DNA of 64,000 nt from the NCBI GenBank assembly GCA_004551905.1, contig SFPL01000092.1, positions 1,371-65,370 of the forward strand. Direction: 5' to 3'. The notes below the pieces were generated by a model. The model worked only from the letters and a program-made list of their open reading frames with translations, was not told where the DNA came from and did no database searches. The position numbers and the translations under genes were made by a program. This DNA comes from Lentisphaeraceae bacterium (GTDB lineage: Bacteria > Verrucomicrobiota > Kiritimatiellia > RFP12 > UBA1067). Positions 1-64,000 of this stretch are shown piece by piece (positions within the stretch are counted from its first letter, which is position 1; each line of letters opens with the position of its first letter).

Positions 1-468
1 GAACTGATTGACAAGGTTTCTCTCACGCCCAGTCCGATGGTCTATACCCACGAAATGGTTCGTGAGGCCAATCCTGGCGCCAAGACGGTCTTTATCGGGC
101 CTTGCATCGCAAAGCGCAGCGAAGCCCGCCGCAAGGGGATTGATTTTGTTCTTTCGTTCGAAGAGCTCGGCGCGATTCTCGCCGGTCGCAAAATCGACGT
201 TCTCGCCTGCGAGGCGCATCCCATCGACCGTCCTGCTGCGGCAACCGCTCGCAATTTTGCGCGCAGTTGCGGAGTCACAGAGGCAGTTTTAGCCGAGGCT
301 ACGGCTAAGCTTCCCGGTTTTCAGCTTTCATCGAAGCAGATTAACGGTATCGATCGCAAAACATGCTCTATGCTTAAACTGTACGCGTCGGGCAAACTTC
401 CAGCGAACTTCCTTGAAGTTATGGCCTGTCCCGGCGGCTGTGTAAACGGCCCTTGCTCGCTTTCGTAG
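1..468 (+). CDS. [FeFe]-hydrogenase-like protein, C-terminal part (5' end outside window)
   Basis: Frame open from base 1. FIGPCIAKRSE and EVMACPGGCVNGP resemble the conserved cysteine motifs of the Fe-only hydrogenase large-subunit H-cluster domain. TAG stop at 466-468. Confidence 0.7.
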   Translation, partial: ELIDKVSLTPSPMVYTHEMVREANPGAKTVFIGPCIAKRSEARRKGIDFVLSFEELGAILAGRKIDVLACEAHPIDRPAAATARNFARSCGVTEAVLAEATAKLPGFQLSSKQINGIDRKTCSMLKLYASGKLPANFLEVMACPGGCVNGPCSLS

Positions 469-535
469 AATGTTTGAAGGAATGTGATTGGATTTCGCGG
501 CGGTTTGCGCGGCAGAATGCGCGGCGGTTAAACAG

Positions 536-593
536 GTTGAAAAGTTGGGCTACGCCGATTGAGAAGTTGAAAAGTTGAAAGGTTGAAAGGCTG
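536..593. repeat. GTTGAARR octamer repeats (one pair at 536-551, three tandem units at 566-589)
   Basis: gttgaaaa gttgggct ... gttgaaaa gttgaaag gttgaaag gctg, read directly. Confidence 0.8.
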
Positions 594-670
594 CGGCACC
601 TTCCGTGGCAGTTTCTGCGGCGGTTTGAAATGAAATGACGGTCGTATTTTCACACGGGAGGCCGATTTTT

Positions 671-679
671 TGGTAAAAT
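671..679 (+). promoter_or_regulatory. Extended -10 promoter (TGGTAAAAT) of metY
   Basis: TGn + TAAAAT, 11 nt before ATG 691. Confidence 0.5.
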
Positions 680-690
680 ACACAACACCT

Positions 691-1965
691 ATGAAAATTG
701 ATACACTCTGTGTGCAGGGCGGCTACAGCCCTGAGTGCGGTCAGCCCCGCCAGGTGCCGATCGTTACGTCGACCACCTTCAAGTACGATACCACCCAGCA
801 CATGGCCGACCTCTTCGACCTAAAGGCGCCCGGTTACTTCTACACCCGCCTCGCCAACCCCACCAACGACATGGTGGCGAAGAAGATCGCAGCGCTCGAG
901 GGCGGCGTCGCCGCGATTTTGACGAGCTCCGGCCAGGCGGCGTCGACCTTCGCCATCCTCAACCTCTGCAACGCCGGCGACCACGTCGTCTCCTCGGCGC
1001 AGATCTACGGCGGCACCTTCAACCTCTTCGCGGTCTCGCTGAAGAAGCTCGGCATCGAGTTCACCTTCGTAGACCCCGACGCGAGCGAGAAGGAGATCCA
1101 GAAGGCGTTCCGGCCCAACACCAAGTGCGTCTTCGGCGAGACGGTGGCGAATCCGTCCGGCTGCGTCCTCGACATCGCCAAGTTCGCGCGTGTCGCGCAC
1201 AAGAACGGCGTGCCGCTCATCGTCGACAATACCTTCCCGACCCCGATCCTCTGCCGTCCGTTCCGCTTCGGCTGCGACATCGTCACCCATGCGACCACCA
1301 AGTACATGGACGGCCACTCCAGCCAGGTCGGCGGCTGCATCGTCGACTCCGGCAACTTCGACTGGGCGAAGCACGCCGACAAGTTCCCCGGTCTCGTCGA
1401 GCCCGACGCGTCCTATCACGGCCTCAGCTACGTTAAGGCGTTCGGCAAGCAGGCCTTCATCGTCAAGTGCACCGCCCACCTGATGCGCGACTTCGGCTCC
1501 ATCCCCTCGCCGTTCAACGCGTTCCTGGTGAACCTCGGGCTCGAGTCGCTCCACCTCAGGATCCGCCGCCACGCGGAGTCTGCGCTCAAGATCGCCAAGT
1601 GGCTCAAGGCCCAGAAGAAGGTGGCGTGGGTCAACTTCGCCGGGCTGCCGGGCTCGAAGTACCACAAGCTCGTCAGGAAGCAGTTCGACGGCAATTCGCC
1701 GTGCGGCGTGATGACCTTCGGCATCAGGGGCGGGCGCAAGGCGTCCATCAAGTTCATGGATTCGCTGAAGCTCATCGGCATCGTGACCCACGTCGCCGAC
1801 GCCTGGAGCTGCGTTCTCCATCCGGCTTCGCACACCCACCGCCAGCTTACCGACGCGCAGCTCAAGGCGGCCGGCATTCCGCCGGACCTCATCCGGCTTT
1901 CTATCGGTCTCGAGGATCCGGAGGATCTTATTGCCGACTTGAGGCAGGCGCTGGCGAAGGTGTAA
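691..1965 (+). CDS. metY: O-acetylhomoserine sulfhydrylase (PLP-dependent Cys/Met metabolism family)
   Basis: Full-length resemblance to MetY-type enzymes (MKIDTLCVQGGY start, HATTKYMDGH lysine region, LIRLSIGLEDPEDLI tail). ATG 691 preferred over the TTG 670 of the ORF track. Confidence 0.85.
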   Translation: MKIDTLCVQGGYSPECGQPRQVPIVTSTTFKYDTTQHMADLFDLKAPGYFYTRLANPTNDMVAKKIAALEGGVAAILTSSGQAASTFAILNLCNAGDHVVSSAQIYGGTFNLFAVSLKKLGIEFTFVDPDASEKEIQKAFRPNTKCVFGETVANPSGCVLDIAKFARVAHKNGVPLIVDNTFPTPILCRPFRFGCDIVTHATTKYMDGHSSQVGGCIVDSGNFDWAKHADKFPGLVEPDASYHGLSYVKAFGKQAFIVKCTAHLMRDFGSIPSPFNAFLVNLGLESLHLRIRRHAESALKIAKWLKAQKKVAWVNFAGLPGSKYHKLVRKQFDGNSPCGVMTFGIRGGRKASIKFMDSLKLIGIVTHVADAWSCVLHPASHTHRQLTDAQLKAAGIPPDLIRLSIGLEDPEDLIADLRQALAKV

Positions 1966-1991
1966 ATCCAATCCTTAAGGAGGGATGAGCC

Positions 1992-4900
1992 ATGGCAGAC
2001 AGCAAGAAGGCACGGATATGGGACTGGACGGTCGGCGCGGCGCTCGCGGCGCTCGCGGCGCTCGTCTACTTCCTCTCGATGGCGAGCTACGCCTATCCCG
2101 GCGAGAGCGCGCACCTGCAGGTGGTCTGGCGCGGGCTCGACGCCGCGGCATCCACCCCGTATCCGCTGATGGCGTTCTTCGCGCGTCCGCTTGGCTGCGG
2201 CAACGCGATTGCCCCTGTCCTCGGCGTCCTCGCCGTCCTGCTCCTCTACGCCTGCACGCTCAAGTTCATGCGCCGGAACATCTTCGGCGAGGACGTGGAC
2301 GCGATGGCGGCGCCGGTCTCGCGCGTCGCCGGCGCTGCCGCGGCGCTGGTGTTCCTCTTCACCCCGGCGGTGCGGAGCGCCGCGACGCACCTAGAGCCGC
2401 GCCTCTTCGACGCGGTCTGGGCGCTCCTCTGCGCCGCGACACTGCTCGCCTACGTCGGCGCGAGTTCCCGCCGCCGCGCCTACCTCTTCCTCGTGCTCCT
2501 CGGCGCGCTTGCCGCGGCCGGCTTCTGCGACTCGGTCCTCTTCGTGGTGCTGATGCCGGTGGCGATCTTCATCGTCATCCGCACCGAGCTTTTCTCGGGG
2601 CGCAGTCCCTATGCCGCGCCCGCGCTCCTGCTCGGCGTGTTCCTGGTCGCGGTGTTCGTCTTCCTGACGGCGTTTGGCATCTCCTTCAACGACGTCCTCC
2701 GCCACTGCTCGGTCGACCTTTCGGTCTACACGCACCCGGGCTGGGTGCTCGTCGCCATCTTCGCCACTCTTCCGTTCGTGGTCGTGCTCTTCTCCTCCCC
2801 CCGCGTCTACAACGAGCCGTTTTCGCTGGTGCAGTTCGCGTTCCAGGCGGCGATGTCGCTGGTGGCGATAATAGCGGTGGCGACGCCGCTATCGCCCTCG
2901 TCGATGATGGAGACGTGGGGCGTGCCGCCGGTCGTCACCTCCGCGTTCGCTGCGTTCTTCGCCGGCCACCTGGTCTCCTACTGGTGGATGCGCCGCGGCA
3001 AGCCTTCCTGCCTCGCGGCGATGGTGGTGCTTGCCTTCGCGCTCGGCTTCGCCTCGCTCTGGAGCTTCTCCACCTTCGAGCGCGACCGCGGCGCCTTTGC
3101 CGACGCGGTCGTCCGCAAGGCGCTGGACGACATGGACGGGCGCACCTGGCTCGTCACCGACGGCCTGCTTGACGACCACTTCCTGCTCGAGAACGCCAGG
3201 CGCGGCGGCGACACAACCCTCGTCTCGCTCGCCCGCGACATAGAGCCCGACTACCTCGAGCGCCTTGGCGTACGCGTGCGCGAGAAGGGGATAGGCGGAT
3301 CCAAGAACACCCAGCTGATGCTCTCGCTTTCGCTCGGCGTGCTGCCGTTCGTGCAGGACTGGCTCAGCAGCGACCCGACCGCCCCGAAGTCCGTCGCCAT
3401 CTGGGGCGCGCCCGACCTCTGGTACTCGGCCGGCTTCCGTCCCGTGCCGGAGTTTCTCTTCTTCGGCGCCGACGAGTCCCGCGCCAAGATGGACTGGAGC
3501 GCCTGGCTTGAATTCAACAAGATCCTCCACGCGCCCAAGGACTGGGGAAGCTACTCGCACTGGCGCGACGTGAAGAACCCGATCGACCGCCTGCGCCTCG
3601 CCCTGCGCCGCCACCTTGGGCTCGTGGCGAACAACGTCGGCGTCTATCTGCAGGACCATGGCCACGACGACGAGGCCTTCGATTTCTACGAGCGCGTCCT
3701 CAACGAGATCGACTCTGACAACGTCTGCTCGCTCTTCAACGAGATCGAGCTCGCCGGTGCCAAGAACGCCAGGGCGGTCGCGAAGCGTCCCGAGCTCGAG
3801 CGCAAGCTCCGGCAGATCGCCGAAGACAAGGCGCGCCGCTACGCGATCTGGCGCCTCGCGTCGTACTACGGCTACATCCGCAATCCCGACATGTTCGTCC
3901 GGCTCGGCTACACCTGGGCGCGCTCCGGCCGCCCGGGCGACGCGCTGGCGCAGATCCGCCGCGCCATCGACTTCGTCCCCAAGGAGAAGCAGATCGCCCT
4001 CCTCAACATGATGGCCGCGCTCTACGCGAGCGAGAACGACCAGTCGAAGTCCCGCACCATCTACGAGAGCGTGCTCGCCCAGAACGGGCAGGACCACGAC
4101 GCCCTCATCGGCATGATGCGCCTCAAGCTGCTCGAAGGCGACCAGAAGCAGGCGCTCGCGTACCTGGAACGCGCGGTCAAGTCGTCGCCAGAGGAGGGGC
4201 GGCTCGCGAAGATCGAGCTTTCGATGATCTCAATGATGAAGGGCGATCTCAAGGGCGCCAAGGCGTCGCTCGCCAGGCTGACCGACGACAACCCGAAGGA
4301 TCTACAGGTCTGGTCGCTCCTCGCCGCCGTCACCATGCAGCTGTGGGACGCGTCCAAGGACCAGGCGGAGAAGACCGCGCTGATGAAGGACATCACCGAC
4401 CGCATCCTGCCCACGATGGAGAAGCAGTCCACCAACCCCTACGACTACTATCTCCAGACCACGAAGGCGTTCGTCTACATGCGCGGCGGCGACGACAAGC
4501 GCCGCCTCGCGCGCGACGCCTTCGCCGCGGCCGCCCGGGCCCGGCCGGACTCCACCGCCGCCCAGGATATGATGCTCGGGCTCGACATCTCGCTTGACGA
4601 CAAGGTCGGCGCCGAGCACCACGCGCGCGAGGTGCTGCGCCGCAACCGCAACGCGCCGCTCGCCAACTATGTGATGGGCTCGCTCGCGATCGGCCGCGGC
4701 CAGTACAACGAGGCCGAAGCCTATCTGCGCAAGGCGGCCGACGCCCCGCAGCCGAACGTCCTCGCGCTCAACGACATCGCCGAGGTCCTGCGCCGCACCA
4801 GGAAGCTGGACGACGCCGAGCGCTACGCCCGCCTCGCCACGGAGAAGGCCCCGGAATTCTATATCGTCTGGGAGACTCTGGGCGTGGTGCTGATGGACGC

Positions 4901-5135
4901 CGGCAAGGACGCCGCCGAGGCCGAGAAATGCATCGTCAAGGCGATCGAGCTGCAGAAGAAGAGCGGCGCCAAGACCGAGGACATCCGCATCTACGCCTCG
5001 CTCGCGCGGGCGCAGCTCCTGCGGGGCGACAAGAAGGCGGCGCGGCTCTCAGTCCGCAAGGTGCGACCGCGCATCTCGGAGCTGAACGACTTCGAGCGCC
5101 GCGAATTCGAGGAGATCGAGAAGCGTGTTAAGTGA
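1992..5135 (+). CDS. Polytopic membrane protein: N-terminal GT-C-like (DUF2723/TMEM260-like) multi-TM domain fused to C-terminal TPR repeats
   Basis: 1047-aa ORF with aaggaggg SD 7 nt upstream. The first ~430 aa carry many hydrophobic segments, with YPGESAHL...TPYPLMAFF after TM1 as in DUF2723-type proteins. The C-terminal half has TPR-like periodicity. Confidence 0.55.
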   Translation: MADSKKARIWDWTVGAALAALAALVYFLSMASYAYPGESAHLQVVWRGLDAAASTPYPLMAFFARPLGCGNAIAPVLGVLAVLLLYACTLKFMRRNIFGEDVDAMAAPVSRVAGAAAALVFLFTPAVRSAATHLEPRLFDAVWALLCAATLLAYVGASSRRRAYLFLVLLGALAAAGFCDSVLFVVLMPVAIFIVIRTELFSGRSPYAAPALLLGVFLVAVFVFLTAFGISFNDVLRHCSVDLSVYTHPGWVLVAIFATLPFVVVLFSSPRVYNEPFSLVQFAFQAAMSLVAIIAVATPLSPSSMMETWGVPPVVTSAFAAFFAGHLVSYWWMRRGKPSCLAAMVVLAFALGFASLWSFSTFERDRGAFADAVVRKALDDMDGRTWLVTDGLLDDHFLLENARRGGDTTLVSLARDIEPDYLERLGVRVREKGIGGSKNTQLMLSLSLGVLPFVQDWLSSDPTAPKSVAIWGAPDLWYSAGFRPVPEFLFFGADESRAKMDWSAWLEFNKILHAPKDWGSYSHWRDVKNPIDRLRLALRRHLGLVANNVGVYLQDHGHDDEAFDFYERVLNEIDSDNVCSLFNEIELAGAKNARAVAKRPELERKLRQIAEDKARRYAIWRLASYYGYIRNPDMFVRLGYTWARSGRPGDALAQIRRAIDFVPKEKQIALLNMMAALYASENDQSKSRTIYESVLAQNGQDHDALIGMMRLKLLEGDQKQALAYLERAVKSSPEEGRLAKIELSMISMMKGDLKGAKASLARLTDDNPKDLQVWSLLAAVTMQLWDASKDQAEKTALMKDITDRILPTMEKQSTNPYDYYLQTTKAFVYMRGGDDKRRLARDAFAAAARARPDSTAAQDMMLGLDISLDDKVGAEHHAREVLRRNRNAPLANYVMGSLAIGRGQYNEAEAYLRKAADAPQPNVLALNDIAEVLRRTRKLDDAERYARLATEKAPEFYIVWETLGVVLMDAGKDAAEAEKCIVKAIELQKKSGAKTEDIRIYASLARAQLLRGDKKAARLSVRKVRPRISELNDFERREFEEIEKRVK

Positions 5136-6261
5136 GCTGCTGCTCGCCTCAGCCATCCAGATCGGGCCGTTCTGGCAGCACGACGAGAACGGCTCGGCCG
5201 CGCTACGTCCGCTCTGGTCCCGGACGACCGAGACCACCGATGTCCTCTGGCCCGTCTTCACCGCCCACCGCGACTGGTGGCGCTGCTGCTTAGTCGCCCA
5301 CTACATGACCAACTACGCCGGCTGGCAGTTCTCGCTGTTGCCGATCTGGTGGAACGGCACGGCCAGGCGCCGCGGTGTGGAGGGCGCGGAGCCTGAGCCT
5401 TACTGGGGGCTCTTTCCGCTCTGGGGTACGCATCCGCACTTCCTCGCGCTTTACGACTTCGACTTCGTGCTCTGGCCGCTCTACCACGCCTACTCCACGC
5501 CGCGCCCAGGCGAGGACCGGATGATGCGCTCCCGCTCCGTCCTCTTCCCGTTTTTCCACTGGCGGGACGACGGCAGCTGGGGCTTCTGGCCCGTCTGCGG
5601 CGTCGGCCACCAGCGCGAGTCAGACCACCGCTACTTCCTCTGGCCGATCTTCACCTGGGCCGACTACCGCGCCGACCGCGTCACCGCCGGCGCCGGCTAC
5701 TCGTGGATGTTCTGGCCGCTCGTCGGCCACGTCGAGCGCGAGCGCGAAGACCAGTGGCTGGTAATTCCGCCGCTCTTCTCGCTCGCCGTAGTCAGCTACC
5801 CGGAGTTCTCCACGCCGGAAGAGGAGATCCGCGGCAGGCTGCTGAGGTGTCCGTGGCCGATCTTCGAGTGGGAGAACTCCGCCAACCGCGAGCGCATCTC
5901 CATCCTGCCGCTCTACGAACGCATCTGCTGGCGCTCGATGAATGATGGGGAGTTCTCCGGCTCCGTCACCCGTTTCGGCTGGCGGCTGGTGGAGATCTAC
6001 GATGACGAGACGCGCGTCTTCCCGATCTGGACCAGCCGCGGCGACGGCTCCTACTTCCGCCTCTGGCCGTTCTGGGAGTCGAGCGTGCGCGACGGAGTGG
6101 AGTATGGACGCTTCCTCTCCCTCTTCCCCATCCGCCACGTGCCGGCGGTGGACCGCAACTGGTCGAAGTTCTGGACCTTCTACGAGCGGGAGGAGAATCC
6201 GGTCGAAGTGAACCACTCGCTCTTCTGGGGCATCATCAGATGGCGTACCTCAAAACCATAA
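5125..6261 (+). CDS. Hypothetical Trp-rich repeat protein
   Basis: GTG start overlaps the upstream stop by 11 nt. About a dozen copies of an aromatic (L/F)(W/F)P(L/I/V)(F/Y/W) motif (LWPVF, LWPLY, FWPVCG, LWPIFTW, FWPLVG, WPIFEW, FPIWTS, LWPFWES). No family recognised. Confidence 0.55.
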   Translation: MLSELLLASAIQIGPFWQHDENGSAALRPLWSRTTETTDVLWPVFTAHRDWWRCCLVAHYMTNYAGWQFSLLPIWWNGTARRRGVEGAEPEPYWGLFPLWGTHPHFLALYDFDFVLWPLYHAYSTPRPGEDRMMRSRSVLFPFFHWRDDGSWGFWPVCGVGHQRESDHRYFLWPIFTWADYRADRVTAGAGYSWMFWPLVGHVEREREDQWLVIPPLFSLAVVSYPEFSTPEEEIRGRLLRCPWPIFEWENSANRERISILPLYERICWRSMNDGEFSGSVTRFGWRLVEIYDDETRVFPIWTSRGDGSYFRLWPFWESSVRDGVEYGRFLSLFPIRHVPAVDRNWSKFWTFYEREENPVEVNHSLFWGIIRWRTSKP

Positions 6262-7154
6262 GGATCTGGGCGCGGGCGCTGCGCGTGGGGCAGTGGACCA
6301 AGAACCTGCTCATCCCGGCGGCGTGGCTGTTCGCGCTCGGCGACCCTGCCCAGCGCGCGATGGCGCAGGGGTGGCGGCCGGTCCTGCTGATGCTCGGCAT
6401 GTTCGCGAGCTTCTGCCTCGTCTCCTCGGCGTTCTACCTCCTGAACGACGTCCGCGACCGCGAATCCGACCGCCGCCACCCGGTCAAGCGCTTCCGACCC
6501 GTCGCCGCCGGGCTCGTCTCGCCGCGCGAGGCAACCGTCGCCGCCGGCCTCCTGTTCGTCGCCGGCATCATCCCTTCGCTGGTGATGTTCCTCCGCCACG
6601 TCGACCGCTGGCCGATGATCGCGGTGGTCCTCGGCTACAGCGCCATGCAGCTCTGCTACACCGGCTTCCTCAAGCGCCTGCCCTACGTCGACGTCGTAGT
6701 CATCGCCGCTGGCTTCGTCCTCCGCGCCGTCGCCGGCACGATGGTGCTGGGCGTGCGCCTCTCGCCCTGGCTGCTCGCCTGCGCCTTCTCGCTCTCGCTC
6801 TTCCTCGCCCTTTGCAAGCGCCGCCACGAGAAGCTCCTGAGCGAGGAGTCCCGCCCCGCGCTCCTTGGTTACCACCTGCCCACCCTCGATATGCTCATCG
6901 CCAGCTCCGCCATGGTCACGCTTTCGGTCTACGTCGCCTACACGCTCGTCCCCTCGACCGTCGCGCGCTACGCCTGCGGCGAAAACCTCGCCTTCACCGC
7001 CATCCCCGTCGGCCTCGGGCTCGTCCGCTACCTCTATCTCACCTACGCCCGCGGCGACGTCGGCCGGCCGGACAAGATACTGCTCTCCGACAAGGTGATG
7101 TGGGCGATTCTCCTCCTATACGCCGTCTCCGCCGCGGTAGTGGTGGTGCGATGA
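6240..7154 (+). CDS. UbiA-family polyprenyl-phosphate phosphoribosyltransferase (decaprenyl-phosphate 5-phosphoribosyltransferase-like)
   Basis: 304 aa, multi-TM. YLLNDVRDRESDRRHPVKRFRPVAAG contains the NDxxDxxxD motif, and its continuation is typical of DPPR-synthase-type UbiA enzymes. Overlaps the upstream gene by 22 nt. Confidence 0.75.
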   Translation: MAYLKTIRIWARALRVGQWTKNLLIPAAWLFALGDPAQRAMAQGWRPVLLMLGMFASFCLVSSAFYLLNDVRDRESDRRHPVKRFRPVAAGLVSPREATVAAGLLFVAGIIPSLVMFLRHVDRWPMIAVVLGYSAMQLCYTGFLKRLPYVDVVVIAAGFVLRAVAGTMVLGVRLSPWLLACAFSLSLFLALCKRRHEKLLSEESRPALLGYHLPTLDMLIASSAMVTLSVYVAYTLVPSTVARYACGENLAFTAIPVGLGLVRYLYLTYARGDVGRPDKILLSDKVMWAILLLYAVSAAVVVVR

Positions 7155-8449
7155 AGCGCCTCCTCGACCACCTTGCCGGCTGTGCGCGGTTTGGGATGCG
7201 CCCCGGCCTAGAGGCGATCGACGCCGTCGCCGCCGCGCTCGGCCGCCCCGAGCGCTCGTTCCCATCCATCCACATCGCCGGCACCAACGGGAAGGGGGCC
7301 GTCGCCGCCATTCTCGACGCGGCGCTCCGCGCCCGCTCCCTCGCCCCCGTCACACGCTACACGAGCCCCCACCTCGTCCGCATCAACGAACGCTTCTTCG
7401 TGGACGGCACCGCCGTTGGCGACGACGCCCTCGCCGCCGCCGCGGACGACGTCCTCGCCGCTCTGGGTGCCGACCGGCTCACCTACTTCGAGACCCTGAC
7501 CGCCGTCGCCTTCGTCCTCTTCGCGCGTTTCCGCCCCGCCTTCGCCGTCATCGAGTGCGGGCTCGGCGGACGGCTCGACGCCACCAACCTCGTCGTCCCC
7601 GCCGTCTCCGTCATCACCCGGCTCGGCCTCGACCACTGCGACTGGCTCGGCGACACCATCGAGAAAATCGCTGCGGAGAAGGCGGGGATCGTCAAGCCCG
7701 GTGTCCCGGTCGTCCTCGGCGCCAACGAGCCCGTCGTGCGCGAGGTCGTCTCCCTCCGCGCGGCGGAACTGGGCGCGCCGTTCGTCTACGCCCCCGACCT
7801 CGCCGACGAAAGCGAGATTCCCGGCGGCTTTTCGCTCGGAGGCGCGTTTAACCGCGAAAACGCCGTCACCGCGCTTGCGGTCCTCAGGACGCTAGAAGGG
7901 CTGGGGACAGTCCCCGCCGCGCCGGACCCCTGCGCCGGCTTCAACGCGGTCTGCTGGCCTGGGCGCTACCAGCGCCTCGGCGCAACGCTGGTGGACGGAG
8001 CGCACAACCCGCCCGCCGCCGCCGCGCTCGCCGCCGCCCTGCGCGCGGACGGGGTGCAGGCGCGCAGCCTCGCGCTCGTCTCCGGGTTCTGCGGCGACAA
8101 GGACGTCGCCGCGGTGCTGCGGACGCTCTCGCCGCTCGTCGCGCGCGGCTACGCCGTCAAGACCTCGAACCCGCGCTCGCTTTCCGCCGCAGAGACGGCG
8201 GCGAGGATGCGCGCGGCCGGCATCGACGCGATGGCGTGCGCGTCGCTCGACGAGGCGCTGGCACATTCCGGCGCTGCGTCCGCGGCAAAGGAGCAGGTCG
8301 CGGCCGCGCCCAGCGCGCTTGTCGCGGGCTCGCTCTTCCTCGCCGGCGAGGCGCTTGCCGCCCTTGGCGCCGTCCCCGCTCCGTCCGACCGTCGCCCCGA
8401 CCCCTTCGAAACCCTCGTCACGAACTACGAACCGCGAAATATGCTATAA
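7151..8449 (+). CDS. folC: Folylpolyglutamate synthase / dihydrofolate synthase
   Basis: HIAGTNGKGAV P-loop of the Mur-ligase/FolC family. ATGA overlap with the upstream stop. The ORF-track N-terminal extension (from 6293) was rejected. Confidence 0.85.
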   Translation: MKRLLDHLAGCARFGMRPGLEAIDAVAAALGRPERSFPSIHIAGTNGKGAVAAILDAALRARSLAPVTRYTSPHLVRINERFFVDGTAVGDDALAAAADDVLAALGADRLTYFETLTAVAFVLFARFRPAFAVIECGLGGRLDATNLVVPAVSVITRLGLDHCDWLGDTIEKIAAEKAGIVKPGVPVVLGANEPVVREVVSLRAAELGAPFVYAPDLADESEIPGGFSLGGAFNRENAVTALAVLRTLEGLGTVPAAPDPCAGFNAVCWPGRYQRLGATLVDGAHNPPAAAALAAALRADGVQARSLALVSGFCGDKDVAAVLRTLSPLVARGYAVKTSNPRSLSAAETAARMRAAGIDAMACASLDEALAHSGAASAAKEQVAAAPSALVAGSLFLAGEALAALGAVPAPSDRRPDPFETLVTNYEPRNML

Positions 8450-8450
8450 T
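8419..8450 (+). promoter_or_regulatory. Promoter cassette: three tandem heptamers (CACGAAC TACGAAC CGCGAAA) + TGCTATAAT; leaderless gatA
   Basis: -10 hexamer at 8445-8450, 6 nt before ATG 8457. Near-identical to 17752-17783. Confidence 0.6.
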
Positions 8451-8456
8451 ACGCAC

Positions 8457-9911
8457 ATGGAACTTTACGAACTTGGTGTCAGGGAGGCGCTGGAGGGAAT
8501 CGCGAAGGGCGAGTTCTCCTGCGTTGAGCTGACGCAGGCGGTGATCGACCGGCGAAAGGCCGCTGACGGCGAGGTCGGCGCGTACCTCACCTTCGACGAG
8601 GAGCAGGCGCTCGCGCTCGCGAAGGAGAACCCGAAGTCGGTGCCGATCGCGATCAAGGACCTCATCAACGTCCGCGGCCAGCCCTGCACCTGCGCCTCGA
8701 AGATACTCAGGGGCTACGTCTCCCCCTACGACGCCACCGTGGTCGCGAACCTGCGCGCCAACGGCTTCATCCCCGCCGGCCGCGTCAACATGGACGAATT
8801 CGCGATGGGATCGTCGACCGAGCACTCCGGCCTGGGCGTGACCCGCAACCCCTATGACCCCGAGCGCGTGCCCGGCGGCAGCTCCGGCGGCAGCGCTGCG
8901 GCAGTCGGCGGCGACCTCTGCATCGCCGCGCTCGGCACCGACACCGGCGGTTCCATCCGCCAGCCCGCGAGTTTCTGCAACTGCGTCGGCGTGAAGCCGA
9001 GCTACGGCCGCGTGAGCCGCTACGGCGTCACCGCTTTCGCGAGCTCGCTCGACCAGGTGGGTCCCATGACCAAGTGCGTCGACGACGCGGCGATCCTGCT
9101 CCGGGCGCTCGCCGGCTGCGACCCGCACGACGGGACCTCGGCGCCGGATCCGGTGCCGGACTACCTCAAGGAGATCGAGGGCGCGTCGATGAAGGGGGTG
9201 CGGCTCGGGCTCCCGAAGGAGTACTTCGAGGTCTCGGGGCTCGACCCCGAGGTGAAGCGGATCGTCGAGGGGGCGGTGCGGGACTGCGAGGCGGCCGGCG
9301 CGGAGCTGGTGGAGATCTCGCTTCCCCACACCGAGTACGCGATGGCGGTCTACTACATCATCGCGCCGGCGGAGGCGTCCGCCAACCTGGCGCGGTTCGA
9401 CGGCGTCCGCTACGGCCACCGCAGCGCCGAGGCGAAGGATGTCTACTCGCTCTACGTGAAGAGCCGCGCCGAGGGGTTCGGTCCCGAGGTGAAGCGGAGG
9501 ATTATCATGGGCACCTACGTGCTCTCGTCGGGCTACTACGACGCCTACTACGGCAAGGCCCAGAAGGTGCGCACGCTGATCCGTCGCGACTTCGACGAGG
9601 CGTTCGCCAAGGTGGACGCGATCATCTCGCCCTGCGCGCCGACGCCGGCGTTCAAGTTCGGGGCGAACCAGGACCCGCTCACGATGTACCTGAACGACCT
9701 CTACACCATTCCGTCCGCGCTCGCCGGGGTGTGCGCCTCGTCGGTGCCGGCCGGCTTCACCGCGGCGGATTCGCTGCCGGTCGGGGTGCAGTTCATTTGC
9801 GGCGGCTTCGAGGAGGCGAAGCTGCTCAGGGTTTCGAAGGCTTTCGAGCAGATGCGTCAGCGGCGGACGCTCGCCGATTTCCGCAGGGAGAAAGGGAGGT
9901 TAAGCGCATGA
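8457..9911 (+). CDS. gatA: Glutamyl-tRNA(Gln)/aspartyl-tRNA(Asn) amidotransferase subunit A
   Basis: Amidase signature [11 protein letters not shown]...[12 protein letters not shown]. 484 aa. ATG lies 6 nt after a TGCTATAAT box. Confidence 0.9.
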
Positions 9912-10405
9912 AGAAGGCGACGATCGAGACGTCAATGGGCACAATAACCGTCGAGCTGGACGACGAAAGGGCGCCGGCCACGGTGGAGAACTTCGTGAAG
10001 TACGCGGCCGACGGCTTCTACGACGGCACGATCTTCCACCGCGTGATTGACGGGTTCATGGTCCAGGGCGGCGGCTTCACTCGAGACATGAACCAGAAGG
10101 ACACGCGCGGGCCGATCCGCATCGAGTCCATGAACGGGCTCAAGAACCTCCGCGGCACGATCGCGATGGCGAGGACGATGGTGCCCGACTCGGCGACGAG
10201 CCAGTTCTTCATCAACCTCGTCGACAACGGCTTCCTTGACTTCACCGCGCCCACCCAGAGCGGCTACGGTTACGCCGTCTTCGGCAAGGTGACGGACGGC
10301 ATGGAGGTTGTCGACCGCATCGCCAAGGTGCGCACCGGCTTCTCCGGTCCCCACCAGAACGTGCCCGAGGAGCCGGTGGTGATCAGGAAGGTTACCGTGG
10401 CCTGA
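9908..10405 (+). CDS. ppiB: Cyclophilin-type peptidyl-prolyl cis-trans isomerase
   Basis: [15 protein letters not shown] and SQFFIN motifs. ATGA overlap with the gatA stop. Confidence 0.9.
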
Positions 10406-10431
10406 CCCTTGATTTCCGCCGCGAAAAATCA

Positions 10432-10437
10432 TATAAT
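10432..10437 (+). promoter_or_regulatory. -10 box TATAAT upstream of the repeat-protein gene
   Basis: TATAAT 35 nt before ATG 10473. The leader carries an aaggaga SD. Confidence 0.4.
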
Positions 10438-10472
10438 ACCAGACAACTACACCTCACAAGGAGAAACGAGTG

Positions 10473-11054
10473 ATGAAGAAACTGCTTTCGTTCATGTTCG
10501 CCGCCGCGGTCGCGGCCGCCGCCTATGCCGACGACGACTCCGCCGCGGCCGAGATGGCCAAGAACGTCGCGGCGCGTTCCCAGGCCGAGGAGCAGCGCTA
10601 CGACAGCCCCACCTGGCCGGCGTTCCTCGCCGTCTGGCAGGTCCCGCACGCGCTCGACGTGGTCGGCCTTCGCATCACCATCCCTTACTCCACCGCGCAG
10701 GAGAACGTCACCGGCTTCGACCTCGGCCTCTGGGGCCGCTGCCTCTACTTCGAGGGCGTGCAGGTGAACCTGCTCCGCTGCGACGTCGTGGACGACGGCG
10801 CGGGCGCCCAGGTGGGCATCTACAACTCGATCGGCCACGGCGACATGCTCGGGGTGCAGGTCGGCCTCTGGAACGAGGCGCTCTGCCTGCGCGGCGTTCA
10901 GGCCGGCCTCATCAACGTCGCCGGCGATGCGGAAGGCTTCCAGGTCGGCATCGTCAACCGCGCGGAGTCGCTCCACGGCTACCAGCTCGGCCTCGTCAAC
11001 GTGATCCGCTCCGCCGAGTTCCAGTTCTTCCCGATAATCAACATCGGCTTCTGA
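10473..11054 (+). CDS. Secreted GxQxGxxN-repeat protein with C-terminal FFPIINIGF (paralog of 35681-36217)
   Basis: Signal peptide MKKLLSFMFAAAVAAAAYA. Repeated GVQVNLL, GAQVGIYN, GVQVGLWN, GVQAGLIN, GFQVGIVN, GYQLGLVN units. Terminal aromatic residue. aaggaga SD. Confidence 0.6.
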   Translation: MKKLLSFMFAAAVAAAAYADDDSAAAEMAKNVAARSQAEEQRYDSPTWPAFLAVWQVPHALDVVGLRITIPYSTAQENVTGFDLGLWGRCLYFEGVQVNLLRCDVVDDGAGAQVGIYNSIGHGDMLGVQVGLWNEALCLRGVQAGLINVAGDAEGFQVGIVNRAESLHGYQLGLVNVIRSAEFQFFPIINIGF

Positions 11055-11061
11055 TCAGCAG

Positions 11062-12255
11062 ATGAACATCCGTGCATTCGCGGCCGTCAGGCCGAATAAG
11101 GAGGACGCAGCCCTGGTCGCGTCCGTTCCATACGACGTGGTCGACACGGCGGAGGCGAAGGCCCTCGCCGAGGACAACCCGAAGAGCTTCCTCCACGTGT
11201 CGCGTCCCGAGATCGACCTCGCGCCCGGCACCGACCCTTCCTCGCCCGAGGCGTACGCGCAGGCGCGCCGTGCGCTCGACGCGCTGATCGCTGGCGGCAC
11301 GCTGGTGCGCGACCCCGAGCCCAAGTTCTACGCTTACCGCCAGACGATGGGCTCGCACTCGCAGACGGGCATCGTGGCGACGTTCGACACCCAGGACTAC
11401 CTCGCCGGCGTCCTCAAGCAGCACGAGAAGACGCGCAAGGACAAGGAGGACGACCGCACCCGCCACATCGAGACGCTCTCCGCCCACACCGGCCCGGCGT
11501 TCCTCACCTACCGCGACGACAAAGCGATCGACCTCATTGTCGAGGAGGCGTGCCGCCGCGAGCCGCTCTACGACTTCACCGCGCCCGATGGCATCGGTCA
11601 CACGGTCTGGGAGATCGCCGCGGCGTCGTCCTGCGCCGCCGACGAGCTGGTGGAGCGCTTCGCGCAGATCCCCGTCGCCTACATCGCCGACGGCCACCAC
11701 CGCAGCGCTGCGGCCTCGCGCTACGCGAAGGAGCGCAACTTCGAGGGCGAGAGCCGCTGGTTCCTCGCCGTCGCGTTCCCCGCGAGCCAGCTCAAGATCC
11801 TCGCCTACAACCGCCTGGTCGCGGACCTGAACGGACTCTCCGACTACGAGTTCCTCTCCCGCGTCTCCGAGAGCTTCACCATCCAATCGCGCGGCGAGCG
11901 CAACTGCCGCATGTACTTCCGCGGCAAGTGGATGGACCTTTCCTGGGACGCGCCCCGCGGCGCCGGCGCGGCGGAGGCGCTTGACGTCTCCTACCTGCAG
12001 TCGAAGCTGCTCGCGCCCATCCTGGGCATCGGCGACCCGCGCACCGACAAGCGCATCTCCTTCATGGGCGGCATCCGCGGCGACGCGGAGCTGGCCGCCA
12101 AGGTCGACTCCGGCGAGAACGCCGTCGCGTTCGCGATGGAGCCGGTGACGGTCGAGGAGATGATGGCCATCGCCGACGCTGGCGCGATCATGCCGCCGAA
12201 GTCGACCTGGTTCGAGCCGAAGCTTCGCTCGGGGCTGTTCGTCCACGCCGTCTGA
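11062..12255 (+). CDS. DUF1015 family protein
   Basis: N-terminus MNIRAFAAVRPN...VPYDVVDT and the ADGHHR motif are typical of DUF1015. 397 aa. Confidence 0.75.
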   Translation: MNIRAFAAVRPNKEDAALVASVPYDVVDTAEAKALAEDNPKSFLHVSRPEIDLAPGTDPSSPEAYAQARRALDALIAGGTLVRDPEPKFYAYRQTMGSHSQTGIVATFDTQDYLAGVLKQHEKTRKDKEDDRTRHIETLSAHTGPAFLTYRDDKAIDLIVEEACRREPLYDFTAPDGIGHTVWEIAAASSCAADELVERFAQIPVAYIADGHHRSAAASRYAKERNFEGESRWFLAVAFPASQLKILAYNRLVADLNGLSDYEFLSRVSESFTIQSRGERNCRMYFRGKWMDLSWDAPRGAGAAEALDVSYLQSKLLAPILGIGDPRTDKRISFMGGIRGDAELAAKVDSGENAVAFAMEPVTVEEMMAIADAGAIMPPKSTWFEPKLRSGLFVHAV

Positions 12256-12261
12256 GGCTGC

Positions 12262-12756
12262 GTGGCGATGAACCTCGGCGCGTTTTTCCGGTTTATCTGG
12301 CGGAAGATGGTCCGCGACCCGCTTCCGCCGGAGGACGTCGCCGCCGGCTGGGCGCTGGGGATGTTCGTCGGCTGCTCGGTTCCGTTCGGGCTGCAGCTGA
12401 TCGTGTCGGTGCCGTTCGCGATGATGATGCGCATCTCCAAGGTGGGCGCGACGGTCGGCACCTTCATCACCAACCCGCTGACCATCTGGATCATCTACCC
12501 CGCGCAGACGATGGCGATGGGCTGGCTGCTCGGACGCGACTTCTCCTGGGACTACATCCTCCAGGCGATGCGCGGGGTGGCGGAGAACAGCGACTGGAAG
12601 ACGCTCCTGAGCCTCTCGGGGGACGTCGTGGTGTGCTTCATCCTCGGCGGCCTCGCTCTCGCGTCGGTGCTCACGCCGATAACCTACTTCACCGTCAGGA
12701 CATTGGTGAGGAAATACAGAAGCGGAAGGAGTGGAAATGGAAATCGTTTGCCTTGA
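12262..12756 (+). CDS. DUF2062 family membrane protein
   Basis: AAGWALGMFVGCSVPFGLQ...TNPLTIWIIYP pattern of DUF2062. Start (GTG 12262 or ATG 12268) is uncertain. Confidence 0.65.
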   Translation: MAMNLGAFFRFIWRKMVRDPLPPEDVAAGWALGMFVGCSVPFGLQLIVSVPFAMMMRISKVGATVGTFITNPLTIWIIYPAQTMAMGWLLGRDFSWDYILQAMRGVAENSDWKTLLSLSGDVVVCFILGGLALASVLTPITYFTVRTLVRKYRSGRSGNGNRLP

Positions 12757-13348
12757 CCTCGAGGGAGTGCTGGTGCCGGAGATCTGGATCGAGTTCTCCC
12801 GCGCCACCGGGATTCCGGAGTTCGCGCGCACCACGCGCGACGAGCCCGACTACGACAGGCTGATGCACTACCGCATCGACCTCCTCGCGAAGCACGGGCT
12901 CGGCCTCGCCGAGATCCAGTCCGTCATCGCCCGCATTGACCCTATGGAAGGGGCGCGGGAGTTCCTCGACGCGCTGCGCGAGCGCACCCAGGTGGCGATC
13001 CTCTCGGACACCTTCGCCGAGTTCGTGAAGCCGCTGATGAAGAAGCTCGGCTGGCCGACGCTCCTCTGCAACACGCTGGTGGCGACGCCGGAAGGGAAGG
13101 TGACGGGCTACAAGATGCGCTGCGCGAAGTCGAAGCTCGCCACCGTGCGCGCGTTCCAGTCCTGCGGGCTCGACACGATCGCCGCGGGCGACAGCTTCAA
13201 CGACCTGGAGATGATCCGCGCCTCCCGCGACGGCTTCCTCTTCCGCTCGACCGACGCGATCAAGGCCGCCAACCCGGACCTCCCCGCGTTCGAGACCTAC
13301 GCCGAGCTCCTCTCCGCCATCTCCTCCGCGCTGAAAGCCGGGGAGTAA
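12737..13348 (+). CDS. thrH: ThrH-type phosphoserine phosphatase / homoserine phosphotransferase (HAD superfamily)
   Basis: MEIVCLDLEGVLVPEIWI...ILSDTF...AAGDSFND is collinear with my recollection of Pseudomonas ThrH. SD ggaaggag 5 nt upstream of ATG 12737. Confidence 0.8.
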   Translation: MEIVCLDLEGVLVPEIWIEFSRATGIPEFARTTRDEPDYDRLMHYRIDLLAKHGLGLAEIQSVIARIDPMEGAREFLDALRERTQVAILSDTFAEFVKPLMKKLGWPTLLCNTLVATPEGKVTGYKMRCAKSKLATVRAFQSCGLDTIAAGDSFNDLEMIRASRDGFLFRSTDAIKAANPDLPAFETYAELLSAISSALKAGE

Positions 13349-13372
13349 AGGTTGTTGGTTGCTGAGACACTT

Positions 13373-13431
13373 CCAACGCATTAAAAACAATTCAGGGGCC
13401 CCAAAGGGGAAGGATCGGTTTAATGCGTTGG
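13373..13431. repeat. Perfect 13-bp inverted repeat (CCAACGCATTAAA / TTTAATGCGTTGG) with 33-nt spacer
   Basis: Read directly, between the thrH stop and the tadC-like promoter. The spacer contains GGGGCCCC. Confidence 0.8.
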
Positions 13432-13473
13432 CCGTACTAACCCCATGCCCATTGTGCAGAGCGGCGCGAATTA

Positions 13474-13482
13474 TGGTATAAT
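13474..13482 (+). promoter_or_regulatory. Extended -10 promoter (TGGTATAAT) of the tadC-like operon
   Basis: 9 nt before ATG 13492. Confidence 0.55.
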
Positions 13483-13491
13483 TAGCATCCG

Positions 13492-14292
13492 ATGGACTCA
13501 CTTACCATAGCGTCGATGGCGATCTGGGCGGCGGCGGCGGCCGGCGTGGCGTGGTACCTGGCGACTGTCGCCGGGGAGGTGACCTATGTCACACTCGCGG
13601 ACGGGCGCCGCCAGGCGCGGCAGATACCGATTGTCTTCAAGGCGCTGCTGCCGTTTGCGCCGAACTTCTTCCCGCTCGTCCAGAGTCCGGCGTTCCGGCG
13701 CACGGTGGAGAGCGCGGACGCGAAGCTGGTGCAGGGAGGCTTCGAGGGTCTGATCTCGGGAGAGGAGTTCGCGGCGCTCAAGCTGATGCTGCTGTGGGTG
13801 CTGCCGGACCTTTGGCTGCGCGGTGCGGTGAAGCGTCGCCACCTCGCGATTCAGAAGGCGCTGCCGTTTGTCCTCGACCTGCTGACGCTTTCGGTCGAGG
13901 CGGGCATGGACTTCATCAGCGCGCTGCAGCGCAACTGCCGGCTGCGGCGGCTCGACCCGCTCAACGAGGAACTCCTGCGGATGACGAAGGAGATCCAGGT
14001 CGGTCGTTCGCGCCGCGAGGCGCTGAAGGACATGGCGAAGCGCGTCGGCCAGCCGGACCTGCGGTCGGTCGCGCACGCGCTGATTCAGGCGGACGAGCTC
14101 GGCGTCTCCATCGGCGCGATGCTGAGGATACAGTCCGACCAGCTCCGCGCTCGCCGCTTCGATCGGGCGGAGAAGCTGGCGGCGGAGGCGCCGGTCAAGA
14201 TGCTCGGTCCGCTGATGCTCTGCATTTTCCCGGCGGTGTTCATCATCCTGCTCGGGCCGGTGCTTACCCAGGCGATGAAAGGAGTGTTCTGA
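13492..14292 (+). CDS. Type II secretion system F-domain platform protein (TadB/TadC-like)
   Basis: LPFVLDLLTLSVEAGMDF...EIQVGRSRREAL...QADELGVSIG...FPAVFIILLGP is typical of the T2SSF/TadC family. ATG lies 9 nt after TGGTATAAT. Confidence 0.8.
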   Translation: MDSLTIASMAIWAAAAAGVAWYLATVAGEVTYVTLADGRRQARQIPIVFKALLPFAPNFFPLVQSPAFRRTVESADAKLVQGGFEGLISGEEFAALKLMLLWVLPDLWLRGAVKRRHLAIQKALPFVLDLLTLSVEAGMDFISALQRNCRLRRLDPLNEELLRMTKEIQVGRSRREALKDMAKRVGQPDLRSVAHALIQADELGVSIGAMLRIQSDQLRARRFDRAEKLAAEAPVKMLGPLMLCIFPAVFIILLGPVLTQAMKGVF

Positions 14293-15599
14293 TGGCGGAT
14301 AATCCGTCACTTGAGGCGGTGAAGGGCCCGCTCGCGGGCCGCAGGTTCGAGGTGGGCCCGGGCGGGCTCAGGCTCGGCCGCTCGTCCACCTGCGACATCC
14401 ACGTTCCCGACGAGGAGCTGTCGCGCAACCACTGTCTCTTCGAGGCGGCGGGGTCGACCGGCCTGCGCGTGACCGACCTCGCGAGCGCGAACGGCACCAT
14501 CGTCAACGGCGAGCCGATCGGCGCGGAGCCGGTTCCGCTCTCGCCGGGCGACACAGTGGAGGCGGGCGGCACCATGCTGCGCGTCGCCGGCGGAGCGGTG
14601 TCGCGGCTGGACCTGGGGCTCGGGCCGGCGGCGCCGGCGGGACAGGCCGCGGCGCCGTCCGCGCCGCCGCGCCGCCGGCGTCCGGCGTTCCTCAACGCGC
14701 TGTGGGGAATCGCGGTGGCGTCGTGCGCGATCGGGATCTACCTGGCGCTGACCGGGAAGCGGACTGTGACCGTGCCGCCGGCGGCGCCGGTCGAGGAGGC
14801 GGCGCCGGTCGTCAAGGAGGCTTTCTACGAAAAGGTGGAGGCGAACGATTCGCGCATCTTCCGCTACGCGATGACGCTGGCGGCGGACTCCACGCTGACG
14901 GTGAAGGTCGATGACGTGCCGGACGAGAACCGCCACCACGCCAAGAGCCAGCCGCTCGGCCCAGAGGCGCTGGAGGAGATCAACGAGATCCTCGCCTGGA
15001 AGAACCTGAAGGACCTCGACCGCGAGTACATCGGCGTCGAGCCCGACCCGCCGGCGCTCGAGAGCTGGTCGCTCCGTGTGGTCTACTCCAACCGGGTGCG
15101 CACGGTGAAGGTGGTCAACACCCAGGAGCCGGAGGCGTTCAGGGTGATCCGCGAGCGGCTGGAGGCGTTCTCCAAGAGCGAGCTCGGGGTGTGGGCGATC
15201 CAGTACTCCCGCGGCAAGCTGATGGAGCTCGCCGAGAAGGCGGCGGAGCTCGGCGAGGCGAAGTGGGCCGACCGCGACGTCGAGCACGGCAACCTCGCCG
15301 CGTCGATCGAGGCGTACCGCGAGGCGCTGTTCTACCTCGAGACCATCGACCCGAAGCCGCCGCTTGCGGCGACGGTGCGCGAGGGGCTGGAGCGCTCGAA
15401 GGAGGAGCTCGACCGGCGCTGCCGCGACCAGCGGTTCCTCGCCGACCGCGCGCTCAACCTCAAGCAGTGGGAGGAGGCGAAGAGCGCGCTGATGGTGCTG
15501 ATGGAGATGGTGCCTGACCGCCGCGACGACCGCCACCGCGACGCCAAGACGAAGCTCCTCTCGGCGGAGAGCCATCTGAAGAAGGGAGGCGAGAGATGA
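14292..15599 (+). CDS. FHA-domain membrane protein
   Basis: N-terminal FHA (LRLGRSSTCDIHVPDEELSRNHCLF...SANGTIVNGEPI), one TM (ALWGIAVASCAIGIYLAL) and a ~270-aa C-terminal domain. ATG overlaps the upstream TGA. Confidence 0.8.
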   Translation: MADNPSLEAVKGPLAGRRFEVGPGGLRLGRSSTCDIHVPDEELSRNHCLFEAAGSTGLRVTDLASANGTIVNGEPIGAEPVPLSPGDTVEAGGTMLRVAGGAVSRLDLGLGPAAPAGQAAAPSAPPRRRRPAFLNALWGIAVASCAIGIYLALTGKRTVTVPPAAPVEEAAPVVKEAFYEKVEANDSRIFRYAMTLAADSTLTVKVDDVPDENRHHAKSQPLGPEALEEINEILAWKNLKDLDREYIGVEPDPPALESWSLRVVYSNRVRTVKVVNTQEPEAFRVIRERLEAFSKSELGVWAIQYSRGKLMELAEKAAELGEAKWADRDVEHGNLAASIEAYREALFYLETIDPKPPLAATVREGLERSKEELDRRCRDQRFLADRALNLKQWEEAKSALMVLMEMVPDRRDDRHRDAKTKLLSAESHLKKGGER

Positions 15600-16918
15600 G
15601 GTCGGCCATTTTTGTGGTTCTCGCGCTCGCGTCCGCCGCAGTTCTTGCGGCAGACGAGCAGCCCGCGGTGCGTCCGCGGGTGACGGTATCGAGCCAGCCG
15701 TCGGGGGCGACGGTGTCGGTGGACGGCATGGACCGCGGCGTCACGCCGCTGGTGATCTACGACCTGGGCCCCGGCCGCCACCATCTGCGCTATCGTCTCG
15801 CCGGCTACGAGGATCGCGACCGGTTCTTCACCATGGACGAGGGCCCGGTGCTGGAGAAGAGCGAGACGCTCGTCCCCGAGAAGGGGCTGCTCCTGCTGCG
15901 CTCCGACCCGCCGGGCTGCGCCATCTCCATCGACGGCGTGGCCGCCGGCACGACGCCGCGGCTCTTCACCGACCTCGACGCCAAGGAGACTTACAAGGTA
16001 AGTCTGACCAAGGCGGGCTACCTGCCGCAGGATCTGGTCGTCAAGTTCAACAGGCGCGAGCCGCTGGTGAGGGACGAGAAGATGGTGCTCGACTCGGGCG
16101 CGATCAGCATCATCTCAGACCCGGCGGGCGCGGAGGTGACGGTGAACGGCATTGTCCGAGGCGTGACGCCGCTCGAGGTGAAGGACGTCCCGAAGGGCAG
16201 GGCGGCGGTGAAGTTCAGGCTCGACGGCTTTGCCGAGGAGGTGCGGGAACTCGCGATGCGCGCCGGCGACCGCCAGACGCTGTCGATCGTGCTCAGTCCG
16301 CTGCCCGGCTCGCTGCACTTAGCCTCGGTGCCGAATGGCGCGCGGTTCTACCTGGACGAGGAGGCGCGCGGACAGGGTCCTCTCGCGATCACCGGGCTCA
16401 AGCCGGGCGCGTACCGCGTCCGCGCCGAGCTCGCCGGCTACGGCACGATCGAGAAGACGGTGGAGATAAAGCCCGGCGAGGCGACGCGCGAGGAGTTCCG
16501 GCTCTCCAACGTGATGGGCAGGCTGGAGGTGCGCACCGATCCGCCGGGGGCGACGGTGATCTTCGACGGCAAGGTGCTCGGGACGACGAAGGGGCCCGAG
16601 GGCGCGGCGAAGAGCAACGTCTTCGCGATCGAGAACATCCTCGAAGGCGAGCACGTGCTCATCGTGCGCAAGGACGGCTACGAGGAGTCGTCCCGGAAGC
16701 CGAAGATCCGCAGCAGCAAGACCTCGCAGGCGAACGTGAGGCTCAAGAGGGTTTTTGTTCCCGACATCGAGCTCGAGACGGTGCACGGAACCGTCCGCGG
16801 TGTGCTGGTGGAGAAGCAGGATGACTGCGTCAAGGTCGAGGTCTCGCTCGGAATCACCCGCACCATCCCCAGGAACGAGATCAGGAAGTATACGCCCATC
16901 GGCGAAGGGGCGAAGTGA
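15596..16918 (+). CDS. Secreted protein with five PEGA domains
   Basis: Signal peptide. Repeated S/DP(S/P/A)GA.V..DG...G.TP units at five positions. 4-nt overlap with the upstream gene. Confidence 0.8.
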   Translation: MRSAIFVVLALASAAVLAADEQPAVRPRVTVSSQPSGATVSVDGMDRGVTPLVIYDLGPGRHHLRYRLAGYEDRDRFFTMDEGPVLEKSETLVPEKGLLLLRSDPPGCAISIDGVAAGTTPRLFTDLDAKETYKVSLTKAGYLPQDLVVKFNRREPLVRDEKMVLDSGAISIISDPAGAEVTVNGIVRGVTPLEVKDVPKGRAAVKFRLDGFAEEVRELAMRAGDRQTLSIVLSPLPGSLHLASVPNGARFYLDEEARGQGPLAITGLKPGAYRVRAELAGYGTIEKTVEIKPGEATREEFRLSNVMGRLEVRTDPPGATVIFDGKVLGTTKGPEGAAKSNVFAIENILEGEHVLIVRKDGYEESSRKPKIRSSKTSQANVRLKRVFVPDIELETVHGTVRGVLVEKQDDCVKVEVSLGITRTIPRNEIRKYTPIGEGAK

Positions 16919-17664
16919 GGCGGCGGCTCGACGTCACGCTGGTGGAGCGCGGGCTTGCCGCGTCTCGCACCCTCGCCCAGGCGCTCGTCATGGCGGGCAA
17001 GGTGCGCGTCGCGGGGCAGGTGGAGACCAAGGCGTCGCGGCAGGTGGACGAGTCGGCGGCGCTCGAGGTGGAGGCGCCCCCGCGTTTCGTCTCCCGCGGC
17101 GGCGAGAAGCTGGAGGGCGCTTTCGCGCTCTGGGGCGCGGGGCCGGACCCGGCGCTCGCTGCGGCCGGACGGATCTGCCTCGACGTCGGCTCCTCGACCG
17201 GCGGCTTCACCGACTGCCTGCTGCAGCACGGCGCGAAGATGGTGATGGCGGTGGACGTTGGGACCAACCAGCTCGCCTATTCGCTCCGCAGTGACCCGCG
17301 CGTGTGGGTGAAGGAGAACTTTAACGCCCGCTACATGACGCGCGCCGATCTGCCCGAGACGCCGGAGCTGGCGGTGACCGACGTCTCGTTCATCTCGCTC
17401 CGGCTCATCCTGCCGCCGATCGCCTCGGTGCTCGCGCCCGGCGGCGCCGTCGTCGCGCTCATCAAGCCGCAGTTCGAGGTGGGGAAGGGGCAGGCGCCGG
17501 GCGGGCTGGTGCGGGACGAGGCGCTGCGCCTTGCGGCGCGCAACGGCATCGTGCGTTTCGCCGAGGAGGAACTGGGGCTGTCGCTCGCCGGGCTCGCCGA
17601 GTCGCCGATCCGCGGCCGCGAGATGGGTAACGTAGAGTACCTCTCGTTCTTCCGCAAGATGTGA
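16915..17664 (+). CDS. tlyA: TlyA-family rRNA 2'-O-methyltransferase (S4 domain + FtsJ-like)
   Basis: RLDVTLVERGLA...SRGGEKLEGAF...LDVGSSTGGFTDCLLQHGA. GTGA overlap with the upstream gene. Confidence 0.85.
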   Translation: MRRRLDVTLVERGLAASRTLAQALVMAGKVRVAGQVETKASRQVDESAALEVEAPPRFVSRGGEKLEGAFALWGAGPDPALAAAGRICLDVGSSTGGFTDCLLQHGAKMVMAVDVGTNQLAYSLRSDPRVWVKENFNARYMTRADLPETPELAVTDVSFISLRLILPPIASVLAPGGAVVALIKPQFEVGKGQAPGGLVRDEALRLAARNGIVRFAEEELGLSLAGLAESPIRGREMGNVEYLSFFRKM

Positions 17665-17751
17665 AGGCGGGTGTCTGCCCGGTCAAGGAGTTGTAGACCT
17701 TTTTGCGGAGGAGTTGCATTCACTCTGTCTTGTCACCGCGAGCAGGCGAGC

Positions 17752-17783
17752 CACGAATCACGAACCACGAAATATGCTATAAT
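17752..17783 (+). promoter_or_regulatory. Promoter cassette: three tandem heptamers (CACGAAT CACGAAC CACGAAA) + TGCTATAAT; leaderless flp
   Basis: -10 hexamer at 17778-17783, 6 nt before ATG 17790. Confidence 0.6.
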
Positions 17784-17789
17784 ACGCAC

Positions 17790-17933
17790 ATGCGAAGGGG
17801 ACAGACCATGGTGGAGTATATTGTGACGCTGTCGGCGTTGCTGGTGGTGGCCGCGCTGTTGTGGTCGCTGTCGGGCGTGGCGGTCAGGTATTCCGCCAGA
17901 ACCTACCACCTCGTCGCCGGGGAATACCCATGA
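17790..17933 (+). CDS. Flp/Fap-type pilin
   Basis: 47 aa. MRRGQTMVEYIV fits the class III prepilin motif G/xxxxEY followed by a hydrophobic helix. ATG lies 6 nt after TGCTATAAT. Confidence 0.7.
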   Translation: MRRGQTMVEYIVTLSALLVVAALLWSLSGVAVRYSARTYHLVAGEYP

Positions 17934-17947
17934 AAGGAGCAATGCAC

Positions 17948-18166
17948 ATGACGAAGAAGACGAGAAAGGGCCAGACGATGGTCGAGTACATCATCATCAT
18001 TGCGCTTGTCGCGATCGCCGGCATCGCCGTGTGGTCGTACTTCGGGCGCGCCACCGCGAAGAAGGTGGCCGGCGCAACTGAGGCCCTCTCCAGCTCGGAG
18101 GGCGCGAGCGCCAAGAGCGCGGCCGAGTCGATCGGCGAGGACTCGATCAAAAAGCTCGGGGAATAA
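17948..18166 (+). CDS. Flp/Fap-type pilin
   Basis: MTKKTRKGQTMVEYIIIIALVAIAGIAVW. aaaggag SD 8 nt upstream. Alternative ATGs at 17930 and 17942. Confidence 0.7.
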   Translation: MTKKTRKGQTMVEYIIIIALVAIAGIAVWSYFGRATAKKVAGATEALSSSEGASAKSAAESIGEDSIKKLGE

Positions 18167-18167
18167 G

Positions 18168-18635
18168 GTGGCGCGTCACGGGCAGGCCATGCTCGAGGCG
18201 CTGCTCGCCGTCTGCCTCGTAACCTCCGCGTTCCTCGCGCTGTTCACACTGTCGCAGATGCTGACGGGGAAGATTCTCCTCCAGCACGCGGCGATGCGGG
18301 CGGCGCGGGCGCGCGCGGTTGGTTTCAACGACTTCATGTGCCGCAAGTCGGCGCGCGTCGCGGTGATTCCGATCTCCGGCCGTCGCCTTTGGCCGGTGGG
18401 CGACGACGAGTTCGGCTGGGCCGAGGAGGACGCGCGCGTGCGCGACTACCTCTGCGCGCCCGACGGCGCCCGCGCTCGCGCCATCCTCGAATACGAGAAG
18501 TGGGGCGCGCTCGGCGTGAAGCCTGGCGACGGTACCAAGGCCACCACCTCGATGAAGACCGACTGGTTCGACCTCGTCGGCGAGGCCGGCATCGAGCCAC
18601 ACGCCACGCTCTACATGAGGAACTTCGGGCTGTGA
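18168..18635 (+). CDS. TadE-like pseudopilin
   Basis: GTG start 1 nt after the upstream stop. ARHGQAMLEALLAVCLV prepilin-like N-terminus. Confidence 0.6.
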   Translation: MARHGQAMLEALLAVCLVTSAFLALFTLSQMLTGKILLQHAAMRAARARAVGFNDFMCRKSARVAVIPISGRRLWPVGDDEFGWAEEDARVRDYLCAPDGARARAILEYEKWGALGVKPGDGTKATTSMKTDWFDLVGEAGIEPHATLYMRNFGL

Positions 18636-20020
18636 AGGGGAGACGGGGACAGGTCGCGGTCTATCTCGCGCTCGCGCTCCTGGCGATCGTGGTGCTGACG
18701 CTCATGAACGTTGGCGCGTATCTCGCCGTCTCCGCCAAGAACCGCACCATGAACGCCGGCGACGCGGCGGCCATAGCCGTCGCGAAGCACCAGGGGGAGC
18801 TGCTGAACCGCATCGGCCAGTGGAACGTCGAGCGGCTCAAGGCGGCGCTCGCCGGCGACGCGGCGAAGTGCGCCGAGCTCTTCGCGGCGCAGCTGCGCTG
18901 CTCGTTCCTCGAGCCGCTCGAAGGCATCCGCATCGGCAGTGAGGCGGCGGCGAATAACGGCGTCGAGATCGACGACCGCATGGGCGAGATCCTCTCGCGC
19001 CACGTGAACGACGTGCGGATGTACTACCTGACCGATCCCACTCTCTACCCCGAGCCGTGGTCTGGCGCGTGGGAGGAGTATGCCGAGCGGCTCGAGCTCG
19101 CCGCCGCAGCGGGCGTGCGCGCCGGTCCCGACAACGCCGAGTTCATGAATGCCGCCCGCGACCACTATCTGCTCGACAAGGGCTTCTACGAGGCGGTGCT
19201 GGGGCGCAACTGGTGCTGGTTCAAGTTCAACGCGCCCGGTCTCATCTACTCCTACTCCGGCTTCGAGGGCTGGGCGCCGCTGCCGATGGACGACGAGGAG
19301 ACGCGGCGGATGAAGTGCGTCAACTCTGAGATCTACTCGCTTCATCTTCAGGTGCGGCAGGGCAGCGCCCTGGAGCTCCTCGGCACCAACCTCATCGCGC
19401 GCTTGACCGGCGCCACGGTCGAGGAGATCGCCGCCGCGCCGCTGCTGAGGAACCGCGAGGATCGCTGGTTCTTCTACGACGACTCGCACTGGCGCGTCTG
19501 GCGCGAGTTCGACCCCGAAGGCGAATTTGCCTTTCCGGCCTACGGCAAGGTGCTGCCGGAATACGACGTGCGCGGATGCGCCGCCATCTGCCGCGTGACC
19601 CGGAAGATCCCCGACCTCGTCTCGGACGGCGCCGGACGTACCAGCGTATGGTCCGCCGGCGCCAAGCCGTTCGGCGCGGTCACGGACGAGCGCGGCGACC
19701 GCGCTGTCGCCACCGCGCTCGCCCGCTTCGTGACACCGGTCTTCGACGAGGCGAGGCTGGTGCCGATCGACACCGTGGGCGGGATGGACCTCTCCACCGC
19801 CGATCCGGAGTGGATGGAGCACGTGCGCGACCATCTGCCGAACTACCTGGCGAAGGGGCCGTCGGTGTTCGGGGACTGTCCCTACTGCCAGGCGCTTTCG
19901 CTCTGGGAGCGGAAGTCGATCCGCGAATCAGGGCAGATCTGGCTTAAATACCACTCCGACGACTGCGTACGTCCGGCACCTGGAGGTCCGGGCAGGGGAG
20001 GGACCGCGCATGGCCACTGA
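18632..20020 (+). CDS. TadG-like pilus assembly protein (large pseudopilin-like)
   Basis: GTGA overlap with the upstream gene. N-terminus KGRRGQVAVYLALALLAIVVLTLMNVG resembles the TadE/G-like N-terminal region. 462 aa. Confidence 0.55.
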   Translation: MKGRRGQVAVYLALALLAIVVLTLMNVGAYLAVSAKNRTMNAGDAAAIAVAKHQGELLNRIGQWNVERLKAALAGDAAKCAELFAAQLRCSFLEPLEGIRIGSEAAANNGVEIDDRMGEILSRHVNDVRMYYLTDPTLYPEPWSGAWEEYAERLELAAAAGVRAGPDNAEFMNAARDHYLLDKGFYEAVLGRNWCWFKFNAPGLIYSYSGFEGWAPLPMDDEETRRMKCVNSEIYSLHLQVRQGSALELLGTNLIARLTGATVEEIAAAPLLRNREDRWFFYDDSHWRVWREFDPEGEFAFPAYGKVLPEYDVRGCAAICRVTRKIPDLVSDGAGRTSVWSAGAKPFGAVTDERGDRAVATALARFVTPVFDEARLVPIDTVGGMDLSTADPEWMEHVRDHLPNYLAKGPSVFGDCPYCQALSLWERKSIRESGQIWLKYHSDDCVRPAPGGPGRGGTAHGH

Positions 20021-20294
20021 GCGTGAAAGGGCGCAGTGCCGGGGACAGGCGCTGATGGAGCTAGCGGTCGGGATGTTCGCCTTCGCGCTCGTCGTCACCG
20101 CGCTCTGCGGGTTCGCGGTCTACATCGCGAAGTCGCTCAAGATGCAGAACTCGCTCCGCACCGGTGCCTCGACGCAGACGGCGTCGGTGGAGTTCACCAC
20201 CTTCGGGGCGAAGTACGTGTTCGGGGTGGAACGGCTGACGATAAGGGAGTCGGTGTCCATGCCGGGTAAGGCTATCGTCAACAGGGGAGAGTGA
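20010..20294 (+). CDS. TadE-like small pseudopilin
   Basis: QCRGQALMELAVGMFAFALVV N-terminus. Overlaps the upstream gene by 11 nt. Confidence 0.55.
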   Translation: MATERERAQCRGQALMELAVGMFAFALVVTALCGFAVYIAKSLKMQNSLRTGASTQTASVEFTTFGAKYVFGVERLTIRESVSMPGKAIVNRGE

Positions 20295-20295
20295 G

Positions 20296-21345
20296 ATGAA
20301 GGCATGGGACGAGATCGCGGCGCGGCGGTCCGAACTGGAGCGCAGGGCGGAAGAGATGGGGCTGGACGCGGTCGTCATCGCCGCACCCGCGAACGTCAAG
20401 GCGTTCTGCGGCGTCGACTGCGACAGCGCGGTGCTGGAGCTCCGCGAACGGCGCGGCGGCGGCTGGGACGCTGCGCTCTACACCGACTTCCGCTACGCGC
20501 CGATGGTGCACCGGCTCTTTCCGCGGCTGGAGACGAAGGACATCGCGCGGTTCCGTCCCCGCGGCAGTCGCCTTGGCTACGAGGGCTCGGTTGCGCACAG
20601 CCGGTTCCTCAAATGGGAGCAGAGGTCTCCGGACGGGGAATTCGTCGACTTCTCGGAGGCGATCGCCGAGACGCGCGCGGTGAAGACGTCGGACGAGATC
20701 ACGCGCATCCGCGCGGCGGAAAAGCTTGCGTGCGAAATCTGGCGCGACGCCTCCGCGCGCTTCCGCGCCGGAATGACAGAGCGCGAGATGGCGCGGACGA
20801 TCCAGCGGATGATGGTCGAGCGTGGCGACGGCGAGGCCTTCGAGACCATCGTCTGCATCGGCGCCAACGCGGCGGAATGCCACCACGTTCCCGACGACAC
20901 GGTGTGGAACGGACGCGAAAGTGTGCTCGTGGACATGGGCGTGAGGCTGGGCGGGGTCGCCTCGGACCTCACGCGCAACCTCTTTCCGCGGCCGTCGCGG
21001 CTGTACCGCCAGGTGTATGACCTGGTGCTCGAGGCGAACCTCGCGGCGATCGCCGCGGCAAAGCCGGGGGTCGCTGGGCGCGAGCTTGACCGCATCGCGC
21101 GGAAGGTGCTCGAGCGCGGCGGATTCGGCCGTGCGTTCGGGCATTCGCTCGGGCACGGCGTCGGCTACGAGATCCACGAGGCGCCGTACGCGTCCAAGAA
21201 GTCGAAGTCGGTGCTCAAGCCCGGGATGACGGTGACGATCGAGCCCGGGGTGTATCTGGAGGGAAACCTCGGTGTTCGCATCGAGGACCTGGTGCTCATC
21301 ACAGAAACCGGCTGCGAGGTGCTTTCCTCCTACGCCGACAAGTGA
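20296..21345 (+). CDS. M24-family Xaa-Pro aminopeptidase
   Basis: HSLGHGVGYEIHEAP and GVRIEDLVLIT metal-ligand motifs. Starts 1 nt after the upstream stop. Confidence 0.85.
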   Translation: MKAWDEIAARRSELERRAEEMGLDAVVIAAPANVKAFCGVDCDSAVLELRERRGGGWDAALYTDFRYAPMVHRLFPRLETKDIARFRPRGSRLGYEGSVAHSRFLKWEQRSPDGEFVDFSEAIAETRAVKTSDEITRIRAAEKLACEIWRDASARFRAGMTEREMARTIQRMMVERGDGEAFETIVCIGANAAECHHVPDDTVWNGRESVLVDMGVRLGGVASDLTRNLFPRPSRLYRQVYDLVLEANLAAIAAAKPGVAGRELDRIARKVLERGGFGRAFGHSLGHGVGYEIHEAPYASKKSKSVLKPGMTVTIEPGVYLEGNLGVRIEDLVLITETGCEVLSSYADK

Positions 21346-21351
21346 AAGATA

Positions 21352-21360
21352 TGGTATAAT
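21352..21360 (+). promoter_or_regulatory. Extended -10 promoter (TGGTATAAT) of gltX
   Basis: 7 nt before ATG 21368. No SD. Confidence 0.55.
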
Positions 21361-21367
21361 ACCGTTT

Positions 21368-22741
21368 ATGTCAGAAATCAGAGTCAGATTCGCCCCGTCG
21401 CCGACGGGAAAGGTGCATATCGGCAACATCCGCGCCGCCATCTACAACTGGCTTTTCGCGCGCCACACGGGCGGGAAGTTCCTGCTGCGCGTAGAGGACA
21501 CCGACCTTGAGCGGTCGACGCCCGAGGCAATCCAGGTCCTCTTCGACTGCATGAAGTGGCTTGGCCTCGACTGGGACGAGGAGGTCTTCTACCAGACGAA
21601 GAACGTGAAGCGCCATCTCGAGGTCGTCGACCAGCTCCTCGCGAGCGGCCACGCCTACAAGGTGGAGCGGACCTCGCGCGAAGGCAAGACCGGCGTCGTC
21701 ACCATGTTCAGGATGCCCAAGGAGGGGACGATCGAGTTCGACGACATCGTCAAGGGCCACATGGCGAAGAAGGCGGAGGACATCCAGGACTTCGCGATCG
21801 TCCGCTCCGACGGCTCGCCGATCTTCCACATCGCCAACGTGGTGGACGACATCGACCAGCGCGTCACCCACATCATCCGCGGCGATGACCACGTCGAGAA
21901 CACCTTCAAGCACATCTGCATCTTCCGCGCGCTCGGCGCCGAGGTGCCGCGGTACGCCCACCTCTCGATGATCGTCAACCAGCAGGGGAAGCCCTACTCC
22001 AAGCGCGACGGCGCGGCGTTCGTGGGCGAGTACCGCGAGCAGGGGTATCTGCCCGAGGCGCTCTTCAACTACCTGCTGCTCCTGGGCTGGAACCCCGGCG
22101 ACGACCGCGAGGTGCTGACGCGCGCGGAGATGGTGAAGCTCTTCGAGCTCGAGAAGGTGCATGTCACCGCAGCGATGTTCGACCCCAAGAAGCTCGCCTG
22201 GATGAACGGCGAGTACATCAAGAAGATACCGGCGACGGAGTTCCGCGACATGCTCGTGCGCTCGTCGGCGTCCGAAGGCTCCTCCTCAGGGTCCCTCGGC
22301 GAATACGCCGTATCCCTTCGCCCGGACCTTCGCGACGCCTCCGAGCGGATCGCCTGGTGGGACTATCTCGCCGCGCAGATACAGGTGAGGACAAAGTTCC
22401 TCGCGGGGCTGGGTGATTCGATACGCTGCTTTGTCTCGGACGATTTCCCGTTCGACGAGAAGGCGGTCGAGAAGCGGCTCAGGAAGCCAGGCGTGAAGGC
22501 GCTGCTCCTCGACCTCGCGGATCGCTTCGAGAAGGTTGCCGACTGGTCGGCGCCGGCGCTGGAGGCGGTGGTGAAGGAACTGTCGCAGGGCAACGGCATG
22601 GGCCCGTGGGTGCATCCGATCCGCGTTGCGGTCTCAGGCCGCGGCGAGGGAATCGGCCTCTTTGAGATGCTCCAGCTTCTTGGCCGCGAAACTGCCCTCG
22701 CTCGCCTCCGCACGGCAGCCGACACCCTGGCGATGGAGTGA
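21368..22741 (+). CDS. gltX: Glutamyl-tRNA synthetase
   Basis: RVRFAPSPTGKVHIGNIR (HIGH) and a KPYSKR (KMSKS-like) motif. ATG lies 7 nt after TGGTATAAT. Confidence 0.9.
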   Translation: MSEIRVRFAPSPTGKVHIGNIRAAIYNWLFARHTGGKFLLRVEDTDLERSTPEAIQVLFDCMKWLGLDWDEEVFYQTKNVKRHLEVVDQLLASGHAYKVERTSREGKTGVVTMFRMPKEGTIEFDDIVKGHMAKKAEDIQDFAIVRSDGSPIFHIANVVDDIDQRVTHIIRGDDHVENTFKHICIFRALGAEVPRYAHLSMIVNQQGKPYSKRDGAAFVGEYREQGYLPEALFNYLLLLGWNPGDDREVLTRAEMVKLFELEKVHVTAAMFDPKKLAWMNGEYIKKIPATEFRDMLVRSSASEGSSSGSLGEYAVSLRPDLRDASERIAWWDYLAAQIQVRTKFLAGLGDSIRCFVSDDFPFDEKAVEKRLRKPGVKALLLDLADRFEKVADWSAPALEAVVKELSQGNGMGPWVHPIRVAVSGRGEGIGLFEMLQLLGRETALARLRTAADTLAME

Positions 22742-22742
22742 A

Positions 22743-22889
22743 GTGAAGACTTCGTCTACAAGGAGGTGCGCCTTTGCGGGCGCGGTGGCGTTGGCGCTGA
22801 TTGCGGGAACCGCCGCGGCGGCGAAGGGGAGCGCGGCGAAGAAGATATTCGTCCTCTGGGACCAGTGGCTGCAGTTGCCGGAGAACTGA
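22743..22889 (+). CDS. Possible small secreted/membrane peptide (48 aa)
   Basis: GTG 1 nt after the gltX stop. Hydrophobic CAFAGAVALALIAGTAAAA segment. Third codon positions are mostly G/C, as in the surrounding genes. No homology recognised. Confidence 0.3.
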   Translation: MKTSSTRRCAFAGAVALALIAGTAAAAKGSAAKKIFVLWDQWLQLPEN

Positions 22890-22900
22890 GAAGGGGAAAC

Positions 22901-23416
22901 ATGAAGATTGCGTTCATGAGCGATGTTCACGGCGTGCCGTCGGCGCTGGCCACGGCGCTTTCTGCGGCGGATTCGCTTGGATTCGACCGGCTGGTGCTGC
23001 TCGGCGACCTCCTCTACCACGGGCCGCGCAACGGGGTGCCGAACTTCTACGACCCGGTCGAGGTGGCGAAGATGCTCAACGTGCGCAAGGACAGGATCGT
23101 CGCCGTGCGCGGCAACTGCGACGCCGAGGTCGACCAGATGATGCTCGAGTTCCCGATGATGTCCGACTACGCCGTTCTCGAGGCCGGGAGCGAGACCTTC
23201 TTCCTCACCCACGGCCACCTCTGGAACGAGAACCGCCTGCCGCCGCTCGGGATGGGGACGGTCCTCGCCCACGGCCACACCCACGTCCCCGAGCTGAAGC
23301 GGCTTGGCTGCGGCGTCACGATCTTCAACCCCGGCTCGGTCTCGCTGCCGAAGGGCGGCTCAGCGCGCTCCTTCGGCTACTTCGACGGCGAGCGTCTTAC
23401 CCATGTGACCATCTGA
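22901..23416 (+). CDS. yfcE: YfcE-type metallophosphodiesterase (MJ0936 family)
   Basis: MKIAFMSDVHG...LGDLLYHGPRN...VRGNCD...THGH...GHTH...NPGSVSLPKGG is collinear with E. coli YfcE. Confidence 0.85.
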   Translation: MKIAFMSDVHGVPSALATALSAADSLGFDRLVLLGDLLYHGPRNGVPNFYDPVEVAKMLNVRKDRIVAVRGNCDAEVDQMMLEFPMMSDYAVLEAGSETFFLTHGHLWNENRLPPLGMGTVLAHGHTHVPELKRLGCGVTIFNPGSVSLPKGGSARSFGYFDGERLTHVTI

Positions 23417-23422
23417 ACGCTA

Positions 23423-23803
23423 ATGAAAATTCCCCTCAACCTCTCCGGCGCGGCGATTGCCGTTGGCATGCTCATGGCGAGCAACGTATTCATGACCTTC
23501 GCCTGGTACTGGCACCTCAAGCTGCAGAAGCCCGGAGAGTCGAGCTGGCCGATGATCGCCATCATCCTCACCAGCTGGCTCATCGCGCTCGGCGAGTACA
23601 TCATCCTCATCCCCGCCAACCGGATCGGCAGCGCCGCGGGGCTCAACGTCGCGCAGCTGAAGATCATCCAGGAGGTGATAACGGTCTGCGTGTTCGTGCC
23701 GTTCATGCTGCTCTTCATGGGCGAGCGCTGGCGGTGGGACTACCTCTGGGCGTTCCTGTGCATGGTGGGCGCGGTGTACTTCGTCAACCGCGCCCGTCTG
23801 TGA
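23423..23803 (+). CDS. Small DMT-superfamily membrane protein (DUF486-like)
   Basis: 126 aa, four hydrophobic segments. NVFMTFAWYWHLK motif. Confidence 0.6.
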   Translation: MKIPLNLSGAAIAVGMLMASNVFMTFAWYWHLKLQKPGESSWPMIAIILTSWLIALGEYIILIPANRIGSAAGLNVAQLKIIQEVITVCVFVPFMLLFMGERWRWDYLWAFLCMVGAVYFVNRARL

Positions 23804-23849
23804 GGCACGGCGCGAAAGGCGGGCCGGCTCTGCACGGCACGGCGATTTG

Positions 23850-23858
23850 TGGTATAAT
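23850..23858 (+). promoter_or_regulatory. Extended -10 promoter (TGGTATAAT) of prs
   Basis: 20-nt leader with aaaggag SD before ATG 23879. Confidence 0.5.
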
Positions 23859-23878
23859 ACAGCATCAAAAGGAGATAT

Positions 23879-24844
23879 ATGCAGTTGAACGAAGATTTCA
23901 TGGTGTTTTCCGGGACGGCCAACCTGCCGCTCGCGGAGAAGGTGGCCAACTACCTCGGGCGTCCGCTCGACAAGATTGACATCAAGCACTTCCCCGACGG
24001 CGAGACCTTCTGCCAGGTCGTCGACTCGGTGCGCGGGCGCGACGTGTTCGTGATCCAGTCCGGCTCGCCGGCGCCGAACGAGGCGTACATGGAGTTGTTC
24101 ATCATCATGGACGCGCTGAAGCGCGGCTCCGCGGCGCGCATCACCGCGATCCTCCCGTACTACGGCTATGCCCGCCAGGACCGCAAGGACCAGCCGCGCG
24201 TCCCGATCACCGCGCGCCTCATCGCCAACCTCCTCCAGAAGGCCGGCGCCGACCGCGTAATCGCAATGGACCTGCACGCGAACCAGATCCAGGGCTTCTT
24301 CGACATCCCGCTCGACCACCTCAAGGCCGAGCCGGTGATCCTCAAGTACATCCGCGACCAGCACTGGGCGAGCCCCATCGTTGTCGCGCCCGACACGGGC
24401 GGGGCGAAGACGGCGTACGGCTACAGCCGCAAGCTCAAGTGCGGGCTCGCCATCGTCGCCAAGCAGCGCACCGGCGGCGACACGGTCGACGCGTTCTCGG
24501 TCGTCGGCGACGTGATGGGCCATGACGTCATCATGATCGACGACATGACCGCGACCGGTGGCACACTCTCCGCCGCGGCGAAGATGTGCCGCGACAACGG
24601 CGCGAAGTCCGTGCACGCGTTCGTCTCGCACTTTCCGCTCACCGAGAAGGGCGTGGAGCGGCTGATGAAGGAGGTGCAGCTCGACGAGCTCGTCGTCACA
24701 GACTCGATCCCGCTTAGGGCCGGCTTCGACCAGTCGAAGCTGCCGTTCAAGCTGACGCAGCTTTCCGTCGCCCCGCTCATCGGCGAGGCGATCCGCCGGA
24801 CCCACCTGAACGAGTCGATCAACGACCTCTTCAACCACGAATAG
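23879..24844 (+). CDS. prs: Ribose-phosphate pyrophosphokinase
   Basis: YYGYARQDRK, VVAPDTGG and MIDDMTATGGTL motifs. aaaggag SD. Confidence 0.9.
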   Translation: MQLNEDFMVFSGTANLPLAEKVANYLGRPLDKIDIKHFPDGETFCQVVDSVRGRDVFVIQSGSPAPNEAYMELFIIMDALKRGSAARITAILPYYGYARQDRKDQPRVPITARLIANLLQKAGADRVIAMDLHANQIQGFFDIPLDHLKAEPVILKYIRDQHWASPIVVAPDTGGAKTAYGYSRKLKCGLAIVAKQRTGGDTVDAFSVVGDVMGHDVIMIDDMTATGGTLSAAAKMCRDNGAKSVHAFVSHFPLTEKGVERLMKEVQLDELVVTDSIPLRAGFDQSKLPFKLTQLSVAPLIGEAIRRTHLNESINDLFNHE

Positions 24845-24854
24845 GGCTTTTGCC

Positions 24855-26519
24855 ATGACGATCAGAGGACTGCTGGAGAAGAACGCTGCGGAGCGTCCCG
24901 AGAGGAACGCCCTTGTCTGGTGCGAGGACAAGGTGTGGTGCCGCCGCTCCTGGCGCGAGCACCTCGCGCGGGTGCGCGACATCGCCGAGGGCTACGGCAC
25001 TCGCTTCAACCTGAAGCCGCGCGTGGAGAACGCGGCGATCATCCTCGGCAACTCGCCGGTCTGGCTCGAGTCCTACCTCGCCCAGTCCGGCGCCGGCGTC
25101 TCCGTCGTCCCGCTCGACCCTAAGCTCCACGACGCCGAGGTCGAGTACATCCTCGCCGACTCCGAGGCGGTCGTGGTGACGACCGACGTCCACCACCTCA
25201 AGATGATGATGGGCTTGGCGCCGCGGCTGCCGAAGCTTCGCGGCATCGTCTGCGTCGACGGCATCATCAACGAGGGCCAGTCGATCGGCAACGCGAAGGT
25301 GGTCGGCTTCGAGAAGCTGCGCATCTCCGGCGGCGGCGCGTGGTACGACGCCAACGTCGCGAAGGAGGAGGACGTCGCCTCCATCATCTACACCTCGGGC
25401 ACCACCGGCAAGCCCAAGGGCGCGATGCTCACCCACTCCAACTTCTACAGCGACATCGACGGCGCCTTCCGTACCTTCGGCGCCGACCTCGGCGAGAACG
25501 ACGCGTTCCTCACCGTGCTGCCGCTCTTCCACGCCTTCAGCTTCACCGCCAACTTCCTCGGGCCGATGTACATCGGCTGCGAGATGCAGTTCGTGGAGTC
25601 GCTCCGCACCGTCGGCCGCGACATGCAGCTTCTGAAGCCGTCCGTACTCTGCGCGGTGCCGCTTCTCTGCGAGAAGCTCTACGACAAGATTCAGGACGGC
25701 CTCAAGAGCTCCAAGGTCGCACGCGCGCTGCTCGCCATCGGTCTGCGCGGCCCGGTGATGCACATGGTGCTGAAGAAGCTCGGCGGTCGGCTCCGGTTCA
25801 TGATTACCGGCGGCGCGCCGTGTCCGATCCACGTGCTGGACTGCTTCCGGAAGCTGCACGTGAACTTCGTCGAGGGCTATGGCCTCACCGAATGCGCGCC
25901 GATCGTGTCCGTGACCGGCTCGAACTGCACACGGGTGGGGACGATTGGCAAGCCCTGCGCCGGCGTGGAGGTGCGTCTCGCGAACAAGAACGAGAACGGC
26001 GTGGGCGAGCTGCAGGTGAAGGGCCCGATCGTGATGAAGGGGTATTTCCACAACGAAAAGGCCACCAAGGAGGCGTTCGACGGCGAGTGGTTCGCCACCG
26101 GCGACCTTGCCTCGATCGATGACGACGGGCTCATCACCATCCGCGGCCGCAAGAAGGCGCTGATCGTCAACCGCGAGGGCAAGAACATCTATCCCGAGGA
26201 GGTCGAGAACGTCGTCGGCAAGGACCCGGCGGTGCAGGACATCGTCGTCGTCGGCTACACCCAGGGCGGCGACCCCGGCGAGAAGGTTGGGGCTATCGTC
26301 TATCCGAACGAGGAGTGGTTCAAGGCGCAGAACGGCGGCGTGCTGCCGGACTGGGCGGCGGTCGAGGAGACAACCCGCAAGCGGGCGCAGGAGAAGAGCG
26401 CCGAGCTTGCCGACTACAAGCGCATCCGCAAGGTGCAGGTCGTCAGGGAGCCTCTTATGCGCACCTCGATCGGCAAGGTGAAGCGTGTCGTATACAAGGG
26501 CGCACTCGACGAAAAGTAG
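24855..26519 (+). CDS. AMP-dependent acyl-CoA synthetase (long-chain fatty acid-CoA ligase-like)
   Basis: IIYTSGTTGKPKGAMLTH, GYGLTEC and TGDL...GRKK motifs. Confidence 0.85.
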   Translation: MTIRGLLEKNAAERPERNALVWCEDKVWCRRSWREHLARVRDIAEGYGTRFNLKPRVENAAIILGNSPVWLESYLAQSGAGVSVVPLDPKLHDAEVEYILADSEAVVVTTDVHHLKMMMGLAPRLPKLRGIVCVDGIINEGQSIGNAKVVGFEKLRISGGGAWYDANVAKEEDVASIIYTSGTTGKPKGAMLTHSNFYSDIDGAFRTFGADLGENDAFLTVLPLFHAFSFTANFLGPMYIGCEMQFVESLRTVGRDMQLLKPSVLCAVPLLCEKLYDKIQDGLKSSKVARALLAIGLRGPVMHMVLKKLGGRLRFMITGGAPCPIHVLDCFRKLHVNFVEGYGLTECAPIVSVTGSNCTRVGTIGKPCAGVEVRLANKNENGVGELQVKGPIVMKGYFHNEKATKEAFDGEWFATGDLASIDDDGLITIRGRKKALIVNREGKNIYPEEVENVVGKDPAVQDIVVVGYTQGGDPGEKVGAIVYPNEEWFKAQNGGVLPDWAAVEETTRKRAQEKSAELADYKRIRKVQVVREPLMRTSIGKVKRVVYKGALDEK

Positions 26520-27441
26520 GCTCTATCTCGTCTGGCTCGAGTGGCCGGAGAAGTGCTTCCGCGCTTCCGCCGCGGACATGCGGACGCTGGGGCGGCTCGT
26601 CCCGCGCGGGAGTCGCGTCGTCCGCGTCCGTTCCGAGCGCGCGTTCCTGAGGGAGCTGCCGCGCGCGACGCACGCGATCGTCTGGAGCTTCCGCCGCGAG
26701 TGGTTTGACGTCGCGAAGCGACTTGAGCTCCTCGCCACCCCGGCCGCCGGACGCGAACTGCTGCCCGAGACCGGACCGGAGGGCGTGAAGATCCACTTCG
26801 GCGGCTTTCACGGGCCGATCATGGCCGAGTCGGTGGCGGCGTTTGCGCTCGGCTGGGCGCGCGGCTTCTTTCGTCCTGAGCTCAGGTCGTCAGCCTGGCC
26901 GCGGAGCGAGCTGAGCGAAGTTGTAGGCGAGCTTGCCGGCACCCGGGCGGTGATCCTCGGCTACGGACGGGTGGGCCGCGCGATCGGCGATAAGCTTGCG
27001 GCGCTCGGAGTGGAGGTCTCCGGCTTCACCCGTCATGGGCTCTTCGCCGGCGGACGGCGCCTTCCGGCCCGGCGGTTAACCGATTTTCTCGCCAACGCGG
27101 ACTGGCTGGTGATGGCGCTTCCCTCGACTACTGGCACGGACAACTTCCTCTCCGCGAAGCTCATCGCAAAACTGCCGCGTCGCGCGGTGGTGATCAACGT
27201 CGGGCGCGGCAATTCGGTCGACGAGCGCGCTCTCGCCGCCGCGCTCAGGTCGGGACGCATCGCGGGCGCGTACCTCGACGTGCGCAAGCACGAGCCCACC
27301 GCGGCGGAGCTGGAGTCGCCCGGATACATGCGCGAGCTTGCGGACGCCCCCAACTGTTTCGTCATGCCGCACGCCTCGGCGTTTTCGCCGCGCTACCTCG
27401 AGCGCTGCTTCAGGGAATTGAAGGATGAAGGGCTCGTTTGA
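26485..27441 (+). CDS. D-isomer-specific 2-hydroxyacid dehydrogenase family protein
   Basis: NAD-binding ILGYGRVGRAIG, plus NVGRGNSVDE and MPHAS motifs. Start is uncertain (GTG 26485 overlaps the upstream gene). Confidence 0.7.
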   Translation: MSYTRAHSTKSRLYLVWLEWPEKCFRASAADMRTLGRLVPRGSRVVRVRSERAFLRELPRATHAIVWSFRREWFDVAKRLELLATPAAGRELLPETGPEGVKIHFGGFHGPIMAESVAAFALGWARGFFRPELRSSAWPRSELSEVVGELAGTRAVILGYGRVGRAIGDKLAALGVEVSGFTRHGLFAGGRRLPARRLTDFLANADWLVMALPSTTGTDNFLSAKLIAKLPRRAVVINVGRGNSVDERALAAALRSGRIAGAYLDVRKHEPTAAELESPGYMRELADAPNCFVMPHASAFSPRYLERCFRELKDEGLV

Positions 27442-27847
27442 GGTTGGCTCGGTGGAGGAGACCTGGGAGGTCGCGCGGCGGCTTGCCGCCGAGCTTGGGC
27501 CAGGCGACGTCGTCTGTCTCGAGGGCGATCTCGGCGCGGGCAAGACCACCTTCGTGCAGGGCTTGGCTGCGGCGATGGGCGTGGGCGGCAGGGTGATCTC
27601 GCCTACGTTCTGCCTCGTCTCCGAGCACCGCGGCGGCGGGCGGCTGCTCGTCCACATGGACCTCTATCGCCTGCGCGGCGAGGAGGACGTCCTATCCGTC
27701 GGCTGGGAGGACTACCTTTCCGAGGGCGCGGTAATCGCCGTCGAGTGGCCCGACCGCGCCGGCTCGCTCATTCCCGCCAACGCGCGCCACGTCCGCATCT
27801 CCGCGCCGTCCGGCGCCGGCGAGCGCCGCACGATCGAAATTGCGTAG
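27425..27847 (+). CDS. tsaE: tRNA t6A37 biosynthesis ATPase TsaE
   Basis: GDLGAGKTTFVQGL, SPTF, HMDLYRL and VEWP motifs. Confidence 0.85.
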   Translation: MKGSFEVGSVEETWEVARRLAAELGPGDVVCLEGDLGAGKTTFVQGLAAAMGVGGRVISPTFCLVSEHRGGGRLLVHMDLYRLRGEEDVLSVGWEDYLSEGAVIAVEWPDRAGSLIPANARHVRISAPSGAGERRTIEIA

Positions 27848-27877
27848 CTGTCGCAGTTGACTATCTCAAGCTCAATA

Positions 27878-27886
27878 TGCTATACT
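27878..27886 (+). promoter_or_regulatory. Extended -10 promoter (TGCTATACT) of tRNA-Cys
   Basis: Shares ATATGCTATA(A/C)TACGCAC with the gatA and flp promoters. 18 nt before the tRNA 5' end. Confidence 0.55.
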
Positions 27887-27904
27887 ACGCACTGTCTTAA
27901 CCAA

Positions 27905-27978
27905 GGTGGGATGGCCGAGCGGTTAGGCGGCGGACTGCAAATCCGCTTACAGCGGTTCAACTCCGCTTTCCACCTCCA
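27905..27978 (+). tRNA. tRNA-Cys (GCA)
   Basis: Cloverleaf built by hand: acceptor GGTGGGA/TTCCACC, anticodon arm GCGGA-CTGCAAA-TCCGC, T arm AGCGG-TTCAACT-CCGCT, encoded CCA. 74 nt. Confidence 0.85.
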
Positions 27979-27981
27979 GAG

Positions 27982-28010
27982 GAGCCGGGCGACCGGCTCT
28001 GATGTTTTTT
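27982..28010 (+). terminator. Rho-independent terminator after tRNA-Cys
   Basis: GAGCCGG-GCGA-CCGGCTC hairpin followed by TGATGTTTTTT. Confidence 0.75.
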
Positions 28011-28046
28011 ACGCGCCATGGCGTATTGCGCTCAGTGGGCAGATTT

Positions 28047-28055
28047 TGGTATAAT
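28047..28055 (+). promoter_or_regulatory. Extended -10 promoter (TGGTATAAT) of the DUF1080 gene
   Basis: 6 nt before ATG 28062. TTGCGC -35-like box 18 nt upstream. Confidence 0.55.
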
Positions 28056-28061
28056 TCTCTC

Positions 28062-29063
28062 ATGAAAACAAAAACTCTCTTGATTGCTGCGGCGGCGCTT
28101 GCGCTCGCCGGTTGTGTTTGCAACGGTCCCAAGTGCGGCAAGGGCGCTTGTGACGTCAATCCCTGCGACCCTGTCGTTGGCAACTGGTCGCTCGACCTCG
28201 GCTACGACTTCATGCCGGCCGGCAGCATGATCGCCACCCGCGACGCCGACGGCGCCGCCCAGGCGCTGGTGCTCTGGCGCTGGGCGTCGCCCATCAAGAT
28301 GGAGAATGTCAAGTTCTGCGGCAGCCGTTTTTCGTTTGACCATCCCTGGGGCTACAGGATCGAGGGCTTTGTGCAGGGCTGCTGCCTGACGGCTACGGCG
28401 ATCAGGAAGAACGGCCTGGGCGAAACCGCGATCACCGGCCGGCGCAATCCGCCGATCTGCCCCAACGCCAGAACCAAGGACGCCAAGTTCGGCGAGCCGA
28501 TCGACCTCCTGAAGGACGGCCTCGGCGGCTGGGAGACGATGGGCACCAACGGCAAGAACGGCTGGATCGTCTCCGAGGAGAAGGGCGAGAAGGTGCTCTC
28601 CAACAAGCTCGGCCTCAACAAGGACGGCAAGTGGGCAGGCGGCGGTCTCAACCTGAAGACGAAGCGCTCCGACTTCTACGACTTCAACCTCGAGTACGAC
28701 GTGCGCGTGCCCGCCGGGTCCAACTCCGGCGTCTACCTGCGCGGCCGCTACGAGATTCAGGTGCTGGACAGCTACGGCAAGCCGGTCGACTGCCATAACA
28801 TGGCCGCCTACTACGGCCGCGTCACCCCGAGCGTCGCCGCCGAGAAGAAGCCCGGCGAGTGGCAGCACGTGTCGGTCACGCTCTACAAGCGCCACCTGAC
28901 CGTCGTCCTCAACGGCACCACGATCATCGACAATGCCCCCGTGGTCGGCGTGACCGGCGGTGCGATCGACGCGAACGAGTTCAAGCCCGGCCCAATCTAC
29001 CTGCAGGGCGACCACTCCGACGCGGACTTCAAGAACATGGTGCTGCGTCCCGCAGTAAACTGA
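28062..29063 (+). CDS. DUF1080 (3-keto-disaccharide hydrolase-like) lipoprotein
   Basis: Lipobox LALAGC. SGVYLRGRYEIQVLDS...IYLQGDHSDADFKNMVLRP is typical of DUF1080. ATG lies 6 nt after TGGTATAAT, so the ORF-track start 28002 was rejected. Confidence 0.75.
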   Translation: MKTKTLLIAAAALALAGCVCNGPKCGKGACDVNPCDPVVGNWSLDLGYDFMPAGSMIATRDADGAAQALVLWRWASPIKMENVKFCGSRFSFDHPWGYRIEGFVQGCCLTATAIRKNGLGETAITGRRNPPICPNARTKDAKFGEPIDLLKDGLGGWETMGTNGKNGWIVSEEKGEKVLSNKLGLNKDGKWAGGGLNLKTKRSDFYDFNLEYDVRVPAGSNSGVYLRGRYEIQVLDSYGKPVDCHNMAAYYGRVTPSVAAEKKPGEWQHVSVTLYKRHLTVVLNGTTIIDNAPVVGVTGGAIDANEFKPGPIYLQGDHSDADFKNMVLRPAVN

Positions 29064-29074
29064 GCAAAACTTTC

Positions 29075-29917
29075 ATGATGCCGCCCGCGATACAGCCGGC
29101 CTTTCCGCCCCGCCCCGTCGACGCGAACAAGCGCTCGGTGGGGGTGGTGACGGTCGTCGGCGGCTCGGCGCGCTTCAACCACGCGCCGGTCATCGCCGCG
29201 CTCGGCGCCCGCGCCGCCGGCGCCGGGCTCGTGCAGCTGGTGGTGCCCGACGCCGCGCGCATCGCCGCCGGGGCGCTGGTACCGGAGGCGGTGTTCACCA
29301 AGCTTACTGCGACCTGCGTGCCGCCCAAGGCGGACGTGGAGGTGGTCGGCATGGGGCTCGGGGTGACCTCGAACTCCGAGGCCATCGTCTCGCGCCTCCT
29401 CTCCGGCGCCGGCGGCCGGTTCGTCATCGACGCGGACGCGCTCACCGTGCTCTCCGGCTGGTACGGGCGCACCGACGGCTACGATCCGGCGAGCGGACAG
29501 GAGCTGGTGCTCACGCCTCACGAGGGCGAGGCGGAGCGTCTCCTCGGCTGGCCGCGCGGAAAAGTGGCGGCGGACCGCGCGCTCGCGGCGCGCGAGATCG
29601 CGCTCCGCTACGGCGCCACCGTCGTCCTCAAGGGGCCGCGCACGCTCGTCGTCTCCGCCGACGCCAAGCGGGTGTTCGAGAACCCTGCCGGCAATCCGTA
29701 CATGGCGGTCGGCGGCATGGGCGACCTCCTGGCCGGCGTCATCGGCGCGCGCTGGGCGTATCTTAAGGGCGACCCGTTCATTGCCGTCGCCTCGGCGGTC
29801 TGGCTCCATTCCGCCGCTTCGGACGCGCTCGTCGCCGCCGCGCGCGACCCGTCGATCGTCAACACTGCGGCGGAAATAGGTTCGATGCGGGTTCGCATCG
29901 AGACGAAAGGAGAATAG
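29075..29917 (+). CDS. nnrD: ADP-dependent NAD(P)H-hydrate dehydratase (YjeF C-terminal family)
   Basis: GNPYMAVGGMGDLLAGVIGA motif and carbohydrate-kinase-like fold pattern. Start ATG 29075 chosen within the longer ORF. Confidence 0.75.
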   Translation: MMPPAIQPAFPPRPVDANKRSVGVVTVVGGSARFNHAPVIAALGARAAGAGLVQLVVPDAARIAAGALVPEAVFTKLTATCVPPKADVEVVGMGLGVTSNSEAIVSRLLSGAGGRFVIDADALTVLSGWYGRTDGYDPASGQELVLTPHEGEAERLLGWPRGKVAADRALAAREIALRYGATVVLKGPRTLVVSADAKRVFENPAGNPYMAVGGMGDLLAGVIGARWAYLKGDPFIAVASAVWLHSAASDALVAAARDPSIVNTAAEIGSMRVRIETKGE

Positions 29918-29919
29918 GC

Positions 29920-31449
29920 ATGAAGAAGAGTTTTCAGTTGGCGGCGGTTGCGTTCGCCGCGTTCCCGGTGCTGGCGGCGGAACCGATGGCCACCGCGCGG
30001 ATAGTTGTGGACATGGCGAAGGAGCTGCGGGCGGTCAAGCCGATGAACGCCGTCAACAACGGCCCGGCGGTGAAGAAGCCGGGTGGCGACCAGAAGGTAG
30101 GCAACTTCGAGTCCTACAAGTCCGCGCGCATACCCTTCGCGCGCCTCCATGATTCCATCAACTGCTGCCCCGGCGGTGCACATGCGGTGGACGTCAGCGC
30201 CGTGTTCCCGGATTTCGACGCCGACGAAACGCTGCCCGAAAGCTACGATTTCGTGGCCACCGACCACTACCTCGACACGATCGCGCGTTCGGGCACGAAG
30301 ATTTTCTATCGTCTCGGCCAGACTATCGAGCACGGTCCGAAGAAGTACGGCGCGCTGCCGCCGAAGGACTATGCGAAGTGGGCGAGGGTCTGCGAGCACA
30401 TCGTCCGCCACTACAACGAGGGCTGGGGCTGGGGCGTCGACCGCGCGCGCACCACCCAGAACATCGTCTTCTCCAACCAGTTCAACATTGTCTACTGGGA
30501 GATCTGGAACGAGCCCGACCTCGACCCCTACGAGGATATCGAGAAGAACGTGAACCCGCGCTGCTGGGGCGGCACGGTCACCGAATTCTTCAAGCTGTAC
30601 GAGACGGCCGCGAAGCACCTGAAGGCGAAGTTCCCCGAGCTCAAGATTGGCGGGCCGGCGATCTGCGGCCGCATCGACTGGGGGCGTCGCTTCATCGCCT
30701 GGTGCCGTGACACCAAGTCTCCGCTCGACTTCTTCAGCTGGCACGGCTACACCGTCGAGCCAAAGTTTCTGGCGCAGTCGGCGATCGCATGGCGGCGCGC
30801 GCTCGACGAGGCCGGCTTCAAGACGACCGAGTCGATCCTCAACGAGTGGAACTACGTGAAGGGCTGGAGCGACGACTGGCCGTATTCGCTCGACGTGGAG
30901 TCCGGCCGCGGCAACCAGAAGGCCGCAGCCTTCATCGCAGCGACGATGATCGACTGCCAGAACGTCCCGCTCGACCTGCTGATGTTCTACGACGCGAAGG
31001 TGTCGAGTGGCATGAACTGCCTTTTCGAGAAGTCCACGCTGCTGCCGATGAAGGGGTACTATCCGTTCTACGCCTGGGCGCGCGTCGCCGACTACGGCAC
31101 CGAGGTGCAGTGCGATGTCCACGAAGGCCGCGGCGCCAAAACCGACGCCGCCACTGGCGTCGTCTACCCCGACCTCAAGGCCAAGGTGAACAACGGGGCT
31201 TTCCGCGCAATCGCGGCGAAGGGTGCGAACGGCCACGGCTGTGTGTTTATCGCGCGCTATTCCGATGACAACAACGTGACCGACACCGCCGAGGTGACGG
31301 TGTCGGTGCCGGGCGTCGACCTCGCCGGTGCGAAGGCGCACCTCACCGACCTGGTGCGCACTTACACCGAAGTTCCGCTTCTCTCCGCCCCTGGCGGTGC
31401 CGGGCTGCTTTTCATGATGCCAAATTCGTTTGCGCTGATCGAGTTCTAG
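29920..31449 (+). CDS. Secreted clan GH-A glycoside hydrolase (GH39-like)
   Basis: Signal peptide. YWEIWNEPD (acid/base) and ILNEWN (nucleophile-like) motifs. aaaggag SD. Confidence 0.6.
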   Translation: MKKSFQLAAVAFAAFPVLAAEPMATARIVVDMAKELRAVKPMNAVNNGPAVKKPGGDQKVGNFESYKSARIPFARLHDSINCCPGGAHAVDVSAVFPDFDADETLPESYDFVATDHYLDTIARSGTKIFYRLGQTIEHGPKKYGALPPKDYAKWARVCEHIVRHYNEGWGWGVDRARTTQNIVFSNQFNIVYWEIWNEPDLDPYEDIEKNVNPRCWGGTVTEFFKLYETAAKHLKAKFPELKIGGPAICGRIDWGRRFIAWCRDTKSPLDFFSWHGYTVEPKFLAQSAIAWRRALDEAGFKTTESILNEWNYVKGWSDDWPYSLDVESGRGNQKAAAFIAATMIDCQNVPLDLLMFYDAKVSSGMNCLFEKSTLLPMKGYYPFYAWARVADYGTEVQCDVHEGRGAKTDAATGVVYPDLKAKVNNGAFRAIAAKGANGHGCVFIARYSDDNNVTDTAEVTVSVPGVDLAGAKAHLTDLVRTYTEVPLLSAPGGAGLLFMMPNSFALIEF

Positions 31450-31480
31450 TCCAGCTTAAACATCACGGGAGACCGATTAG

Positions 31481-34296
<2,816 letters not shown>

Positions 34297-34307
34297 GGGA
34301 CTGGCCG

Positions 34308-35195
34308 ATGCGCCGGCTCGACCTCGTCGTTCTGGAACGGCATCCCGACTTCTCGCGTTCGCGGGTGGAGGGGCTGGTCAAGGCCGGCTTCGTCACCGTC
34401 AACGGCGCGGTCGCGTCGAAAGCCGGGATGAAGGTCGCCGACTCTGACGAAATCGTGGTCGAGATTCCGCCGCCGGTGCCAGCGGTGCCGGAGCCGGAGG
34501 ACATACCGCTCGCGATCGTCTACGAGGACGACGACCTCGTCGTCGTCGACAAGCCGCCGGGGATGGTGGTGCATCCGGCGCCGGGGCACTTCACGGGAAC
34601 GCTAGTCAATGCGCTCCTTCACCACTGCCCGTCGCTCTCCGGCATCGGCGGTGTGGCGCGTCCTGGAATCGTCCACCGCCTTGACCAGGACACGTCGGGG
34701 CTGATCGTGGTTGCGAAGACCCAGCGCGCCATGGATGCGCTCGCCCGTGCCTTTGCGAGCCACGACAAGGTGGAGAAGACGTATCTCGCCGTCTGCCACG
34801 GCCGTCCGCGCCTCGACTCCGGGCGCATTGAGAGCATGATCGGGCGCCATCCCGTCGATCGCAAGCGGATGGCGGTGGTCGAGAAGGGCGGGAAGCTCGC
34901 GGTCACCAACTGGCGGGTGGCGAAGTTCATGCCGGAGACGAACATCTCGCTCGTTGAGTGCCGCATCGAGACGGGCCGCACCCACCAGATCCGGGTGCAC
35001 ATGGCCTCGCTCGGATGCCCCGTGATCGGCGACTCCGTCTACGGTCGCCGCGCGCTCGACAAGCGGCTCGGCCCCGTCCCGGCGCGGCAGATGCTCCACG
35101 CCTGGCGGCTTTCGCTGTCCCATCCCGCCGACGGACGCCGCATGGACTTCGAGTCGCCGCTCCCAGTCGACATGCTCGCATATCTGCCTGGCTGA
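34308..35195 (+). CDS. rluD: RluA/RluD-family 23S rRNA pseudouridine synthase
   Basis: S4-like N-terminus plus HRLDQDTSGLIVVAK and THQIRVH motifs. Confidence 0.85.
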   Translation: MRRLDLVVLERHPDFSRSRVEGLVKAGFVTVNGAVASKAGMKVADSDEIVVEIPPPVPAVPEPEDIPLAIVYEDDDLVVVDKPPGMVVHPAPGHFTGTLVNALLHHCPSLSGIGGVARPGIVHRLDQDTSGLIVVAKTQRAMDALARAFASHDKVEKTYLAVCHGRPRLDSGRIESMIGRHPVDRKRMAVVEKGGKLAVTNWRVAKFMPETNISLVECRIETGRTHQIRVHMASLGCPVIGDSVYGRRALDKRLGPVPARQMLHAWRLSLSHPADGRRMDFESPLPVDMLAYLPG

Positions 35196-35198
35196 CGG

Positions 35199-35227
35199 TT
35201 GCACGGGTAGCCGGGATATGCTATAAT
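35199..35227 (+). promoter_or_regulatory. Sigma70-type promoter of the lipoprotein operon (-35 TTGCAC, 17-nt spacer, TGCTATAAT)
   Basis: Read directly. A 56-nt leader with aaaggagg SD precedes ATG 35284. Confidence 0.6.
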
Positions 35228-35283
35228 ACCTTTCCACAAGGCCAGTGCAATGTGCCTGGCGAAAATCCATCAAAGGAGGCTGA

Positions 35284-35664
35284 ATGAAGTCAGTGATAAT
35301 GTGCGGCGCTGTTCTCGGGGCGCTGCTGTTCGCCGGATGCAAGGCTACCAACGTTCCGCCGCCTGATCGTCGCGTGACAATCGCGCCGGATCTAGGCACC
35401 AGCATCTACGTGACCGACGTCCGTTGCGTGAAGGGCTCTTCCGACTGCTACACCTTCCAGGCGAACGTGGTGAACAACACCTCGTCCCAGCGCGCGGTGG
35501 AGTGGAAGGTAGTCTGGCTCGACGCCGACGGCATGGAGATTGACTCGACCGTCTCTTCCTGGGCGGCGCGCATGATCCAGCCCTACGAAGTCTGCGCCCT
35601 GAAAGGGACGGCGCCGACCAAGGCGGCCGTCGACATGATGTTCTACGTCCGCAAGGCGAAGTAA
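35284..35664 (+). CDS. YcfL-like (DUF1425) lipoprotein
   Basis: Lipobox LLFAGC. 126 aa. VEWKVVWLDADGMEI...AVDMMFYVRK parallels the E. coli YcfL pattern (YRFYWYDARGLEM...VRLYLYL). Confidence 0.65.
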   Translation: MKSVIMCGAVLGALLFAGCKATNVPPPDRRVTIAPDLGTSIYVTDVRCVKGSSDCYTFQANVVNNTSSQRAVEWKVVWLDADGMEIDSTVSSWAARMIQPYEVCALKGTAPTKAAVDMMFYVRKAK

Positions 35665-35680
35665 CCGAAAGGATCCGAGA

Positions 35681-36217
35681 ATGAACTTCCGCAACATGAT
35701 TCTGGCGCTCTCGGCCATGACTGCTTCCGTCGGCATTGCCGCCGGCTTCGAGGCCGGCAAGGGTGTTGCCAACGACCTCGCCACCGGCGCTAACCAGCGC
35801 GACGTCACTTTCGTCGAGCGCGGCGGCAACAACTCCTACGGCTGGCAGTCCTACGACATCGTGCTCGGGGTGACGGTGCTGCCGTGGTCGATTCCCAACG
35901 AAGAAAGCAGCGTCTACGGACTGAGGCTCAACCTCGGCTGGGGCGCGTATGTTGACACCTACGGCCTCGATGCGGGACTCTTCTCGAACTGCTCGCGCGA
36001 TTTCGGCGGCATCGCGGCGAACTTCTGCGGCAACCTCGTCGGCGGAACCATGGGCGGCATCCAGGTCGGTGCGGTCAATGTGGTCCACGGACCGGCCTAC
36101 GGCCTGCAGATAGCGTTCGTCAATTTCGCGGAGGACCTGCACGGCGTGCAGATCGGCGCACTCAACTTCAACAACTCGGGGCTCAGGTGCTTCCCGATCA
36201 TCAACATAGGATTCTAA
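35681..36217 (+). CDS. Secreted GxQxGxxN-repeat protein ending CFPIINIGF (paralog of 10473-11054)
   Basis: Signal peptide. GIQVGAVN, GLQIAFVN, GVQIGALN repeats. C-terminal nonamer nearly identical to the paralog. Confidence 0.6.
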   Translation: MNFRNMILALSAMTASVGIAAGFEAGKGVANDLATGANQRDVTFVERGGNNSYGWQSYDIVLGVTVLPWSIPNEESSVYGLRLNLGWGAYVDTYGLDAGLFSNCSRDFGGIAANFCGNLVGGTMGGIQVGAVNVVHGPAYGLQIAFVNFAEDLHGVQIGALNFNNSGLRCFPIINIGF

Positions 36218-36233
36218 GAAAGGACAAGGGAAA

Positions 36234-36797
36234 ATGAACAAGCTCGTATATGGATTTGCTGTCGCCGCCGCGCTCGCCGCTGCCGGCTGCGCAACTGAGC
36301 AGACCCGCCGCATCGCCCGCGGCGAGGATACCGAGGTGACCTCCGGCTTCGCTGAGGCCGACCTCAACATCGTGGTCAGCGAGGCCGTGCAGGGCATCAA
36401 CAAGGCATCGGCCAGGTATGCCAAGGACGATGCGCGCCGCGTCGTCAACGTAAAGCCGTTCACCGTCGACACCACCGCCCGCGGCGCGCAGGCGAGCTAT
36501 CTCGCCGATTCGCTCAAGACCATGTTCGAGGAGGCACTGATGGGCTGGGACGGCGAGGGCGGCAAATTCGTAGTCTACAACGAGAACTTCGCCGCGCAGA
36601 CCGGCCGGGCGACGGTGCAGCCGGAATTCATCCTCACCGGCAAGCTGAGCGAGCAGAACGTCCGCCGCGACAACGGCAACTTCTACAAGGAGAACTCGCT
36701 GATGCTCAGGCTCACTGACGTCGCCACCGGTCTTGACTTCTGGCAGAAGCGCGTGCCGCTCCAGAAGGCGGTCGACAAGAAGAACGTGATGAACTGA
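36234..36797 (+). CDS. LpoB-like (COG3417-type) lipoprotein
   Basis: Lipobox LAAAGC. Pattern VVNVKPFTVDTT...KFVVYNE...FILTGKLSE...YKENSLMLRLTDVATGLDFWQK matches the LpoB/FlgO-like fold signature. Confidence 0.6.
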   Translation: MNKLVYGFAVAAALAAAGCATEQTRRIARGEDTEVTSGFAEADLNIVVSEAVQGINKASARYAKDDARRVVNVKPFTVDTTARGAQASYLADSLKTMFEEALMGWDGEGGKFVVYNENFAAQTGRATVQPEFILTGKLSEQNVRRDNGNFYKENSLMLRLTDVATGLDFWQKRVPLQKAVDKKNVMN

Positions 36798-36832
36798 AAT
36801 AGCGGCAAATTCCGCAGGAAAGGAGACCAGCA

Positions 36833-37909
36833 ATGAAGGCTATGCGGAAAATGACGACGCTCGCGCTTGCATGCGCGGCAGCTGTCTGTTCGTTCGGCGC
36901 CGAAGGTCTGACCGAGGCGCAGGAGGCCGTCGCAAAAGCTGGCCCCAAGAAGCTCCGGCTCATGGTCGCGGGTTTTGGCACGATCGAGTCCATGGTCCAG
37001 GTGGACAAGTGGCTTGGCGAGCAGATGCCGGAGCAGAACAACAGCGCGACTCCGCCGACGCTGAGCCAGGCCGACAAGATCAAGGACCCGGCCCTCGACC
37101 GCGAAGTCGTGCGGTTCAACTGGCATTCGCGCAAGATGGAGTACATCCGCGAGACGGACATGGTGCAGCAGGAGAACCTCCGCAACAAGCGGCTTCTCAA
37201 CGAACTGCGCATGAAGGTCCTGACCGACGCGTCGCAGCGCTACGTTCCGCTGGCCAAGGACTATCTCCAGGCTGCGCTTTCCGAGAAAGGCTCGCTCATA
37301 CAGGTCATCGACCGCTCCAATGCCGACATGAACATGGTTGAGCAGGGGCTGAACGGAGACAACTCGTCGGCTCTTGCCGGTGCGACCTGCATACTCACCG
37401 CCGCGATGGGCGACCGCGAGGAGGAGTCTCGCACGATAACCGTCAATGGAAAGGGAACGAAGGTCAAGACGACCACGTACACCCAGCCGTACGTCGGCAA
37501 GGTGCGCGACCTTCAGGGGAATGTGCTTTTCGCGTTCAAGGGCACGAGCGAATGGAGCACGAAGGTGAACAACATCGTCAAGAGTGAGCTGTCCGACCCG
37601 TCGCGCAAGCTGATCGAGAGCGCGTGCGAGCAGATTGCCGACAAGGTGCTGGGCTTCTTCACGTGCAAGCTGTCGTTCAAGATCAAGACCCCGAAGGGAA
37701 TTGACGCCGACGACGCGACCGTCAAGATAGACGGCAAGACGGTCGACAGCGACGACTCTGTGCGCGTCCTGAAGATCGAACACGCGCTTGTCGCGACACT
37801 TGACGGCTGCAAGCCTGTGCGCAAGGTCATAGAAATGGACGAAGCCGACGGCGACAAGACGATCAAGATCGTCTTCAAGAAGCCTGCCGCAGACGGGGAG
37901 GACGACTGA
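36833..37909 (+). CDS. Secreted/lipoprotein with LpoB/CsgG-like domain and C-terminal PEGA-like domain
   Basis: Signal peptide. KLRLMVAGFG..., LIQVIDRSN..., CILTAAMGD... and a KIKTPKGIDADDATVKIDGKTV tail. aaaggag SD. Confidence 0.45.
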   Translation: MKAMRKMTTLALACAAAVCSFGAEGLTEAQEAVAKAGPKKLRLMVAGFGTIESMVQVDKWLGEQMPEQNNSATPPTLSQADKIKDPALDREVVRFNWHSRKMEYIRETDMVQQENLRNKRLLNELRMKVLTDASQRYVPLAKDYLQAALSEKGSLIQVIDRSNADMNMVEQGLNGDNSSALAGATCILTAAMGDREEESRTITVNGKGTKVKTTTYTQPYVGKVRDLQGNVLFAFKGTSEWSTKVNNIVKSELSDPSRKLIESACEQIADKVLGFFTCKLSFKIKTPKGIDADDATVKIDGKTVDSDDSVRVLKIEHALVATLDGCKPVRKVIEMDEADGDKTIKIVFKKPAADGEDD

Positions 37910-39372
37910 TGAAGCGCCTTCTCGTCTCCGCGGTCGCCGCGGCGTTCGCCGTTTCCCTCTCGGCGGCTCCTAAGACGCCGAAGTGGCTTGTCCTAGACAA
38001 GATGACGTATCAGTCCGGCGTCGACCGCGTGGCCTTCGAGGGCATAGACAAGCTGCTTCTCACCAGGCTAGTGCAGGCCAAGAAGTACAAGTGCCTCGAC
38101 CGCGACATGTACGACACGGCCGCGAGGGAGGAGGGCTTCGGCGGCAAGGCCGACCTCATCCCGGCCGGCTACGCCATGAGCGGCGAAATCGTTCAGCTCC
38201 TCAAGAGCGGCAAGTCGCGCTCGATCGCCGGAACGGCCAAGTCGGAGTACATCGCAACGGTGTCGATCCGCGCGAACGACCTCAGGACGCAGCAGGCATA
38301 CGAGGCGGAGACGCTGCGCGTCGCCGCCTACTGCCAGACGCCGAAGGACATGCTCGTCCACGTCGTCAAGCGAACGGCCCTCGCGATCCTCATGCGCGAC
38401 TACCCAATGTATGTCATGGACGTTGACGAGGACGACGGCGAGCTGACCCTCAGCTACGGAGCCGACTTCCTTGAGCCCGGCGAGCAGTACGAGGTGCGCC
38501 GCCGCAAGGCGATCGTCGACGACGACACTGGCGAGGAGGTCTACAAGGAGAAGACCGTCGGCGTGTGCGAGGTGACCGACGTCGGCAAGAATACTTCTGC
38601 TGCGAAACTCATTTCCGGCAAGGCGAAGCTGAAGGACGTGCTGCGCTTCTACGAGAGTGACGAAGGCGCGGCGCCGCCAGTCCCCGCGGCGTCTGTGCAG
38701 GAAGTGTCGGCGAGGCCATTTCCCCCGGCCAAGAAGCCGCGCATCGCCGTCGCGCCGTTCATCACCAAGTCGAAGACCGTCACGGTCTGGGGCAACTCCC
38801 TTGAGGCCCGCAGCTGGCTTGACACGCTGATAGACCACCTGAGCATCCAGCTCACGAACACTGGGAGTTTTAGAACGCTCGACCGCTCGTTCGGCCCAGA
38901 AATCGACCGTGAGCTTGACCGCATCGTGAACGACCCCAACGCAAACCCCAACGATGTCTGCCGGCTCTCGAAGAAGCTGGCGACCGACTATCTCGTCGTC
39001 GCCGAGGTGATGTTTTCCGACGTCGCCTCGCCCGGCAAGGACTATGTTACGGGACTTCCACTGCCGCCGCCGTCGGCGCAGTTCGCCGAGGTGCGGTTCC
39101 GTTGCGTGCATGCGCCGACCACCGAGATCGTGATCTCCGACATCGTCCGCGTCGATTCGCAAAATTTTTATGGCACCCCGGAGGTGTTCATGTCCGGGTC
39201 GTCGGAGTGGTCTGCCGCGAATGTCGCGGCAATTATCCAGTCGCGGCTCGACCCCACAGGTTTTGCCCGTCGCCAGGCCGAGCTGAAGGCAGCCGCCGAG
39301 GCTGCTGCCGCCGCGGCCGCGCAGCAGCCGGCTCCCGCGCCGAAGCCGCAGGGCGTCAAGCTGGGGTTCTGA
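37909..39372 (+). CDS. Secreted protein with two tandem CsgG/LpoB-like domains
   Basis: Signal peptide. Second half PRIAVAPFITKS...LSIQLTNTGSFRTLDRSF...DYLVVAEV and first half LLTRLVQAKKYKCLDRDM...GYAMSGEI. TGATG overlap with the upstream gene. Confidence 0.5.
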   Translation: MKRLLVSAVAAAFAVSLSAAPKTPKWLVLDKMTYQSGVDRVAFEGIDKLLLTRLVQAKKYKCLDRDMYDTAAREEGFGGKADLIPAGYAMSGEIVQLLKSGKSRSIAGTAKSEYIATVSIRANDLRTQQAYEAETLRVAAYCQTPKDMLVHVVKRTALAILMRDYPMYVMDVDEDDGELTLSYGADFLEPGEQYEVRRRKAIVDDDTGEEVYKEKTVGVCEVTDVGKNTSAAKLISGKAKLKDVLRFYESDEGAAPPVPAASVQEVSARPFPPAKKPRIAVAPFITKSKTVTVWGNSLEARSWLDTLIDHLSIQLTNTGSFRTLDRSFGPEIDRELDRIVNDPNANPNDVCRLSKKLATDYLVVAEVMFSDVASPGKDYVTGLPLPPPSAQFAEVRFRCVHAPTTEIVISDIVRVDSQNFYGTPEVFMSGSSEWSAANVAAIIQSRLDPTGFARRQAELKAAAEAAAAAAAQQPAPAPKPQGVKLGF

Positions 39373-39373
39373 G

Positions 39374-40840
39374 ATGAGATCCGCCGCCTGCTCGGTTCGC
39401 GTGTCTGTCTTCGCTGCGATTGCCGCGGCGTCGCTTTCGCTTGTCGGCTGTCGCACGGTGGACGACGTCATCGTCGACTACCGCGCGAACATCTCCGCCG
39501 GACGCTACGCCGAAGCCGCCAGAGAGCCGGCCGAACTTGCCGCGGAGGGAGGCGGCGACGCGCTCATGTGGCGGCTCATGTCCGCCTCGGCCTACGACCT
39601 CGCGGGCGACACCGACGCCGCGATCGCGGCGTACGATCTCGCCGAGGACCGGATGATCGAGAACGACCACACCTCGGTCTTCTCGCAGACCGCCGACGCC
39701 GCCTACGCAATGATGCTCAACGACAAGTTCTTTCCCTACGACGGCGGCGGGCAAGACCGCATCTTCACCTGTCTTTACAAGGCGGTCGGCTACGGCTCCA
39801 GGAACGACTTCGCCGCCGCCCGCACGGAACTCAACCGCGCGGCGCAGCACCAGGAGAACTGGCTCTGGGAGCGTCGCAAGGACCTCGCCGCCGCCGAGAA
39901 GCGGCTCGATCAGGAGTCCGCCCAGTACGCCCGTGACAAGGGGGAAGGGCAAAACGTGGACGTCGGACAGGGCCCTGTGGCGGTGCAGAATGCGATGAAG
40001 GACGGCTCCTTCCGCACAACCGTCAAGGAGGCATTCGGATTCGACATCTTCACCTCCGGCGTGCTCGACCAGTTGAAGCCTGCAGACTACCAGAATCCGT
40101 ATGTCGCCCACGTATGCGGAGTCTTCCGCTGGCTGAGCGGCGACGACGGCCGAGGATTCCTCAAGGACGCCGCCGCGCTTCGTCCCGCCAACGGCTTTGC
40201 CCGCGGCGACCTCGACGCATGCGACGCCGGGGTGAAGCCACAGGACTGGGTGTGGGTCTATGTCGAAGACGGACTCTGCCCAGAGCGAGAGCAGTGGCGC
40301 ATCGACCTGCCGCTACTGCTTATTCCCTACGCCGGCAGATACGTGAAATACGCCGGCCTCTGCCTTCCGAGGCTCCTTGAGCGTCCGTACGCGGCGGCGT
40401 CATGGTCGATAGGCGGCGTGCCGATGGAGGTGATCGCCGATGTCGACGCGCTTGCCAAGATCGAGTACGACGTCTACATGCGCGGGGCGATTGCGCGTGA
40501 GATCACACGCACGGTCATCGACGTCGGCCTCCAGGTCGCCCTCGGTGTCACCGCCGAGCATACCAGCGACAGCACCACTCGTATCGCGCTAATGGCCTCG
40601 CAGTATTCCGTCGCCGCCTACAGCGCTCTCCGCCGCGGTGCCGACATCCGCTGCTGGACGTCCCTGCCGAAGAGCGTCTACCTCCTGCGTATGCAGCGTC
40701 CTGCCGACGGCATCCTCAGCGTCAACGCCGACGGAGTGGACGTCGTCCACACCGAGCTGCCGCCCGGCAACTCGATGGTATTCGTCCGCAAGCCGTCCGC
40801 CGCTGCGGTTCCGTCGGTCAAGGTCATAACCTGGCCGTAG
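39374..40840 (+). CDS. Large lipoprotein (helical/TPR-like N-terminal part; possibly COG3014-type)
   Basis: Lipobox LSLVGC. 488 aa. Starts 1 nt after the upstream stop. Confidence 0.45.
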   Translation: MRSAACSVRVSVFAAIAAASLSLVGCRTVDDVIVDYRANISAGRYAEAAREPAELAAEGGGDALMWRLMSASAYDLAGDTDAAIAAYDLAEDRMIENDHTSVFSQTADAAYAMMLNDKFFPYDGGGQDRIFTCLYKAVGYGSRNDFAAARTELNRAAQHQENWLWERRKDLAAAEKRLDQESAQYARDKGEGQNVDVGQGPVAVQNAMKDGSFRTTVKEAFGFDIFTSGVLDQLKPADYQNPYVAHVCGVFRWLSGDDGRGFLKDAAALRPANGFARGDLDACDAGVKPQDWVWVYVEDGLCPEREQWRIDLPLLLIPYAGRYVKYAGLCLPRLLERPYAAASWSIGGVPMEVIADVDALAKIEYDVYMRGAIAREITRTVIDVGLQVALGVTAEHTSDSTTRIALMASQYSVAAYSALRRGADIRCWTSLPKSVYLLRMQRPADGILSVNADGVDVVHTELPPGNSMVFVRKPSAAAVPSVKVITWP

Positions 40841-40893
40841 CCTTGACGCACAGTCCAAGGTAACCTCTAGCCGTAAATCACGAACCTTGCCGG

Positions 40894-40922
40894 TTGATTT
40901 GCGGCGGCAAATAGTGTATAAT
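40894..40922 (+). promoter_or_regulatory. Sigma70-type promoter of guaB (-35 TTGATT, 17-nt spacer, -10 TATAAT)
   Basis: Read directly. The 39-nt leader contains a GGGCGC-GGA-GCGCCC hairpin abutting the SD. Confidence 0.6.
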
Positions 40923-40961
40923 CCACTTCTAAAAAGGGCGCGGAGCGCCCGGAGGAGTGGT

Positions 40962-42458
40962 ATGAACAGACATATGGACGCTTTCATGAAGACGTTTCCC
41001 CACGAGGGGCTGACGTACGACGATGTTACGCTCGTCACGCAGTATGCGGATTTCCTGCCTGACGAGACCTCGCTCGAGACCAAGTTGACCTCGCGCACGA
41101 AGATGAAGACGCCATTCATCTCCGCCGCGATGGACACCGTCACCGAGGCGCCGATGGCGATCGCGATGGCGCTGTCCGGCGGCATCGGCTGCATCCACAA
41201 GAACCTGGAGGAGGACGACCAGGCGGCGCAGGTGGCTAAGGTGAAGAACCACCTCAACGGGCTCATCGCCAAGCCGATCTGCTTCCACGCCGACGACGAC
41301 ATCTCCTTCCTGCGCGCGGAGAAGCGCCGCATGGGGCTGAAGTTCAACGGCTTCCCGGTGCTGGACTCGGACGACAAGCTCGTCGGCATGATCACCTCGT
41401 CCGACATGCGCTTCGCGCCGATGAACGCGATGACGCTCAAGGACGTGATGCAGCCCTGCCCGATCACCGGCACCCGTTCCACCACGCTGAAGAAGGCGTA
41501 TGAGCTCATGCGCAAGGCGAAGATCGGCAAGCTGCCGCTCGTCGACCGCAACGGCCGCGTCATCGGCCTATACAGCTTCACCGACGTCGCGCGCATCATC
41601 GAGAACTCCAACGCCGGCTACAACTGCGACGAGCGCTTCCGCCTGCGCGTCGCGGCGTCCGTCTCCGGCGGCCGCGGCGACCTGAGGCGGATGGAGAAGC
41701 TTGCCGCCGCCGGCGTCGACTGCGTCGTCGTCGACTCCGCCCACGGCCACTCCAAGGGCATCATGGAGATGACGAAGTACATCGCAAAGACCTATCCGCA
41801 GATCGATGTCATCGCCGGCAACATCGCGACCAGCGAGGCCGCCGCGGCGCTCGCGAAGTGCGGCGCCCATGCGGTCAAGGTGGGCATCGGCCCCGGCTCG
41901 ATCTGCACTACCCGCGTCGTCTGCGGCGTCGGCATCCCCCAGCTCACGGCGGTCTACAACGCGGCTAAGGCACTGCGCGGGACCGGCGTCGCCGTCATCG
42001 CCGACGGCGGCATCAAGCTCTCCGGCGACGTCCCCAAGGCGATCGCCGCCGGCGCCGACACGGTGATGCTCGGCTCGGTGCTCGCTGGGACCGAGGAAAG
42101 CCCGGGCGAGAAGATCTACGCGAACGGCCGCCAGTACGTCGTCTACCGCGGCATGGGCTCGATGGCCGCACTCAAGAACGGCAAGGGCTCGCGGGCGCGC
42201 TACTTCCAGGACTCGGAGGCGGAGGAGGACCTGGTGCCGCAGGGCATCGAGGGAATGGTGCCATACTCCGGCAAGGTGAAGTCGATCATGACCCAGTTCT
42301 GCGGCGGCCTCAGGGCATCGCTCGGCTACTGCGGAGCGAGGACGATCGCCGAGCTGAAGGAGAAGGGCATGTTCTACCGCGTCACCGCCGCTGGGCAGCG
42401 CGAGGCGCGTCCGCACGACATCACCATCACCAAGGAAGCCCCGAACTACCGTGCGTGA
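40962..42458 (+). CDS. guaB: IMP dehydrogenase
   Basis: [13 protein letters not shown] pair and [11 protein letters not shown] catalytic loop. ggaggag SD 5 nt upstream of ATG 40962. Confidence 0.9.
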
Positions 42459-42463
42459 GTGGG

Positions 42464-42511
42464 TTTGAAAGGCTGAAAGGTTGAAGAGTTGAAAGGTTGA
42501 AGAGTTTGAGA
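42464..42511. repeat. Six tandem octamers of the same GTTGAARR family
   Basis: tttgaaag gctgaaag gttgaaga gttgaaag gttgaaga gtttgaga, between guaB and lepB. Confidence 0.8.
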
Positions 42512-42525
42512 TTGGCAAGTGTAAG

Positions 42526-43272
42526 GTGAAGAAGACGTTTCAAGACTACGGGAAGGAATGGCTCGACACATTCGTCGTCGCTATCTCCGTGGCGATGGCA
42601 TTCCGCGCCTACTTCTACGAGCCGTTCAAGATTCCGACCGGCTCGATGCAGGAGACGCTCTGGGGCCACCACACCCAGGCCGGTGCGGAGAAGGGGGCAT
42701 GGGACATGTTTCCCCTCTCGGTGCTCAAGTGGGCCGTGACCGGCGAGCGGGTGGTGGACTGGAAGTCCCCGGCCACCGGTACCGTCCGCTGCCAGCCGCG
42801 AGGCGACGGCTTCGCCACCGTCAAGGTCGGCACTTGCGACCAGAGCTGGTCGCTGCCGACCGACGCCTGCCGCGAGCTGAACGGCAAGTTCGTGACCAAA
42901 GGCGAAACGCTCTGGAAGGGGTCGATCACCACCGGTGACTTCATCTTCGTCAACCGCTGGAAGTGGAACTTCTTCCAGCCGAAGGACGGAGACGTGATGA
43001 TCTTCTCCACTACTGGCATCAAGCAGCTTCCGCAGGGCACCCACTACATCAAGCGCATGAAGGCGCGGCCGGGCGAGACCTACGTCCTTGAGCATCCAGT
43101 GGAGGGACGGCCCGACGCGGTGACGATGGGGCCCGACGAGTACTTCGCCTGCGGCGACAACTTCAACAACTCCTTCGACAGCCGCTACTGGGGCACGGTG
43201 CCACGCGCGAATCTGCGCGGCGAAGGGGCGTTCGTATTCTGGCCGCTCACCGGCTGGAGGATCATCCGGTAG
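42526..43272 (+). CDS. lepB: Signal peptidase I
   Basis: GSMQETL (Ser), YIKRMKARPGE (Lys) and GDNFNNSFDSRYWG boxes. GTG start. Confidence 0.85.
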   Translation: MKKTFQDYGKEWLDTFVVAISVAMAFRAYFYEPFKIPTGSMQETLWGHHTQAGAEKGAWDMFPLSVLKWAVTGERVVDWKSPATGTVRCQPRGDGFATVKVGTCDQSWSLPTDACRELNGKFVTKGETLWKGSITTGDFIFVNRWKWNFFQPKDGDVMIFSTTGIKQLPQGTHYIKRMKARPGETYVLEHPVEGRPDAVTMGPDEYFACGDNFNNSFDSRYWGTVPRANLRGEGAFVFWPLTGWRIIR

Positions 43273-43296
43273 CGGACATGCGGAGGTAAGAGAGAC

Positions 43297-46056
43297 ATGA
43301 CCGAGCAACTGATCAGCACCCCTGGCGTCTTCGGCGACAACGGCAACTTTCTCCTCGAGCGCGAGCTCGGCGCGGGCGGAATGGGCGGCGTGTACATGGG
43401 CCGCGACAAGATGCTCGACCGTCCGGTCGCGGTGAAGGTTATGCTCAAGGAACTCGGCGCGGACGCGGAGTTCGTCGAGAAGTTCAAGAAGGAGGCGCAG
43501 TCCGCCGCGAAGCTCATCCATCCCAACATCGCCCAGATCTACTCCTATGGCATCAGCGACGGCATGCCGTACATCGCGATGGAGCTTGCGAGCGGTGGCT
43601 CGCTCTACTCGATCATGAACGCCGCGCCGGGCAAGACCGACGTCCAGCGCATCCTCAAGATCTGCCAGCAGGTCGCGCAGGCTCTCCAGTGCGCGAGCGA
43701 CCAGGGCTTCGTGCACGGCGACGTCAAGCCAGAGAACATCCTCCTGGACGCGAACGGCAACGCCAAGCTCGTGGACTTCGGTCTCGCCGGGATGCAGAAG
43801 GACACCGACGAGATATGGGGCACTCCCTACTACATCGCGCCGGAGAAGGTGCGCAAGGAGCAGGTCGACTTCCGCGCCGACATGTACTCGCTCGGCGGCA
43901 CGCTCTACCACGCGCTTACCGGCGTCGCCCCGTTCGAGGGCTCAGACCTGATGGCGGTCGTCAAGAAGCGCTTCGAGGGCACGCCGAAGAAGCCCAGCGA
44001 GATCCGTCCCGAGATATCTCCCGCAATCGACGCGATGGTGATGAAGATGCTCTCGCTGGACAAGAACAACCGCTACCCCAGCTTCGAGGCACTTCTCGAG
44101 GCGTTCAAGGAGGTGCTAGCGTCAGGCCTTACCCAGAAGATGACCCCCGTCCCCGGCGGTGCGAAGTCGCGCCCAGGCGCGAAGCGGTCGGTGGTTGGAA
44201 CGCGCAGGATGATGCTCCGCAAGCGCCCGGTCTCCACCTCGTCCGCGGGCTCTGGCAACGTCGAGAACGACAAGGACGAGGCAGAAGGCAATGAGGAGGA
44301 GGAGAAGAGCCTCAGCCCGCGGGCGAAGATGCGCCGCCGCCTGCACCGTCCGCAAGTCGAGGAGGAGGAAGAAGAGGAGGGCGGCAACCTCGGGGTCAAG
44401 GTGACCCTCTTTGTCGTGATCGGCCTTCTGCTCCTCGGCGGCATCGGCGGCGGACTCGTCTGGTTCGTCCACCACAACGAGGTGGTGAAGGTGGAGGCCG
44501 CGCGTGCCCAGCGCGCCGACGGCATCGCAAGGGCGCGGGCGGCGATCAAGAACACGCGGGAGAAGACCGAGAATTTCAACGACGATTTCCAGAGCTTCAC
44601 CGCCAAGGCGACCGTCGAGTGCGAGAAGTTCACCGCCGAGCTTGCGAAGAACCTACCCACCTACGCGGACCAGTTCCGTCCGCCGCCGACTAAGAAGCTG
44701 CTGAACGCCATTGCCTCCACCAACATTGTGCCGAAGGTCGCGGCCACCAATGCCGTCGCCGCCGCAGGCACCGCCACCAACAACGTTGACGCCGCAGCCG
44801 CTGCAGCCGCTGCAGCCGCCGCAGAGCCGACCAACTCGCTCGCGGCGAGGGCAAAGAAGTACGGGATCAAGATGCCTCAGACCGATGACCCGGCCGACCC
44901 AGACTACCAGGACTTCCTTGCAGCGCTAAAGCAGGCCGAGTCTGGCGGCGCCCCGGCCGCGAAGGAAGAGGAGGCTTCTGCGGAATCAGAGTCTGCTGAG
45001 GCCGAACCGCCGCCACCACCGCCGGAGAAGACCATCGTCGAGAAGGAGAAGGACAGGCTTTTCGAGGAGTCGCTCCCTGATATCCACGAGATCTGGAACC
45101 GCACCTACGACTGCCAGGCCGGTGCAATCCGCATCGGTTCGATGACCAGGAACGTCCTCGAGGCCTGCGACGAGGCCGGGAAGATCCAGGGCACCGACGA
45201 TCAGCCGTCGCTTGACGCCTTAGCCGAGCTTTCGCGCAAGGTAACCGACCTCCACAACGACCTCGTCGGCTCCAAGGAGGTGGAGGAGGTCCGCAAGGGC
45301 ATTGCCTTCATCAAGTCCAAGGGCAAGAAGACCATTGACAAGGTCACCAAGCGGCTCCGCTCGATCAAGCTGAACGAGGAGCGCCGCCTCGCCAAGATCG
45401 AGGCCGAGATCGCCGAAAGCAACCGCCTCGCCAAAGTGGCCGCCGAGCGCAAGGCGCTTGCCGACGGCGAGTGCCGCGCTATCCGCGAGCGGTTCGAGGC
45501 CATCACCGCGCAGGGCTGCCTGCGCCAGCTCGACTGGGACAGCGCCTACCGCATGCTGAAGGAAGTGTACTCCAACTTCAAGACCCCCGAAGGCGAGATC
45601 GCCGCCAAGTTCGAGGTCAGGAAGGTGGACATGATGAAGTCCGTCCAGGACATCTTCCTCAAGCACATGGTCGGCCACAAGTTCAAGGGGAGGCTGAATG
45701 GTGCCAAGGTCGTAGAGGCCACTCCCAAGGACATCCTCATCGTCAAGGCCGACGGCAAGTCGAAGCAGCGCATCCAATGGCAGAAGTTCTACAAGGAGTT
45801 CCCGGGCAACTTCAACGAACTCATCAACGAGTTCATCGTCAAGGGGCGCCGAAACTCCGGACTCAACCTGCGCGAATGGTCCGACGCCATGCTCGGCGCG
45901 GCGCTCACGATGAAGCTCGTCTGCGCCGAGGTGAACAACGCCACCACCCGCGCGCAGCAGATCGCCCAGGAAGTCATCAAGCAGTACCCGGACTACGAGA
46001 AGGCAGTCAAGGACATGTTCCCTGACTTCACCTTCGAGGTGTCGAGCGAGGAGTAG
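43297..46056 (+). CDS. Ser/Thr protein kinase with TM segment and ~540-aa coiled-coil-rich extracytoplasmic region
   Basis: VAVKV, HGDVKPENILLD, DFGLA and GTPYYIAPE. Acidic linker, TM VTLFVVIGLLLLGGIGGGLVWFV. Confidence 0.85.
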   Translation: MTEQLISTPGVFGDNGNFLLERELGAGGMGGVYMGRDKMLDRPVAVKVMLKELGADAEFVEKFKKEAQSAAKLIHPNIAQIYSYGISDGMPYIAMELASGGSLYSIMNAAPGKTDVQRILKICQQVAQALQCASDQGFVHGDVKPENILLDANGNAKLVDFGLAGMQKDTDEIWGTPYYIAPEKVRKEQVDFRADMYSLGGTLYHALTGVAPFEGSDLMAVVKKRFEGTPKKPSEIRPEISPAIDAMVMKMLSLDKNNRYPSFEALLEAFKEVLASGLTQKMTPVPGGAKSRPGAKRSVVGTRRMMLRKRPVSTSSAGSGNVENDKDEAEGNEEEEKSLSPRAKMRRRLHRPQVEEEEEEEGGNLGVKVTLFVVIGLLLLGGIGGGLVWFVHHNEVVKVEAARAQRADGIARARAAIKNTREKTENFNDDFQSFTAKATVECEKFTAELAKNLPTYADQFRPPPTKKLLNAIASTNIVPKVAATNAVAAAGTATNNVDAAAAAAAAAAAEPTNSLAARAKKYGIKMPQTDDPADPDYQDFLAALKQAESGGAPAAKEEEASAESESAEAEPPPPPPEKTIVEKEKDRLFEESLPDIHEIWNRTYDCQAGAIRIGSMTRNVLEACDEAGKIQGTDDQPSLDALAELSRKVTDLHNDLVGSKEVEEVRKGIAFIKSKGKKTIDKVTKRLRSIKLNEERRLAKIEAEIAESNRLAKVAAERKALADGECRAIRERFEAITAQGCLRQLDWDSAYRMLKEVYSNFKTPEGEIAAKFEVRKVDMMKSVQDIFLKHMVGHKFKGRLNGAKVVEATPKDILIVKADGKSKQRIQWQKFYKEFPGNFNELINEFIVKGRRNSGLNLREWSDAMLGAALTMKLVCAEVNNATTRAQQIAQEVIKQYPDYEKAVKDMFPDFTFEVSSEE

Positions 46057-46059
46057 GCC

Positions 46060-47262
46060 ATGCAGACGACGACGGACGAAATCCGCGATTCGATGGCGTC
46101 GAGCTCCTGGATCCGCAGGATGTTCGAGAAGGGGATTGAGCTCAAGCGCCAGTTCGGCGAGGACGCGGTGTGCGACTTCTCGCTCGGCAACCCCGACGTG
46201 CCGCCGCCCGCGGCCGCCCGCGGCGCACTGGCCGGGATCGCCGACGCCGCGGCAAAGCCGCTCGGGCTCGGCTACTGTCCTAACGCCGGCATCCCCGCAG
46301 TGCGCGAGGCGATGGCAAAGTATCTCTCGCGCCAGCAGCAGGCCGAGGTGAAGGCGTCGAACGTCGTGATGTCGGTCGGTGCTGCAGGCGCAATGGTGAG
46401 CTTCTTCCGCGCTGTCGTCGAGCCCGGCGACGAAATCGTCGTGCCCGCGCCCTACTTCGTCGAGTACGGCGCCTACTGCGGACATTTCGGCGGCAAGCTG
46501 AAGCCGGTTCCGTCGCTGCCGCCGTCCTTCGCGCCGGACATCGCAGCCATCCGCTCCGCCGTCGGCCCCAGGACGCGCGCGATCATTGTCAACTCGCCCA
46601 ACAACCCGACCGGGTGCATCTACTCCGAGGACGACATCCGCGCCATCGCCGCAGTCGTCGACGCCGAGAACGAACGCCGTGGACGCGAAGGCGGAAGGGC
46701 GATGTTCCTCCTCTTCGACGAGCCATACCGCGCCTTCGCCTTCGACGGCGCCGTGGTGCCACCCGCCCTGCCGCTTTCCCGCTGGTGCTGCGTGCTGGGC
46801 AGCTTCTCCAAGACCCTCTCGCTCGCCGGCGAGCGCATCGGCTACATTGCCGTCAATCCGTCCATGCCCGGCGGCGACGACCTCGTCTCTGCGCTTGCGC
46901 TCACCACCCGCACACTCGGCTACGTCAATGCGCCGGTGATCGGCCAGCGTCTCGCCGCCGCGCTGCTCGACGAGACGGTCGACCTCGAGGTCTACAACCG
47001 CCGCCGGCTGAAGATGGCGGAGGTGCTGAAGGGCGCCGGAATCGAGTTCGAGCTCCCGAAGGGGGCTTTCTACTTCTTCGCTAAGTCGCCGGTGGATGAC
47101 GACCTCAAGTTCGTCCACGCGCTGCTGGAGGAGAAGATCCTCGTCGTCACCGGCAAGGGCTTCGGCTTCCCCGGCTATGTCCGCCTCAGCTGCTGCGTCG
47201 ACGAGAAGATCATCGCTCGTAGCGCTGTAGGATTCAAGCGGGCTATGGAGAAGTTCAGATGA
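46060..47262 (+). CDS. Class I/II PLP-dependent aminotransferase
   Basis: NPNNPTG-like SPNNPTG and SFSKTLSLAGERIGY (PLP lysine). Confidence 0.85.
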   Translation: MQTTTDEIRDSMASSSWIRRMFEKGIELKRQFGEDAVCDFSLGNPDVPPPAAARGALAGIADAAAKPLGLGYCPNAGIPAVREAMAKYLSRQQQAEVKASNVVMSVGAAGAMVSFFRAVVEPGDEIVVPAPYFVEYGAYCGHFGGKLKPVPSLPPSFAPDIAAIRSAVGPRTRAIIVNSPNNPTGCIYSEDDIRAIAAVVDAENERRGREGGRAMFLLFDEPYRAFAFDGAVVPPALPLSRWCCVLGSFSKTLSLAGERIGYIAVNPSMPGGDDLVSALALTTRTLGYVNAPVIGQRLAAALLDETVDLEVYNRRRLKMAEVLKGAGIEFELPKGAFYFFAKSPVDDDLKFVHALLEEKILVVTGKGFGFPGYVRLSCCVDEKIIARSAVGFKRAMEKFR

Positions 47263-48308
47263 TCGCCGCGCTGATCGCCGCTGCCTGCACCTGCACCTTC
47301 TCCGCCACGGCAACCGGCTTGGAGAAGGGGGCGCCGGTGGAGTTTTTCCTTGCCGCACAGGACTCCGACAACGCCTACGAGACGATGTTCCTCGTCGACG
47401 ATTCTATCGAGGAATTTTGCCGCAAGATCGAGTCCGCCGGCATCCCGCGCGGCAAGGCAGAGTCGGTCAACAACTGCATCCTCTGGCCCGTAGGGTGTCC
47501 GGTGAAAATTGAACCCGCGATTTCTAATTTCATTGCCACCACCATGCCGCCCGGGCTTTCGCTTGGCGACATCATCTACACCGGTGGCTTGCGCGACGTG
47601 AAGGGGAGTCCAGTTGCCTCCACCAAGCAGCCGTGCGCGGCATTTGCGTTCTATTCGCTTGGACAGTCTCCGCTCGTCTTTGACGGCATCTATCCCCAGG
47701 GCGACGTCTACAACGCCCATGTCGCCGCCAAGACGCTGAAGAAGGGCGACAAGGTCAAGTTCACCCTTTCCTGGGACGGCTCCGCCCGCCCCAAGCCGGT
47801 TTCCATCTCCCTCGCACCAGGAACCATTGCCTCCGATCTTAAGCGGCTCAAGGAAGAATCGGCTGACGGCAGGACCCTCGACGTAAAAGTTGACCTTTCC
47901 CCCGAGCTCACGGTCGGCGAGTCCATTGCCGCCGCCCAGGCGCTCGCAATAGTCGATTCCAACAAGGTGAAGATCAACGGATGTGATCCCCACAAGCTCT
48001 TCTACCGCGCCTTTCTGCCGCTCGAAAAATGGTCCGACCGCACCGAACGTCTCGTGCAGCCTTTTGAGCTGACGGTCACCAACGACGTCGACCGGCTCGT
48101 CTACATCGAACAGGACTGGTCAGGCGATGAACTTGACCCGCGGCTTACACCTCGCGAGATCGACTTTGCCAAGGCTGAACATTTCTCAGCTGTTCATACC
48201 TGCTTCATCTACGCTTCTCGTTCTCAGAAGCTTAAGCGACTGTATGAGGCCATGAACAAGCTTAAAAACCTTCGTATCGACAGCTGGTACGTATTTCCCA
48301 TCAACTAA
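47259..48308 (+). CDS. Hypothetical protein
   Basis: 349-aa ORF overlapping the upstream stop by 4 nt. Coding-like composition. No family recognised. Confidence 0.5.
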   Translation: MIAALIAAACTCTFSATATGLEKGAPVEFFLAAQDSDNAYETMFLVDDSIEEFCRKIESAGIPRGKAESVNNCILWPVGCPVKIEPAISNFIATTMPPGLSLGDIIYTGGLRDVKGSPVASTKQPCAAFAFYSLGQSPLVFDGIYPQGDVYNAHVAAKTLKKGDKVKFTLSWDGSARPKPVSISLAPGTIASDLKRLKEESADGRTLDVKVDLSPELTVGESIAAAQALAIVDSNKVKINGCDPHKLFYRAFLPLEKWSDRTERLVQPFELTVTNDVDRLVYIEQDWSGDELDPRLTPREIDFAKAEHFSAVHTCFIYASRSQKLKRLYEAMNKLKNLRIDSWYVFPIN

Positions 48309-48318
48309 CCATAGTTTA

Positions 48319-48324
48319 CATAAT
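48319..48324 (+). promoter_or_regulatory. -10-like CATAAT, 7 nt before ATG 48332
   Basis: AT-rich 23-nt intergenic spacer. No SD. Confidence 0.35.
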
Positions 48325-48331
48325 CTATCTT

Positions 48332-49327
48332 ATGCGCAAATACGACATGAACGACATTGAAAACGACATTCCGCAGAATGCCGTCAGCGTCTATGGTTCG
48401 GATTCGACGATGGACGAGTTTCCGATCCTCAAGGCATTCCAGGAATACATCAACGCCGAACAGGCCAAGGCGCGCAAGCGCATCACCGCGCTGGCGGTGT
48501 TCTTCGGCGTGCTGCTGATTGCAATCCTCGCCATCTTCATGACGCTGCTCGTGAAGTCCTACAACGACAATCAGCACCTCAACGACAGACTTGTCGATTT
48601 TATGCAGAAGGAACGCGAGCGATCCGACAAGGAGCACTCCGAGCGCGAGCGCGCCGCCGCCGAGGCCGCCGCAAGGCCATCGCGCGACAGCGCGGCGGTT
48701 ATAGAGCTGACCAAGAAGATCGAGACTCTCCAGGAGAAAATCTATAACACCCAGCGTAAGGCAGACGAAGCGGAGCGTGCTCTGGTCGAAAAAGAAAAGC
48801 TGATGGCCGAGAAGGACAAGCAGGCCGCCGAGGCGCTGAAAAAGGCGATTGAGGACGCGAAGCCGAAGGGACCAACTCCGGAGGAGCAGGAAATCGCCCG
48901 CCTTAAGTCCCTTCTCGCCGCCGAAAAGCGGAAACAGGCAGCCGCAGTCGAGAAGGAGCGCCGCCGACAGGCGGAGCTTGAGGAATACCGCCGCAAGCAC
49001 TATCCGCAGCACTATCAGCGCCAGACAACCCCTTCCCGCCCTTCCCGCACGCTGACAATCGGTAACCTCGACACCTCTGCACTGCCGCGTTATGACGAGG
49101 ATTACGACGATCTGCCGGACGAAGATACGGCGATCAGCTACTACGATGACGAGGACGAGGCCCCGGCCACCCCCGCCAAGAAGAAGTCAGTCTCCCCTTC
49201 CAAGCCTAAGCCCGCCGCAAAGGCGCCAGCCAAAACTGCGCCCAAAGCGGAACCAGAGGAGAAGTTCTCCATCCCCGTAGAGGTCAAGAAGAGCGACATC
49301 TCCGTCTGGGATATCCCGGAATACTAA
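48332..49327 (+). CDS. Hypothetical single-pass membrane coiled-coil protein with Pro/Ala/Lys-rich tail
   Basis: TM ALAVFFGVLLIAILAIFMTLLV, long E/K/A-rich helix, acidic DEDYDD stretch. ATG lies 7 nt after CATAAT. Confidence 0.5.
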   Translation: MRKYDMNDIENDIPQNAVSVYGSDSTMDEFPILKAFQEYINAEQAKARKRITALAVFFGVLLIAILAIFMTLLVKSYNDNQHLNDRLVDFMQKERERSDKEHSERERAAAEAAARPSRDSAAVIELTKKIETLQEKIYNTQRKADEAERALVEKEKLMAEKDKQAAEALKKAIEDAKPKGPTPEEQEIARLKSLLAAEKRKQAAAVEKERRRQAELEEYRRKHYPQHYQRQTTPSRPSRTLTIGNLDTSALPRYDEDYDDLPDEDTAISYYDDEDEAPATPAKKKSVSPSKPKPAAKAPAKTAPKAEPEEKFSIPVEVKKSDISVWDIPEY

Positions 49328-49368
49328 GGCGTCGCCAACCATCCCGGAGACTTGGGGATGCGACGCCT
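49327..49368. terminator. Long imperfect hairpin between convergent genes (possible bidirectional terminator)
   Basis: AGGCGTCGC...CATCCC-GGAGACTT-GGGGATG-CGACGCCT. No U-tract. Confidence 0.35.
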
Positions 49369-49391
49369 CGCCGATCTCATCCTCGCCGGTT

Positions 49392-50912
49392 TTAGCGGAA
49401 GGTGAAGACGGATCCGGGGAAGTGGGTCATCGTGGCCCACGGAGTATTGCCGTAGCCGCCCAAGTTGACGCGCCTGCCGTGCCAGCCGTTGTTGGTGTCT
49501 GGCTCTTCGGAATAGTCACTCCTCGGATCGCCGGCGTCGATGGCCGGGGACTGCCCCGCCACCTTCTTGACATAGTCACGAACCAACGCCCCGGTATTCT
49601 CGTCGAAGTAGCCGCAGCCGCCGCGCAGGTGGCAGTTGTAGTCAACGACCTGGCCAAATGTTGGCACGGGCTTGGACCAGCTCCAGCTCCAGTTCGTCGG
49701 CAGGGCGCGCGGCATCGTGGCCCCTTCTGGCGACTTGACCTGCGCCATCACCGTGTTCGTCGGAGTCACGAGAAGCGGATCCCCGTATATGCAGTGGGTG
49801 CCGATCTTAAGCGATCCCGCCGTCGTTTCGGAGACGCAGATCGTGCTGCCATCCTCCTCGGGAACGGCGAAGAGGCAGTAGTCCACGGTCGCCGTCGCGT
49901 CGGCCGCGACGCGCAGATCGGCCGCCGCCGTCGCGTTCACCTTGGCGAGGTTGCCGTAGAAGATGCAGTTCGTAACCGCCGTCGCGCCCCTCACGCAGTT
50001 AAGCCCGTGCGAAACGTTGTAGGCAAAGGTGCAGTTCTCGACCAGCGCCGTATCGGTGGCGTTGTCCAGTTTCACCGACAGGACACCCGAGCCGCCGCCG
50101 TAGTTGCCAACGAAGCTGCAACGCCGGAAAACGCTGCCGGAGCAGTTGCCGTGGACATCCGCGATGCCTTCCGCATAATGCCCGTAGAACGAGCATCCGT
50201 CGACCGTGGCGCGCGTGTTGTAGACGTGAAGCGCCGCCATGCTGGCGCGGGAGCTGTCGAAGTTGCGCATCATGTAGTTGGTGACGAACGAGCAGCGGTA
50301 GATGTCCGCGCCGCCGCCGAAGCTACCGACGTAGAGTCCGCCGCCAAAACCGCCGCTGCCGCCTTTGGAGTCGATGATGTTCCCCTCGAACCGGCAATCG
50401 ACAACCGTTGCCTTGGCACTGCCGCTGCCGTAGAGGCCCGCGCCGCCGCCGCCATACTTGTAGTTTTCGTTGGAGTTCCCCTGGCCGTCCCAGTTGCCGT
50501 GGCCTATCGTGCAGCCGTAGAAGACGCAGTTTGTGAGCGTCACATCGCCGGCGGAGGGTGTCTTCTTCAGCCCTCGATACTTACCACGAAGGAACTCGAT
50601 TGAGTCGATGGTGATGCTCTGGGTATTGCTGAAGTTGAAGGTGTCGAAGTTGTTCTTACCGTCAATCACCGACCTATACCCCTCTGGGCGCTCAGACAGC
50701 GCGCACTCAACGCCCGTGAAACCGCCGCGGATCACCACTGAGAATGTGAACTCCTTCGTCGGGATTGTCTCGGTCACGATGTTCGTGCCGGCGATCCAGA
50801 TCTCGTTCTTGAGCGTCGAAGCCGCCGCGAGCGCGTCGGGCCACGACGCGAAGGCGTCGGTCCAGCTCGTGCCGTCGTTCCTGCCGATTGCGCCCGGACG
50901 CACGTGAATCAC
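49392..50912 (-). CDS. Beta-helix (pectate-lyase-like) repeat protein, third segment of the interrupted giant surface-protein frame
   Basis: GTG start 7 codons after an in-frame TAG. No signal peptide. Module is paralogous to residues in the 1304-aa ORF (DGTSWTDAF...EIWIAGTN...DAGDPRSDYSEEP...NLGGYGNT). Confidence 0.55.
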   Translation of the reverse strand: MIHVRPGAIGRNDGTSWTDAFASWPDALAAASTLKNEIWIAGTNIVTETIPTKEFTFSVVIRGGFTGVECALSERPEGYRSVIDGKNNFDTFNFSNTQSITIDSIEFLRGKYRGLKKTPSAGDVTLTNCVFYGCTIGHGNWDGQGNSNENYKYGGGGAGLYGSGSAKATVVDCRFEGNIIDSKGGSGGFGGGLYVGSFGGGADIYRCSFVTNYMMRNFDSSRASMAALHVYNTRATVDGCSFYGHYAEGIADVHGNCSGSVFRRCSFVGNYGGGSGVLSVKLDNATDTALVENCTFAYNVSHGLNCVRGATAVTNCIFYGNLAKVNATAAADLRVAADATATVDYCLFAVPEEDGSTICVSETTAGSLKIGTHCIYGDPLLVTPTNTVMAQVKSPEGATMPRALPTNWSWSWSKPVPTFGQVVDYNCHLRGGCGYFDENTGALVRDYVKKVAGQSPAIDAGDPRSDYSEEPDTNNGWHGRRVNLGGYGNTPWATMTHFPGSVFTFR

Positions 50913-50933
50913 GTTGTCCGGACCCTTCTTGCC

Positions 50934-53900
50934 CTACCACGGCGGAAGCGTCCCCGAAACGATGGAACTCGCCGTCGCCGACTCGCTCATCTGGCCCGCG
51001 CCCTCCACCGCAACCTTCACCTGGATTGTGTCGCCGGGGACATAGTAGGCGGGGACCTGGAAGATCTTGGTCTGCCCGTTTATGAGACCGCCGAGCGTGC
51101 CGGAGACGTCCACCCAAGTCACGCCGCCGTCCGTAGAAATGTAAATCGTGCCGCGCGCGATGTAGGAGCCGCTGCCGCCCATTGTGAAGGAAATGGTCGG
51201 CATCGTGTAACCGTCAGGGTTGTCCCAGGCGACCGTTGGCGCGCCGACGACGGCAGGCGAGGCGGACGGCGTGCGCGACGCCTGCTCGGTGTTGCCGTAG
51301 CGGCCGAGGTTGACGCAGCCGCCGTTGGGCGCGCTCTCGCGCGAGAAGTCGCTCTCGGGATCGCCCGCGTCTATCGCCAGAGAGCGGACACCCGCCGCGG
51401 CATAGTGGATGTGGCCTTCGGAGTCGAAATAGCCCGCATCGGAAAGGAGGTGGCAATCGTTCGCCGCCGCGAAGAGCGGATCGCCGTAGACCATCGAGTC
51501 TCCGAACTTCGACGCGCCGTTGACGAACGAACAGGTCGCGCCAGTGTCGTCCGCGAGGAGCGTGTAGTCGATGTCGAACGCTGAGTTGGCGCTGTCAGCG
51601 AAGTCGACTTCGTTCCCGAAGAAGATCGAGTTGCGGACAACGATCTGGCCATTGACGCCCTTCACGCCCGCGCAGCCGCCAGCGGTGGCATTGGCGTTCG
51701 CCGTGAAGGTGCAGTTGGCGATCTCGGAGCGCCCCTCGAGCGTGTAATGCTCGATCATCACCGCCGCGCCGTTCGCGCCGTCCGTCTGGTTGCCGCGGAA
51801 GAGGCAGTTCTCGATTGTGTTCGGCGCGTTGCTGCCCGACGCGCGCACCGTGCCGTAAGTCGCGTCGCTGCCGATGTTGCCGATGAAGTCGCACTCCTTG
51901 AGTTCAACCGCCGAGTTGTTCGCGAAGATCGCGCTCGTCTTCACCTTCGACGAGGTCGCGAGCGTGTTACCGGCGAAAAGCGAGTTCTCGACCGAGACGC
52001 GCCGCGTGAGGTAGGAATAGATCGACGCCGCTCCGTCCGCCTCGTCCGTCGAGAAGTTGTTCTTGAAGACGCTGTTCTTCGCATAAAGCGCGCCCTGATC
52101 ATAAGGCGACTTGTCGAGGCCTTGCACATAAAGCGCGTTGCCGTTCTCCTCGAAGACGCAGTCGTCGATGAAGACGTCGCCGGCCCAGCCAGTCTTGGAG
52201 ACCGCCCTTGCCGGCGAGCCGCGGAAGTGAAGATGCTCGAAAAACACGTTGCAGCAGTCCCTGAAGACCACGGCGGAGAACTGGCCGTCGCCGTCGATAA
52301 TGGAGTATGCGCCATCCTCGCGTTCCTCGATCGTCGATTCCGTCCCCTTGAAGCCGCCGCGGAAAATCTTGTTGCCGTAGAATGTCTGCGTAACCGCCGC
52401 GGCAGAGAGCACGTTCGAGCCGGCGATCCAGATTTCGCTGTTGGCGTGCGAAGCGGCGGCGAGGTTAAGCGCCGTCGAGAAATCGACCGCGTCCGCCCAC
52501 GAGGTGCCGCCGTTCTCCGGCAGGCCGTCCGGCTTCACATAGATGGGCGTTCCGAGGCGGAAGTTCGCGCCCGCGACGCCGTGGTGTCTCCCGAGCCCCC
52601 TCGCCGCAACATAGCCGTTGCCGTGCTTCTGTGCAACCGTGCTGTAGTCCAGCGCGCTGCCGGCGGAATTGTTCGCGCCGTAGAAGAGCTCGTAGTCGAC
52701 GCCTTCCGTGAGGATGTTGCCTTCGTCGTCACGGACGACGACCGGCGGCCGCACCTGATCCTCTCCGAAATACGGATAGCACTTCTCGACTTCGATATTA
52801 AGGTCGGTGTCGGAGGTGATGGAGATGTTGTCGAAGAGCGAAAAGCAGTTGCCAAACGAGCCGACCGAGTTGTTAATAACCTTGAGCGTGTATATTCCGT
52901 CCTCTGCAACGGTGAAGTCGGTCTGCACCGTGTGCCATGACGTTCCGTAGATGCGCATTTCGTTGGTGACGGAGCAGAGCGACTGCGCGACGTTGTTCGA
53001 GTTGACAAGCTGCCAGGTTTGAATCGTGTGATCCGTCGCTGCCGCCGCATGCTCGAACGTCAGCGTGTAGTTGCCGGCGGGAATGGCGAGCCCTGCCTGG
53101 AAAAAGATATTGCCCTGATACGAGCTCAGATAATGGTATCCGCGCCGGTCGCTCGTCGTTGAATGAACACCCAGCTGGGCACGGTCATTAACCCGGTTCC
53201 AGCTCGCCGACATGAATGTCCTCCAAGCGGAGCCGTCATGGAAATTTCCAGCCCCCTCCTCAACGCCGGGGTCGGCGTTGAGGGCGCGCGTGACGTCGAT
53301 TTTCTTGAGCATTTGCAGTTTCGCCGCGACTGGCGCCTCGGCGGTGAAGTTGACGGTGAAGTTGTCGGCGGAGCGCGGCGCGCCGTCCGGCAGGCCGTGC
53401 CACTCGATCGCCTCCTCGCCAGCCACCGGCGTGTAGACGATCGACACCTTGTCGCCGACACTCACCCATTCGCTCGCGCCGCCGCCGTTGATGGAGAACG
53501 TGCCCTCACCATGCAGCGCGCGGAGGTCGATCAGCACCTCTACCTTGCCGCTCGTCGCGTTCCAGCGCATGTCGGACGAGTTGAACGCCTCCTCCGGCGC
53601 AACGCCTTCATAGCGCACCTTGTCCACCGCGGCGTTGTAGGCGATTTCCTGACTCGTGAGCGGACAGTCGTAGAGCCTGATCGAATAGAGCCGCCCCTCG
53701 AAGTTGTAGCGTGATTCGCTTTCGCCGCCGATCGAGGCCCGCGTAAAGGTGTAGATCCAGTCGATGCCGGCTTGCGACTTGGTGGTGGAGATGCCGGTGG
53801 TGCGCCTGACGCCGTTCTCGTAGAACAGCATCGGGGCGTCGCTCGCGGAGCTGGCGGCACCATAGACGACGGCAATGTCGCGGACGTTCGCGTCTGGATT

Positions 53901-54848
53901 GGTCATTCCCGTCAGGACGGCGCGGTTCGCGTTGTTCTGGTGATGGAACCAGAGCTGGTTCAGGGCGAAATACCAGACAACGCGGTTCCAGGCGTAGCCG
54001 GAGACAAACGGCATGCCGCGGCGCGCCTTGTCGCTGCGGTACTTGATCTCCATCGTGAGGTACTGGCCCGTCTTGCCCGCGGCGGCACCGGCAAAGCCAT
54101 GCGTCTGAAGGAACCCGCCGCCCCAGTCTGCGCGGTCTGTGAGCGTAAAATCGAGTCCGCCCTTGAGGTCCTTCCAAGTCGCGGCGGCAGGGTCGAATGT
54201 GCCAGTCCCGACATTGTCTATGGCGTCCCAGTGGTTCATCAGCCCGTGCTGGACATAGGCGGTCGCGGGCATTGCGGGAGCCGCCGGCGCGGCGTAGATT
54301 GCGAACGTGTTGGTGACGACGCCCCTGTACGCGCCAATGCCAGAAACAATCGCCTTGCCAGTTCCTACCGCGGCATTGTTCTCGTAGGAAACGGTGTAGT
54401 CGACGTCCTTCACCAGCAGCGCGGTGCCGGTGTGGTTGGAGACGACGACCGACGGCTCGAGCGCGGCGCCGGAGTAGAACTGGTTGGGAATCCGCGCGAC
54501 GGCGATGTCCGTCTCGTAAGGCCCTGCGATGAACGCCCCCGTGCCGACATTCTTGAAGAAGGTGTCGGTCACGAGATCCCAGAGCCCGATGACGCTGCCG
54601 CGGAGGACGGGAACGAAATCGCGGACAAGCACGCCGTCCTGCCAGATCTTGAACGAGTAGAGGGTGAGCTTTGACTTTGAGTTGCCGTTGTTGGTCGCGA
54701 AGATGTCGAGCTTGTTCGACCCGGTGTATGCGAGCGAGACCGTCTTCGTAACGGTGTTTCCGCCGAGGTTGAAGTGGCAGTTGTCCACAGCGTCGGTGCT
54801 GATGGAGATAAATCCGTCGACGCCGTTTTCGTACATCATCCCCAGCAC
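50934..54848 (-). CDS. Giant surface protein segment (jelly-roll remainder, LamG-like, Ig-like and beta-helix modules)
   Basis: 1304-aa ORF in the same frame as both neighbours. GRLYSIRLYDCPLTSQEI (LamG-like). Beta-helix module GGTSWADAV...EIWIAGSN...DAGDPESDFSRES...NLGRYGNT. Confidence 0.6.
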   Translation of the reverse strand: MLGMMYENGVDGFISISTDAVDNCHFNLGGNTVTKTVSLAYTGSNKLDIFATNNGNSKSKLTLYSFKIWQDGVLVRDFVPVLRGSVIGLWDLVTDTFFKNVGTGAFIAGPYETDIAVARIPNQFYSGAALEPSVVVSNHTGTALLVKDVDYTVSYENNAAVGTGKAIVSGIGAYRGVVTNTFAIYAAPAAPAMPATAYVQHGLMNHWDAIDNVGTGTFDPAAATWKDLKGGLDFTLTDRADWGGGFLQTHGFAGAAAGKTGQYLTMEIKYRSDKARRGMPFVSGYAWNRVVWYFALNQLWFHHQNNANRAVLTGMTNPDANVRDIAVVYGAASSASDAPMLFYENGVRRTTGISTTKSQAGIDWIYTFTRASIGGESESRYNFEGRLYSIRLYDCPLTSQEIAYNAAVDKVRYEGVAPEEAFNSSDMRWNATSGKVEVLIDLRALHGEGTFSINGGGASEWVSVGDKVSIVYTPVAGEEAIEWHGLPDGAPRSADNFTVNFTAEAPVAAKLQMLKKIDVTRALNADPGVEEGAGNFHDGSAWRTFMSASWNRVNDRAQLGVHSTTSDRRGYHYLSSYQGNIFFQAGLAIPAGNYTLTFEHAAAATDHTIQTWQLVNSNNVAQSLCSVTNEMRIYGTSWHTVQTDFTVAEDGIYTLKVINNSVGSFGNCFSLFDNISITSDTDLNIEVEKCYPYFGEDQVRPPVVVRDDEGNILTEGVDYELFYGANNSAGSALDYSTVAQKHGNGYVAARGLGRHHGVAGANFRLGTPIYVKPDGLPENGGTSWADAVDFSTALNLAAASHANSEIWIAGSNVLSAAAVTQTFYGNKIFRGGFKGTESTIEEREDGAYSIIDGDGQFSAVVFRDCCNVFFEHLHFRGSPARAVSKTGWAGDVFIDDCVFEENGNALYVQGLDKSPYDQGALYAKNSVFKNNFSTDEADGAASIYSYLTRRVSVENSLFAGNTLATSSKVKTSAIFANNSAVELKECDFIGNIGSDATYGTVRASGSNAPNTIENCLFRGNQTDGANGAAVMIEHYTLEGRSEIANCTFTANANATAGGCAGVKGVNGQIVVRNSIFFGNEVDFADSANSAFDIDYTLLADDTGATCSFVNGASKFGDSMVYGDPLFAAANDCHLLSDAGYFDSEGHIHYAAAGVRSLAIDAGDPESDFSRESAPNGGCVNLGRYGNTEQASRTPSASPAVVGAPTVAWDNPDGYTMPTISFTMGGSGSYIARGTIYISTDGGVTWVDVSGTLGGLINGQTKIFQVPAYYVPGDTIQVKVAVEGAGQMSESATASSIVSGTLPPW

Positions 54849-54869
54849 TTCCCCCGCGCCGCGGAAACT

Positions 54870-55907
54870 TTAGGTGTCGTTCTGAGACAGCTGGTAGGAG
54901 CTTGCCGTATTCCACGCCCCCGCGCCGAACCACGAGGTACCGTTCGCGCTGTTCGTGGTGTTGAAATGCATCTCGACGGCTGTCGTGGGACCAGGCACGA
55001 TTCCGGTGTCGATGTACTGCGTGCCGGTGGAGGTGATGGACTTGACGCGACGGTAGATGACGAAGGAGTTCGACGAGGACATGCCTTCAAGCGCGCTTCC
55101 GGCCTTGCCGGTCACGGTCACGGTGCACCGGTTGCCATCATAGGTATAGGCGACATCGAGCGGGGTCTCCACGGCCGAGGTTCCGCCCGGACCAAAAGTC
55201 CAGCTCGTGTCGTCCATATAGTTCGTGACCACGAAACCCGGCGCAGGCTGTTCGCCGAAAAGACTGACCTGGGAGGGGATCTTCAGCACCTTGATGTTAT
55301 ACGACGGCTCCTCGGTGAAGAGGAACTCGTCGCCCTCGGTATTCATGAACTTGCGCCACTGCTGATAGTTGCTGGTGGTGCAGGATGTAAGACCGTTCGT
55401 GTTCCAGGCAAGGCCGGCCGCAAGCTGGCTCGCGTTGTTGAACGGCGCAGTAGTCGGGCCCTTGCCGCCTGAACCGTTGCCGACGCGAAGGTCGATGCCG
55501 TAATAGCCGTCCGATTCAGGCGTGAAGCTGCCGGTCGGCACTTGGCTGAAGGCGGTGTTGTTGATCACTGTAACTTCGTTGCCGTCGAGATCGGTGATTC
55601 GGACCAGGCCGTTGTCATCGTAGTTCTTCACGAAGTAATAGGTGACGCCGCCCTTCATGAACATCAAACCCTTGTAGGCGTATGTCTGGTTGTCGCCCAT
55701 CGTATATGTCGTACCTTCGTAGGTGTAGCTGGAGGTGTGGGTCGAGGCCAGGAGCGCACCGGGCACGACAATGCCGCCGTCGCTTGGATCGTCAGTTGTA
55801 TTGAACGCCCCGGACAGGGCCTTCTGAAAAAGCCCTGGATCCGCGAACGCCGTCGCCGCGGCAAAAGCCGCTGCGAGACACACAAGACCAGACGCGAGTT
55901 TCTTCAT
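54870..55907 (-). CDS. Signal-peptide-bearing N-terminal segment of the giant surface protein (PA14-like domain plus first half of a jelly-roll domain)
   Basis: MKKLASGLVCLAAAFAAATAFA signal peptide. PA14-like YYFVKNYDDNGLVRIT...GYYGIDLRVGN. Ends at a TAA in the middle of the STGTQYIDTG... domain. gggag SD. Confidence 0.6.
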   Translation of the reverse strand: MKKLASGLVCLAAAFAAATAFADPGLFQKALSGAFNTTDDPSDGGIVVPGALLASTHTSSYTYEGTTYTMGDNQTYAYKGLMFMKGGVTYYFVKNYDDNGLVRITDLDGNEVTVINNTAFSQVPTGSFTPESDGYYGIDLRVGNGSGGKGPTTAPFNNASQLAAGLAWNTNGLTSCTTSNYQQWRKFMNTEGDEFLFTEEPSYNIKVLKIPSQVSLFGEQPAPGFVVTNYMDDTSWTFGPGGTSAVETPLDVAYTYDGNRCTVTVTGKAGSALEGMSSSNSFVIYRRVKSITSTGTQYIDTGIVPGPTTAVEMHFNTTNSANGTSWFGAGAWNTASSYQLSQNDT

Positions 55908-55969
55908 GGTGTTACTCCCTGAGTTATGTCATGAAAATAAAACAACATACTTTCAAACTTTACGGGTGA

Positions 55970-55978
55970 ATATTACCA
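55970..55978 (-). promoter_or_regulatory. Possible extended -10 (TGGTAATAT) of the giant surface-protein gene
   Basis: In an AT-rich 129-nt spacer. About 55-nt leader with gggag SD. Confidence 0.35.
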
Positions 55979-56036
55979 AATTTGCGGCAATTTGGCAACC
56001 CCCCACACAAAAATGACAGACGACATTCGGGAATTC

Positions 56037-57422
56037 TCAACGAATCGGAACCGCGGGCTTGGCGGCGGGATCGAAGAGCCGCTCCTGTCCGGTGGCGTCC
56101 ATCACGCAGCGCCAGAGGTCGCCTGCCAGGCTCAGCTTCTGGCGGTTGATGGTGGCGAGCGCAATGGGGACGAGCGTGTAGAGCTCTGGGGCGACGCTGC
56201 CGACGACGCAGTCGGTGCGTCCGGCCATTGCCGCGTGCACCGCGTTTCGGGCGAGCATGTAGCAGCGGATGGCGTCGGTGCCGCGCGCCGGGACCGACCG
56301 GATGGTGTAGCTCGGGTCGAAGTACTTGACGGTGTGGTCGAAGTTCTTCTGGCGGAAATGCTCGGTGATCCGCCGCTTGAGGTAGTCGCCAATGTCCTTC
56401 TTGAGCACGTTGCCGGAGGCGTCGCGCTCCTCGGCGCCGCTGAAGAAGCGCTGTCCGGCCCCTTCCGCGACTACGATCACAGCGTGGTCCTTGCCGTAGG
56501 AAAAACGCCGTTCGAGCGCGGCGAGAAGTCCGCTGGGACCGTCGATCTCAAAGTCGATCTCGGGGATGAGGCAGAAGTTGACGACGGGATTGGCCATCGA
56601 GGCATAGGCGGCGATGAACCCGGAGTCGCGTCCCATCAGCTTGACGAGGCCTATCCCGTGGTGGGCGCCGCGCGCCTCGATGTGGGCGTTGCGGATGACC
56701 GGCGTCGCCTCGGCGACGGCTGTCTCGAAGCCGAAGGAGCGTCCCACGAAGTGAAGGTCGTTGTCGATGGTCTTGGGGATGCCGACGACGGATATCGAGA
56801 GCATCCGCCGCAGCGCCTCGAGGGCGATGTCGTGGGCGCAGCGAAGCGAGCCGTCGCCGCCGATGCAAAAGAGGATGTTGATGTTCATCCGCTCGAGCGT
56901 GTCCACCACCACCTCGGTGGGCTGGTGCCCGCGAGAGGATCCGAGGATGGTGCCGCCGAGCTCGTGGATGGTGTCGACGGAGTCGACGTCTAGCGGTATC
57001 GGCGCATAGCCGCATTCTGGCGACAACCCGGCGTAGCCGTAGCGGATGCCGTAGATGGTGCGGATGCCGTAGTCGGCGGAGAGGATCTCGACGAGTCCCT
57101 TGATGACGTTGTTGAGGCCGGGGCAAAGGCCCCCGGCGGTGACGATTCCAACCCGTGTCCACGCCGGGTCGTGGAATATCATCTCATGCGGGCCGGCGCG
57201 CTCGAAGCTCGGCTTGTGACCGAGTCTGCTCTCCCACGCCTCGAGGAGCTCCATGTCCCCCGTTAGCAGCACACGGCGCCCCTCCTCAACAAAGTCGTGC
57301 CGTCTGATCGGCGAGGGAATCTTCGCCTCGCCGAGGGTCTTTACCTCGCAACTGTAGGTAATGCGGTCGGAGGCAATCATCTCGAGCAACGGCGCCGCGA
57401 TGTGGTTGGGATTCTCATTCAT
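56037..57422 (-). CDS. pfkA: 6-phosphofructokinase (long PFK family; GGDGS motif favours ATP dependence, PPi dependence not excluded)
   Basis: GIVTAGGLCPGLNNVI, CIGGDGSLR, GIPKTIDND and LMGRDSGFIA. Start moved to ATG 57422, 8 nt after TGCTATACT. Confidence 0.85.
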   Translation of the reverse strand: MNENPNHIAAPLLEMIASDRITYSCEVKTLGEAKIPSPIRRHDFVEEGRRVLLTGDMELLEAWESRLGHKPSFERAGPHEMIFHDPAWTRVGIVTAGGLCPGLNNVIKGLVEILSADYGIRTIYGIRYGYAGLSPECGYAPIPLDVDSVDTIHELGGTILGSSRGHQPTEVVVDTLERMNINILFCIGGDGSLRCAHDIALEALRRMLSISVVGIPKTIDNDLHFVGRSFGFETAVAEATPVIRNAHIEARGAHHGIGLVKLMGRDSGFIAAYASMANPVVNFCLIPEIDFEIDGPSGLLAALERRFSYGKDHAVIVVAEGAGQRFFSGAEERDASGNVLKKDIGDYLKRRITEHFRQKNFDHTVKYFDPSYTIRSVPARGTDAIRCYMLARNAVHAAMAGRTDCVVGSVAPELYTLVPIALATINRQKLSLAGDLWRCVMDATGQERLFDPAAKPAVPIR

Positions 57423-57430
57423 AGAACTGT

Positions 57431-57439
57431 AGTATAGCA
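57431..57439 (-). promoter_or_regulatory. Extended -10 promoter (TGCTATACT) of the phosphofructokinase gene
   Basis: 8 nt before ATG 57422 on the minus strand. Confidence 0.5.
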
Positions 57440-57468
57440 TTTTGAGGCCACGCGCGCAATGTGAACCG

Positions 57469-58698
57469 CTACTCGTAGCGCAGGCACTCGATCGGGTTGA
57501 GCTTGGAGGCGCGGTAGGCCGGGTAGAAGCCGAAGAACATGCCGACGAAGGACGAGAACAGGAACGAGTACAGCGCGCTCGAGAACTCGATCACAATCGG
57601 CCAGTGGTTAACCTCTCCGATCACCTTCGCCGCGCCCACGCCGAGCGCGACGCCTATCGCCCCGCCTACCGTCGACAGCACCACCGCCTCGAGGATGAAC
57701 TGCCAGAGGATGCAGGCCGGGGTGGCGCCGATCGCCATTCTTAGGCCGATCTCCTTGATGCGCTCGGTCACCGAGACGAGCATGATGTTCATGATGCCGA
57801 TGCCGCCGACGAGCAGCGAAATCGCCGCGACCGCGGTGAGAAGCACGGTCATGAGGCCGGTCACCGACCCCATCGTGTTCATGATCTCGGTGGTGTCGCG
57901 CGTCTCGAAGTCGTCGTCCTGGTAGTCGGCGAGATTGTGCCGCTGCCTCAAGAGCGCCGTCACCTCCCGCCTCGCCTCGTCGTTGTCGTCCAGCGACCAG
58001 AGCGAGATGTTCATCATGTTGATCGAGCGGAACTTGGAGCGCTGGAGCACCCGGCCGACCGTGGTGTACGGGGCCATCACCGTGTCGTCCTGATCCTGCC
58101 CCCAGCTGTTCGCGCCCTTCGCCGCGAGCACGCCGACCACCTTGAACGGCATCGCGCCCATGCGGATGGTGGCGCCGACCGCCTCCTCGCCTTCGTCGAA
58201 GAGATTGGCCTTGACCGTCGTGCCGATCACGCAGACACGGGCGCAGGCGCGCTGCTCCGACTCTTCGAAGAACCTGCCCTCGGCGATGTTCCAGTTGCGG
58301 ATCTCCGGCATATCGTAACTCACCCCGCTCACGCGGCAGTTCCAGTTGCGGTTGTCGCGGATGAGCTGGCAGGAGACGTTCACCGACGGCGAGACGCCGC
58401 TGACGAGGTGGCCGAGCTCGCGCTTGACCGCCTCCGCGTCGCCGGCGGTCATAGTCTCGCCCGCGCCCATGCCGCTCCTCACCGCGCCCTTCCGGTTGCG
58501 GTCGGGGAAGACCATCATCAGGTTGTTCCCCATTGACGAGATCTCCTTCACCATCATCGTCGAGGCGCCCTTGCCGATCGCCAGCACCGAGATAACCGCG
58601 GCGATGCCGACGATGATGCCGATGCAGGTGAGGAGCGAGCGCGTCTTGTTGCGCATGATGGCGAGGATCGCCACCTTGAAGACCATGCCAAAGTTCAT
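57469..58698 (-). CDS. MacB/FtsX-type ABC transporter permease (no ATPase domain)
   Basis: N-terminal TM RSLLTCIGIIVGIAAVI, large periplasmic domain, C-terminal FtsX-like three-TM bundle. ATG lies 7 nt after TGGTATAAC. Confidence 0.8.
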   Translation of the reverse strand: MNFGMVFKVAILAIMRNKTRSLLTCIGIIVGIAAVISVLAIGKGASTMMVKEISSMGNNLMMVFPDRNRKGAVRSGMGAGETMTAGDAEAVKRELGHLVSGVSPSVNVSCQLIRDNRNWNCRVSGVSYDMPEIRNWNIAEGRFFEESEQRACARVCVIGTTVKANLFDEGEEAVGATIRMGAMPFKVVGVLAAKGANSWGQDQDDTVMAPYTTVGRVLQRSKFRSINMMNISLWSLDDNDEARREVTALLRQRHNLADYQDDDFETRDTTEIMNTMGSVTGLMTVLLTAVAAISLLVGGIGIMNIMLVSVTERIKEIGLRMAIGATPACILWQFILEAVVLSTVGGAIGVALGVGAAKVIGEVNHWPIVIEFSSALYSFLFSSFVGMFFGFYPAYRASKLNPIECLRYE

Positions 58699-58705
58699 TG
58701 CGCGT

Positions 58706-58714
58706 GTTATACCA
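58706..58714 (-). promoter_or_regulatory. Extended -10 promoter (TGGTATAAC) of the MacB-type permease gene
   Basis: 7 nt before ATG 58698 on the minus strand. Confidence 0.5.
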
Positions 58715-58806
58715 GATTTCGCGGCCCGTTGTTCATGGCTTGTCGATTGTGGAAATGGTAAAATCTACTGTGTGAGCATCGAAAATGCGAACAAATCGGT
58801 GTTGCC

Positions 58807-59772
58807 TCAGCCGAAGCGGAAGACGCAGTATGCGCCGCGCTTCTCGGCGATGATGTCGTCCCAGAGCTTCGGGCGCTGCTCGCCTTCCTTGAGCGGATGG
58901 GGGAAGTAGAAGTCGCGCTGGACGAGCTTCAGCTCCGCGCGATCGGCGTAGGTGCGCATCGTCGCGTAGCCGATGTCGCCCCACCAGCCGGTCGACGGCA
59001 GCACCGCCCTGCGAACGATCCGCCGCGACGCGTAGCTCTCTATGATCAAGTCGTTCGACCAGGTATGGTCGTGGCCGTGCACCCAGCCGGAGAACAGCGG
59101 TTGCTTTACGAGCTCGTGGATGACGCGGCAGCCGTTGAGGTCGTTATGGGAATGGTGGGCGCCGACAAAGAACGGACGCTTCCGCCGCTTCGCCTCCGCC
59201 TTGAGCCAGTCGGCCTGGGCGTCGTCCATCGCGCCCCCTACCGGGTTGTTCGCCCCTTCCTTGGGGCTGCCCTCGTTGAGCGAGTCCATGAGCAGCAGGT
59301 CGGCAGTGCCGAGGTCGACCACGCTCACCGTGCGCCCAGCGACCGGCGTCAGCTCGCGCTGGCGCGGGAAGTACTTGAACATGCCCACGCGGTGGTCGTG
59401 GTTACCGGTAGTCATGTAGAGCTCGATTCCCGCCTTCTCGAGCCGGGAGAGGATTGACGCGGCGATTTCGTAGTCGCCCGACCAGCCGAACCAGAGCGCG
59501 ACGTCGCCGAAGCAGACCGCGCGCGCGGGGAGCGGACGCATCGCGAGGATCTCGTCCACCGTCTTCGAAAGCATCGCGTTCTGGTAGGAAGGCTGCTTGC
59601 CCCAGATCGTGTCCAGTCCTGGCTTGGCGATGTGAATGTCGCTGAGGAAGACCGAAAGCGCCGCGTCGCGCCCCTCCGCGCCGTTAACGCCAGCCGCGCG
59701 CGTCACACCGCACGCCGCCGCAGCAGTCGCGCCGAACAGGAATCCCCTGCGGGAAAGAGTGTCGTTGGACAT
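58807..59772 (-). CDS. Tat-exported calcineurin-like metallophosphoesterase
   Basis: SRRGFLFGATAAAA twin-arginine signal. DIH, GDVALW, GNHD and GHDH metal motifs. Confidence 0.75.
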   Translation of the reverse strand: MSNDTLSRRGFLFGATAAAACGVTRAAGVNGAEGRDAALSVFLSDIHIAKPGLDTIWGKQPSYQNAMLSKTVDEILAMRPLPARAVCFGDVALWFGWSGDYEIAASILSRLEKAGIELYMTTGNHDHRVGMFKYFPRQRELTPVAGRTVSVVDLGTADLLLMDSLNEGSPKEGANNPVGGAMDDAQADWLKAEAKRRKRPFFVGAHHSHNDLNGCRVIHELVKQPLFSGWVHGHDHTWSNDLIIESYASRRIVRRAVLPSTGWWGDIGYATMRTYADRAELKLVQRDFYFPHPLKEGEQRPKLWDDIIAEKRGAYCVFRFG

Positions 59773-59774
59773 GG

Positions 59775-62498
59775 CTATTTCCCCTGCACGAACTTTTCGA
59801 GATACGGCATGATCGACGGCACCCAGACCTCGGCATAGCCCTTGGCGTTCGGGTGGCAGCGGTCGGGCATGTAGCCGATGACATCCCCCTTCTCATCCAT
59901 CCACTTCGAGTTGAAGTCCACCCAGATGACGCGCTCGCCGTCAGCGAACGGACGGATCAGCGCGTTGACCTTCTCGTTGTTGACTCGCTTGGCGTCGTCC
60001 GGCCCCGGCCCGAACGGGAAGATCGGCGACAGCAGCACCTTGGCCTCCGGCTGCGCCGCCGCGATCGCATCGAGAATCGCCTTCACGCCGGCGGCGGTGT
60101 CCTCGGGCTTGTCCATGCGGTGCCAGGTGTTGTTGCAGCCGATGAGCAGCGACACCACCTTGGCGCGGTAGCCGCTGAGCTCGCCGTACTTCGCCCGCCA
60201 GAGCGCGTTCTCGGTGCGGTCGCCGCTGTAGCCGATGTCCAGCACCGCATAGCGCTCGCGCAGCTTGGCGAGCGAGACCTTGCCCTGGTTCTCGAAATTG
60301 TGGGTGATGGAGTCGCCAAGCATCACCAGGTCGAACTCGCCGTCGGAGTTGACGATTTCGCGACGCTTGGACGTGAGACGGTCGAGCCACCAGTCGCCCC
60401 CATTGGGCTTGACCTCCGGCGTGTCGGCGCGCGAGGTGCCGGCCGCGAGCTTGTCGGTCTCCGCCATGCTCCTGGATGTCTTGGCCGGCGGCGGTGGCGC
60501 CGAGCGGTCGGAGAGCGCCCAGTCGAGGTACGGCTTGACCGCGGCAGCCCACTTCTCGTAGCCCTTGGCGTTGGGGTGCAGGAGGTCGGGGAAGAGCTCC
60601 TTCGGCAGCTTCCCATCCTGGTCGAGGAACTCGTCGGCGAGGTCGCACCAGAGGACGTCCTTGCCGTCCGCGGAGGGGCGGATGGCGCGGTTGACGACGT
60701 CGTTGCGAAGCCGGCACGAGTCGTTGCGGTCTGCGCCGCGAGGGAAGATCGGGTGGAGGATGATTTTCGCCTGTGGCTGCTTCTCGCGGATGAGAGAGAG
60801 GATCTTCCTGATGCCGAGGACCGTGTCGGACGGCGGCTCCTGGTAGAACGGCAGGTGCCCGGTGTTGTTGGTGCCGATCATCAGGACAACCGCCTTGGCC
60901 TGGTAGCCGTCCAGCTCGCCGTGCAGGATGCGCCAGAGGACGTGCTCGGTGCGATCGCCGCTAAAGCCGAGCGAGATGGCGCGGTAGGGCGCTTGGGTGA
61001 AGTTCGCCTCGAAGACCGGCCGACCGGTCGAGTCCCAGAAGTGGGTGATCGAGTCGCCGAGGAAGACCACCTCAGGCGGATTCGCCTTGAGCGCCGCCAA
61101 CTTCTCGTGGTGGCGCTTCATCCACCACGCCACCGCCCACGACGCCTGCGGCACCGCCGGCGTGAGCGCGCGCACGTCGCACTGCACTTCGCGGACTGAC
61201 TTGAGACCCGTGGTGTCCGGCGGCACGTAGCCGTGCTCCGCGCCCTGGATCCAGACGATGCGCCGCCTGCACGAAAGCGCGTTCCAGAGCTTGGCTATTC
61301 CCGTCGGCGGGCAGACGTAGTCGCCGAGGCCGGCGCGGCAGATGTCGGCGTAGCAGCCGACGGGAATCCGCCTGCCGAAGTTGACGGCATCGTAGTAGCC
61401 GAGCGCGTCGGTCCACTTGATGTACCAACCGCAGGAGGCGAGCTTCTGAGCGGGATCGGATCTGACGCCGCCGTTGGTGAAGACGTCGCAGTGCCACGGC
61501 ACTCCGATCTCGGCATAGGTCACGCCCTCGCCGCACGCAGCGGCCCAGATGGCCTGGAGGCCGCCCTGGCTGCCGCCGGTAACCTGCACGTCGCGGCCGT
61601 TCCACCCCTTCTGCGTCTTCATGTACTGGAGCGCGCGCTTGACCCTGAGCACCATGCCGTTGAAGTAGGCAGTCTCGGGATCCTTGTTCTGCTCCGGGTC
61701 GAAGGCGTAGGCGCGGCCGTTGGAGCGCGCCTCCCACCTGAGCGCCTTGCGGTCAGCCTCGGTGCCGCCAAGCTCCGGCAGCCTCAGCCCGTGGGCGTTC
61801 ATGTCGAGGAGGATGCAGTCTGTCGGCACGGTCTTCTGCCGCTTGTGGCAGAACTCGTCGCCGCTGTAGCCGTGGAACATGACCTTCACCGGAAAGGTCA
61901 CGCCCTTGTCTACGGCCACGGGCACTGACAGGTAGCCGGTGACCGGACGCAGGCCGGCGCACGGAACGGACACCGCATAGCACTTCACGATGTTAGTTGG
62001 CGACTTGACCTCCACGAGCTCGGGGTTGATCTTGATCTTGTCGAGGCGTGCGAACTGGCGGCCCCAGAACTCGTCGAAGTCCTTCGGCTCCGGATGACCC
62101 TCGAGCGAGTCGACGTCCGCGCCGGCGCCGCCGTCGAAGAAGGCTTTCTTGCCAGCCTGCTTGCCCTTGGCGTCGACGAGCTTCGTCTCAAGGCGCACGA
62201 AGCCCGGGAATGCGATTTTAGTCTTGTAGACGAACGGCGCGCCGGCGTAGGACACCTTGCCGGTCTCGACGATGCCGTCGTCGCCTGAGCGCTTCCAGTC
62301 GAGCGAGAACTCGCCGTCCCTGAGCTCGCCGTCGAGTTGCTCGACCGTCAGGGTGAAGGACATCTCCTCGCCTGCCTTGTAGGTTATCGGGTCCTTGTCG
62401 GTGACGCCGCGGATCCAGGTGGAGTCGGTCGCAGTGGCGCCGAACAAGTTGGCGGCGAACAGCATCCCAGCCGCCGCCACAGTCGTTCTGATGGTCAT
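59775..62498 (-). CDS. Secreted tri-domain carbohydrate esterase: CE7/AXE1-like acetylesterase plus two SGNH/GDSL hydrolase domains
   Basis: Signal peptide. GGSQGGLQAIWAAA nucleophile elbow, then FLGDSITHFW...GTNN and MLGDSITHNF...GCNN blocks. Confidence 0.75.
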   Translation of the reverse strand: MTIRTTVAAAGMLFAANLFGATATDSTWIRGVTDKDPITYKAGEEMSFTLTVEQLDGELRDGEFSLDWKRSGDDGIVETGKVSYAGAPFVYKTKIAFPGFVRLETKLVDAKGKQAGKKAFFDGGAGADVDSLEGHPEPKDFDEFWGRQFARLDKIKINPELVEVKSPTNIVKCYAVSVPCAGLRPVTGYLSVPVAVDKGVTFPVKVMFHGYSGDEFCHKRQKTVPTDCILLDMNAHGLRLPELGGTEADRKALRWEARSNGRAYAFDPEQNKDPETAYFNGMVLRVKRALQYMKTQKGWNGRDVQVTGGSQGGLQAIWAAACGEGVTYAEIGVPWHCDVFTNGGVRSDPAQKLASCGWYIKWTDALGYYDAVNFGRRIPVGCYADICRAGLGDYVCPPTGIAKLWNALSCRRRIVWIQGAEHGYVPPDTTGLKSVREVQCDVRALTPAVPQASWAVAWWMKRHHEKLAALKANPPEVVFLGDSITHFWDSTGRPVFEANFTQAPYRAISLGFSGDRTEHVLWRILHGELDGYQAKAVVLMIGTNNTGHLPFYQEPPSDTVLGIRKILSLIREKQPQAKIILHPIFPRGADRNDSCRLRNDVVNRAIRPSADGKDVLWCDLADEFLDQDGKLPKELFPDLLHPNAKGYEKWAAAVKPYLDWALSDRSAPPPPAKTSRSMAETDKLAAGTSRADTPEVKPNGGDWWLDRLTSKRREIVNSDGEFDLVMLGDSITHNFENQGKVSLAKLRERYAVLDIGYSGDRTENALWRAKYGELSGYRAKVVSLLIGCNNTWHRMDKPEDTAAGVKAILDAIAAAQPEAKVLLSPIFPFGPGPDDAKRVNNEKVNALIRPFADGERVIWVDFNSKWMDEKGDVIGYMPDRCHPNAKGYAEVWVPSIMPYLEKFVQGK

Positions 62499-62519
62499 CG
62501 CATTTTCCTTTCTTGTTGT

Positions 62520-63071
62520 TTAAATTCCGACCTTGCGGCGGACGGCGTCGAAGAGCGAGCGTCCGTGCGCGTCCATCGCCACTACGCCGCGGAAGCCTTC
62601 GACGTCGAAGTGCCACACCGCCTCCGCCGCGCCGAACTCATTGAGGAGCGAGACGCCGGCGACGCGCTTCACGCACTCGGCGTACAGTGCGCCGGCGCCG
62701 CCGACCGCCTGCACGTAGACGCAGCCGCAGCGCTTCATCGCGGCGAGCGTCGCCGCGTCCATGCCGCCCTTGCCGACGATCACCCTGACCCCGGTCCTGG
62801 CGATGAAGTCCGGCTCGTACGGATTCTCCCTGACGCTCGTCGTGGGACCGGCGGCGACCACCTTCCAGCCGCCCGCGCCGTCCGGCACGCAGACCGGACC
62901 GCAGTGGTAGAGCACACCGCCGCGGAAGTCCACCGGCAGCCTGCCTCCGTCCGCGAAGTGCTTGTGCAGCTTGTCGCGTCCGGTGTAGACGCGGCCGGAG
63001 ATCTCCACCACGTCGCCGGCGGCGAGCGCGCGGACGGCGCGCTCCGAGAGCGGAGTGGCAATCGCCTTCAC
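62520..63071 (-). CDS. Fe-S hydro-lyase beta subunit (class I fumarate hydratase C-terminal / TtdB family)
   Basis: VKAIATPLSE...GDVVEISGRVYTGRDKLHK...YHCGP...VIVGKGGM. GTG 63071 gives a GTGA overlap with the upstream stop, so the ORF-track extension to 63167 was rejected. Confidence 0.75.
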   Translation of the reverse strand: MKAIATPLSERAVRALAAGDVVEISGRVYTGRDKLHKHFADGGRLPVDFRGGVLYHCGPVCVPDGAGGWKVVAAGPTTSVRENPYEPDFIARTGVRVIVGKGGMDAATLAAMKRCGCVYVQAVGGAGALYAECVKRVAGVSLLNEFGAAEAVWHFDVEGFRGVVAMDAHGRSLFDAVRRKVGI

Positions 63072-63865
63072 TTCTGCGCCTCCGCTGGCGGCGGCGGCAG
63101 TCGGCCTTTCAGCGCGTCGGCGGCCACCATGCGCGCGTCGGCGGAGAAGTCGCCCTTCACCATCCACTTCAGGAAGTTCGGCTCGTCGAGCATGATGCGC
63201 TTGAGGCTCTCGCCCTTCTTCTTGCCGAAGTTAACCGTCCACTCGCCGTTCTTCCAGCGGAAGAGTCCGTCGCGGTCGGCGTTGAGCGGGTCGGTCGGGG
63301 CGATCCACTGGTCAATCTCGTCCACCGTCCGCGGCACTTCGGCGTGGCGCTTGAGCTCCGCCTTCAGCACCTCGAGCGTGGCATGGGCGTCGGCCTCGGC
63401 GCCGTGCGCGCCATCGTGAGAGCGGCCCAGGTACTCGCGCACCGCGGCGGAAAGGTCGCGCGGGAACATGCGGTGGTAGATGCGCTGGACGTCGACGCGA
63501 CGGCGGCTCTGCACGGCGAGGTTGAGCCCCACGCGCGCGAACTCCTCCTCGAGGCACGGGATGTCGAAGCGGTCGGAGTTGAAGCCGGAGAGGTCGGCGC
63601 CCTCGAAGAACGCGAGGATCTCCTTCGCGCGCTCGGCGAAGGTGGGGCAGTCCTTGACGATCTCGTCGGAGATGCCGTGGATGGCGGTGGTCTCCTTCGG
63701 AATCGGGATGGTGGGGTTGAGGAGCCAGCAGCGGGACTCCTCGGTGCCGTCGGGGTTGACCTTGACCGCGGCAAGCTCGATGATACGGTCCTTGCGCGGC
63801 GAGATGCCGGTGGACTCGATGTCGAACACCACCAGCGGACGATTCAGCTGTATCGGAAAACTCAT
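63068..63865 (-). CDS. DEDDh 3'-5' exonuclease (DnaQ-like) with C-terminal extension
   Basis: VVFDIESTG, ELAAV, FNSDRFD and HGAEADAHAT motifs. ATG lies 9 nt after TGGTATAAT. Confidence 0.8.
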   Translation of the reverse strand: MSFPIQLNRPLVVFDIESTGISPRKDRIIELAAVKVNPDGTEESRCWLLNPTIPIPKETTAIHGISDEIVKDCPTFAERAKEILAFFEGADLSGFNSDRFDIPCLEEEFARVGLNLAVQSRRRVDVQRIYHRMFPRDLSAAVREYLGRSHDGAHGAEADAHATLEVLKAELKRHAEVPRTVDEIDQWIAPTDPLNADRDGLFRWKNGEWTVNFGKKKGESLKRIMLDEPNFLKWMVKGDFSADARMVAADALKGRLPPPPAEAQK

Positions 63866-63874
63866 AACAGGCGT

Positions 63875-63883
63875 ATTATACCA
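63875..63883 (-). promoter_or_regulatory. Extended -10 promoter (TGGTATAAT) of the exonuclease/hydro-lyase operon
   Basis: 9 nt before ATG 63865 on the minus strand. Confidence 0.55.
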
Positions 63884-63968
63884 TATTCTTGGTTCCCGCC
63901 ATCCAGTAGCCAGTGCAACACTCGTTGCGTAGCCCTGTGCTGACGAAGCTTTCTTGCTTGTTGTCGGT

Positions 63969-63977
63969 ATTATAGCA
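63969..63977 (-). promoter_or_regulatory. Second, upstream extended -10 box (TGCTATAAT) on the minus strand
   Basis: Lies ~95 nt upstream of the proximal box. No ATG within 6-11 nt. Confidence 0.35.
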
Positions 63978-64000
63978 GTTTTGGTTTGGGCTTGTAAAGC

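Follow-up and report, generated by a model that had tools for sequence, protein, structure and literature searches.

Our analysis of a 64-kb stretch of DNA (hereafter the window) supports the assignment of three overlapping genes to a putative distant TMEM260/DUF2723-like GT-C protein with predicted periplasmic TPRs (P1), a Trp-rich beta-repeat protein that is its dedicated partner (P2), and a putative UbiA-superfamily polyprenyl-phosphate 5-phosphoribosyltransferase (PPPRS) of the Rv3806c/DPPRS type (P3). We tentatively suggest, with rather less than even confidence, that the three genes form one periplasmic glycosylation module; the linkage of its parts into one system, like its donor sugar and acceptor, is something that we infer.

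Gene arrangement and its conservation

The locus is carried by a gut or rumen Kiritimatiellae bacterium. All four open reading frames reported by the initial annotation (P1, P2, P3 and folC) are present on the + strand where it had placed them (Table 1), with overlaps of 11 and 22 nt between the first three and an ATGA overlap into folC. The gene overlaps are greater than expected by chance: the P1 N-terminal domain of 15 related class-A loci is just 36–50% identical to that of the window, yet 14 of them share the 11-nt P1/P2 overlap. The P2 start codon is GTG in 13 of the 14 loci with this overlap and ATG in L161, and most of them carry a purine-rich stretch, mainly GAGGAG or GAGGAA, upstream of that start; the P2/P3 overlap in related loci spans 4–19 nt.

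The partnership of P1 and P2 is supported across lineages: the two genes adjoin in every class-A locus that reaches far enough, and a second lineage (class B) shows this adjacency in 14 loci, with P1 N-terminal domains 28–37% and P2 proteins 36–40% identical to those of the window. In each of the 14 class-A metagenome loci, as well as in L001, L085 and L087, P3 directly follows P2, mostly with an overlap, and UbiA identities over the loci that share this arrangement are 46–79%. Conversely, no UbiA gene lies within 10 kb of the class-B P1–P2 pairs, and UbiA–folC adjacency is found in two loci without P1–P2, as LpxB-GT2-UbiA-folC in L086 and as a GT2::UbiA fusion followed by folC in L168. The tie of UbiA to P1–P2 is thus looser than the overlaps imply, and could be synteny within a string of housekeeping genes.

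The metY-like gene upstream of P1 (Pfam Cys_Met_Meta_PP 409 bits, TIGR01326 566 bits) occupies the same place in L001, L085, L087, L147, L166 and L167, and begins a long co-directional housekeeping run that continues through folC (TIGR01499 score 300.9 bits, cut-off 162.65) to gatA and a PPIase gene; promoter and terminator signals along the metY-to-PPIase stretch do not exceed chance. The continuation into folC that the initial annotation had described is real as an overlap, but it follows a conserved housekeeping gene order with no evident functional link, and we do not count folC among the genes of the system.

Table 1. Features of the P1–P2–P3 locus, in positions of the window
Feature	Position	Strand	Description
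metY-like O-acetylhomoserine sulfhydrylase gene	691–1965	+	upstream neighbour of P1, context only
P1	1992–5135	+	1047 aa, ATG start, preceded by AAGGAGG
P1 TM module	1992–3077	+	aa 1–362, 11 predicted TM helices (AF2 model secondary structure)
P1 periplasmic loop 1	2076–2207	+	aa 29–72, two short helices (model)
P1 periplasmic alpha/beta (Rossmann-like) domain	3084–3566	+	aa ~365–525, alternating strands and helices (model)
P1 TPR superhelix	3579–5132	+	aa ~530–1047, predicted periplasmic
P1/P2 overlap	5125–5135	+	11 nt, P1 stop to P2 GTG; GAGGAG 10 nt upstream (sequence)
P2	5125–6261	+	378 aa, GTG start
P2/P3 overlap	6240–6261	+	22 nt, P2 stop to P3 ATG (sequence)
P3	6240–7154	+	304 aa, ATG start
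P3 predicted catalytic loop	6444–6512	+	N69-D70-x2-D73-x3-D77 ... K83 ... R86 (alignment to 8j8j)
folC	7151–8449	+	TIGR01499; ATGA overlap onto P3

Predicted properties of the three proteins

The clearest parallel to a characterized enzyme is that of P3. It matches Pfam UbiA at 78.6 bits, and the three DPPRS models lead its NCBIfam matches (E = 1e-51 to 1e-39), with heme O synthase, UbiA and other prenyltransferase models at E = 1e-10 or worse; against NF008977 it scores 175.5 bits, under the cut-off of 234. In the PDB, Rv3806c alone (8j8j, E = 3e-29) is related to it at E <= 0.01. Of the 12 residues published as PRPP contacts in Rv3806c, 10 (R22, K28, Y70, N73, D77, K87, R90, Q135, Y138 and K143) are identical in P3 in the alignment to that structure, and Y157 is replaced by F. 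Three of them, K28, Y70 and Q135, bind phosphoribose in Rv3806c and are reported to lack conservation in ordinary UbiA enzymes (PMC10994848). The motif NDVRDRESDRRHPVKRFRPVAAG (P3 residues 69–91, nt 6444–6512) holds the predicted catalytic loop, whose N69, D70, D73, D77, K83 and R86 correspond to Rv3806c N73, D74, D77, D81, K87 and R90, with residue roles taken from PMC10994848 and PMC11127046. P3 carries no fused phosphatase domain, and aligns to NF006088, a 482-residue fusion-type model, only at C-terminal positions 191–476. The phosphoribosyltransferase type first proposed for this protein therefore stands, with the DPPRS models and Rv3806c as its matches, in preference to an identity as a quinone, heme or chlorophyll prenyltransferase.

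For P1, the AF2 model (pLDDT 83.8, pTM 0.73) predicts 11 TM helices with a two-helix first loop and a helix between TM7 and TM8 (aa 232–245), then the alpha/beta domain and finally the TPRs, which are recognized by Pfam TPR_2, TPR_14, TPR_12 and TPR_19 (E = 1e-15 to 1e-8). Foldseek matched the TPR superhelix to the OGT TPR domain, Ctr9 and APC/C; TPR matches filled the fold-search lists and left GT-C matches no chance to show, and the GT-C assignment, not confirmed at fold level, is carried by remote homology and architecture. PF11028 (DUF2723) is the sole non-TPR Pfam family that recurs among P1 homologues. The DUF2723/TMEM260 type put forward in the initial annotation is borne out by the AF2 layout and by two homologues that pass this model (P0152, 29.5 bits; that of L106, 35.3 bits), but not by window P1 itself, which reaches 17 bits against a gathering cut-off of 24.2 and whose loop 1 the model leaves unaligned. 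Loop residues P36, G37, S39, W46, D50, P58, H133, D140 and W251 are kept across both lineages. An acidic residue occupies position 135 throughout: all 51 class-A sequences have E there, and class B has D or E. At position 180, 50/51 class-A sequences have D and class B has E, whereas E38 of loop 1 is acidic in 44/51 sequences, with V, T or S in several members. The Rossmann-like domain is more conserved than the TM module (61% versus 47% identity in L001); its conserved stretch reads W386-x-V-x-D390-G-x-x-D394-x-H396, and classes A and B have in common R384, W386, D390, G391, D394, H396, D416, D418, Q455, D456, W457, D475 and D494.

P2, described as Trp-rich from the outset, indeed contains 30 Trp in 378 residues (7.9%). 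It is Trp/Pro-rich and all-beta, with ~16 hairpin units that follow a [W/F/L]-P-h-h motif. Searches of Pfam and NCBIfam gave no match, and its AF2 model (~32 strands, pLDDT 74) has no fold match in the PDB (TM-score 0.17 or less). P2 is a member of a new protein family of 761 representative clusters. The protein is probably exported: the class-B homologues begin with canonical Sec signal peptides, and distant full-length representatives carry a hydrophobic N-terminal segment (110/127) and a lipobox-like motif (42/127). For class A export is not certain, because the N-terminus is short, hydrophobic over only 12 residues and devoid of positive charge, an atypical export signal. Long-form relatives, found in Kiritimatiellia, Pontiellaceae and Lentisphaerota, lie directly upstream of MlaE in 75 of 80 loci, with an ABC ATPase in 68 and MlaD in 63, and in none of the 80 Mla-linked loci does a P1-like or UbiA gene adjoin the P2 relative. 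The broad P2 family is one of exported proteins whose genes accompany those of Mla lipid transporters, a tie that fits a lipid-handling or structural role better than an acceptor role. This tie could not be seen from the sequence of the window alone.

A tentative mechanism and its alternatives

In the single-module mechanism that we propose, P3 in the inner membrane would transfer 5-phosphoribose from PRPP to polyprenyl phosphate at the cytoplasmic face, a sequence-supported step with chemistry as in Rv3806c and Citrobacter ORF15. The lipid-linked (phospho)ribofuranose would be dephosphorylated and flipped by proteins encoded elsewhere, and the resulting ribofuranose or a derivative may be the donor for P1. 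The 11-helix membrane module of P1 would, judging by architecture and remote homology, bind the lipid-linked sugar, and its long TPR arm and its Rossmann-like domain, in which D390 and D394 are conserved, would grip an extended protein acceptor. P2, whose start overlaps the P1 stop, would be exported and, by analogy with pilA–tfpW, would most likely be the acceptor substrate of P1; alternatively, it may act as an adaptor for presenting the acceptor. The locus is devoid of genes for a phosphoribose phosphatase, a flippase or an epimerase, and no phosphatase or flippase gene occurs in the 64-kb window, the only nearby HAD gene being ThrH-type; nor, as the initial annotation had noted, is any DprE1- or DprE2-like gene among the called genes of the window. 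Since the locus lacks a phosphatase and a flippase, the periplasmic ribofuranosyl transfer suggested earlier is one that we infer: its PPPRS and GT-C-like parts are in place, but the UbiA link is looser than had been assumed.

A possible, though doubtful, alternative is that two independent modules are neighbours by conserved gene order alone, with P1–P2 as a glycosylation or envelope module that draws on a different lipid-linked donor (for example a polyprenyl-phosphate hexose), and the phosphoribosyl-lipid of P3 serving a separate pathway, for instance that of a polysaccharide or LPS side-chain, with the GT2 seen in relatives. The absence of UbiA from class-B P1–P2 pairs would fit this, as would the UbiA–folC pairs kept without P1–P2 and coupled or fused to a polyprenyl-phosphate-glycosyltransferase-like GT2, the co-directional housekeeping DNA that shows no promoter or terminator above chance, and the hexose donor, Dol-P-Man, of TMEM260 itself. 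However, P3 always comes directly after P2 in class-A loci, mostly overlapping, even as UbiA identity falls from 79 to 46%, and the window has no other donor synthase near P1–P2; the co-directional folC overlap makes overlap alone weak evidence either way.

Two further alternatives concern the roles of the individual proteins. Instead of being the acceptor, P2 may handle lipids in the periplasm as a partner of P1, in the manner of its Mla-linked relatives; docked by the P1 TPR arm, it would present or carry a lipid or lipoglycan for P1 to glycosylate, or ferry the polyprenyl-linked donor. The signal peptides or lipoboxes of the long-form relatives and their position directly upstream of MlaE (75/80) point this way, P2 is aromatic-rich and all-beta, as lipid-groove proteins often are, and GT-C enzymes such as ArnT have lipids as the substrates they modify. 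We nevertheless consider this unlikely, as the P2 model resembles none of the solved lipid-transfer folds, the Rossmann-like and TPR arm of the TMEM260 type is described as gripping extended peptides, and the 64-kb window contains no Mla genes. It is very improbable that P1 is an inactive TMEM260-like scaffold or chaperone for P2 folding or insertion, with no glycosyl transfer: the E38 replacements, the sub-threshold PF11028 score and the unaligned loop 1 would agree with such a role, but many polar residues on the periplasmic side (D50, H133, D140, D390, D394 and the acidic positions 135 and 180) are kept in both lineages, and the full-length membrane module has been retained over deep divergence.

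Relation to known systems

Periplasmic pentofuranosylation by a PPPRS and a GT-C enzyme is established (Kelly et al., PNAS 2024, PMC11127046). Like the three-component ORF15-ORF14-ORF12 system of Citrobacter youngae O1/O2 (PMC11127046), the window pairs a UbiA-type PPPRS, with the catalytic N/D residues conserved in P3, with a GT-C-type enzyme bearing an extra periplasmic acceptor-binding domain. In contrast to that system, P3 lacks a fused HAD phosphoribose-phosphatase domain, neither a flippase of the MATE or GtrA kind nor an epimerase is encoded at the locus, P1 is TMEM260/DUF2723-like with TPRs rather than a GT136 enzyme with a carbohydrate-binding module, the acceptor is likely a protein rather than O-antigen, and P2 has no counterpart. 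An architectural likeness is also offered by group IV pilin arabinosylation in Pseudomonas aeruginosa (PilA-TfpW with PsPA7_6246-6249), in which TfpW, an 11-TM GT-C protein with a C-terminal periplasmic TPR domain, is encoded beside its substrate gene pilA and the donor likewise comes from a PPPRS. Here, however, DprE1/DprE2 and GtrA-like genes are absent from the window, and P2 is a Trp-rich beta-repeat protein encoded downstream of P1, whereas the pilin gene lies upstream of tfpW.

Human TMEM260, a PF11028 protein O-mannosyltransferase with Dol-P-Man as donor, has a Rossmann-like and TPR arm that grips extended peptides (cryo-EM preprint 10.64898/2026.03.17.711096). P1 resembles it in its 11 TM helices (GT-C module plus variable module), a two-helix loop-1 sugar-recognition region, a Rossmann-like domain outside the cytoplasm (luminal or periplasmic) whose conserved aspartate lies ~25 residues in, TPRs last, and PF11028 matches of its homologues, a likeness drawn at the level of domain order rather than of individual residues such as TMEM260 D52, H67 and D441. 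It differs in a TPR arm of ~520 aa versus ~140 aa, a marginal sequence similarity of the window protein and, probably, a donor other than Dol-P-Man. With the mycobacterial decaprenyl-phospho-arabinose pathway (Rv3806c, Rv3807c, DprE1/E2 and the Emb/Aft GT-C enzymes), the locus shares an Rv3806c homologue that keeps the PRPP-binding residues and the presumed use of a lipid-linked pentose by a GT-C enzyme outside the cytoplasm; unlike it, the window has neither a PAP2 phosphatase nor epimerases, P3 falls below the NCBIfam DPPRS equivalog cut-offs, and the GT-C enzymes belong to a family unrelated to P1. Similarly, distant P2-family members stand in operon-like order with MlaE, MlaF and MlaD as in Mla/MCE operons, whereas window P2 adjoins no Mla gene and is unrelated in sequence to MlaA, MlaB and MlaC (no Pfam match).

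The initial annotation had taken the system to be undescribed in this lineage, and for Kiritimatiellota it would indeed be new, but the strategy is known from Citrobacter (PMC11127046) and TfpW. A PPPRS feeding a periplasmic GT-C enzyme is already described and widespread, so the novelty of the proposed system would lie in its lineage, the Kiritimatiellota, and not in its kind.

Overlapping genes in a housekeeping run

An ORF scan together with the translations confirmed four co-directional genes, P1 (GT-C-like membrane protein with TPRs), P2 (Trp-rich repeat protein), P3 (UbiA-type protein) and folC, and their junctions are as the initial annotation had them: P1 and P2 overlap by 11 nt, P2 and P3 overlap by 22 nt, and P3 passes into folC through ATGA. 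GAGGAG lies 10 nt 5′ of the P2 GTG. The four sit in a long co-directional housekeeping run (metY, P1, P2, P3, folC, gatA, PPIase, DUF1015, DUF2062, thrH). G+C is even across the region (0.66–0.71) and so gives no sign of recent insertion, and the names of the homologues point to Kiritimatiellae and to gut or rumen-type metagenomes. Because promoter and terminator counts in a scan of positions 1–13600 were not above those of shuffled sequence, they do not allow operon boundaries to be set. We also considered folC as a functional member of the system and found this unsupported, as it encodes a bona fide FolC, is followed by gatA, and the UbiA–folC order is kept in other contexts.

Genes and regions of the window discussed in the text
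Feature	Position	Orientation	Description
P1	1992–5135	co-directional with P2, P3 and folC	1047 aa; ATG preceded by AAGGAGG
P2	5125–6261	co-directional	378 aa; GTG start
P3	6240–7154	co-directional	304 aa
folC	starts 7151	co-directional	TIGR01499, 300.9 bits
DUF2062–HAD pair	12268–13348		DUF2062 membrane protein, then ThrH-type HAD gene (12737–13348)
T2SS-F-like, FHA/Yop-YscD-domain and PEGA-domain proteins	13492–16918		in a row; ends overlap or abut
DMT_6 (DUF486) protein	23423–23803		small membrane protein
PRPP synthetase	23879–24844
Predicted envelope proteins	35284–39372		DUF1425, unknown, LpoB-like (weak match), unknown, CsgG-like (faint match)
Ser/Thr protein kinase	43297–46056		919 aa
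Esterase/lipase protein	59775–62498	minus strand	907 aa; acetyl-xylan-esterase and two GDSL lipase domains

Elsewhere in the window, the row of T2SS-F-like, FHA/Yop-YscD-domain and PEGA-domain proteins looks like a secretion or pilus-related module, next after the envelope cluster comes a 488-aa protein that matches no family, and the multidomain esterase/lipase protein fits a polysaccharide-degrading lifestyle.

The P2 family and its genomic contexts

P2, in which 30 of 378 residues are Trp, matched nothing in Pfam or NCBIfam and is a new family without a Pfam model. Its alignment resolves into ~16 units on an invariant (W/F/L)-P motif, and the AF2 model (pLDDT 74) contains ~32 strands; a fold search of this model against the PDB returned nothing at E ≤ 0.001, with TM-scores of 0.17 or less, and a likeness to beta-propellers and Rhs proteins was set aside, the weak fold matches behind it not being meaningful. 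An exhaustive profile search expanded the family to 761 representative clusters at 50% identity, with members mostly of 420–550 aa carrying N-terminal extensions; among full-length representatives a hydrophobic N-terminal segment is present in 110 of 127 and a lipobox-like motif in 42 of 127.

P2 relatives, sought among other ways by a genome scan with a 12-sequence P2 alignment as query, fall into three classes of context. Class A comprises window-like loci, with P2 identity of 53% or more and the order (metY)–P1–P2–UbiA–(folC) in L001, L085, L087 and 14 metagenome loci; with the window counted, 14 of 15 class-A loci share the 11-nt P1/P2 overlap. At its N-terminus (window positions 5125–5170), class-A P2 has ~12 hydrophobic residues and no basic residue, directly before a conserved GPF motif. 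Since the window P2 keeps just this 12-residue hydrophobic N-terminus, export is likely but unproven, and the overlap conserved at the end of P1 may bear on it. In class B (L088–L106), P2 is 36–40% identical and has a canonical Sec signal peptide, a P1-like gene of 1105–1134 aa lies directly upstream in 14 loci (as in the pair at L106:6559–11257), and UbiA is absent from the loci; a few intermediates, such as L097, are without P1.

Class C brings together P2 relatives of about 25–34% identity from Kiritimatiellia, Pontiellaceae and Lentisphaerota. Neither P1 nor UbiA occurs within 10 kb in any of its 80 genome loci, and directly downstream of the P2 relative are genes for MlaE (75/80), an ABC ATPase (68/80) and MlaD (63/80). 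Long-form P2 relatives of 420–550 aa, with signal peptides or lipoboxes, were found at L005–L084 (e.g. L013:10001–13801) and L108–L159, and MCE/Mla lipid transport in PVC bacteria may include this long-form family as a component so far overlooked.

The UbiA-type enzyme P3 and the GT-C-type protein P1

The initial annotation took P3 for a polyprenyl-phosphate phosphoribosyltransferase (PPPRS), and profile and residue-level comparisons bear this out. Residues 24–271 score 78.6 bits with Pfam UbiA (PF01040), for which the cut-off is 34.2, and UbiA is the sole Pfam domain of the 304-aa protein. The best NCBIfam models are three for decaprenyl-phosphate phosphoribosyltransferase (DPPRS; E = 1.5e-51, 3.2e-49 and 1.7e-39), against 1e-10 for the best non-DPPRS prenyltransferase model, 6e-9 for heme O synthase and 2e-7 for UbiA, and the only PDB match is M. 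tuberculosis Rv3806c (8j8j, E = 3.3e-29). Scores below the NCBIfam equivalog cut-offs (NF008977, 175.5 vs 234 bits; NF008978, 167.6 vs 207; NF008976, 136 vs 474) place P3 on a divergent branch rather than with the curated mycobacterial equivalog.

In Rv3806c, the contacts are N73 and D77 for Mg and pyrophosphate, N73 and Q135 for the ribose, K28, Y70 and Y157 for the 5-phosphate, and R22, K87, R90, K143 and Y138 for the pyrophosphate, with K208 adding to the same positively charged cleft; according to the same study, the usual UbiA prenyltransferases do not share the sites that bind phosphoribose (PMC10994848). Pairwise alignment to 8j8j shows 10 of the 12 contact residues to be identical in P3, namely R15, K21, Y66, N69, D73, K83, R86, Q137, Y140 and K145, corresponding to Rv3806c R22, K28, Y70, N73, D77, K87, R90, Q135, Y138 and K143. 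At the remaining two, Y157 is replaced by F159, a change also noted in some mycobacteria (PMC10994848), and K208 is unaligned. Given this model ranking and the kept PRPP contacts, P3 does not group with the quinone, heme or chlorophyll prenyltransferases, the placement that the initial annotation had held out as speaking against its reading. Judged by sequence, P3 is equipped for catalysis as a PRPP-dependent polyprenyl-phosphate phosphoribosyltransferase. The window also encodes a PRPP synthetase, which makes the P3 substrate.

P3 aligns solely to the C-terminal part (positions 191–476) of the 482-residue fusion-type model NF006088 and thus lacks the phosphatase domain that Citrobacter ORF15 carries at its N-terminus. 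No phosphoribose phosphatase is encoded in the locus, whether as a fused HAD PRP domain or as an enzyme of its own; the downstream HAD gene was tried for this role and rejected, being of the ThrH type (289.6 bits to NF010109; phosphoserine phosphatase/homoserine phosphotransferase). Nor is there a MATE-, GtrA- or SMR-type flippase among the genes called within 10 kb. The small DMT_6 protein is encoded ~16 kb downstream of P3, directly upstream of the PRPP synthetase, and small DMT/SMR-like proteins can serve as lipid-sugar flippases. The decaprenyl-phospho-arabinose pathway, which yields arabinofuranose, differs from the locus in using DprE1 (FAD oxidase; FAD_binding_4/ALO) and DprE2 (reductase): neither is among the called genes of the 64-kb window, in agreement with the initial annotation.

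For P1, the DUF2723 assignment draws its support from homologues and not from the window protein itself, so that membership is supported transitively rather than directly. P1 scores 17.0–17.6 bits (residues 71–197) against PF11028, whose cut-off is 24.2 and which is the only non-TPR Pfam family recurring among P1 homologues; the homologous protein P0152 (29.5 bits) and the class-B P1-like protein of L106 (35.3 bits, model positions 21–173) pass the cut-off, and a further homologue, P0168, reaches 23.2 bits. The AF2 model (pLDDT 83.8, pTM 0.73) runs from TM1 through a loop (aa 29–72) with two short helices to ten further TM helices, TM7 and TM8 being separated by a short helix, and then to an alpha/beta domain (aa ~365–525) and about 520 residues of TPR. 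This is the architecture described for TMEM260, in which 11 TM helices lead into an extracytoplasmic Rossmann-like domain and TPRs. The human protein combines seven GT-C helices with four variable ones, has a two-helix sugar-recognition motif between TM1 and TM2 and a bridge helix between TM7 and TM8, and its Rossmann-like domain, which holds the catalytic base D441, is followed by TPRs that grip an extended peptide (10.64898/2026.03.17.711096). Basic residues in the P1 sequence are concentrated in the predicted cytoplasmic loops, a pattern by which the Rossmann-like and TPR domains would lie on the periplasmic side.

Residues kept in both P1 lineages, classes A and B, include P36, G37, S39, W46, D50, P58, H133, D140 and W251 on the periplasmic face and R384, W386, D390, G391, D394 and H396 in the Rossmann-like domain, and positions 135 and 180 are acidic throughout. 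Candidate counterparts of the loop-1 acid of TMEM260, D52, are E38 and D50: of the 51 class-A sequences, 44 are acidic at position 38 and 47 at position 50, and of the 6 from class B, 4 have Glu at position 38 and all 6 have Asp at position 50. Candidates for a counterpart of TMEM260 D441 lie ~25–30 residues into the Rossmann-like domain: neither lineage shows any variation at D394, and very little at D390. Searches with the protein were uninformative on the membrane module: the best 50 Foldseek matches of the full-length model in the PDB and BFVD were all TPR proteins, a profile of the N-terminal 400 aa found nothing among PDB sequences at E ≤ 10, a single-sequence search with the N-terminus gave noise only, and tblastn of the N-terminus against plasmids gave no match. 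Taken as a whole, the evidence supports P1 as a TMEM260-type GT-C protein whose acceptor-binding arm lies in the periplasm.

A possible glycosylation system and its rivals

Supply of a periplasmic GT-C enzyme by a PPPRS is an established arrangement that has been called widespread (Kelly et al. 2024, PMC11127046). TfpW, the P. aeruginosa pilin arabinosyltransferase, is its protein-directed version, an 11-TM protein with TPRs. The three-component system of Kelly et al. (PPPRS, flippase and GT-C) has the PPPRS in common with the window, as P3; in contrast to our locus it possesses a phosphoribose phosphatase and a dedicated flippase, and its GT-C belongs to family GT136, whereas the only family signal of P1 is PF11028, a different GT-C family. 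The P3 product would be dephosphorylated and flipped by proteins of unlinked genes and would then serve as donor for P1; P2 would be the acceptor, by analogy with pilA–tfpW, or else an adaptor.

That P1 and P2 work together is supported, and the contexts of classes A and B and of two loci with UbiA–folC but without P1–P2 mark P1–P2 as a robust two-gene unit. The link to P3 is where the main rival applies, namely that UbiA adjoins P1–P2 through synteny only. One of the two loci reads LpxB–GT2–UbiA–folC (L086:7258–10240) and the other carries a GT2::UbiA fusion (P0436, L168:207–3064) followed by folC, the GT2 in each resembling polyprenyl-phosphate glycosyltransferases (ArnC, PpgS, AglJ-like); from these loci UbiA–folC appears as a separate conserved pair that is joined to P1–P2 in class A. 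The UbiA-less class-B pairs are compatible with this rival, and the recurrent P1–P2–UbiA order of class A with a functional link. Overall, UbiA–folC adjacency is more widely conserved than P1–P2–UbiA.

A second rival draws on the class-C neighbourhoods and sees in P2 a lipid-handling partner comparable to its Mla-linked relatives. Certain Ser/Thr residues (e.g. T187, S193, S219, S259 and S365) are kept in the P1-linked P2 classes and not in the Mla-linked ones, a pattern that fits glycosites and that closer relatedness explains equally well; we therefore do not take it as glycosite evidence. We regard as improbable the most far-reaching version of the glycosylation reading, in which P1 would be the first TMEM260-type protein glycosyltransferase of bacteria for which a dedicated substrate can be named, and would transfer ribofuranose, or a pentofuranose derived from ribose, from P3-made polyprenyl-phosphoribose to several sites of the exported Trp/Pro-rich beta-repeat protein P2.

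What is new here is the lineage (Kiritimatiellota), the GT-C family (TMEM260/DUF2723-like) and the partner gene, which is tightly coupled and belongs to a new family. Proteins of the DUF2723/TMEM260 type are widespread in bacteria, and in the literature searched we found no bacterial characterisation of this GT-C family. P1 is locked to a single partner gene by the conserved 11-nt overlap and, in one lineage, also to a lipid-linked pentose synthase, so that P1–P2–P3 offers a concrete enzyme with a candidate donor and a candidate acceptor. O-antigens, pilins and mycobacterial arabinan are known to receive pentofuranose in the periplasm, and the system proposed here would extend this kind of modification to the PVC superphylum and to another GT-C family. 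On the improbable far-reaching version, it would pentofuranosylate a protein without being related to pilin arabosylation. The substrate, P2, would then come from a family confined to PVC bacteria in which the other members act together with MCE/Mla lipid transporters, and protein glycosylation would thereby be tied to outer-envelope lipid traffic in Kiritimatiellota. Most members of the P2 family precede MlaEFD operons in Kiritimatiellota and Lentisphaerota, which suggests that envelope lipid transport in these little-studied bacteria of gut, rumen and sediment has a component not yet recognised.

Follow-up and report, generated by a model that had tools for sequence, protein, structure and literature searches.

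Six genes, g1 to g6, lie co-directionally on the plus strand at 35284-40840 of the window, by which we mean the whole analysed stretch of 64,000 nucleotides. Their open reading frame coordinates agree with the sequence-only reading that preceded this analysis. The features are as follows.

35199-35227, plus strand: promoter, read directly from the sequence as TTGCAC-17 nt-TGCTATAAT, with TTGCAC at 35199-35204 and the extended -10 at 35219-35227
35284-35664, plus strand: g1, DUF1425/YcfL-family lipoprotein of 126 aa (PF07233; lipobox LFAG↓C)
35681-36217, plus strand: g2, LA_2272-repeat/VC2662-like protein of 178 aa (NF047436; type-I signal peptide)
36234-36797, plus strand: g3, LpoB-family lipoprotein of 187 aa (PF13036; lipobox AAAG↓C)
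36833-37909, plus strand: g4, lineage-specific secreted protein of 358 aa (conserved homologues; type-I signal peptide)
37909-39372, plus strand: g5, predicted FlgT-like secreted protein of 487 aa (Pfam CsgG, AF2/Foldseek; type-I signal peptide)
37981-38400, plus strand: g5 alpha/beta domain B, aa 25-164 (AF2 model of P0271, profile comparison)
38407-38649, plus strand: g5 beta domain, aa 167-247, followed by a disordered linker
38740-39249, plus strand: g5 CsgG-like alpha/beta domain C, aa 278-447, followed by a helix
39325-39369, plus strand: g5 low-complexity tail after the helix, ending GVKLGF
39374-40840, plus strand: g6, hallmark lipoprotein of 488 aa (lipobox SLVG↓C)
39458-40228, plus strand: g6 TPR-like helical domain, aa 29-285 (AF2)
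40247-40834, plus strand: g6 alpha/beta C-terminal domain without a structural match, aa 292-487 (AF2)
40870-40906, plus strand: stable hairpin after g6 (RNA fold of 40830-40965, -54 kcal/mol, z = -3.8)
40894-40922, downstream of g6: promoter-like site for guaB (generic promoter scan)

The gaps between the genes, in order from g1 to g6, are 16, 16, 35, -1 and 1 nt, and Shine-Dalgarno-like purine-rich stretches were found upstream of g1 to g5. Since each gene has conserved homologues in tens of genomes, the six are real and not GC-rich chance reading frames. They form one operon in a gut or rumen Kiritimatiellae bacterium. Export signals, judged by inspection, were present in all of them: lipoboxes in g1, g3 and g6, and type-I signal peptides with AXA-kind sites, clearer in the homologues, in g2, g4 and g5. 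The earlier description of six tightly spaced or overlapping genes behind one promoter, all with signal peptides or lipoboxes, was thus borne out.

Between the promoter and g1 lies a 56-nt leader with the Shine-Dalgarno sequence AAAGGAGG. The promoter escaped the generic scan because its -35-like TTGCAC fits only three of the six hexamer positions. The extended -10 motif TGNTATAAT occurred at 9 sites in the 64-kb window, compared to 0.09 expected by chance and with none of 100 shuffles reaching 9; by this count, TGNTATAAT is the putative promoter signature of the host organism. The operon promoter is of the same class as the other TGNTATAAT sites, none of the nine window sites falls within 35228-40840, and the closest relative (L017) has retained the promoter in the form TTGCGT-17-TGCTATACT. 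The hairpin after g6 may mark the operon end; it lacks a U-run on its 3' side and is not a canonical intrinsic terminator.

The DUF1425/YcfL assignment of g1, proposed from the sequence, was confirmed by PF07233 (E = 2.1e-14, 53.6 bits against a cut-off of 28.3), with a weak resemblance to PDB 3o0l (E = 0.018). For g3, the proposed LpoB family membership stood, on a PF13036 match (E = 2.7e-6, 27.8 bits, cut-off 22.3) that was partial: it covered residues 117-173 and 55 of 147 Pfam positions, confined to the last third of the LpoB profile. Against TIGR02722, g3 scored 39 bits, under the cut-off of 110.55. Roughly 20 residues separate its lipidated Cys from the first conserved block, with no long disordered linker, and this anchor-to-domain distance is short for spanning the periplasm.

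Both the GxQxGxxN repeats and the terminal Phe claimed for g2 were present, as about six 14-16-residue units G-h-Q-h-G-h-h-N and the C-terminal end FPIINIGF, where a conserved aromatic residue follows an alternating hydrophobic pattern. The NCBIfam LA_2272_repeat model NF047436 scored 36.3 bits (cut-off 25) and matched 20 of 20 family members tested; NF047437 gave E = 7.6e-10, below its cut-off. A second g2-type gene, a stand-alone paralogue, lies at 10470-11054 of the window; like g2, it scores over the cut-off of the LA_2272 repeat model, a likeness to Leptospira LA_2272/LA_2273 and V. cholerae VC2662. On the other side, g2 is not a lipoprotein and falls under the VC2662 equivalog (38.5 against 140 bits) and LA_2272 lipoprotein (26.1 against 30) cut-offs. 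The Leptospira and Vibrio repeat proteins are themselves uncharacterised (PMC10865864). We regard g2 as a candidate for a small outer-membrane protein, built as a beta-barrel or a beta-solenoid.

Residues 273-368 of g5 matched positions 6-99 of the 210 in Pfam CsgG (E = 2.6e-5, 24.1 bits against a gathering score of 20.8), and its N-terminal half matched canonical g5-type proteins in hhalign (93%, E = 3e-7). The fold was read from the AF2 model of P0271, a g4-g5 fusion homologue with 91% identity in its g5 part. In Foldseek, the best matches of this model were FlgT 3w1e (E = 4.5e-13) and 8z5n (E = 1.5e-12) over about 275 columns, with further matches to TolB-N, CsgG (E about 1e-5), LptE, PelC and GNA1162. 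FlgT, TolB-N, CsgG, LptE and PelC are outer-membrane-proximal ring, plug or scaffold proteins. These data uphold the two tandem CsgG/LpoB-like domains seen earlier, and g5 is predicted to be FlgT-like, with two copies of a CsgG/TolB-N-type domain and, in addition, a beta domain. Like FlgT of the Vibrio flagellar H-ring, it is secreted without a lipid anchor; however, none of the cassettes contains or adjoins flagellar genes, Pfam FlgT is sub-threshold, and the window g5 has an extra domain set.

The product of the preceding gene, g4, divides into an N-domain (about aa 26-273) and a C-terminal segment that looks all-beta (aa 274-358), and is an orphan with no match in Pfam, NCBIfam or PDB. Its supposed PEGA-like character was not supported, as none of 7 homologues matched PEGA at E ≤ 1. 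Its LpoB/CsgG likeness survived only in the predicted secondary-structure order of the N-domain; by hhalign, g4 had no sequence relationship to LpoB, CsgG, g3, g5 or DUF6844 proteins. In many relatives, the N-domain of g4 is joined to g5 in one protein of 733-758 aa (P0270-P0321); about 50 independent protein clusters have this fusion, which may bear on a physical association of the two.

The 488-aa g6 was rightly called a lipoprotein, with residues G25-C26-R27 invariant across 48 homologues. From its AF2 model (pLDDT 85, pTM 0.83), it is predicted to consist of a TPR domain and a novel C-terminal domain. Against the PDB, the model gave weak TPR matches, NlpI among them, and none at E ≤ 0.001; TPR Pfam matches are present in members of the family, which comprises 1011 clusters at 50% identity (E ≤ 1e-3). 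In NlpI-Prc and LbcA-CtpA, outer-membrane TPR lipoproteins dock partners and govern cell-wall hydrolases. The likeness of g6 to NlpI and LbcA is that of a TPR lipoprotein with the generic TPR fold only, whereas g6 has an extra 200-aa C-domain and the cassette lacks a protease gene.

Terminal aromatic residues recurred among the partner proteins, with 37 of 38 g2 proteins ending in W or F, 45 of 83 g3 proteins in Trp, and 29 of 50 g5-type and 23 of 24 DUF6844 proteins in Phe, in the latter as [YD]DF behind a low-complexity tail. Terminal Phe is not universal in the g5 type (Amphritea, ..ILRR; Alcaligenaceae, ..GGVIL), and g4, the component seen fused to g5, has no low-complexity aromatic tail.

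Gene neighbourhoods were analyzed in 82 loci seeded on g6 homologues, and the cassette co-occurred in many genomes. The partners were LpoB-like g3 (70 loci), g5-type (52), DUF1425 g1 (51), g2-type (37), DUF6844 (24) and g4 (12). Because g6 stood alone in 10 of the 82, it can work without partners. No further conserved neighbours were found around these cassettes. The same six genes occurred in other species with unlike flanks, namely, riboflavin and purL genes in locus L007 and hemB in L008.

The order g6-g1-g3-(DUF6844)-g5-type was found in Amphritea (L083), Sulfurimonas (L078), Phycisphaerae (L074) and Lentisphaeria (L088), with Pfam/NCBIfam matches to DUF1425, LpoB, DUF6844 and CsgG, and weak sub-threshold matches to FlgT_M and FlgT_C, as in the Sulfurimonas g5-type protein. 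With 148 bits, the Amphritea g3 equivalent exceeded the cut-off of the LpoB equivalog model (110.55). The module ranges over PVC bacteria, Campylobacterota and Omnitrophota, and its core proteins are highly conserved among free-living marine, sediment and gut bacteria. By gene content, the cross-phylum core has five genes (TPR lipoprotein, DUF1425, LpoB-like, DUF6844 and FlgT-like), so the conserved triad of YcfL, LpoB-like and large lipoprotein suggested earlier understated the unit by the last two. The window operon is a rearranged local version of this widespread envelope gene module, already known in Campylobacter and E. coli. Its apparent changes are the orphan g4 in the place of the DUF6844 protein, partial duplication of g5 with gain of an alpha/beta-plus-beta unit, and the joining of the LA_2272-repeat gene g2. 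Since a stand-alone paralogue exists and the proteobacterial versions, like those of Campylobacterota and Phycisphaerae, are without g2, this protein may have no more than a loose tie to the system.

In C. jejuni cj0089-cj0090-cj0091 and H. pylori HP0018/HP1457, as in the window, a TPR lipoprotein of about 450-490 aa shares its operon with small lipoproteins, of which one is LpoB-like, and the Sulfurimonas gene order matches cj0089 through the downstream cj0092 (PMC3100323). The TPR gene is last in the window and first in cj0089-cj0091, from which the window also differs by the three changes above. The Cj0089 and HP0018 systems are presumed homologous to the window module, g6 being linked to them by the Sulfurimonas gene order and published descriptions. 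The campylobacter genes are co-transcribed, with Cj0089 in the inner-membrane and Cj0091 in the outer-membrane fraction (PMC3100323). Deletion of hp0018 caused outer-membrane vesicle chains and less helical cells, and HP0018 co-precipitated AmiA and MltD (PMC11394524). The co-precipitation is a further parallel to NlpI and LbcA. The link to ycfL-lpoB and Campylobacter drawn in the sequence-only reading fits both reports and the Sulfurimonas locus.

The analysis establishes the structure of the operon, the export signals, the assignments to families and folds, the conservation of the cassette and the gene fusions. Beyond these, we lean, at somewhat better than even confidence, towards six exported proteins acting jointly at the inner face of the outer membrane, as a lineage-specific version of an ancient cross-phylum module. 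Their inferred role is most likely that of an outer-membrane-proximal scaffold in cell-wall and outer-membrane maintenance. The three lipoproteins (g1, g3 and g6) would hold the assembly at the membrane, an oligomeric, possibly ring-shaped scaffold beneath the outer membrane would be built from the LpoB-like and FlgT/CsgG/PelC/LptE-type domains, and g2 is probably an outer-membrane protein. As the hub, the TPR domain of g6 may bind the flexible Phe- or Trp-ended C-terminal tails of its partners, and the assembly would tune either the enzymes that remodel the cell wall or the way in which the outer membrane is fastened to it.

It is unlikely that the genes encode an outer-membrane export device, in which g5 and g3 (CsgG-, PelC- or LptE-type) with g6 form or gate a conduit and g2 is a curli-like fibre subunit or barrel. 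Such a device would suit the Pfam CsgG match of g5 and many homologues, some of them named CsgG in some sources, the Foldseek matches to CsgG, PelC, LptE and GNA1162, and a g6 comparable to AlgK or the PelB TPR region. There is also a resemblance between the G-x-Q-x-G-x-x-N repeats of g2 and the Q-x-G-x-G-N repeats of curli. Older threading tied LA2272 to the pertactin beta-helix 1dab (PMC2387172). The alpha/beta core fold is common to g5 and the curli channel. However, a CsgG-type channel was rejected because g5 has no lipid anchor and its match is limited to profile positions 6-99. The membrane hairpins of CsgG fall in the unmatched part. Moreover, no csgA, B, E or F partner, synthase or glycosyltransferase gene lies in or near the cassette, flanks vary, g2 is missing from the proteobacterial, Campylobacterota and Phycisphaerae versions and has its stand-alone paralogue, and its aromatic end and alternating hydrophobics point to a protein integral to the outer membrane more than to a substrate for secretion.

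Even less likely is a true LpoB-type regulator, with g3 activating a class A penicillin-binding protein and the other five genes accessory. In E. coli, ycfL adjoins lpoB, whose product activates PBP1B, and a DUF1425 lipoprotein gene is thus linked to an LpoB-family gene as in the window; E. coli is not known to have the TPR lipoprotein, DUF6844 or FlgT-like partners. The PF13036 score of g3 and the equivalog score in Amphritea are in keeping with such a regulator, but g3 itself misses the TIGR02722 cut-off, is partial in Pfam and, compared to E. coli LpoB, is without the long linker past the lipid anchor. LpoB function needs the UB2H domain of PBP1B, which only some Gammaproteobacteria have; the module occurs more widely, in PVC bacteria, Campylobacterota and Omnitrophota, and the cassette has no linked gene for a penicillin-binding protein. 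HP0018 is tied to cell-wall enzymes (PMC11394524), as this regulator would lead one to expect.

Less probable again are surface lipoproteins or adhesins for host or particle attachment instead of a periplasmic machine. The Cj0091 mutant adhered less to INT 407 cells and colonised chicks poorly (PMC3100323), NCBIfam labels the LA_2272 family 'surface repeat-containing', and the middle genes of the cassette vary. However, the strong conservation of the core among free-living marine, sediment and gut bacteria is not what one sees in adhesins, the proteins have the folds of periplasmic scaffolds, and Cj0089 was found in the inner-membrane fraction (PMC3100323). That the six are mere neighbours with unrelated functions is strongly disfavoured: g2 and g6 each also occur alone, but the cassette recurs in differing genomic contexts in dozens of species, with gene fusions and 1-nt overlaps.

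If the six proteins do form such a joint scaffold under the outer membrane, bacteria that have lost the module would be expected to show altered cell shape and outer-membrane blebbing, as reported for H. pylori HP0018.

The locus is a variant of a known, functionally uncharacterised module and not a new kind of system. The sequence-only reading of it as a six-gene envelope operon was real and mostly well made, and the six open reading frames, g1 to g6, were recovered exactly where it had placed them.

35284-35664, + strand, g1, DUF1425/YcfL lipoprotein
35681-36217, + strand, g2, LA_2272-repeat protein
36234-36797, + strand, g3, LpoB-like lipoprotein
36833-37909, + strand, g4, exported protein without a named family
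37909-39372, + strand, g5, FlgT-like protein
39374-40840, + strand, g6, TPR lipoprotein

The genes were separated by 16, 16, 35, -1, and 1 nt, with Shine-Dalgarno-like sequences upstream of each of g1 to g5. They lay between purB-like and rluD-like genes upstream and guaB and a signal peptidase gene downstream, and their GC content did not differ from that of the surroundings. All six products carried an export signal as proposed, called by inspection: lipoboxes in g1, g3, and g6 and type-I signal peptides in g2, g4, and g5. The g6-guaB spacer (40830-40965) had an unusually stable predicted fold (-54 kcal/mol, z=-3.8) with two hairpins, each lacking a downstream U-run, and a promoter-like site (TTGATT-17-TATAAT, 40894-40922) overlapped the end of the first hairpin.

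The proposed promoter was also found (TTGCAC at 35199-35204, a 17-nt spacer, and TGCTATAAT at 35219-35227); it was not listed by a generic promoter scan because its -35 hexamer matches at 3 of 6 positions only. The extended -10 motif TGNTATAAT was over-represented, with 9 sites in the window against 0.09 expected by chance.

8442, 13474, 17775, 21352, 23850, 28047, and 35219, + strand, extended -10 motif TG[CG]TATAAT
63883 and 63977, - strand, extended -10 motif TG[CG]TATAAT

One site lay ahead of g1 and none within the operon, and the operon's promoter site was kept in the nearest relative. No clear -35 consensus was visible at the nine sites. Each of the 8 fully readable sites was followed within about 60 nt by a candidate start codon. 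Six of the sites were followed by an ATG after just 6-9 nt, a spacing suggestive of leaderless mRNAs from many genes in this Kiritimatiellae bacterium.

No family or PDB relative was found for g4, either for the window protein or for its homologues (seven in all). The PEGA identity suggested for its C terminus was rejected, as there was no PEGA match at E<=1 in g4 or its six homologues, and the LpoB/CsgG-like fold suggested for it stayed unconfirmed, the resemblance being limited to how its predicted secondary-structure elements are ordered. Profile-profile comparison of g4 with the other module families, DUF6844 proteins included, gave no match. In many relatives, the N-terminal domain of g4 and the whole mature g5 form one in-frame protein of 733-775 aa.

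L014, 7705-9933, g4 N-domain-g5 fusion
L015, 6490-8736, g4 N-domain-g5 fusion
L017, 7735-9936, g4 N-domain-g5 fusion
L023, 7674-10001, g4 N-domain-g5 fusion

The fusion also occurs in protein clusters P0270-P0321, and in locus L010 (8545-9999) the g4 N-domain is fused to the C-terminal domain of g5 only (484 aa). None of the fusions included the last 85 aa of the window's g4.

The architecture of g5 was read from a structure model of fusion P0271, the g5 part of which is 91% identical to the window's g5 (pLDDT 73 overall, mostly 80-90 in the g5 domains).

aa 25-164 of g5, alpha/beta domain
aa 167-247 of g5, small beta domain, followed by a disordered linker
aa 278-447 of g5, second alpha/beta domain, followed by a helix and a floppy tail

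Foldseek matched the model best to Vibrio FlgT (8z5n, "LPHT ring," E=4.5e-13; 3w1e, E=1.5e-12), followed by the TolB N-domain, HpaA, CsgG, LptE, PelC, and GNA1162 at about 1e-5 to 1e-4. In profile comparison, g5 residues 231-455 aligned with the alpha/beta domain of its canonical FlgT-like relatives, the g5-type proteins (E=2e-46), and residues 50-284 with their alpha/beta-plus-beta region (93%, E=3e-7). The claim of two tandem CsgG/LpoB-like domains in g5 is therefore correct and is borne out by the model as well; g5 is a partial tandem duplication of a canonical 405-450-aa g5-type protein. Beyond these g5 cases, an all-against-all comparison of seven module families gave only signal-peptide matches, with a weak hint (36%) between g5-type proteins and g3. 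PDB-chain sequence searches with g2, g4, g5, and g6 and with the g2 and g4 family profiles returned nothing meaningful. The window's g5 had no Pfam FlgT match, and the g5-type protein of the Sulfurimonas locus L078 stayed under both thresholds (FlgT_M, 21.2 versus 31.2; FlgT_C, 20.5 versus 27). Flagellar genes were absent near the window's cassette and from the flanks of L007 and L008. On the modelled structure, g5 shares the FlgT fold, yet it misses FlgT's Pfam threshold and gene context.

An export channel, possibly with g2 as its cargo, is the best surviving of the alternatives and is unlikely. Residues 273-368 of g5 did match CsgG (PF03783, 24.1 bits versus a gathering score of 20.8, E=2.6e-5), covering profile positions 6-99 of 210 only and leaving the transmembrane hairpin region unmatched. 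The lipid anchor expected of CsgG was missing too, as g5 lacks a Cys and carries the type-I site SLSA↓AP instead. Without these two defining features, g5 is not to be filed as a CsgG channel, and no CsgE, CsgF, CsgA, or CsgB partner genes were found in the cassette or its flanks.

The putative cargo, g2, had been described as a repeat protein, and it indeed contains about six 14-16-residue G-h-Q-h-G-h-h-N units and ends in FPIINIGF. The repeat exists at the protein level only, with none detected in the DNA by Tandem Repeats Finder. The LA_2272 repeat model matched g2 (36.3 bits versus a cut-off of 25) and all 20 relatives tested; the VC2662_fam equivalog (38.5 versus 140) and LA_2272_fam_lipo (26.1 versus 30) stayed under their cut-offs, and g2 has a type-I signal peptide instead of a lipobox. 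Both VC2662 and LA_2272 are uncharacterised proteins (PMC10865864, PMC2387172, PMC5348505). A word-index search with g2 reached Kiritimatiellae only. A second LA_2272-repeat gene stands alone in the window, with a cyclophilin-type isomerase ORF on one side and a DUF1015-like ORF on the other (10470-11054, + strand, 194 aa; hmmsearch E=1.4e-34 versus the g2 family), and its product has cleaner G-x-Q-x-G-x-x-N repeats and the same C-terminal FPIINIGF.

The assignment of g1 to DUF1425/YcfL was upheld (PF07233, 53.6 bits versus a gathering score of 28.3, E=2.1e-14, profile positions 9-96 of 96; lipobox LFAG↓C), and wherever g1 occurs, in the window and in 51 of the 82 loci, it adjoins g3 or sits one gene away from it. 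The LpoB call for g3 held at family level (PF13036, 27.8 bits versus 22.3), the match being confined to positions 90-144 of 147, the final third of the profile, and failed at the TIGR02722 equivalog (39 bits versus 110.55), the NCBIfam cut-off that denotes the same function as Escherichia coli LpoB. In LpoB itself, a long disordered linker follows the lipid anchor and the partner is a UB2H-bearing PBP1B; in g3, by inspection, about 20 residues separate Cys19 from the first conserved block. The Amphritea counterpart of g3 passes that cut-off over its full length (148 bits). A true LpoB-type PBP activator system is somewhat less probable again than a channel.

The locus has presumed counterparts elsewhere. 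In Campylobacter jejuni, cj0089, cj0090, and cj0091 are co-transcribed, with cj0092 downstream; Cj0089 is a TPR lipoprotein of the inner-membrane fraction, Cj0091 is LpoB-like and found in the outer-membrane fraction, and a cj0091 mutant adhered and colonised poorly (PMC3100323). HP0018 of Helicobacter pylori, reported as a Cj0089 homologue, forms foci and co-precipitated AmiA and MltD; when it was deleted, cells became less helical and formed outer-membrane vesicles in chains, and in enterohepatic Helicobacter its counterpart adjoins an LpoB homologue (PMC11394524). Like Cj0089 in the Cj0089-Cj0091/HP0018 module, g6 is a TPR lipoprotein that shares its operon with DUF1425 and LpoB-like lipoproteins. 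A g6 homologue in Sulfurimonas (tblastn E=1e-34) lies in a locus ordered like cj0089-cj0092, an indirect link between g6 and Cj0089. A surface adhesin set would fit the cj0091 phenotype; it is unlikely and ranks below both the channel and the PBP activator.

The g6 protein matches no named family. Its AF2 model (pLDDT 85, pTM 0.83) comprises a helical, TPR-like domain spanning about aa 29-285 and, after it, an alpha/beta C-domain; its PDB structure matches were weak TPR ones only, and TPR Pfam matches were found in family members. The family gave 340 word-index matches and 1011 representative clusters (50% identity) at E<=1e-3, mostly full-length at 25-30% identity, and the distant relatives were named "hypothetical protein" only.

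The gene neighbourhood recurs across related genomes with differing flanks, which makes a chance assembly of unrelated neighbours scarcely credible. Identical loci were found on six more metagenome contigs. A g6-seeded scan yielded 80 loci, mostly from rumen or gut Kiritimatiellae and Lentisphaerae, and reached Amphritea, Alcaligenaceae, Sulfurimonas, Phycisphaerae, and Omnitrophota. Components were counted by iterative searches over all ORFs of 82 non-redundant g6-seeded loci.

g3 (LpoB-like), 70/82 loci
g5-type, 52/82 loci
g1 (DUF1425), 51/82 loci
g2-type, 37/82 loci
DUF6844 protein, 24/82 loci
g4, 12/82 loci
g6 alone, 10/82 loci

The commonest order was g1-g3-DUF6844-g5-type-g2-g6 (9 loci); g1-g3-g4-g5-g2-g6 occurred in 5 loci and in L007, which bears a second g2 gene downstream; and the window's own order recurred in one other species and, with the g4-g5 fusion, in five. 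Amphritea, Sulfurimonas, and Lentisphaeria shared the order g6-g1-g3-DUF6844-g5-type. Proteobacterial and Campylobacterota loci gave strong calls for DUF1425, full-length LpoB, and DUF6844, and a CsgG match with weak FlgT_M and FlgT_C for the g5-type protein. These shared orders and family calls in distant loci indicate that the conserved unit is a five-gene module of TPR lipoprotein, DUF1425, LpoB-like, DUF6844, and FlgT-like proteins; of the conserved triad proposed earlier, the linkage of YcfL, LpoB-like, and TPR lipoproteins stood, while its extent did not. The window carries a derived form of the module, in which g4 occupies the DUF6844 position without detectable homology to it; the cassette's middle genes are exchangeable. 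All-against-all clustering of flanking ORFs gave no further conserved neighbours, only overlapping-frame artefacts and lineage-specific flanks.

Several loci departed from these orders. In L033 (5190-9279; also L036, L037, L045, and L052), one Kiritimatiellae subgroup, three extra secreted-protein genes (566 aa, ending in STDDY; 444 aa; 351 aa) lay between g5-type and g2. The Kiritimatiellaeota BRZ bins and Candidatus Spyradenecus (L062, L064, L065, L067, L069, L079, L086, L070-L072, and L081) had the order g6-(g1)-g3-g3, with a tandem pair of LpoB-like lipoproteins and the g5-type gene missing. Solitary g6 homologues without nearby partner genes (L041, L046, L048, and L050, with 10-kb flanks, and six others) are lone paralogues comparable to HP0018 of H. 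pylori.

In the literature, DUF6844 appears as a Francisella antigen name only. The Sulfurimonas DUF6844 protein (L078, 4418-6013) has an additional GYF_2 domain at its N terminus (E=1.3e-15), together with a stretch rich in proline. The YDF end of DUF6844 proteins, reminiscent of outer-membrane proteins, raised the possibility of a beta-barrel, which was rejected on their mixed alpha/beta sequence and low-complexity tail.

Aromatic C termini recurred across the components: a low-complexity tail closed by [YD]DF in 23 of 24 DUF6844 proteins, PF or GF in 29 of 50 g5-type proteins, TW in 45 of 83 g3 proteins, and a final W or F in 37 of 38 g2 relatives. The window's g5 ends in GVKLGF after an Ala/Pro-rich tail; g4, the component repeatedly fused to g5, lacks an aromatic tail. 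A fixed aromatic residue at the end of a flexible tail is suggestive of peptide docking, for which the TPR domain of g6 would be a plausible receptor.

With moderate confidence, we favour a membrane-anchored scaffold at the periplasmic face of the outer membrane. The TPR lipoprotein would organise it, and it would influence cell-wall remodelling or outer-membrane attachment. Operon structure, export signals, folds, fusions, and recurrence as a cassette were demonstrated; complex formation, a ring shape, tail docking, and the physiological role are inferred. A bolder and less probable reading takes the triad as the recognisable portion of an envelope machine that spans phyla and has so far escaped notice. 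In it, the FlgT-like protein would join LpoB-like lipoproteins in a non-flagellar scaffold resembling the H-ring beneath the outer membrane, and the TPR lipoprotein would organise this scaffold by capturing its partners through their C-terminal Phe or Trp tails. If so, E. coli ycfL-lpoB would be a reduced remnant and PBP1B activation by LpoB a late co-option, and the g4 swap, duplicated g5, and added g2 of Kiritimatiellae would mark the middle components as exchangeable.

The g6 family is very large and nearly always linked to LpoB-like and YcfL-like lipoproteins; existing functional data comprise only the Campylobacter adhesion and colonisation defects and the Helicobacter vesiculation and shape defects. 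The five-gene unit, the FlgT-like component, the conserved C-terminal aromatic tails, and the fused or swapped components in Kiritimatiellae turn a vague "lipoprotein operon" into hypotheses of tail-to-TPR docking and a ring-like scaffold that are testable in culturable hosts. Since the window's organism is uncultured, the locus is useful mainly as comparative evidence, and its value lies in a comparative picture that points to concrete experiments in tractable species.

Follow-up and report, generated by a model that had tools for sequence, protein, structure and literature searches.

Two nonsense mutations mark a probable, very recent loss-of-function allele of a giant secreted protein gene in a Kiritimatiellae bacterium

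A question raised by the locus described here is whether three consecutive open reading frames (ORFs) in a 64-kb stretch of Kiritimatiellae DNA (hereafter, the window) are three genes, one gene whose product is tuned in length at internal stop codons, or a single gene that has been broken. The ORFs lie on the minus strand, as do all features described below, at 55907-54870, 54848-50934 and 50912-49392. An initial annotation of this DNA had placed them in one shared frame, and these coordinates were reproduced exactly: the frame is interrupted only by a TAA (54872-54870) and a TAG (50936-50934), and seven sense codons followed by a GTG were seen after each of them. Translation of the merged frame gave the 2,172 codons initially proposed, with stops at codons 346, 1658 and 2172; the gene covers 6,516 nt and its intact product comprises 2,171 aa. 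All three pieces show a coding-type GC3 (0.78-0.84), and together they match single proteins of 2,150-3,066 aa from end to end, which rules out ORFs lined up by chance in GC-rich DNA. In our assessment, the three ORFs very probably represent one ancestral 2,171-codon gene encoding a giant, Sec-exported modular protein of a Kiritimatiellae bacterium. Related contigs come from samples labelled as rumen and gut.

The signals for expression and export were found in the first ORF only, in agreement with the initial annotation, which had assigned a signal peptide, a Shine-Dalgarno (SD) sequence and an AT-rich upstream promoter region to that ORF alone. A promoter-like site (TTGCCA-17-TAATAT, with TG) lies in the AT-rich leader at 55998-55970 and is the sole promoter-like match on the minus strand of the locus; the same scan gave no match internal to the gene, upstream of ORF2 or ORF3. 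An SD-like GGGAG was read from the sequence at 55915-55919, 8 nt upstream of the ATG at 55907. The N-terminus of ORF1, MKKLASGLVCLAAAFAAATAFA followed by DP, constitutes a Sec-type signal peptide of 22 aa (55842-55907) with an AFA/DP cleavage motif, the cleavage site being judged by eye. This is the single export signal of the whole frame, and the translations of ORF2 and ORF3 contain no signal peptide.

The positions of the two stops were then compared with the domain architecture, which runs from the signal peptide through an N-terminal beta-rich tip domain, an Ig/PKD-like domain, a LamG-like sandwich, Ig-like domains, Laminin_G_3, a beta-helix module, an Ig-like sandwich and a conserved linker to a second beta-helix module. 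Fragment 1 (345 codons plus TAA, 54870-55907) holds the signal peptide, the N-terminal beta-rich domain, the Ig/PKD-like domain and the first ~70 residues of the LamG-like sandwich. The latter, a LamG/concanavalin-like beta-sandwich (aa ~277-463, 54519-55079; AF2 model pLDDT 65-86) that is repeated in homologues, is cut by stop 1: Tyr346 corresponds to model residue 323 in the strand 322-326, and the stop thus falls inside a beta-strand. Foldseek comparison of the N-terminal model returned laminin G, agrin G2 and pentraxin, weak matches (E ~4e-3, TM ~0.5) that were used solely as support for a concanavalin-like sandwich. A PA14-type lectin domain at the N-terminus was considered and dropped, as there was no Pfam match to it even at E<=1 and the AF2 model of aa 24-200 had a pLDDT of 25-58. 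Relaxed Pfam searches on sub-segments gave only sub-threshold noise (DUF5077, PKD, BNR), and residues 1-544 of the merged protein, with the Tyr put back at codon 346, had no match by sequence in the PDB at E<=10.

Fragment 2 (codons 347-1657 plus TAG, 50934-54869), delimited by translation, Pfam, the AF2 model and an internal repeat, completes the LamG-like module and goes on with Ig-like domains, Laminin_G_3 (aa ~621-756; 29.7 bits against a gathering cut-off of 27.6), a stretch of uncharacterised sequence, beta-helix module 1 (aa ~1122-1553) and, at aa 1556-1637, an Ig-like sandwich. Stop 2 is located in the conserved linker (aa 1638-1686, 50850-50996; motif GTLPPW[YW]GKKGP, low model confidence), which joins this Ig-like domain to the last beta-helix module. 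Fragment 3 (codons 1659-2171 plus the natural TAA, 49392-50933) consists of the right-handed beta-helix module 2, identified by Pfam Beta_helix (E 7.4e-9; 35.9 bits, cut-off 25.9), the AF2 model and the internal repeat with aa 1122-1553, and of a conserved C-terminal tail. NCBIfam gave no family for any of the three fragments. The view that both later ORFs begin inside modules therefore holds for ORF2, which starts within the folded LamG-like module, but not for ORF3, which starts at a module boundary formed by the linker and the first beta-helix strand.

About 40 full-length homologues were present in Kiritimatiellae MAGs, with 58-77% identity and 91-100% length coverage; query coverage was 100% to P0002-P0007, P0014, P0030 and P0031 and 98% to P0011. 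NCBI names these Kiritimatiellae MAG proteins either "right-handed parallel beta-helix repeat-containing protein" or "hypothetical protein". Comparison of the orthologous loci, a check suggested at the outset, revealed sense codons at both sites: codon 346 is Tyr in 40 of 41 homologues, and codon 1658 is a sense codon in all 41, reported as aromatic throughout (Y in 28, W in nine, H in three, F in one). At the DNA level, all eight homologous copies, in seven GTDB representative or JGI metagenome loci, are open (L004-L008 and L013 among the open loci); the JGI metagenome scan contributed two related loci, both open, which were too few for allele statistics to be drawn. A stop at codon 346 or 1658 occurred in no homologue or near-identical allele compared. 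Likewise, none of the homologous proteins and DNA-level loci has a three-gene organisation, and three separate genes with their own export signals, an arrangement incompatible with the idea of a broken gene, were not seen among them. The dN/dS between intact orthologues is 0.26-0.29, indicating that the gene is kept by selection elsewhere. Genomes carry several paralogues of the family, which also shows tandem copies (L004, L015) and exchanges of N-terminal domains. Because it has no characterised member, PDB sequence relative or NCBIfam model, a role as a glycan-binding adhesin or enzyme is suggested from the domain types only.

Much closer relatives identify the mutations themselves. The protein P0001 is intact and 100% identical to the merged translation apart from Y346 and W1658. 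At stop 1 (54870-54872), the intact codon TAC (Tyr) has become TAA by a C-to-A change on the coding strand at base 54870; at stop 2 (50934-50936), TGG (Trp) has become TAG by a G-to-A change on the coding strand at base 50935. Two contigs from other samples, L002 (ERZ943833) and L003 (ERZ27309586), carry the same locus at 99.9% nucleotide identity, and in both the 2,171-aa gene runs through without interruption. Bases 54870 and 50935 are the only positions in the gene at which L003 and the window disagree, and no other change occurs over at least 8.1 kb; L002 differs at the same two bases and at nine synonymous sites. The flanks of both contigs are also 99.9% identical to the window, every neighbouring gene is intact, and the lengths of the neighbouring genes in the window equal those in L002 and L003. 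Approximately ten more intact variants of 2,170-2,176 aa fall in the same 90% clusters. Given these near-identical intact alleles, and the open distant homologues with aromatic residues at both sites, the recent pseudogenisation of an adhesin-like gene that had initially been put forward as one option is strongly supported. We consider it highly likely that the stops are strain-specific single-base nonsense mutations in a very recent loss-of-function allele, i.e., a pseudogene that still looks coding, since translation from the only promoter, SD sequence and signal peptide ends at codon 345.

It might be argued that the true bases are TAC and TGG and that a sequencing, consensus or assembly error has disguised one ordinary intact giant gene. 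The window does look like a metagenome-assembled contig, the nonsense allele was found only in the 65,404-bp NCBI/ENA contig and the Logan contig of SRR9218181, perhaps from one sample, and frameshifts in other family members may be assembly errors. However, the Logan assembly of SRR9218181 contains both stops and is identical base for base over 11.7 kb, making an assembler artefact unlikely, although it may derive from the same read set and is therefore a control for the assembler, not for the library. Neither site has a homopolymer or repeat, and consensus-level substitution errors are rare in short-read assemblies. In addition, only 3.1% of the possible single-base changes create a stop, so that two out of two changes being stops has a P of ~0.001 (P ~0.001-0.002 for two errors that both make stops while the sequence otherwise equals L003 over at least 8.1 kb). 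Taken together, these data make an artefact, another of the initially listed options, very unlikely. As for true mutations, once the upstream stop is present, the second stop is neutral, and the probability that the next change is such a stop is 3-5%. A further explanation accepts the stops and supposes that the full-length protein is still made, in a tuned amount or length, by programmed readthrough or recoding that relies on a suppressor tRNA, Pyl-type decoding or codon reassignment. Both stops stand for aromatic residues and the downstream frame is perfectly preserved, the latter being explained by the recency of the lesion. Such in-frame stops within an otherwise perfect long frame resemble known readthrough and reassignment systems (Sec, Pyl, code 4/25, suppressor tRNAs); unlike in those systems, the stops here are missing in all relatives, including 99.9%-identical ones, and are of two different kinds, both of which terminate nearby genes. 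The 49 predicted genes in the window end in TGA (26), TAG (13) and TAA (10), with this frame's own three stops counted among them, and conserved genes of normal length are among those ending in TAA and TAG, which argues against recoding. Scans of the 64-kb window found tRNA-Cys as the only tRNA, no suppressor tRNA and, with Rfam, no recoding RNA or any element besides tRNA-Cys. Programmed readthrough is thus extremely improbable; low-level readthrough may still occur.

Translation might instead restart after each stop, at ATG 54839 or GTG 54848 and at GTG 50912, giving three proteins from one mRNA. Candidate signals exist, namely an SD-like GGGGGAA 9-12 nt before ATG 54839 and an SD-like purine run, AAGAAGGG, ~10 nt before GTG 50912; gene callers annotate three proteins; the start of ORF3 coincides with the first strand of a beta-helix module that is complete; and an independent frameshift allele, L010, gives the same GTG-started product of 511 aa. 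The purine-rich runs noted initially before the GTGs are indeed present and leave room for restart, but they are ordinary coding sequence, unchanged from the intact allele, in which the putative signals encode RGAGEVLGMM and the conserved GKKGPDNV; therefore, nothing has evolved for restart. Moreover, ORF2 and ORF3 lack a signal peptide although all their domains are of extracellular type, ORF2 would begin with a LamG-like sandwich short of its first ~70 residues, and a split into three genes has no counterpart in any homologue. A functional split is accordingly a very doubtful explanation, and the initial idea of regulated readthrough or reinitiation that tunes protein length found no support. 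It is also conceivable in principle that the stops represent one state of a contingency locus with reversible phase or antigenic variation through repeat slippage, inversion, a DGR or gene conversion, given that disrupted alleles recur in this family of giant surface proteins with its multiple, tandem and domain-swapping paralogues. Against this, each lesion is a simple point substitution in sequence free of repeats, and the lesions of other strains differ in place and type. A search of the window for a DGR or template copy, simple sequence repeats and inversions found none, and no paralogue is present there; no tandem repeat lies at or near 54870 or 50935, and no invertible element lies at the stops. 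Long inverted repeats are absent from the locus, the nearest inverted-repeat arm belonging to one weak 20-nt pair (50831-50850) inside the gene, ~100 nt from stop 2. We regard a switchable locus as hardly credible.

With recent pseudogenisation as the preferred explanation, translation from the sole promoter, SD sequence and signal peptide would stop after codon 345, and export would be limited to at most a 345-aa N-terminal stump ending in a broken LamG-like domain. Fragment 1 is probably the only part still produced and exported, while the remaining 1,826 codons would be either untranslated or made by fortuitous restart as cytoplasmic, signal-less fragments. We infer that function has been lost and that selection favoured this loss or at least allowed it, perhaps because it brought escape from a phage, predator or host factor recognising the protein, or because paralogues made the gene redundant.

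Lesions were also found in other strains. L009 has an ACG-to-TAG change at codon 234, L010 a -1 frameshift at ~codon 1647, and L011 a -5 deletion at ~codon 1456, which was treated as uncertain owing to the 3.4x coverage of its contig; in addition, two clusters of paralogues contain split alleles. L012 was discarded as a truncated allele, as its scaffold has a 100-N gap. These independent lesions in other strains and paralogues suggest that loss of these genes recurs, with the qualification that several of them are frameshifts in metagenome assemblies (L015 and L016 included) and could be errors. Pseudogenisation was possibly selected rather than merely tolerated. A stronger version, in which the stops in the window and the lesions of other strains were positively selected and gut or rumen Kiritimatiellae populations repeatedly shed or shorten a giant lectin-like surface protein, is tentative and on balance rather unlikely; the benefit might be, for example, escape from a phage, protist or host antibody that uses the protein as a receptor. 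Under such selection, truncation would favour the conserved linker PPW[YW]GKKGP that precedes the final beta-helix module. The TAG at codon 1658 in the window and the L010 frameshift are independent lesions within 12 codons of each other at this linker, and in either case the same module, started at GTG, remains as an ORF of its own. If true, selected truncation would give a population-level length polymorphism of a surface protein.

The intact allele is a full-length member of the PVC-group giant secreted proteins with right-handed parallel beta-helix repeats and LamG domains, whereas the copy in the window is interrupted twice. A known parallel is provided by Salmonella Typhi and Paratyphi A, in which the large surface or colonisation genes shdA, ratB and sivH were independently pseudogenised (PMC2658671). 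In both cases, very large secreted or surface genes for host interaction are inactivated independently by lineage while close relatives remain intact, and sequence alone does not decide between selected and tolerated loss (PMC2658671). The present case differs in that it concerns an uncultured commensal and an unrelated protein family, involves two nonsense mutations in the same gene, and is much more recent, with no other gene change relative to one intact allele. A literature search on SRR9218181 and on Kiritimatiellae surface-protein pseudogenes returned nothing relevant.

Overall, these results point with high confidence to ordinary recent pseudogenisation, not to a recoding or length-tuning device, and reveal no new mechanism. 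Three deposited "hypothetical proteins" of this contig are best read as fragments of one inactivated gene, for which a pseudogene flag is warranted. The locus offers a clean natural example of an uncultured bacterium of the gut or rumen that has, very recently, lost a giant surface protein. Furthermore, the independent lesions indicate that the LamG/beta-helix family is a likely target of fluctuating selection by phage, predators or the host, which could guide population-genomic surveys.

Translation of the minus strand from 55907 to 49392 gave a single frame of 2,172 codons with stops only at codons 346, 1658 and 2172, which, together with the ORF list, confirmed the initial annotation's claim of three ORFs in one frame cut by TAA and TAG. 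These are ORF1 (55907-54870, 345 aa, ATG start), ORF2 (54848-50934, 1,304 aa, GTG start) and ORF3 (50912-49392, 506 aa, GTG start), all on the minus strand; seven sense codons and a GTG follow each internal stop (stop 1, TAA, 54872-54870; stop 2, TAG, 50936-50934). Long chance ORFs are frequent in the window because of its GC content of 60-70%; the GC3 of the three ORFs (0.78-0.84) is of the coding type, and the homology search matched them together, end to end, to single proteins. As had also been claimed, ORF1 has a Sec-type signal peptide, GGGAG 8 nt 5' of its ATG, and an AT-rich leader holding the sole promoter-like match on the minus strand (55998-55970). No signal peptide was seen in translated ORF2 or ORF3, and no internal promoter-like site was found in the giant gene.

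The merged protein, with X at both stop positions, was used as the search query. The results showed a 100% identical protein of 2,171 aa, in which residue 346 is Tyr and residue 1658 is Trp. It is encoded by contigs of two other samples, L002 (ERZ943833) and L003 (ERZ27309586), which align gap-free to the window at 99.90% and 99.93% identity, respectively. Within the gene (6,516 nt), only two bases separate L003 from the window, 54870 (TAC to TAA in the window) and 50935 (TGG to TAG); L002 differs at the same two bases and at nine synonymous ones. By these alignments, the window allele arose extremely recently from an intact one. Compared with L003, at least 8.1 kb (47838-55967) is otherwise identical, and the adjoining 8.4 kb (39392-47837) has nine SNPs; this mosaic SNP density across 39392-55967 is suggestive of a tract of recent recombination, or of a recent sweep, spanning the giant gene.

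About 40 homologues (2,150-3,066 aa, 58-77% identity) were found in Kiritimatiellae MAGs, each a single protein, as well as about ten more intact variants (2,170-2,176 aa) within the same 90% clusters. Eight homologous gene copies in GTDB representative genomes and one JGI metagenome contig also contain no internal stop; the GTDB set includes 'Kiritimatiellae bacterium MB2.95_2' (95% identity) and RUG MAGs, presumed here to derive from the rumen. The orthologue comparison suggested in the initial annotation gave sense codons at both sites in 41 of 41 aligned sequences: Tyr (40) or Phe (1) at site 1, and Tyr (28), Trp (9), His (3) or Phe (1) at site 2, which sits within the motif GTLPPW[YW]GKKGP. 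The dN/dS of intact orthologues (0.26-0.29) and the nine synonymous versus zero non-synonymous changes between L003 and L002 point to purifying selection on the intact gene. Overall, the intact alleles, the single-protein homologues and the residues conserved at the two sites bear out recent pseudogenisation, one of the three readings first proposed: a single gene for a giant secreted LamG/beta-helix protein has very probably lost its function in the window through two genuine and very recent nonsense mutations. The exported product would be a 345-aa stump only.

Pfam matches above cut-off were Laminin_G_3 (aa ~621-756) and Beta_helix (within ORF3). A moderate AF2 model of aa 24-560 (mean pLDDT 56; 65-86 across aa ~205-465) folds aa ~277-463 as a beta-sandwich and places Tyr346 within strand 322-326 (model numbering), so stop 1 destroys a folded module. 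Foldseek matched this N-terminal model weakly to laminin G, agrin G2 and pentraxin, and a further copy of the sandwich module is present in homologues (in P0037, aa 678-909 align to aa 285-491, E 6.5e-10). Internal repeats at aa 1122-1553 and 1667-2161 represent two beta-helix modules. In the model of aa 1556-2171, an Ig-like sandwich (1556-1637) precedes a low-confidence linker (1638-1686) holding Trp1658, and then the beta-helix; stop 2 thus falls at a module boundary, with ORF3 as one complete beta-helix module. The site 2 motif is near-invariant in the 41 homologues although this inter-domain stretch (50850-50996) has low pLDDT.

All homologues also end in a conserved tail (49392-49460; ...GNTPWAT-x4-PG-(5 hydrophobic residues)-R), which matched none of the NCBIfam or Pfam sorting-signal models and could be a sorting or anchoring signal, or merely a beta-helix cap. 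The constant family body begins at ~aa 193, and the N-terminal tip (~190-700 aa) is swapped between homologues (P0008, P0012, P0021, P0022, P0025, P0027, P0034, P0037, P0040 and P0041). Besides the beta-rich domain of the window type, there are tips with an F5/8 type C (discoidin) domain (PF00754, in P0012 and P0021), with additional LamG-like copies or with long insertions, which looks as though a ligand-binding head were exchanged as a module. The protein family is uncharacterised; a PDB sequence search with aa 1-544 found no relative and NCBIfam has no model for it.

Could the stops instead be an assembly or sequencing artefact, as the initial annotation had considered? The window's source contig (65,404 bp) is on record in NCBI, ENA and Logan, and a contig of the Logan assembly of SRR9218181 (L001, 11,668 bp) is 100% identical to 46137-57804 with the same three gene calls, which excludes assembler error. 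These two contigs may share reads, and their agreement would also be expected from a library-level error. However, stop-creating changes make up 3.07% of all single-base changes in the gene (4.8% of GC to AT changes), so that two stops from two changes (P ~0.001-0.002) render such an error improbable. The remaining reading, regulated readthrough or reinitiation that tunes the length of a surface protein, found no support. TAG and TAA terminate other predicted genes in the window (TGA 26, TAG 13 and TAA 10, this frame's three stops included), where tRNA-Cys is the sole tRNA and no further Rfam match occurs. The purine-rich stretches that precede the restart codons, one of which encodes the conserved GKKGPDNV motif, are coding sequence unchanged from the intact allele, and this, like the missing signal peptides and internal promoter, argues against restart. 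Neighbouring genes have the same length in the window, L002 and L003. No tandem repeat was found at either stop and no paralogous donor copy within the window; inverted repeats across the locus comprise one weak 20-nt pair, ~100 nt from stop 2.

Independent lesions also occur in other strains of the same 90% clusters. L009 (98% identity) has ACG to TAG at codon 234 beside GAC to TAC at codon 232. These three base changes in 9 nt (L009 5950-5975, GGACGACACGAG to GTACGACTAGAG; D232Y and T234*) could reflect a multi-nucleotide mutation or micro-conversion instead of a simple point mutation. L010 has a 1-nt deletion at ~codon 1647 (-1 frameshift), with gene calls of 901 aa (truncated where the contig ends) and 511 aa, the latter starting at ORF3's GTG; L011 has a 5-nt deletion at ~codon 1456 on a contig of 3.4x coverage. 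L012 was rejected as a scaffold-gap artefact. Split alleles were found in paralogue clusters too, and the two checked (L015 and L016) are both frameshifts. Since a frameshift in a metagenome assembly may be an error, the nonsense lesions are the firm cases. From these sequences, disruption of such very large genes appears common. The window TAG and the L010 frameshift (L010 2600-2710) are independent and lie at most 12 codons apart, and in each case the beta-helix ORF that starts at the same GTG is left. These paired linker lesions could be a coincidence (~1% by chance), or the linker could be a place of processing or of favoured truncation.

Downstream of the giant gene there are no co-oriented genes, the adjoining ones being convergent, and its neighbours should therefore be free of polarity effects. 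The convergent pair (47259-48308 and 48332-49327, plus strand; 349 and 331 aa) has no Pfam match on record and a GC3 of 0.73-0.76 vs 0.85-0.95 in neighbours. In L001, L003 and L009, too, this pair is conserved beside the giant gene. The loss could have been selected, for instance as escape from phage, predator or host, or tolerated through paralogue redundancy, both being compatible with the sequence. Tandem paralogues occur in relatives (L004, 8001-14474 and 14872-21333; L015, 446-9551 and 9669 to the end), and P0006 and P0030 are apparently two homologues in one MAG, by their common IKC15 locus-tag prefix; the family is therefore multi-copy per genome, and the loss of one copy could be tolerable. 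Two-of-two stops and recurrent lesions mildly favour selection, but this argument is weakened if Tyr346* came first, as the second stop would then be neutral, with a 3-5% chance as the next change.

Recent loss of a large surface-protein gene is a well-known kind of event. The most similar case is that of shdA, ratB and sivH, which encode large surface/colonisation proteins and were inactivated independently in Salmonella Typhi and Paratyphi A; there, as for the giant gene, the authors could not tell selection from tolerance (PMC2658671). The chief practical use is in annotation, where the three deposited ORFs represent one pseudogene, and the finding draws attention to a surface-protein family that is probably subject to fluctuating selection in gut and rumen Kiritimatiellae.

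Follow-up and report, generated by a model that had tools for sequence, protein, structure and literature searches.

An in-frame ochre codon inside a jelly-roll module of a large, probably disrupted gene from a Lentisphaeraceae bacterium

Two described systems come closest to the interrupted gene reported here, namely programmed stop-codon recoding and nonsense pseudogenes or truncated alleles. As in programmed recoding, an in-frame stop lies inside a conserved domain and the frame downstream of it is intact; however, the codon is TAA and not a Sec/Pyl codon, the stop is not conserved, and in the window, by which we mean the whole 64,000-nucleotide stretch of DNA that was analysed, neither an element nor a tRNA of the recoding kind was found. 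As in a nonsense pseudogene or truncated allele, the stop replaces a tyrosine codon that the relatives have kept, the rest of the frame is undamaged, the gene contains another nonsense change, and close relatives are full-length, the difference being that no frameshifts and no significant non-synonymous rise have appeared yet. We consider it very probable that recent nonsense mutations disrupted a giant surface-protein gene of a Kiritimatiellae strain and left a pseudogene or truncated allele, in which case the locus would be an ordinary disrupted gene, not a new coding mechanism.

The interrupted gene and its relatives

The plus-strand triplet TTA at 54870-54872 is a TAA (ochre) codon on the minus strand, and it closes a 345-codon ORF (54870..55907, minus) with the C-terminal end ...SYQLSQNDT. 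The reading frame is identical on either side of the TAA, with no shift, and past it resumes at once as SFRGAGEVLGMMYENG..., continuing for another 1311 codons up to 50934. This in-frame stop had been reported at 54870 by a first-pass annotation of the DNA, and its position as well as the peptides quoted on both flanks proved to be exact. A second in-frame stop, TAG at 50936..50934 (minus), which that annotation did not recognise as a further mutation of this kind, sits 3.9 kb downstream of the TAA in the same gene. The minus-strand interval 49392..55907 reads as one ancestral gene of about 2,170 codons (2171-2176), which the TAA and the TAG divide into stretches of 345, 1311, and 513 codons, here termed fragments A, B, and C.

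Fragment A (54870..55907, minus) opens with a typical signal peptide (MKKLASGLVCLAAAFAAATAFA) and further comprises an N-terminal region, which has no Pfam match and may be PA14-like, and the first third of a jelly-roll module; alone among the three pieces, it retains an export signal, and it alone is preceded by a Shine-Dalgarno-like site (GGGAG). Fragment B (50934..54869, minus) contains the remainder of the module, followed by a Laminin_G_3 match, which is a different domain downstream of the interrupted module, then by beta-rich regions and a first beta-helix-like region. Fragment B carries no signal peptide of its own, and gene callers place its start at ATG 54839 (1301 aa). Fragment C (49392..50933, minus), in the same frame and the C-terminal part of the ancestral gene, contains a right-handed beta-helix domain (Pfam Beta_helix), to which the opening sequence of the earlier region in fragment B is very similar, and is called as a separate 506-aa gene with the start GTG 50912. 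In the intact form, the order is signal peptide, N-terminal region, QYIDTG jelly-roll module, Laminin_G_3, further beta-rich regions, and Beta_helix. Such lectin and beta-helix domains behind a signal peptide suggest that the intact product may be secreted and act at the surface as a glycan-binding protein or an adhesin.

Five related loci, L003 to L007, were identified among species-representative genomes. The closest of these, L003, belongs to a Kiritimatiellae MAG (JAHBAE010000062.1) and shares 98.2% DNA identity with the window along the gene's first 4.97 kb. Its frame is uninterrupted over 2176-2189 codons and runs into what is the separate 506-aa beta-helix gene in the window. At the TAA position L003 carries TAC (Tyr), flanked by codons identical to those of the window, so that the TAA is derived from TAC via a C-to-A change on the coding strand, and TAC (Tyr) is likewise found at the TAG position. 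The remaining four loci, L004-L007, are found in 'RUG' assemblies of uncultured genomes. They are 60-78% identical, and their HSPs are stop-free across both junctions, with Tyr at the first and Tyr or Trp at the second; a further protein, P0061, also has Tyr at the first-stop position. Polarisation with the outgroups L004 and L007 places the origin of both stops in the window lineage, and neither is conserved in any of the five relatives. That both stops arose from Tyr codons is mildly unusual. A protein search with fragment A returned only six fragmentary or distant matches, none of which bore on TAA or TAC in other samples. Two exact-pattern scans of JGI metagenome contigs, one per junction and permissive at the third base of each codon, yielded 0 matches.

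The TAA is real, being present in three assemblies from different pipelines: besides the window itself, two further sequences carry it at 100% identity, one of 11.7 kb (11,668 bp) assembled by Logan from SRR9218181, the other a MEGAHIT contig from ENA (ERZ27309610; 14.1 kb, 14,139 bp read). It is conceivable in principle that the TAA stems from faulty sequencing or assembly, or that it represents a minority variant, while the true population carries TAC, given that only a single base is changed and that the window comes from an uncultured-genome-type assembly. The same base nevertheless recurs in all three assemblies, the matching stretches of 11.7 and 14.1 kb being 100% identical, and a mistake made by one assembler alone is thereby ruled out. 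Random error is also unlikely in view of the second, independent nonsense change that the gene contains; we hold this explanation to be highly improbable. The three assemblies perhaps derive from the same or related samples, and they thus exclude assembler error better than they prove fixation in the population.

One jelly-roll domain across the stop

The module interrupted by the TAA is a predicted ConA/LamG-like jelly roll of ~185-190 aa (54513..55064, minus) with the motif series QYIDTG ... LVRDFxP ... NxGTGxF. Placement of the module by tblastn (55064..54501) matched the interval 54513-55064 given in the first-pass annotation. The stop falls ~65 residues into the module, i.e., about one third in. 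For the searches, the two parts were joined into a 188-aa query with X at the stop position, which tblastn finds as a single copy in the window. Fifty-five proteins match this joined module at 27-38% identity, each of them covering 90-97% of the query and spanning the stop. In an alignment of 30 homologues, Q-Y-I-D-T, L..P, and D are invariant, and the G of STG, V-R-D-F, N, G, and the F of N.GTG.F are conserved at a level of at least 90%, with conserved motifs on both sides of the stop. The module consensus reads LEYIESTGTQYIDTG ... YSFKIY.N..LVRDFIPC ... GLYD.V...FY.NAGTG.F.AG. The motifs that the first-pass annotation had given for this type of module, a start xSTGTQYIDTG and an end with GtG.F, are hence real and correspond to conserved columns of this alignment.

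An HMM search of 1.84 billion cluster representatives, in which each match stands for a 50%-identity cluster, retrieved 33,771 proteins at E <= 1e-3, many of them with 4-15 tandem copies of the module. Among the matches listed, the best-scoring stretches each span profile positions ~6-199, indicating that the unit is ~190 aa long and that the stop is located inside one domain, not at a boundary. AlphaFold2 modelled the joined module as a single all-beta domain (mean pLDDT 78.7, pTM 0.80), in which the N- and C-terminal blocks are confident and the stop is placed in a low-confidence loop (residues 65-79). Both a profile search with the joined segment and a structure prediction of the read-through sequence had been proposed as checks in the first-pass annotation; the former gave matches that span the junction and the latter one all-beta domain with a pTM of 0.80. 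Its view that the TAA lies inside a single ~180-aa jelly-roll-type module is borne out by the homologues, the profile matches, the AlphaFold2 model, and the fold matches described below, all of which span the junction, and its argument against two independently evolved genes holds as well, as homologues span the stop and orthologues carry Tyr at the TAA position. As judged from these alignments and the model, the module is one indivisible concanavalin-A/LamG-like jelly-roll domain.

Consequences and possible readings of the two stops

According to the favoured reading, one transversion in the window lineage turned TAC into TAA at 54872..54870, and another turned TAC into TAG at 50936..50934. 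Ribosomes setting out from the true start ATG 55907 would then terminate after 345 residues, and the product would be a stub that carries the signal peptide and breaks off after one third of a jelly roll presumably unable to fold without its C-terminal strands. The downstream stretches of 1311 and 513 codons would be deprived of the export signal and of a good ribosome-binding site. The full-length protein would therefore probably no longer be made, and the locus would be a recently formed pseudogene or truncated allele. We infer loss of function from this arrangement, with no useful restart or readthrough.

A functional split of the gene might be considered instead, in which the pieces are translated separately via ATG 54839 or GTG 54848 and GTG 50912 into separate or re-associating polypeptides. 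Start codons are indeed available 7-10 codons past each stop with G-rich stretches before them, and gene callers in two public assemblies annotate genes of 345, 1301, and 506 aa. GGAG-type Shine-Dalgarno sites, however, precede many genes of the window including the true start at 55907, whereas the candidate restarts GTG 54848, ATG 54839, and GTG 50912 are preceded only by G-runs at poor spacing and by no GGAG-type site. The restart sequences, moreover, belong to the ancestral coding sequence and hardly differ from the intact gene of L003, which implies that nothing has been selected for restart, and no relative is divided in the same way. The domain content argues against a split as well. The first cut passes through the middle of the jelly roll and, judging from the model, would yield two non-foldable halves, so that a restart product at fragment B would open with two-thirds of a jelly roll and no signal peptide. 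Fragments B and C both lack a signal peptide, although their lectin and beta-helix domains follow one in the intact relative and presumably act outside the cell. Functional separation of the pieces is thus very unlikely in our view.

The comparison with L003 bears on the age of the disruption. Between the window and L003, 227 codons differ, 125 of them synonymously and 102 non-synonymously, from which omega was estimated by hand at roughly 0.26-0.3. The differences are distributed as a mosaic: codons 402 to 1327 show zero amino-acid differences, 148 codons differ within the last 513, and the DNA beyond the end of the gene does not align at all. In segment B, the lineage-specific N:S counts are 10:5 vs 9:17 (Fisher p = 0.06), and for all segments together p = 0.32, i.e., the window lineage has no significant excess of non-synonymous changes. 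No frameshifts or deletions were found in the disrupted gene. Decay has thus left no independent trace, and the stops must be recent, or the pieces must still be constrained; the lack of significant relaxation together with the lack of frameshifts points to recent disruptions.

The same observations could also be taken to mean that both codons are decoded. An ochre-type suppressor tRNA that inserts Tyr, supplied by a phage or by another part of the genome, or leaky termination might read both UAA and UAG, such that the full-length protein is still made, perhaps in reduced amounts or conditionally. Such suppression would agree with the replacement of Tyr at both stops, as an ochre suppressor would read UAA as well as UAG, with the perfectly intact downstream frames and the low omega (about 0.26-0.3), and with the lack of significantly relaxed selection in the window lineage. 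Of the 613 nonsense changes that the intact gene could undergo, on the other hand, 202 (about 33%) are at Tyr codons, and the chance that both stops replace Tyr is 0.04-0.11, depending on the transition bias, so that two Tyr changes can be explained without suppression. The genes of the window end with TGA in about 26 cases, TAG in 11, and TAA in 9, and a suppressor would face TAA and TAG as the terminators of about 20 other genes. No other convincingly interrupted gene was found by a window-wide scan for same-frame stops between coding-like stretches, and a tRNA scan of the window returned tRNA-Cys only and no suppressor tRNA. A stimulatory structure is not apparent either: the 120-nt region that surrounds and follows the stop is no more stably folded than shuffled sequences (z = -1.0), and the interval 49000-56500 has no Rfam match. 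Both stops are missing from every relative, which speaks against a conserved recoding site. Decoding of the stops therefore seems most improbable to us. Were it nevertheless to take place, which we hardly expect, the suppressor-read stops would amount to a nonsense-gated switch, with little surface protein made, or none unless the suppressor is there to read them.

Several other candidates were considered and rejected. Other in-frame stops in the window were judged, from composition, to be boundaries of adjacent same-frame genes or to lie in antisense frames with high GC3; for the TAG boundaries at 43270 and 46054, the flanking genes moreover match different Pfam families in L002. An alternative genetic code was dismissed in view of about 9 TAA and 11 TAG gene ends and of in-frame stops in one gene only. 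Selenocysteine or pyrrolysine insertion (Sec/Pyl) was rejected because the codon is TAA and stop usage is normal, and DGR-type mutagenesis because the changes are at C and not at A positions.

With disruption by nonsense mutations as the favoured reading, the three called genes of 345, 1301, and 506 aa should be annotated as one disrupted gene of ~2,170 codons, since the three pieces, if counted one by one, would add half-domains to protein-family counts and inflate them. The locus would be one more case in which a strain of a gut or rumen bacterium has lost a large and variable surface protein with lectin domains, which is common and expected. The family to which the interrupted module belongs may be the better by-product and perhaps of more use than the disrupted gene itself.

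The module family compared with known systems

Foldseek searches of the modelled module against the PDB retrieved C-reactive protein (TM 0.58) as well as PTX3, neurexin/laminin LNS domains, and a Vibrio sialidase lectin domain, with a probability of 1.00, yet with E-values of only ~1e-3 to 1e-2 and TM scores of 0.5-0.6. Better fold matches were found among predicted gut-phage proteins and viral entries described as ConA-like or LamG-like jellyrolls (TM 0.74-0.80 over 188-197 columns). No Pfam family matches the module at E <= 1 except for a spurious 13.6-bit Ig-like_KY match, and Laminin_G_3 is matched by 0 of the 31 aligned module members. Sequence-profile searches against NCBIfam, PHROGs, and the PDB provided no name for the module, with scattered PHROG matches in a few members, and tblastn of the module against a phage GenBank collection gave no match.

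Small single-module homologues are encoded in two phage-like surroundings. One (L008) is a prophage-like gene cluster, in which the homologue immediately follows a collagen-like protein and precedes the amidase and holin genes of the lysis cassette, and the other (L009) is a contig with phage terminase, portal, scaffold, tail-sheath, and tape-measure genes. Such settings would fit a receptor- or glycan-binding role of the module. The family as a whole is very large and unnamed, with >33,000 50%-identity clusters, and its members are often tandem and occur in phage tail regions.

In relation to known systems, the module model shares the ~190-residue beta-sandwich jelly-roll fold predicted for it with the ConA-like lectin/glucanase superfamily, but differs in having no sequence-level membership and in reaching PDB TM scores of only 0.5-0.6. 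It belongs to the unnamed QYIDTG...LVRDF...NxGTGxF family of (pro)phage tail-region and giant repeat proteins, with which it has the motifs, the ~190-aa length, and full-length profile matches in common, whereas here the module is present as a single copy in a 2,170-aa bacterial protein and is 27-38% identical to the small proteins.

Second in-frame stop and extent of the ancestral gene

The 1311-codon stretch is closed by a second in-frame stop, a TAG at 50934-50936 on the minus strand, which represents a Tyr-to-stop change, as the corresponding codon is TAC in L003, an intact relative of the giant gene from a Kiritimatiellae MAG, and the other relatives have a Tyr or Trp codon at this position. 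The downstream '506-aa beta-helix gene' (49392-50933, minus strand) thus belongs to that same ancestral gene of ~2,170 codons and forms its C-terminal part.

Mosaic divergence and copy number

Comparison of window 49392-55907 with L003 180-6707 revealed that divergence is mosaic along the giant gene. Codons 402-1327 show zero amino-acid differences, while the signal peptide and codons 1328-1650 hold clusters of changes. Of the last 513 codons, 148 differ, and the DNA 3' of the gene shows no alignment whatsoever between the window and L003. On sequence comparison, this pattern resembles the outcome of recombination or gene conversion between strains or between paralogues. In related genomes (L004, 3-5603 and 6001-10047; second HSPs in L005 from ~11056 and in L006 from ~8487), the giant gene is present as two or more tandem paralogues; in the window the gene is single-copy, flanked by a phosphofructokinase gene and a 331-aa gene. 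The ENA MEGAHIT contig k141_299314 (L002, from ERZ27309610) begins at window 55072, a break within fragment A immediately 5' of the interrupted module, which may reflect strain or paralogue variation of the gene's N-terminal part in that sample.

Family of the interrupted module and its phage-like settings

Judged by profile searches, the family of the interrupted module (54513-55064) is very large. The profile of its homologue alignment collected 33,771 members at E <= 1e-3 and, with the threshold tightened to E <= 1e-30, 10,600 (both 50%-identity cluster representatives), with up to 15 tandem copies per protein in proteins as long as 7,600 aa, and no match was found in the searched copies of Pfam, NCBIfam or PDB sequences. 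Small single-module homologues also occur in phage-like settings: P0012 (L008, 8001-8645) directly follows a collagen-like protein and precedes amidase and holin genes, while the contig of P0013 (L009, 8001-8702) also bears phage terminase, portal, scaffold, tail-sheath and tape-measure genes. Such surroundings would be compatible with the module binding a receptor or a glycan.
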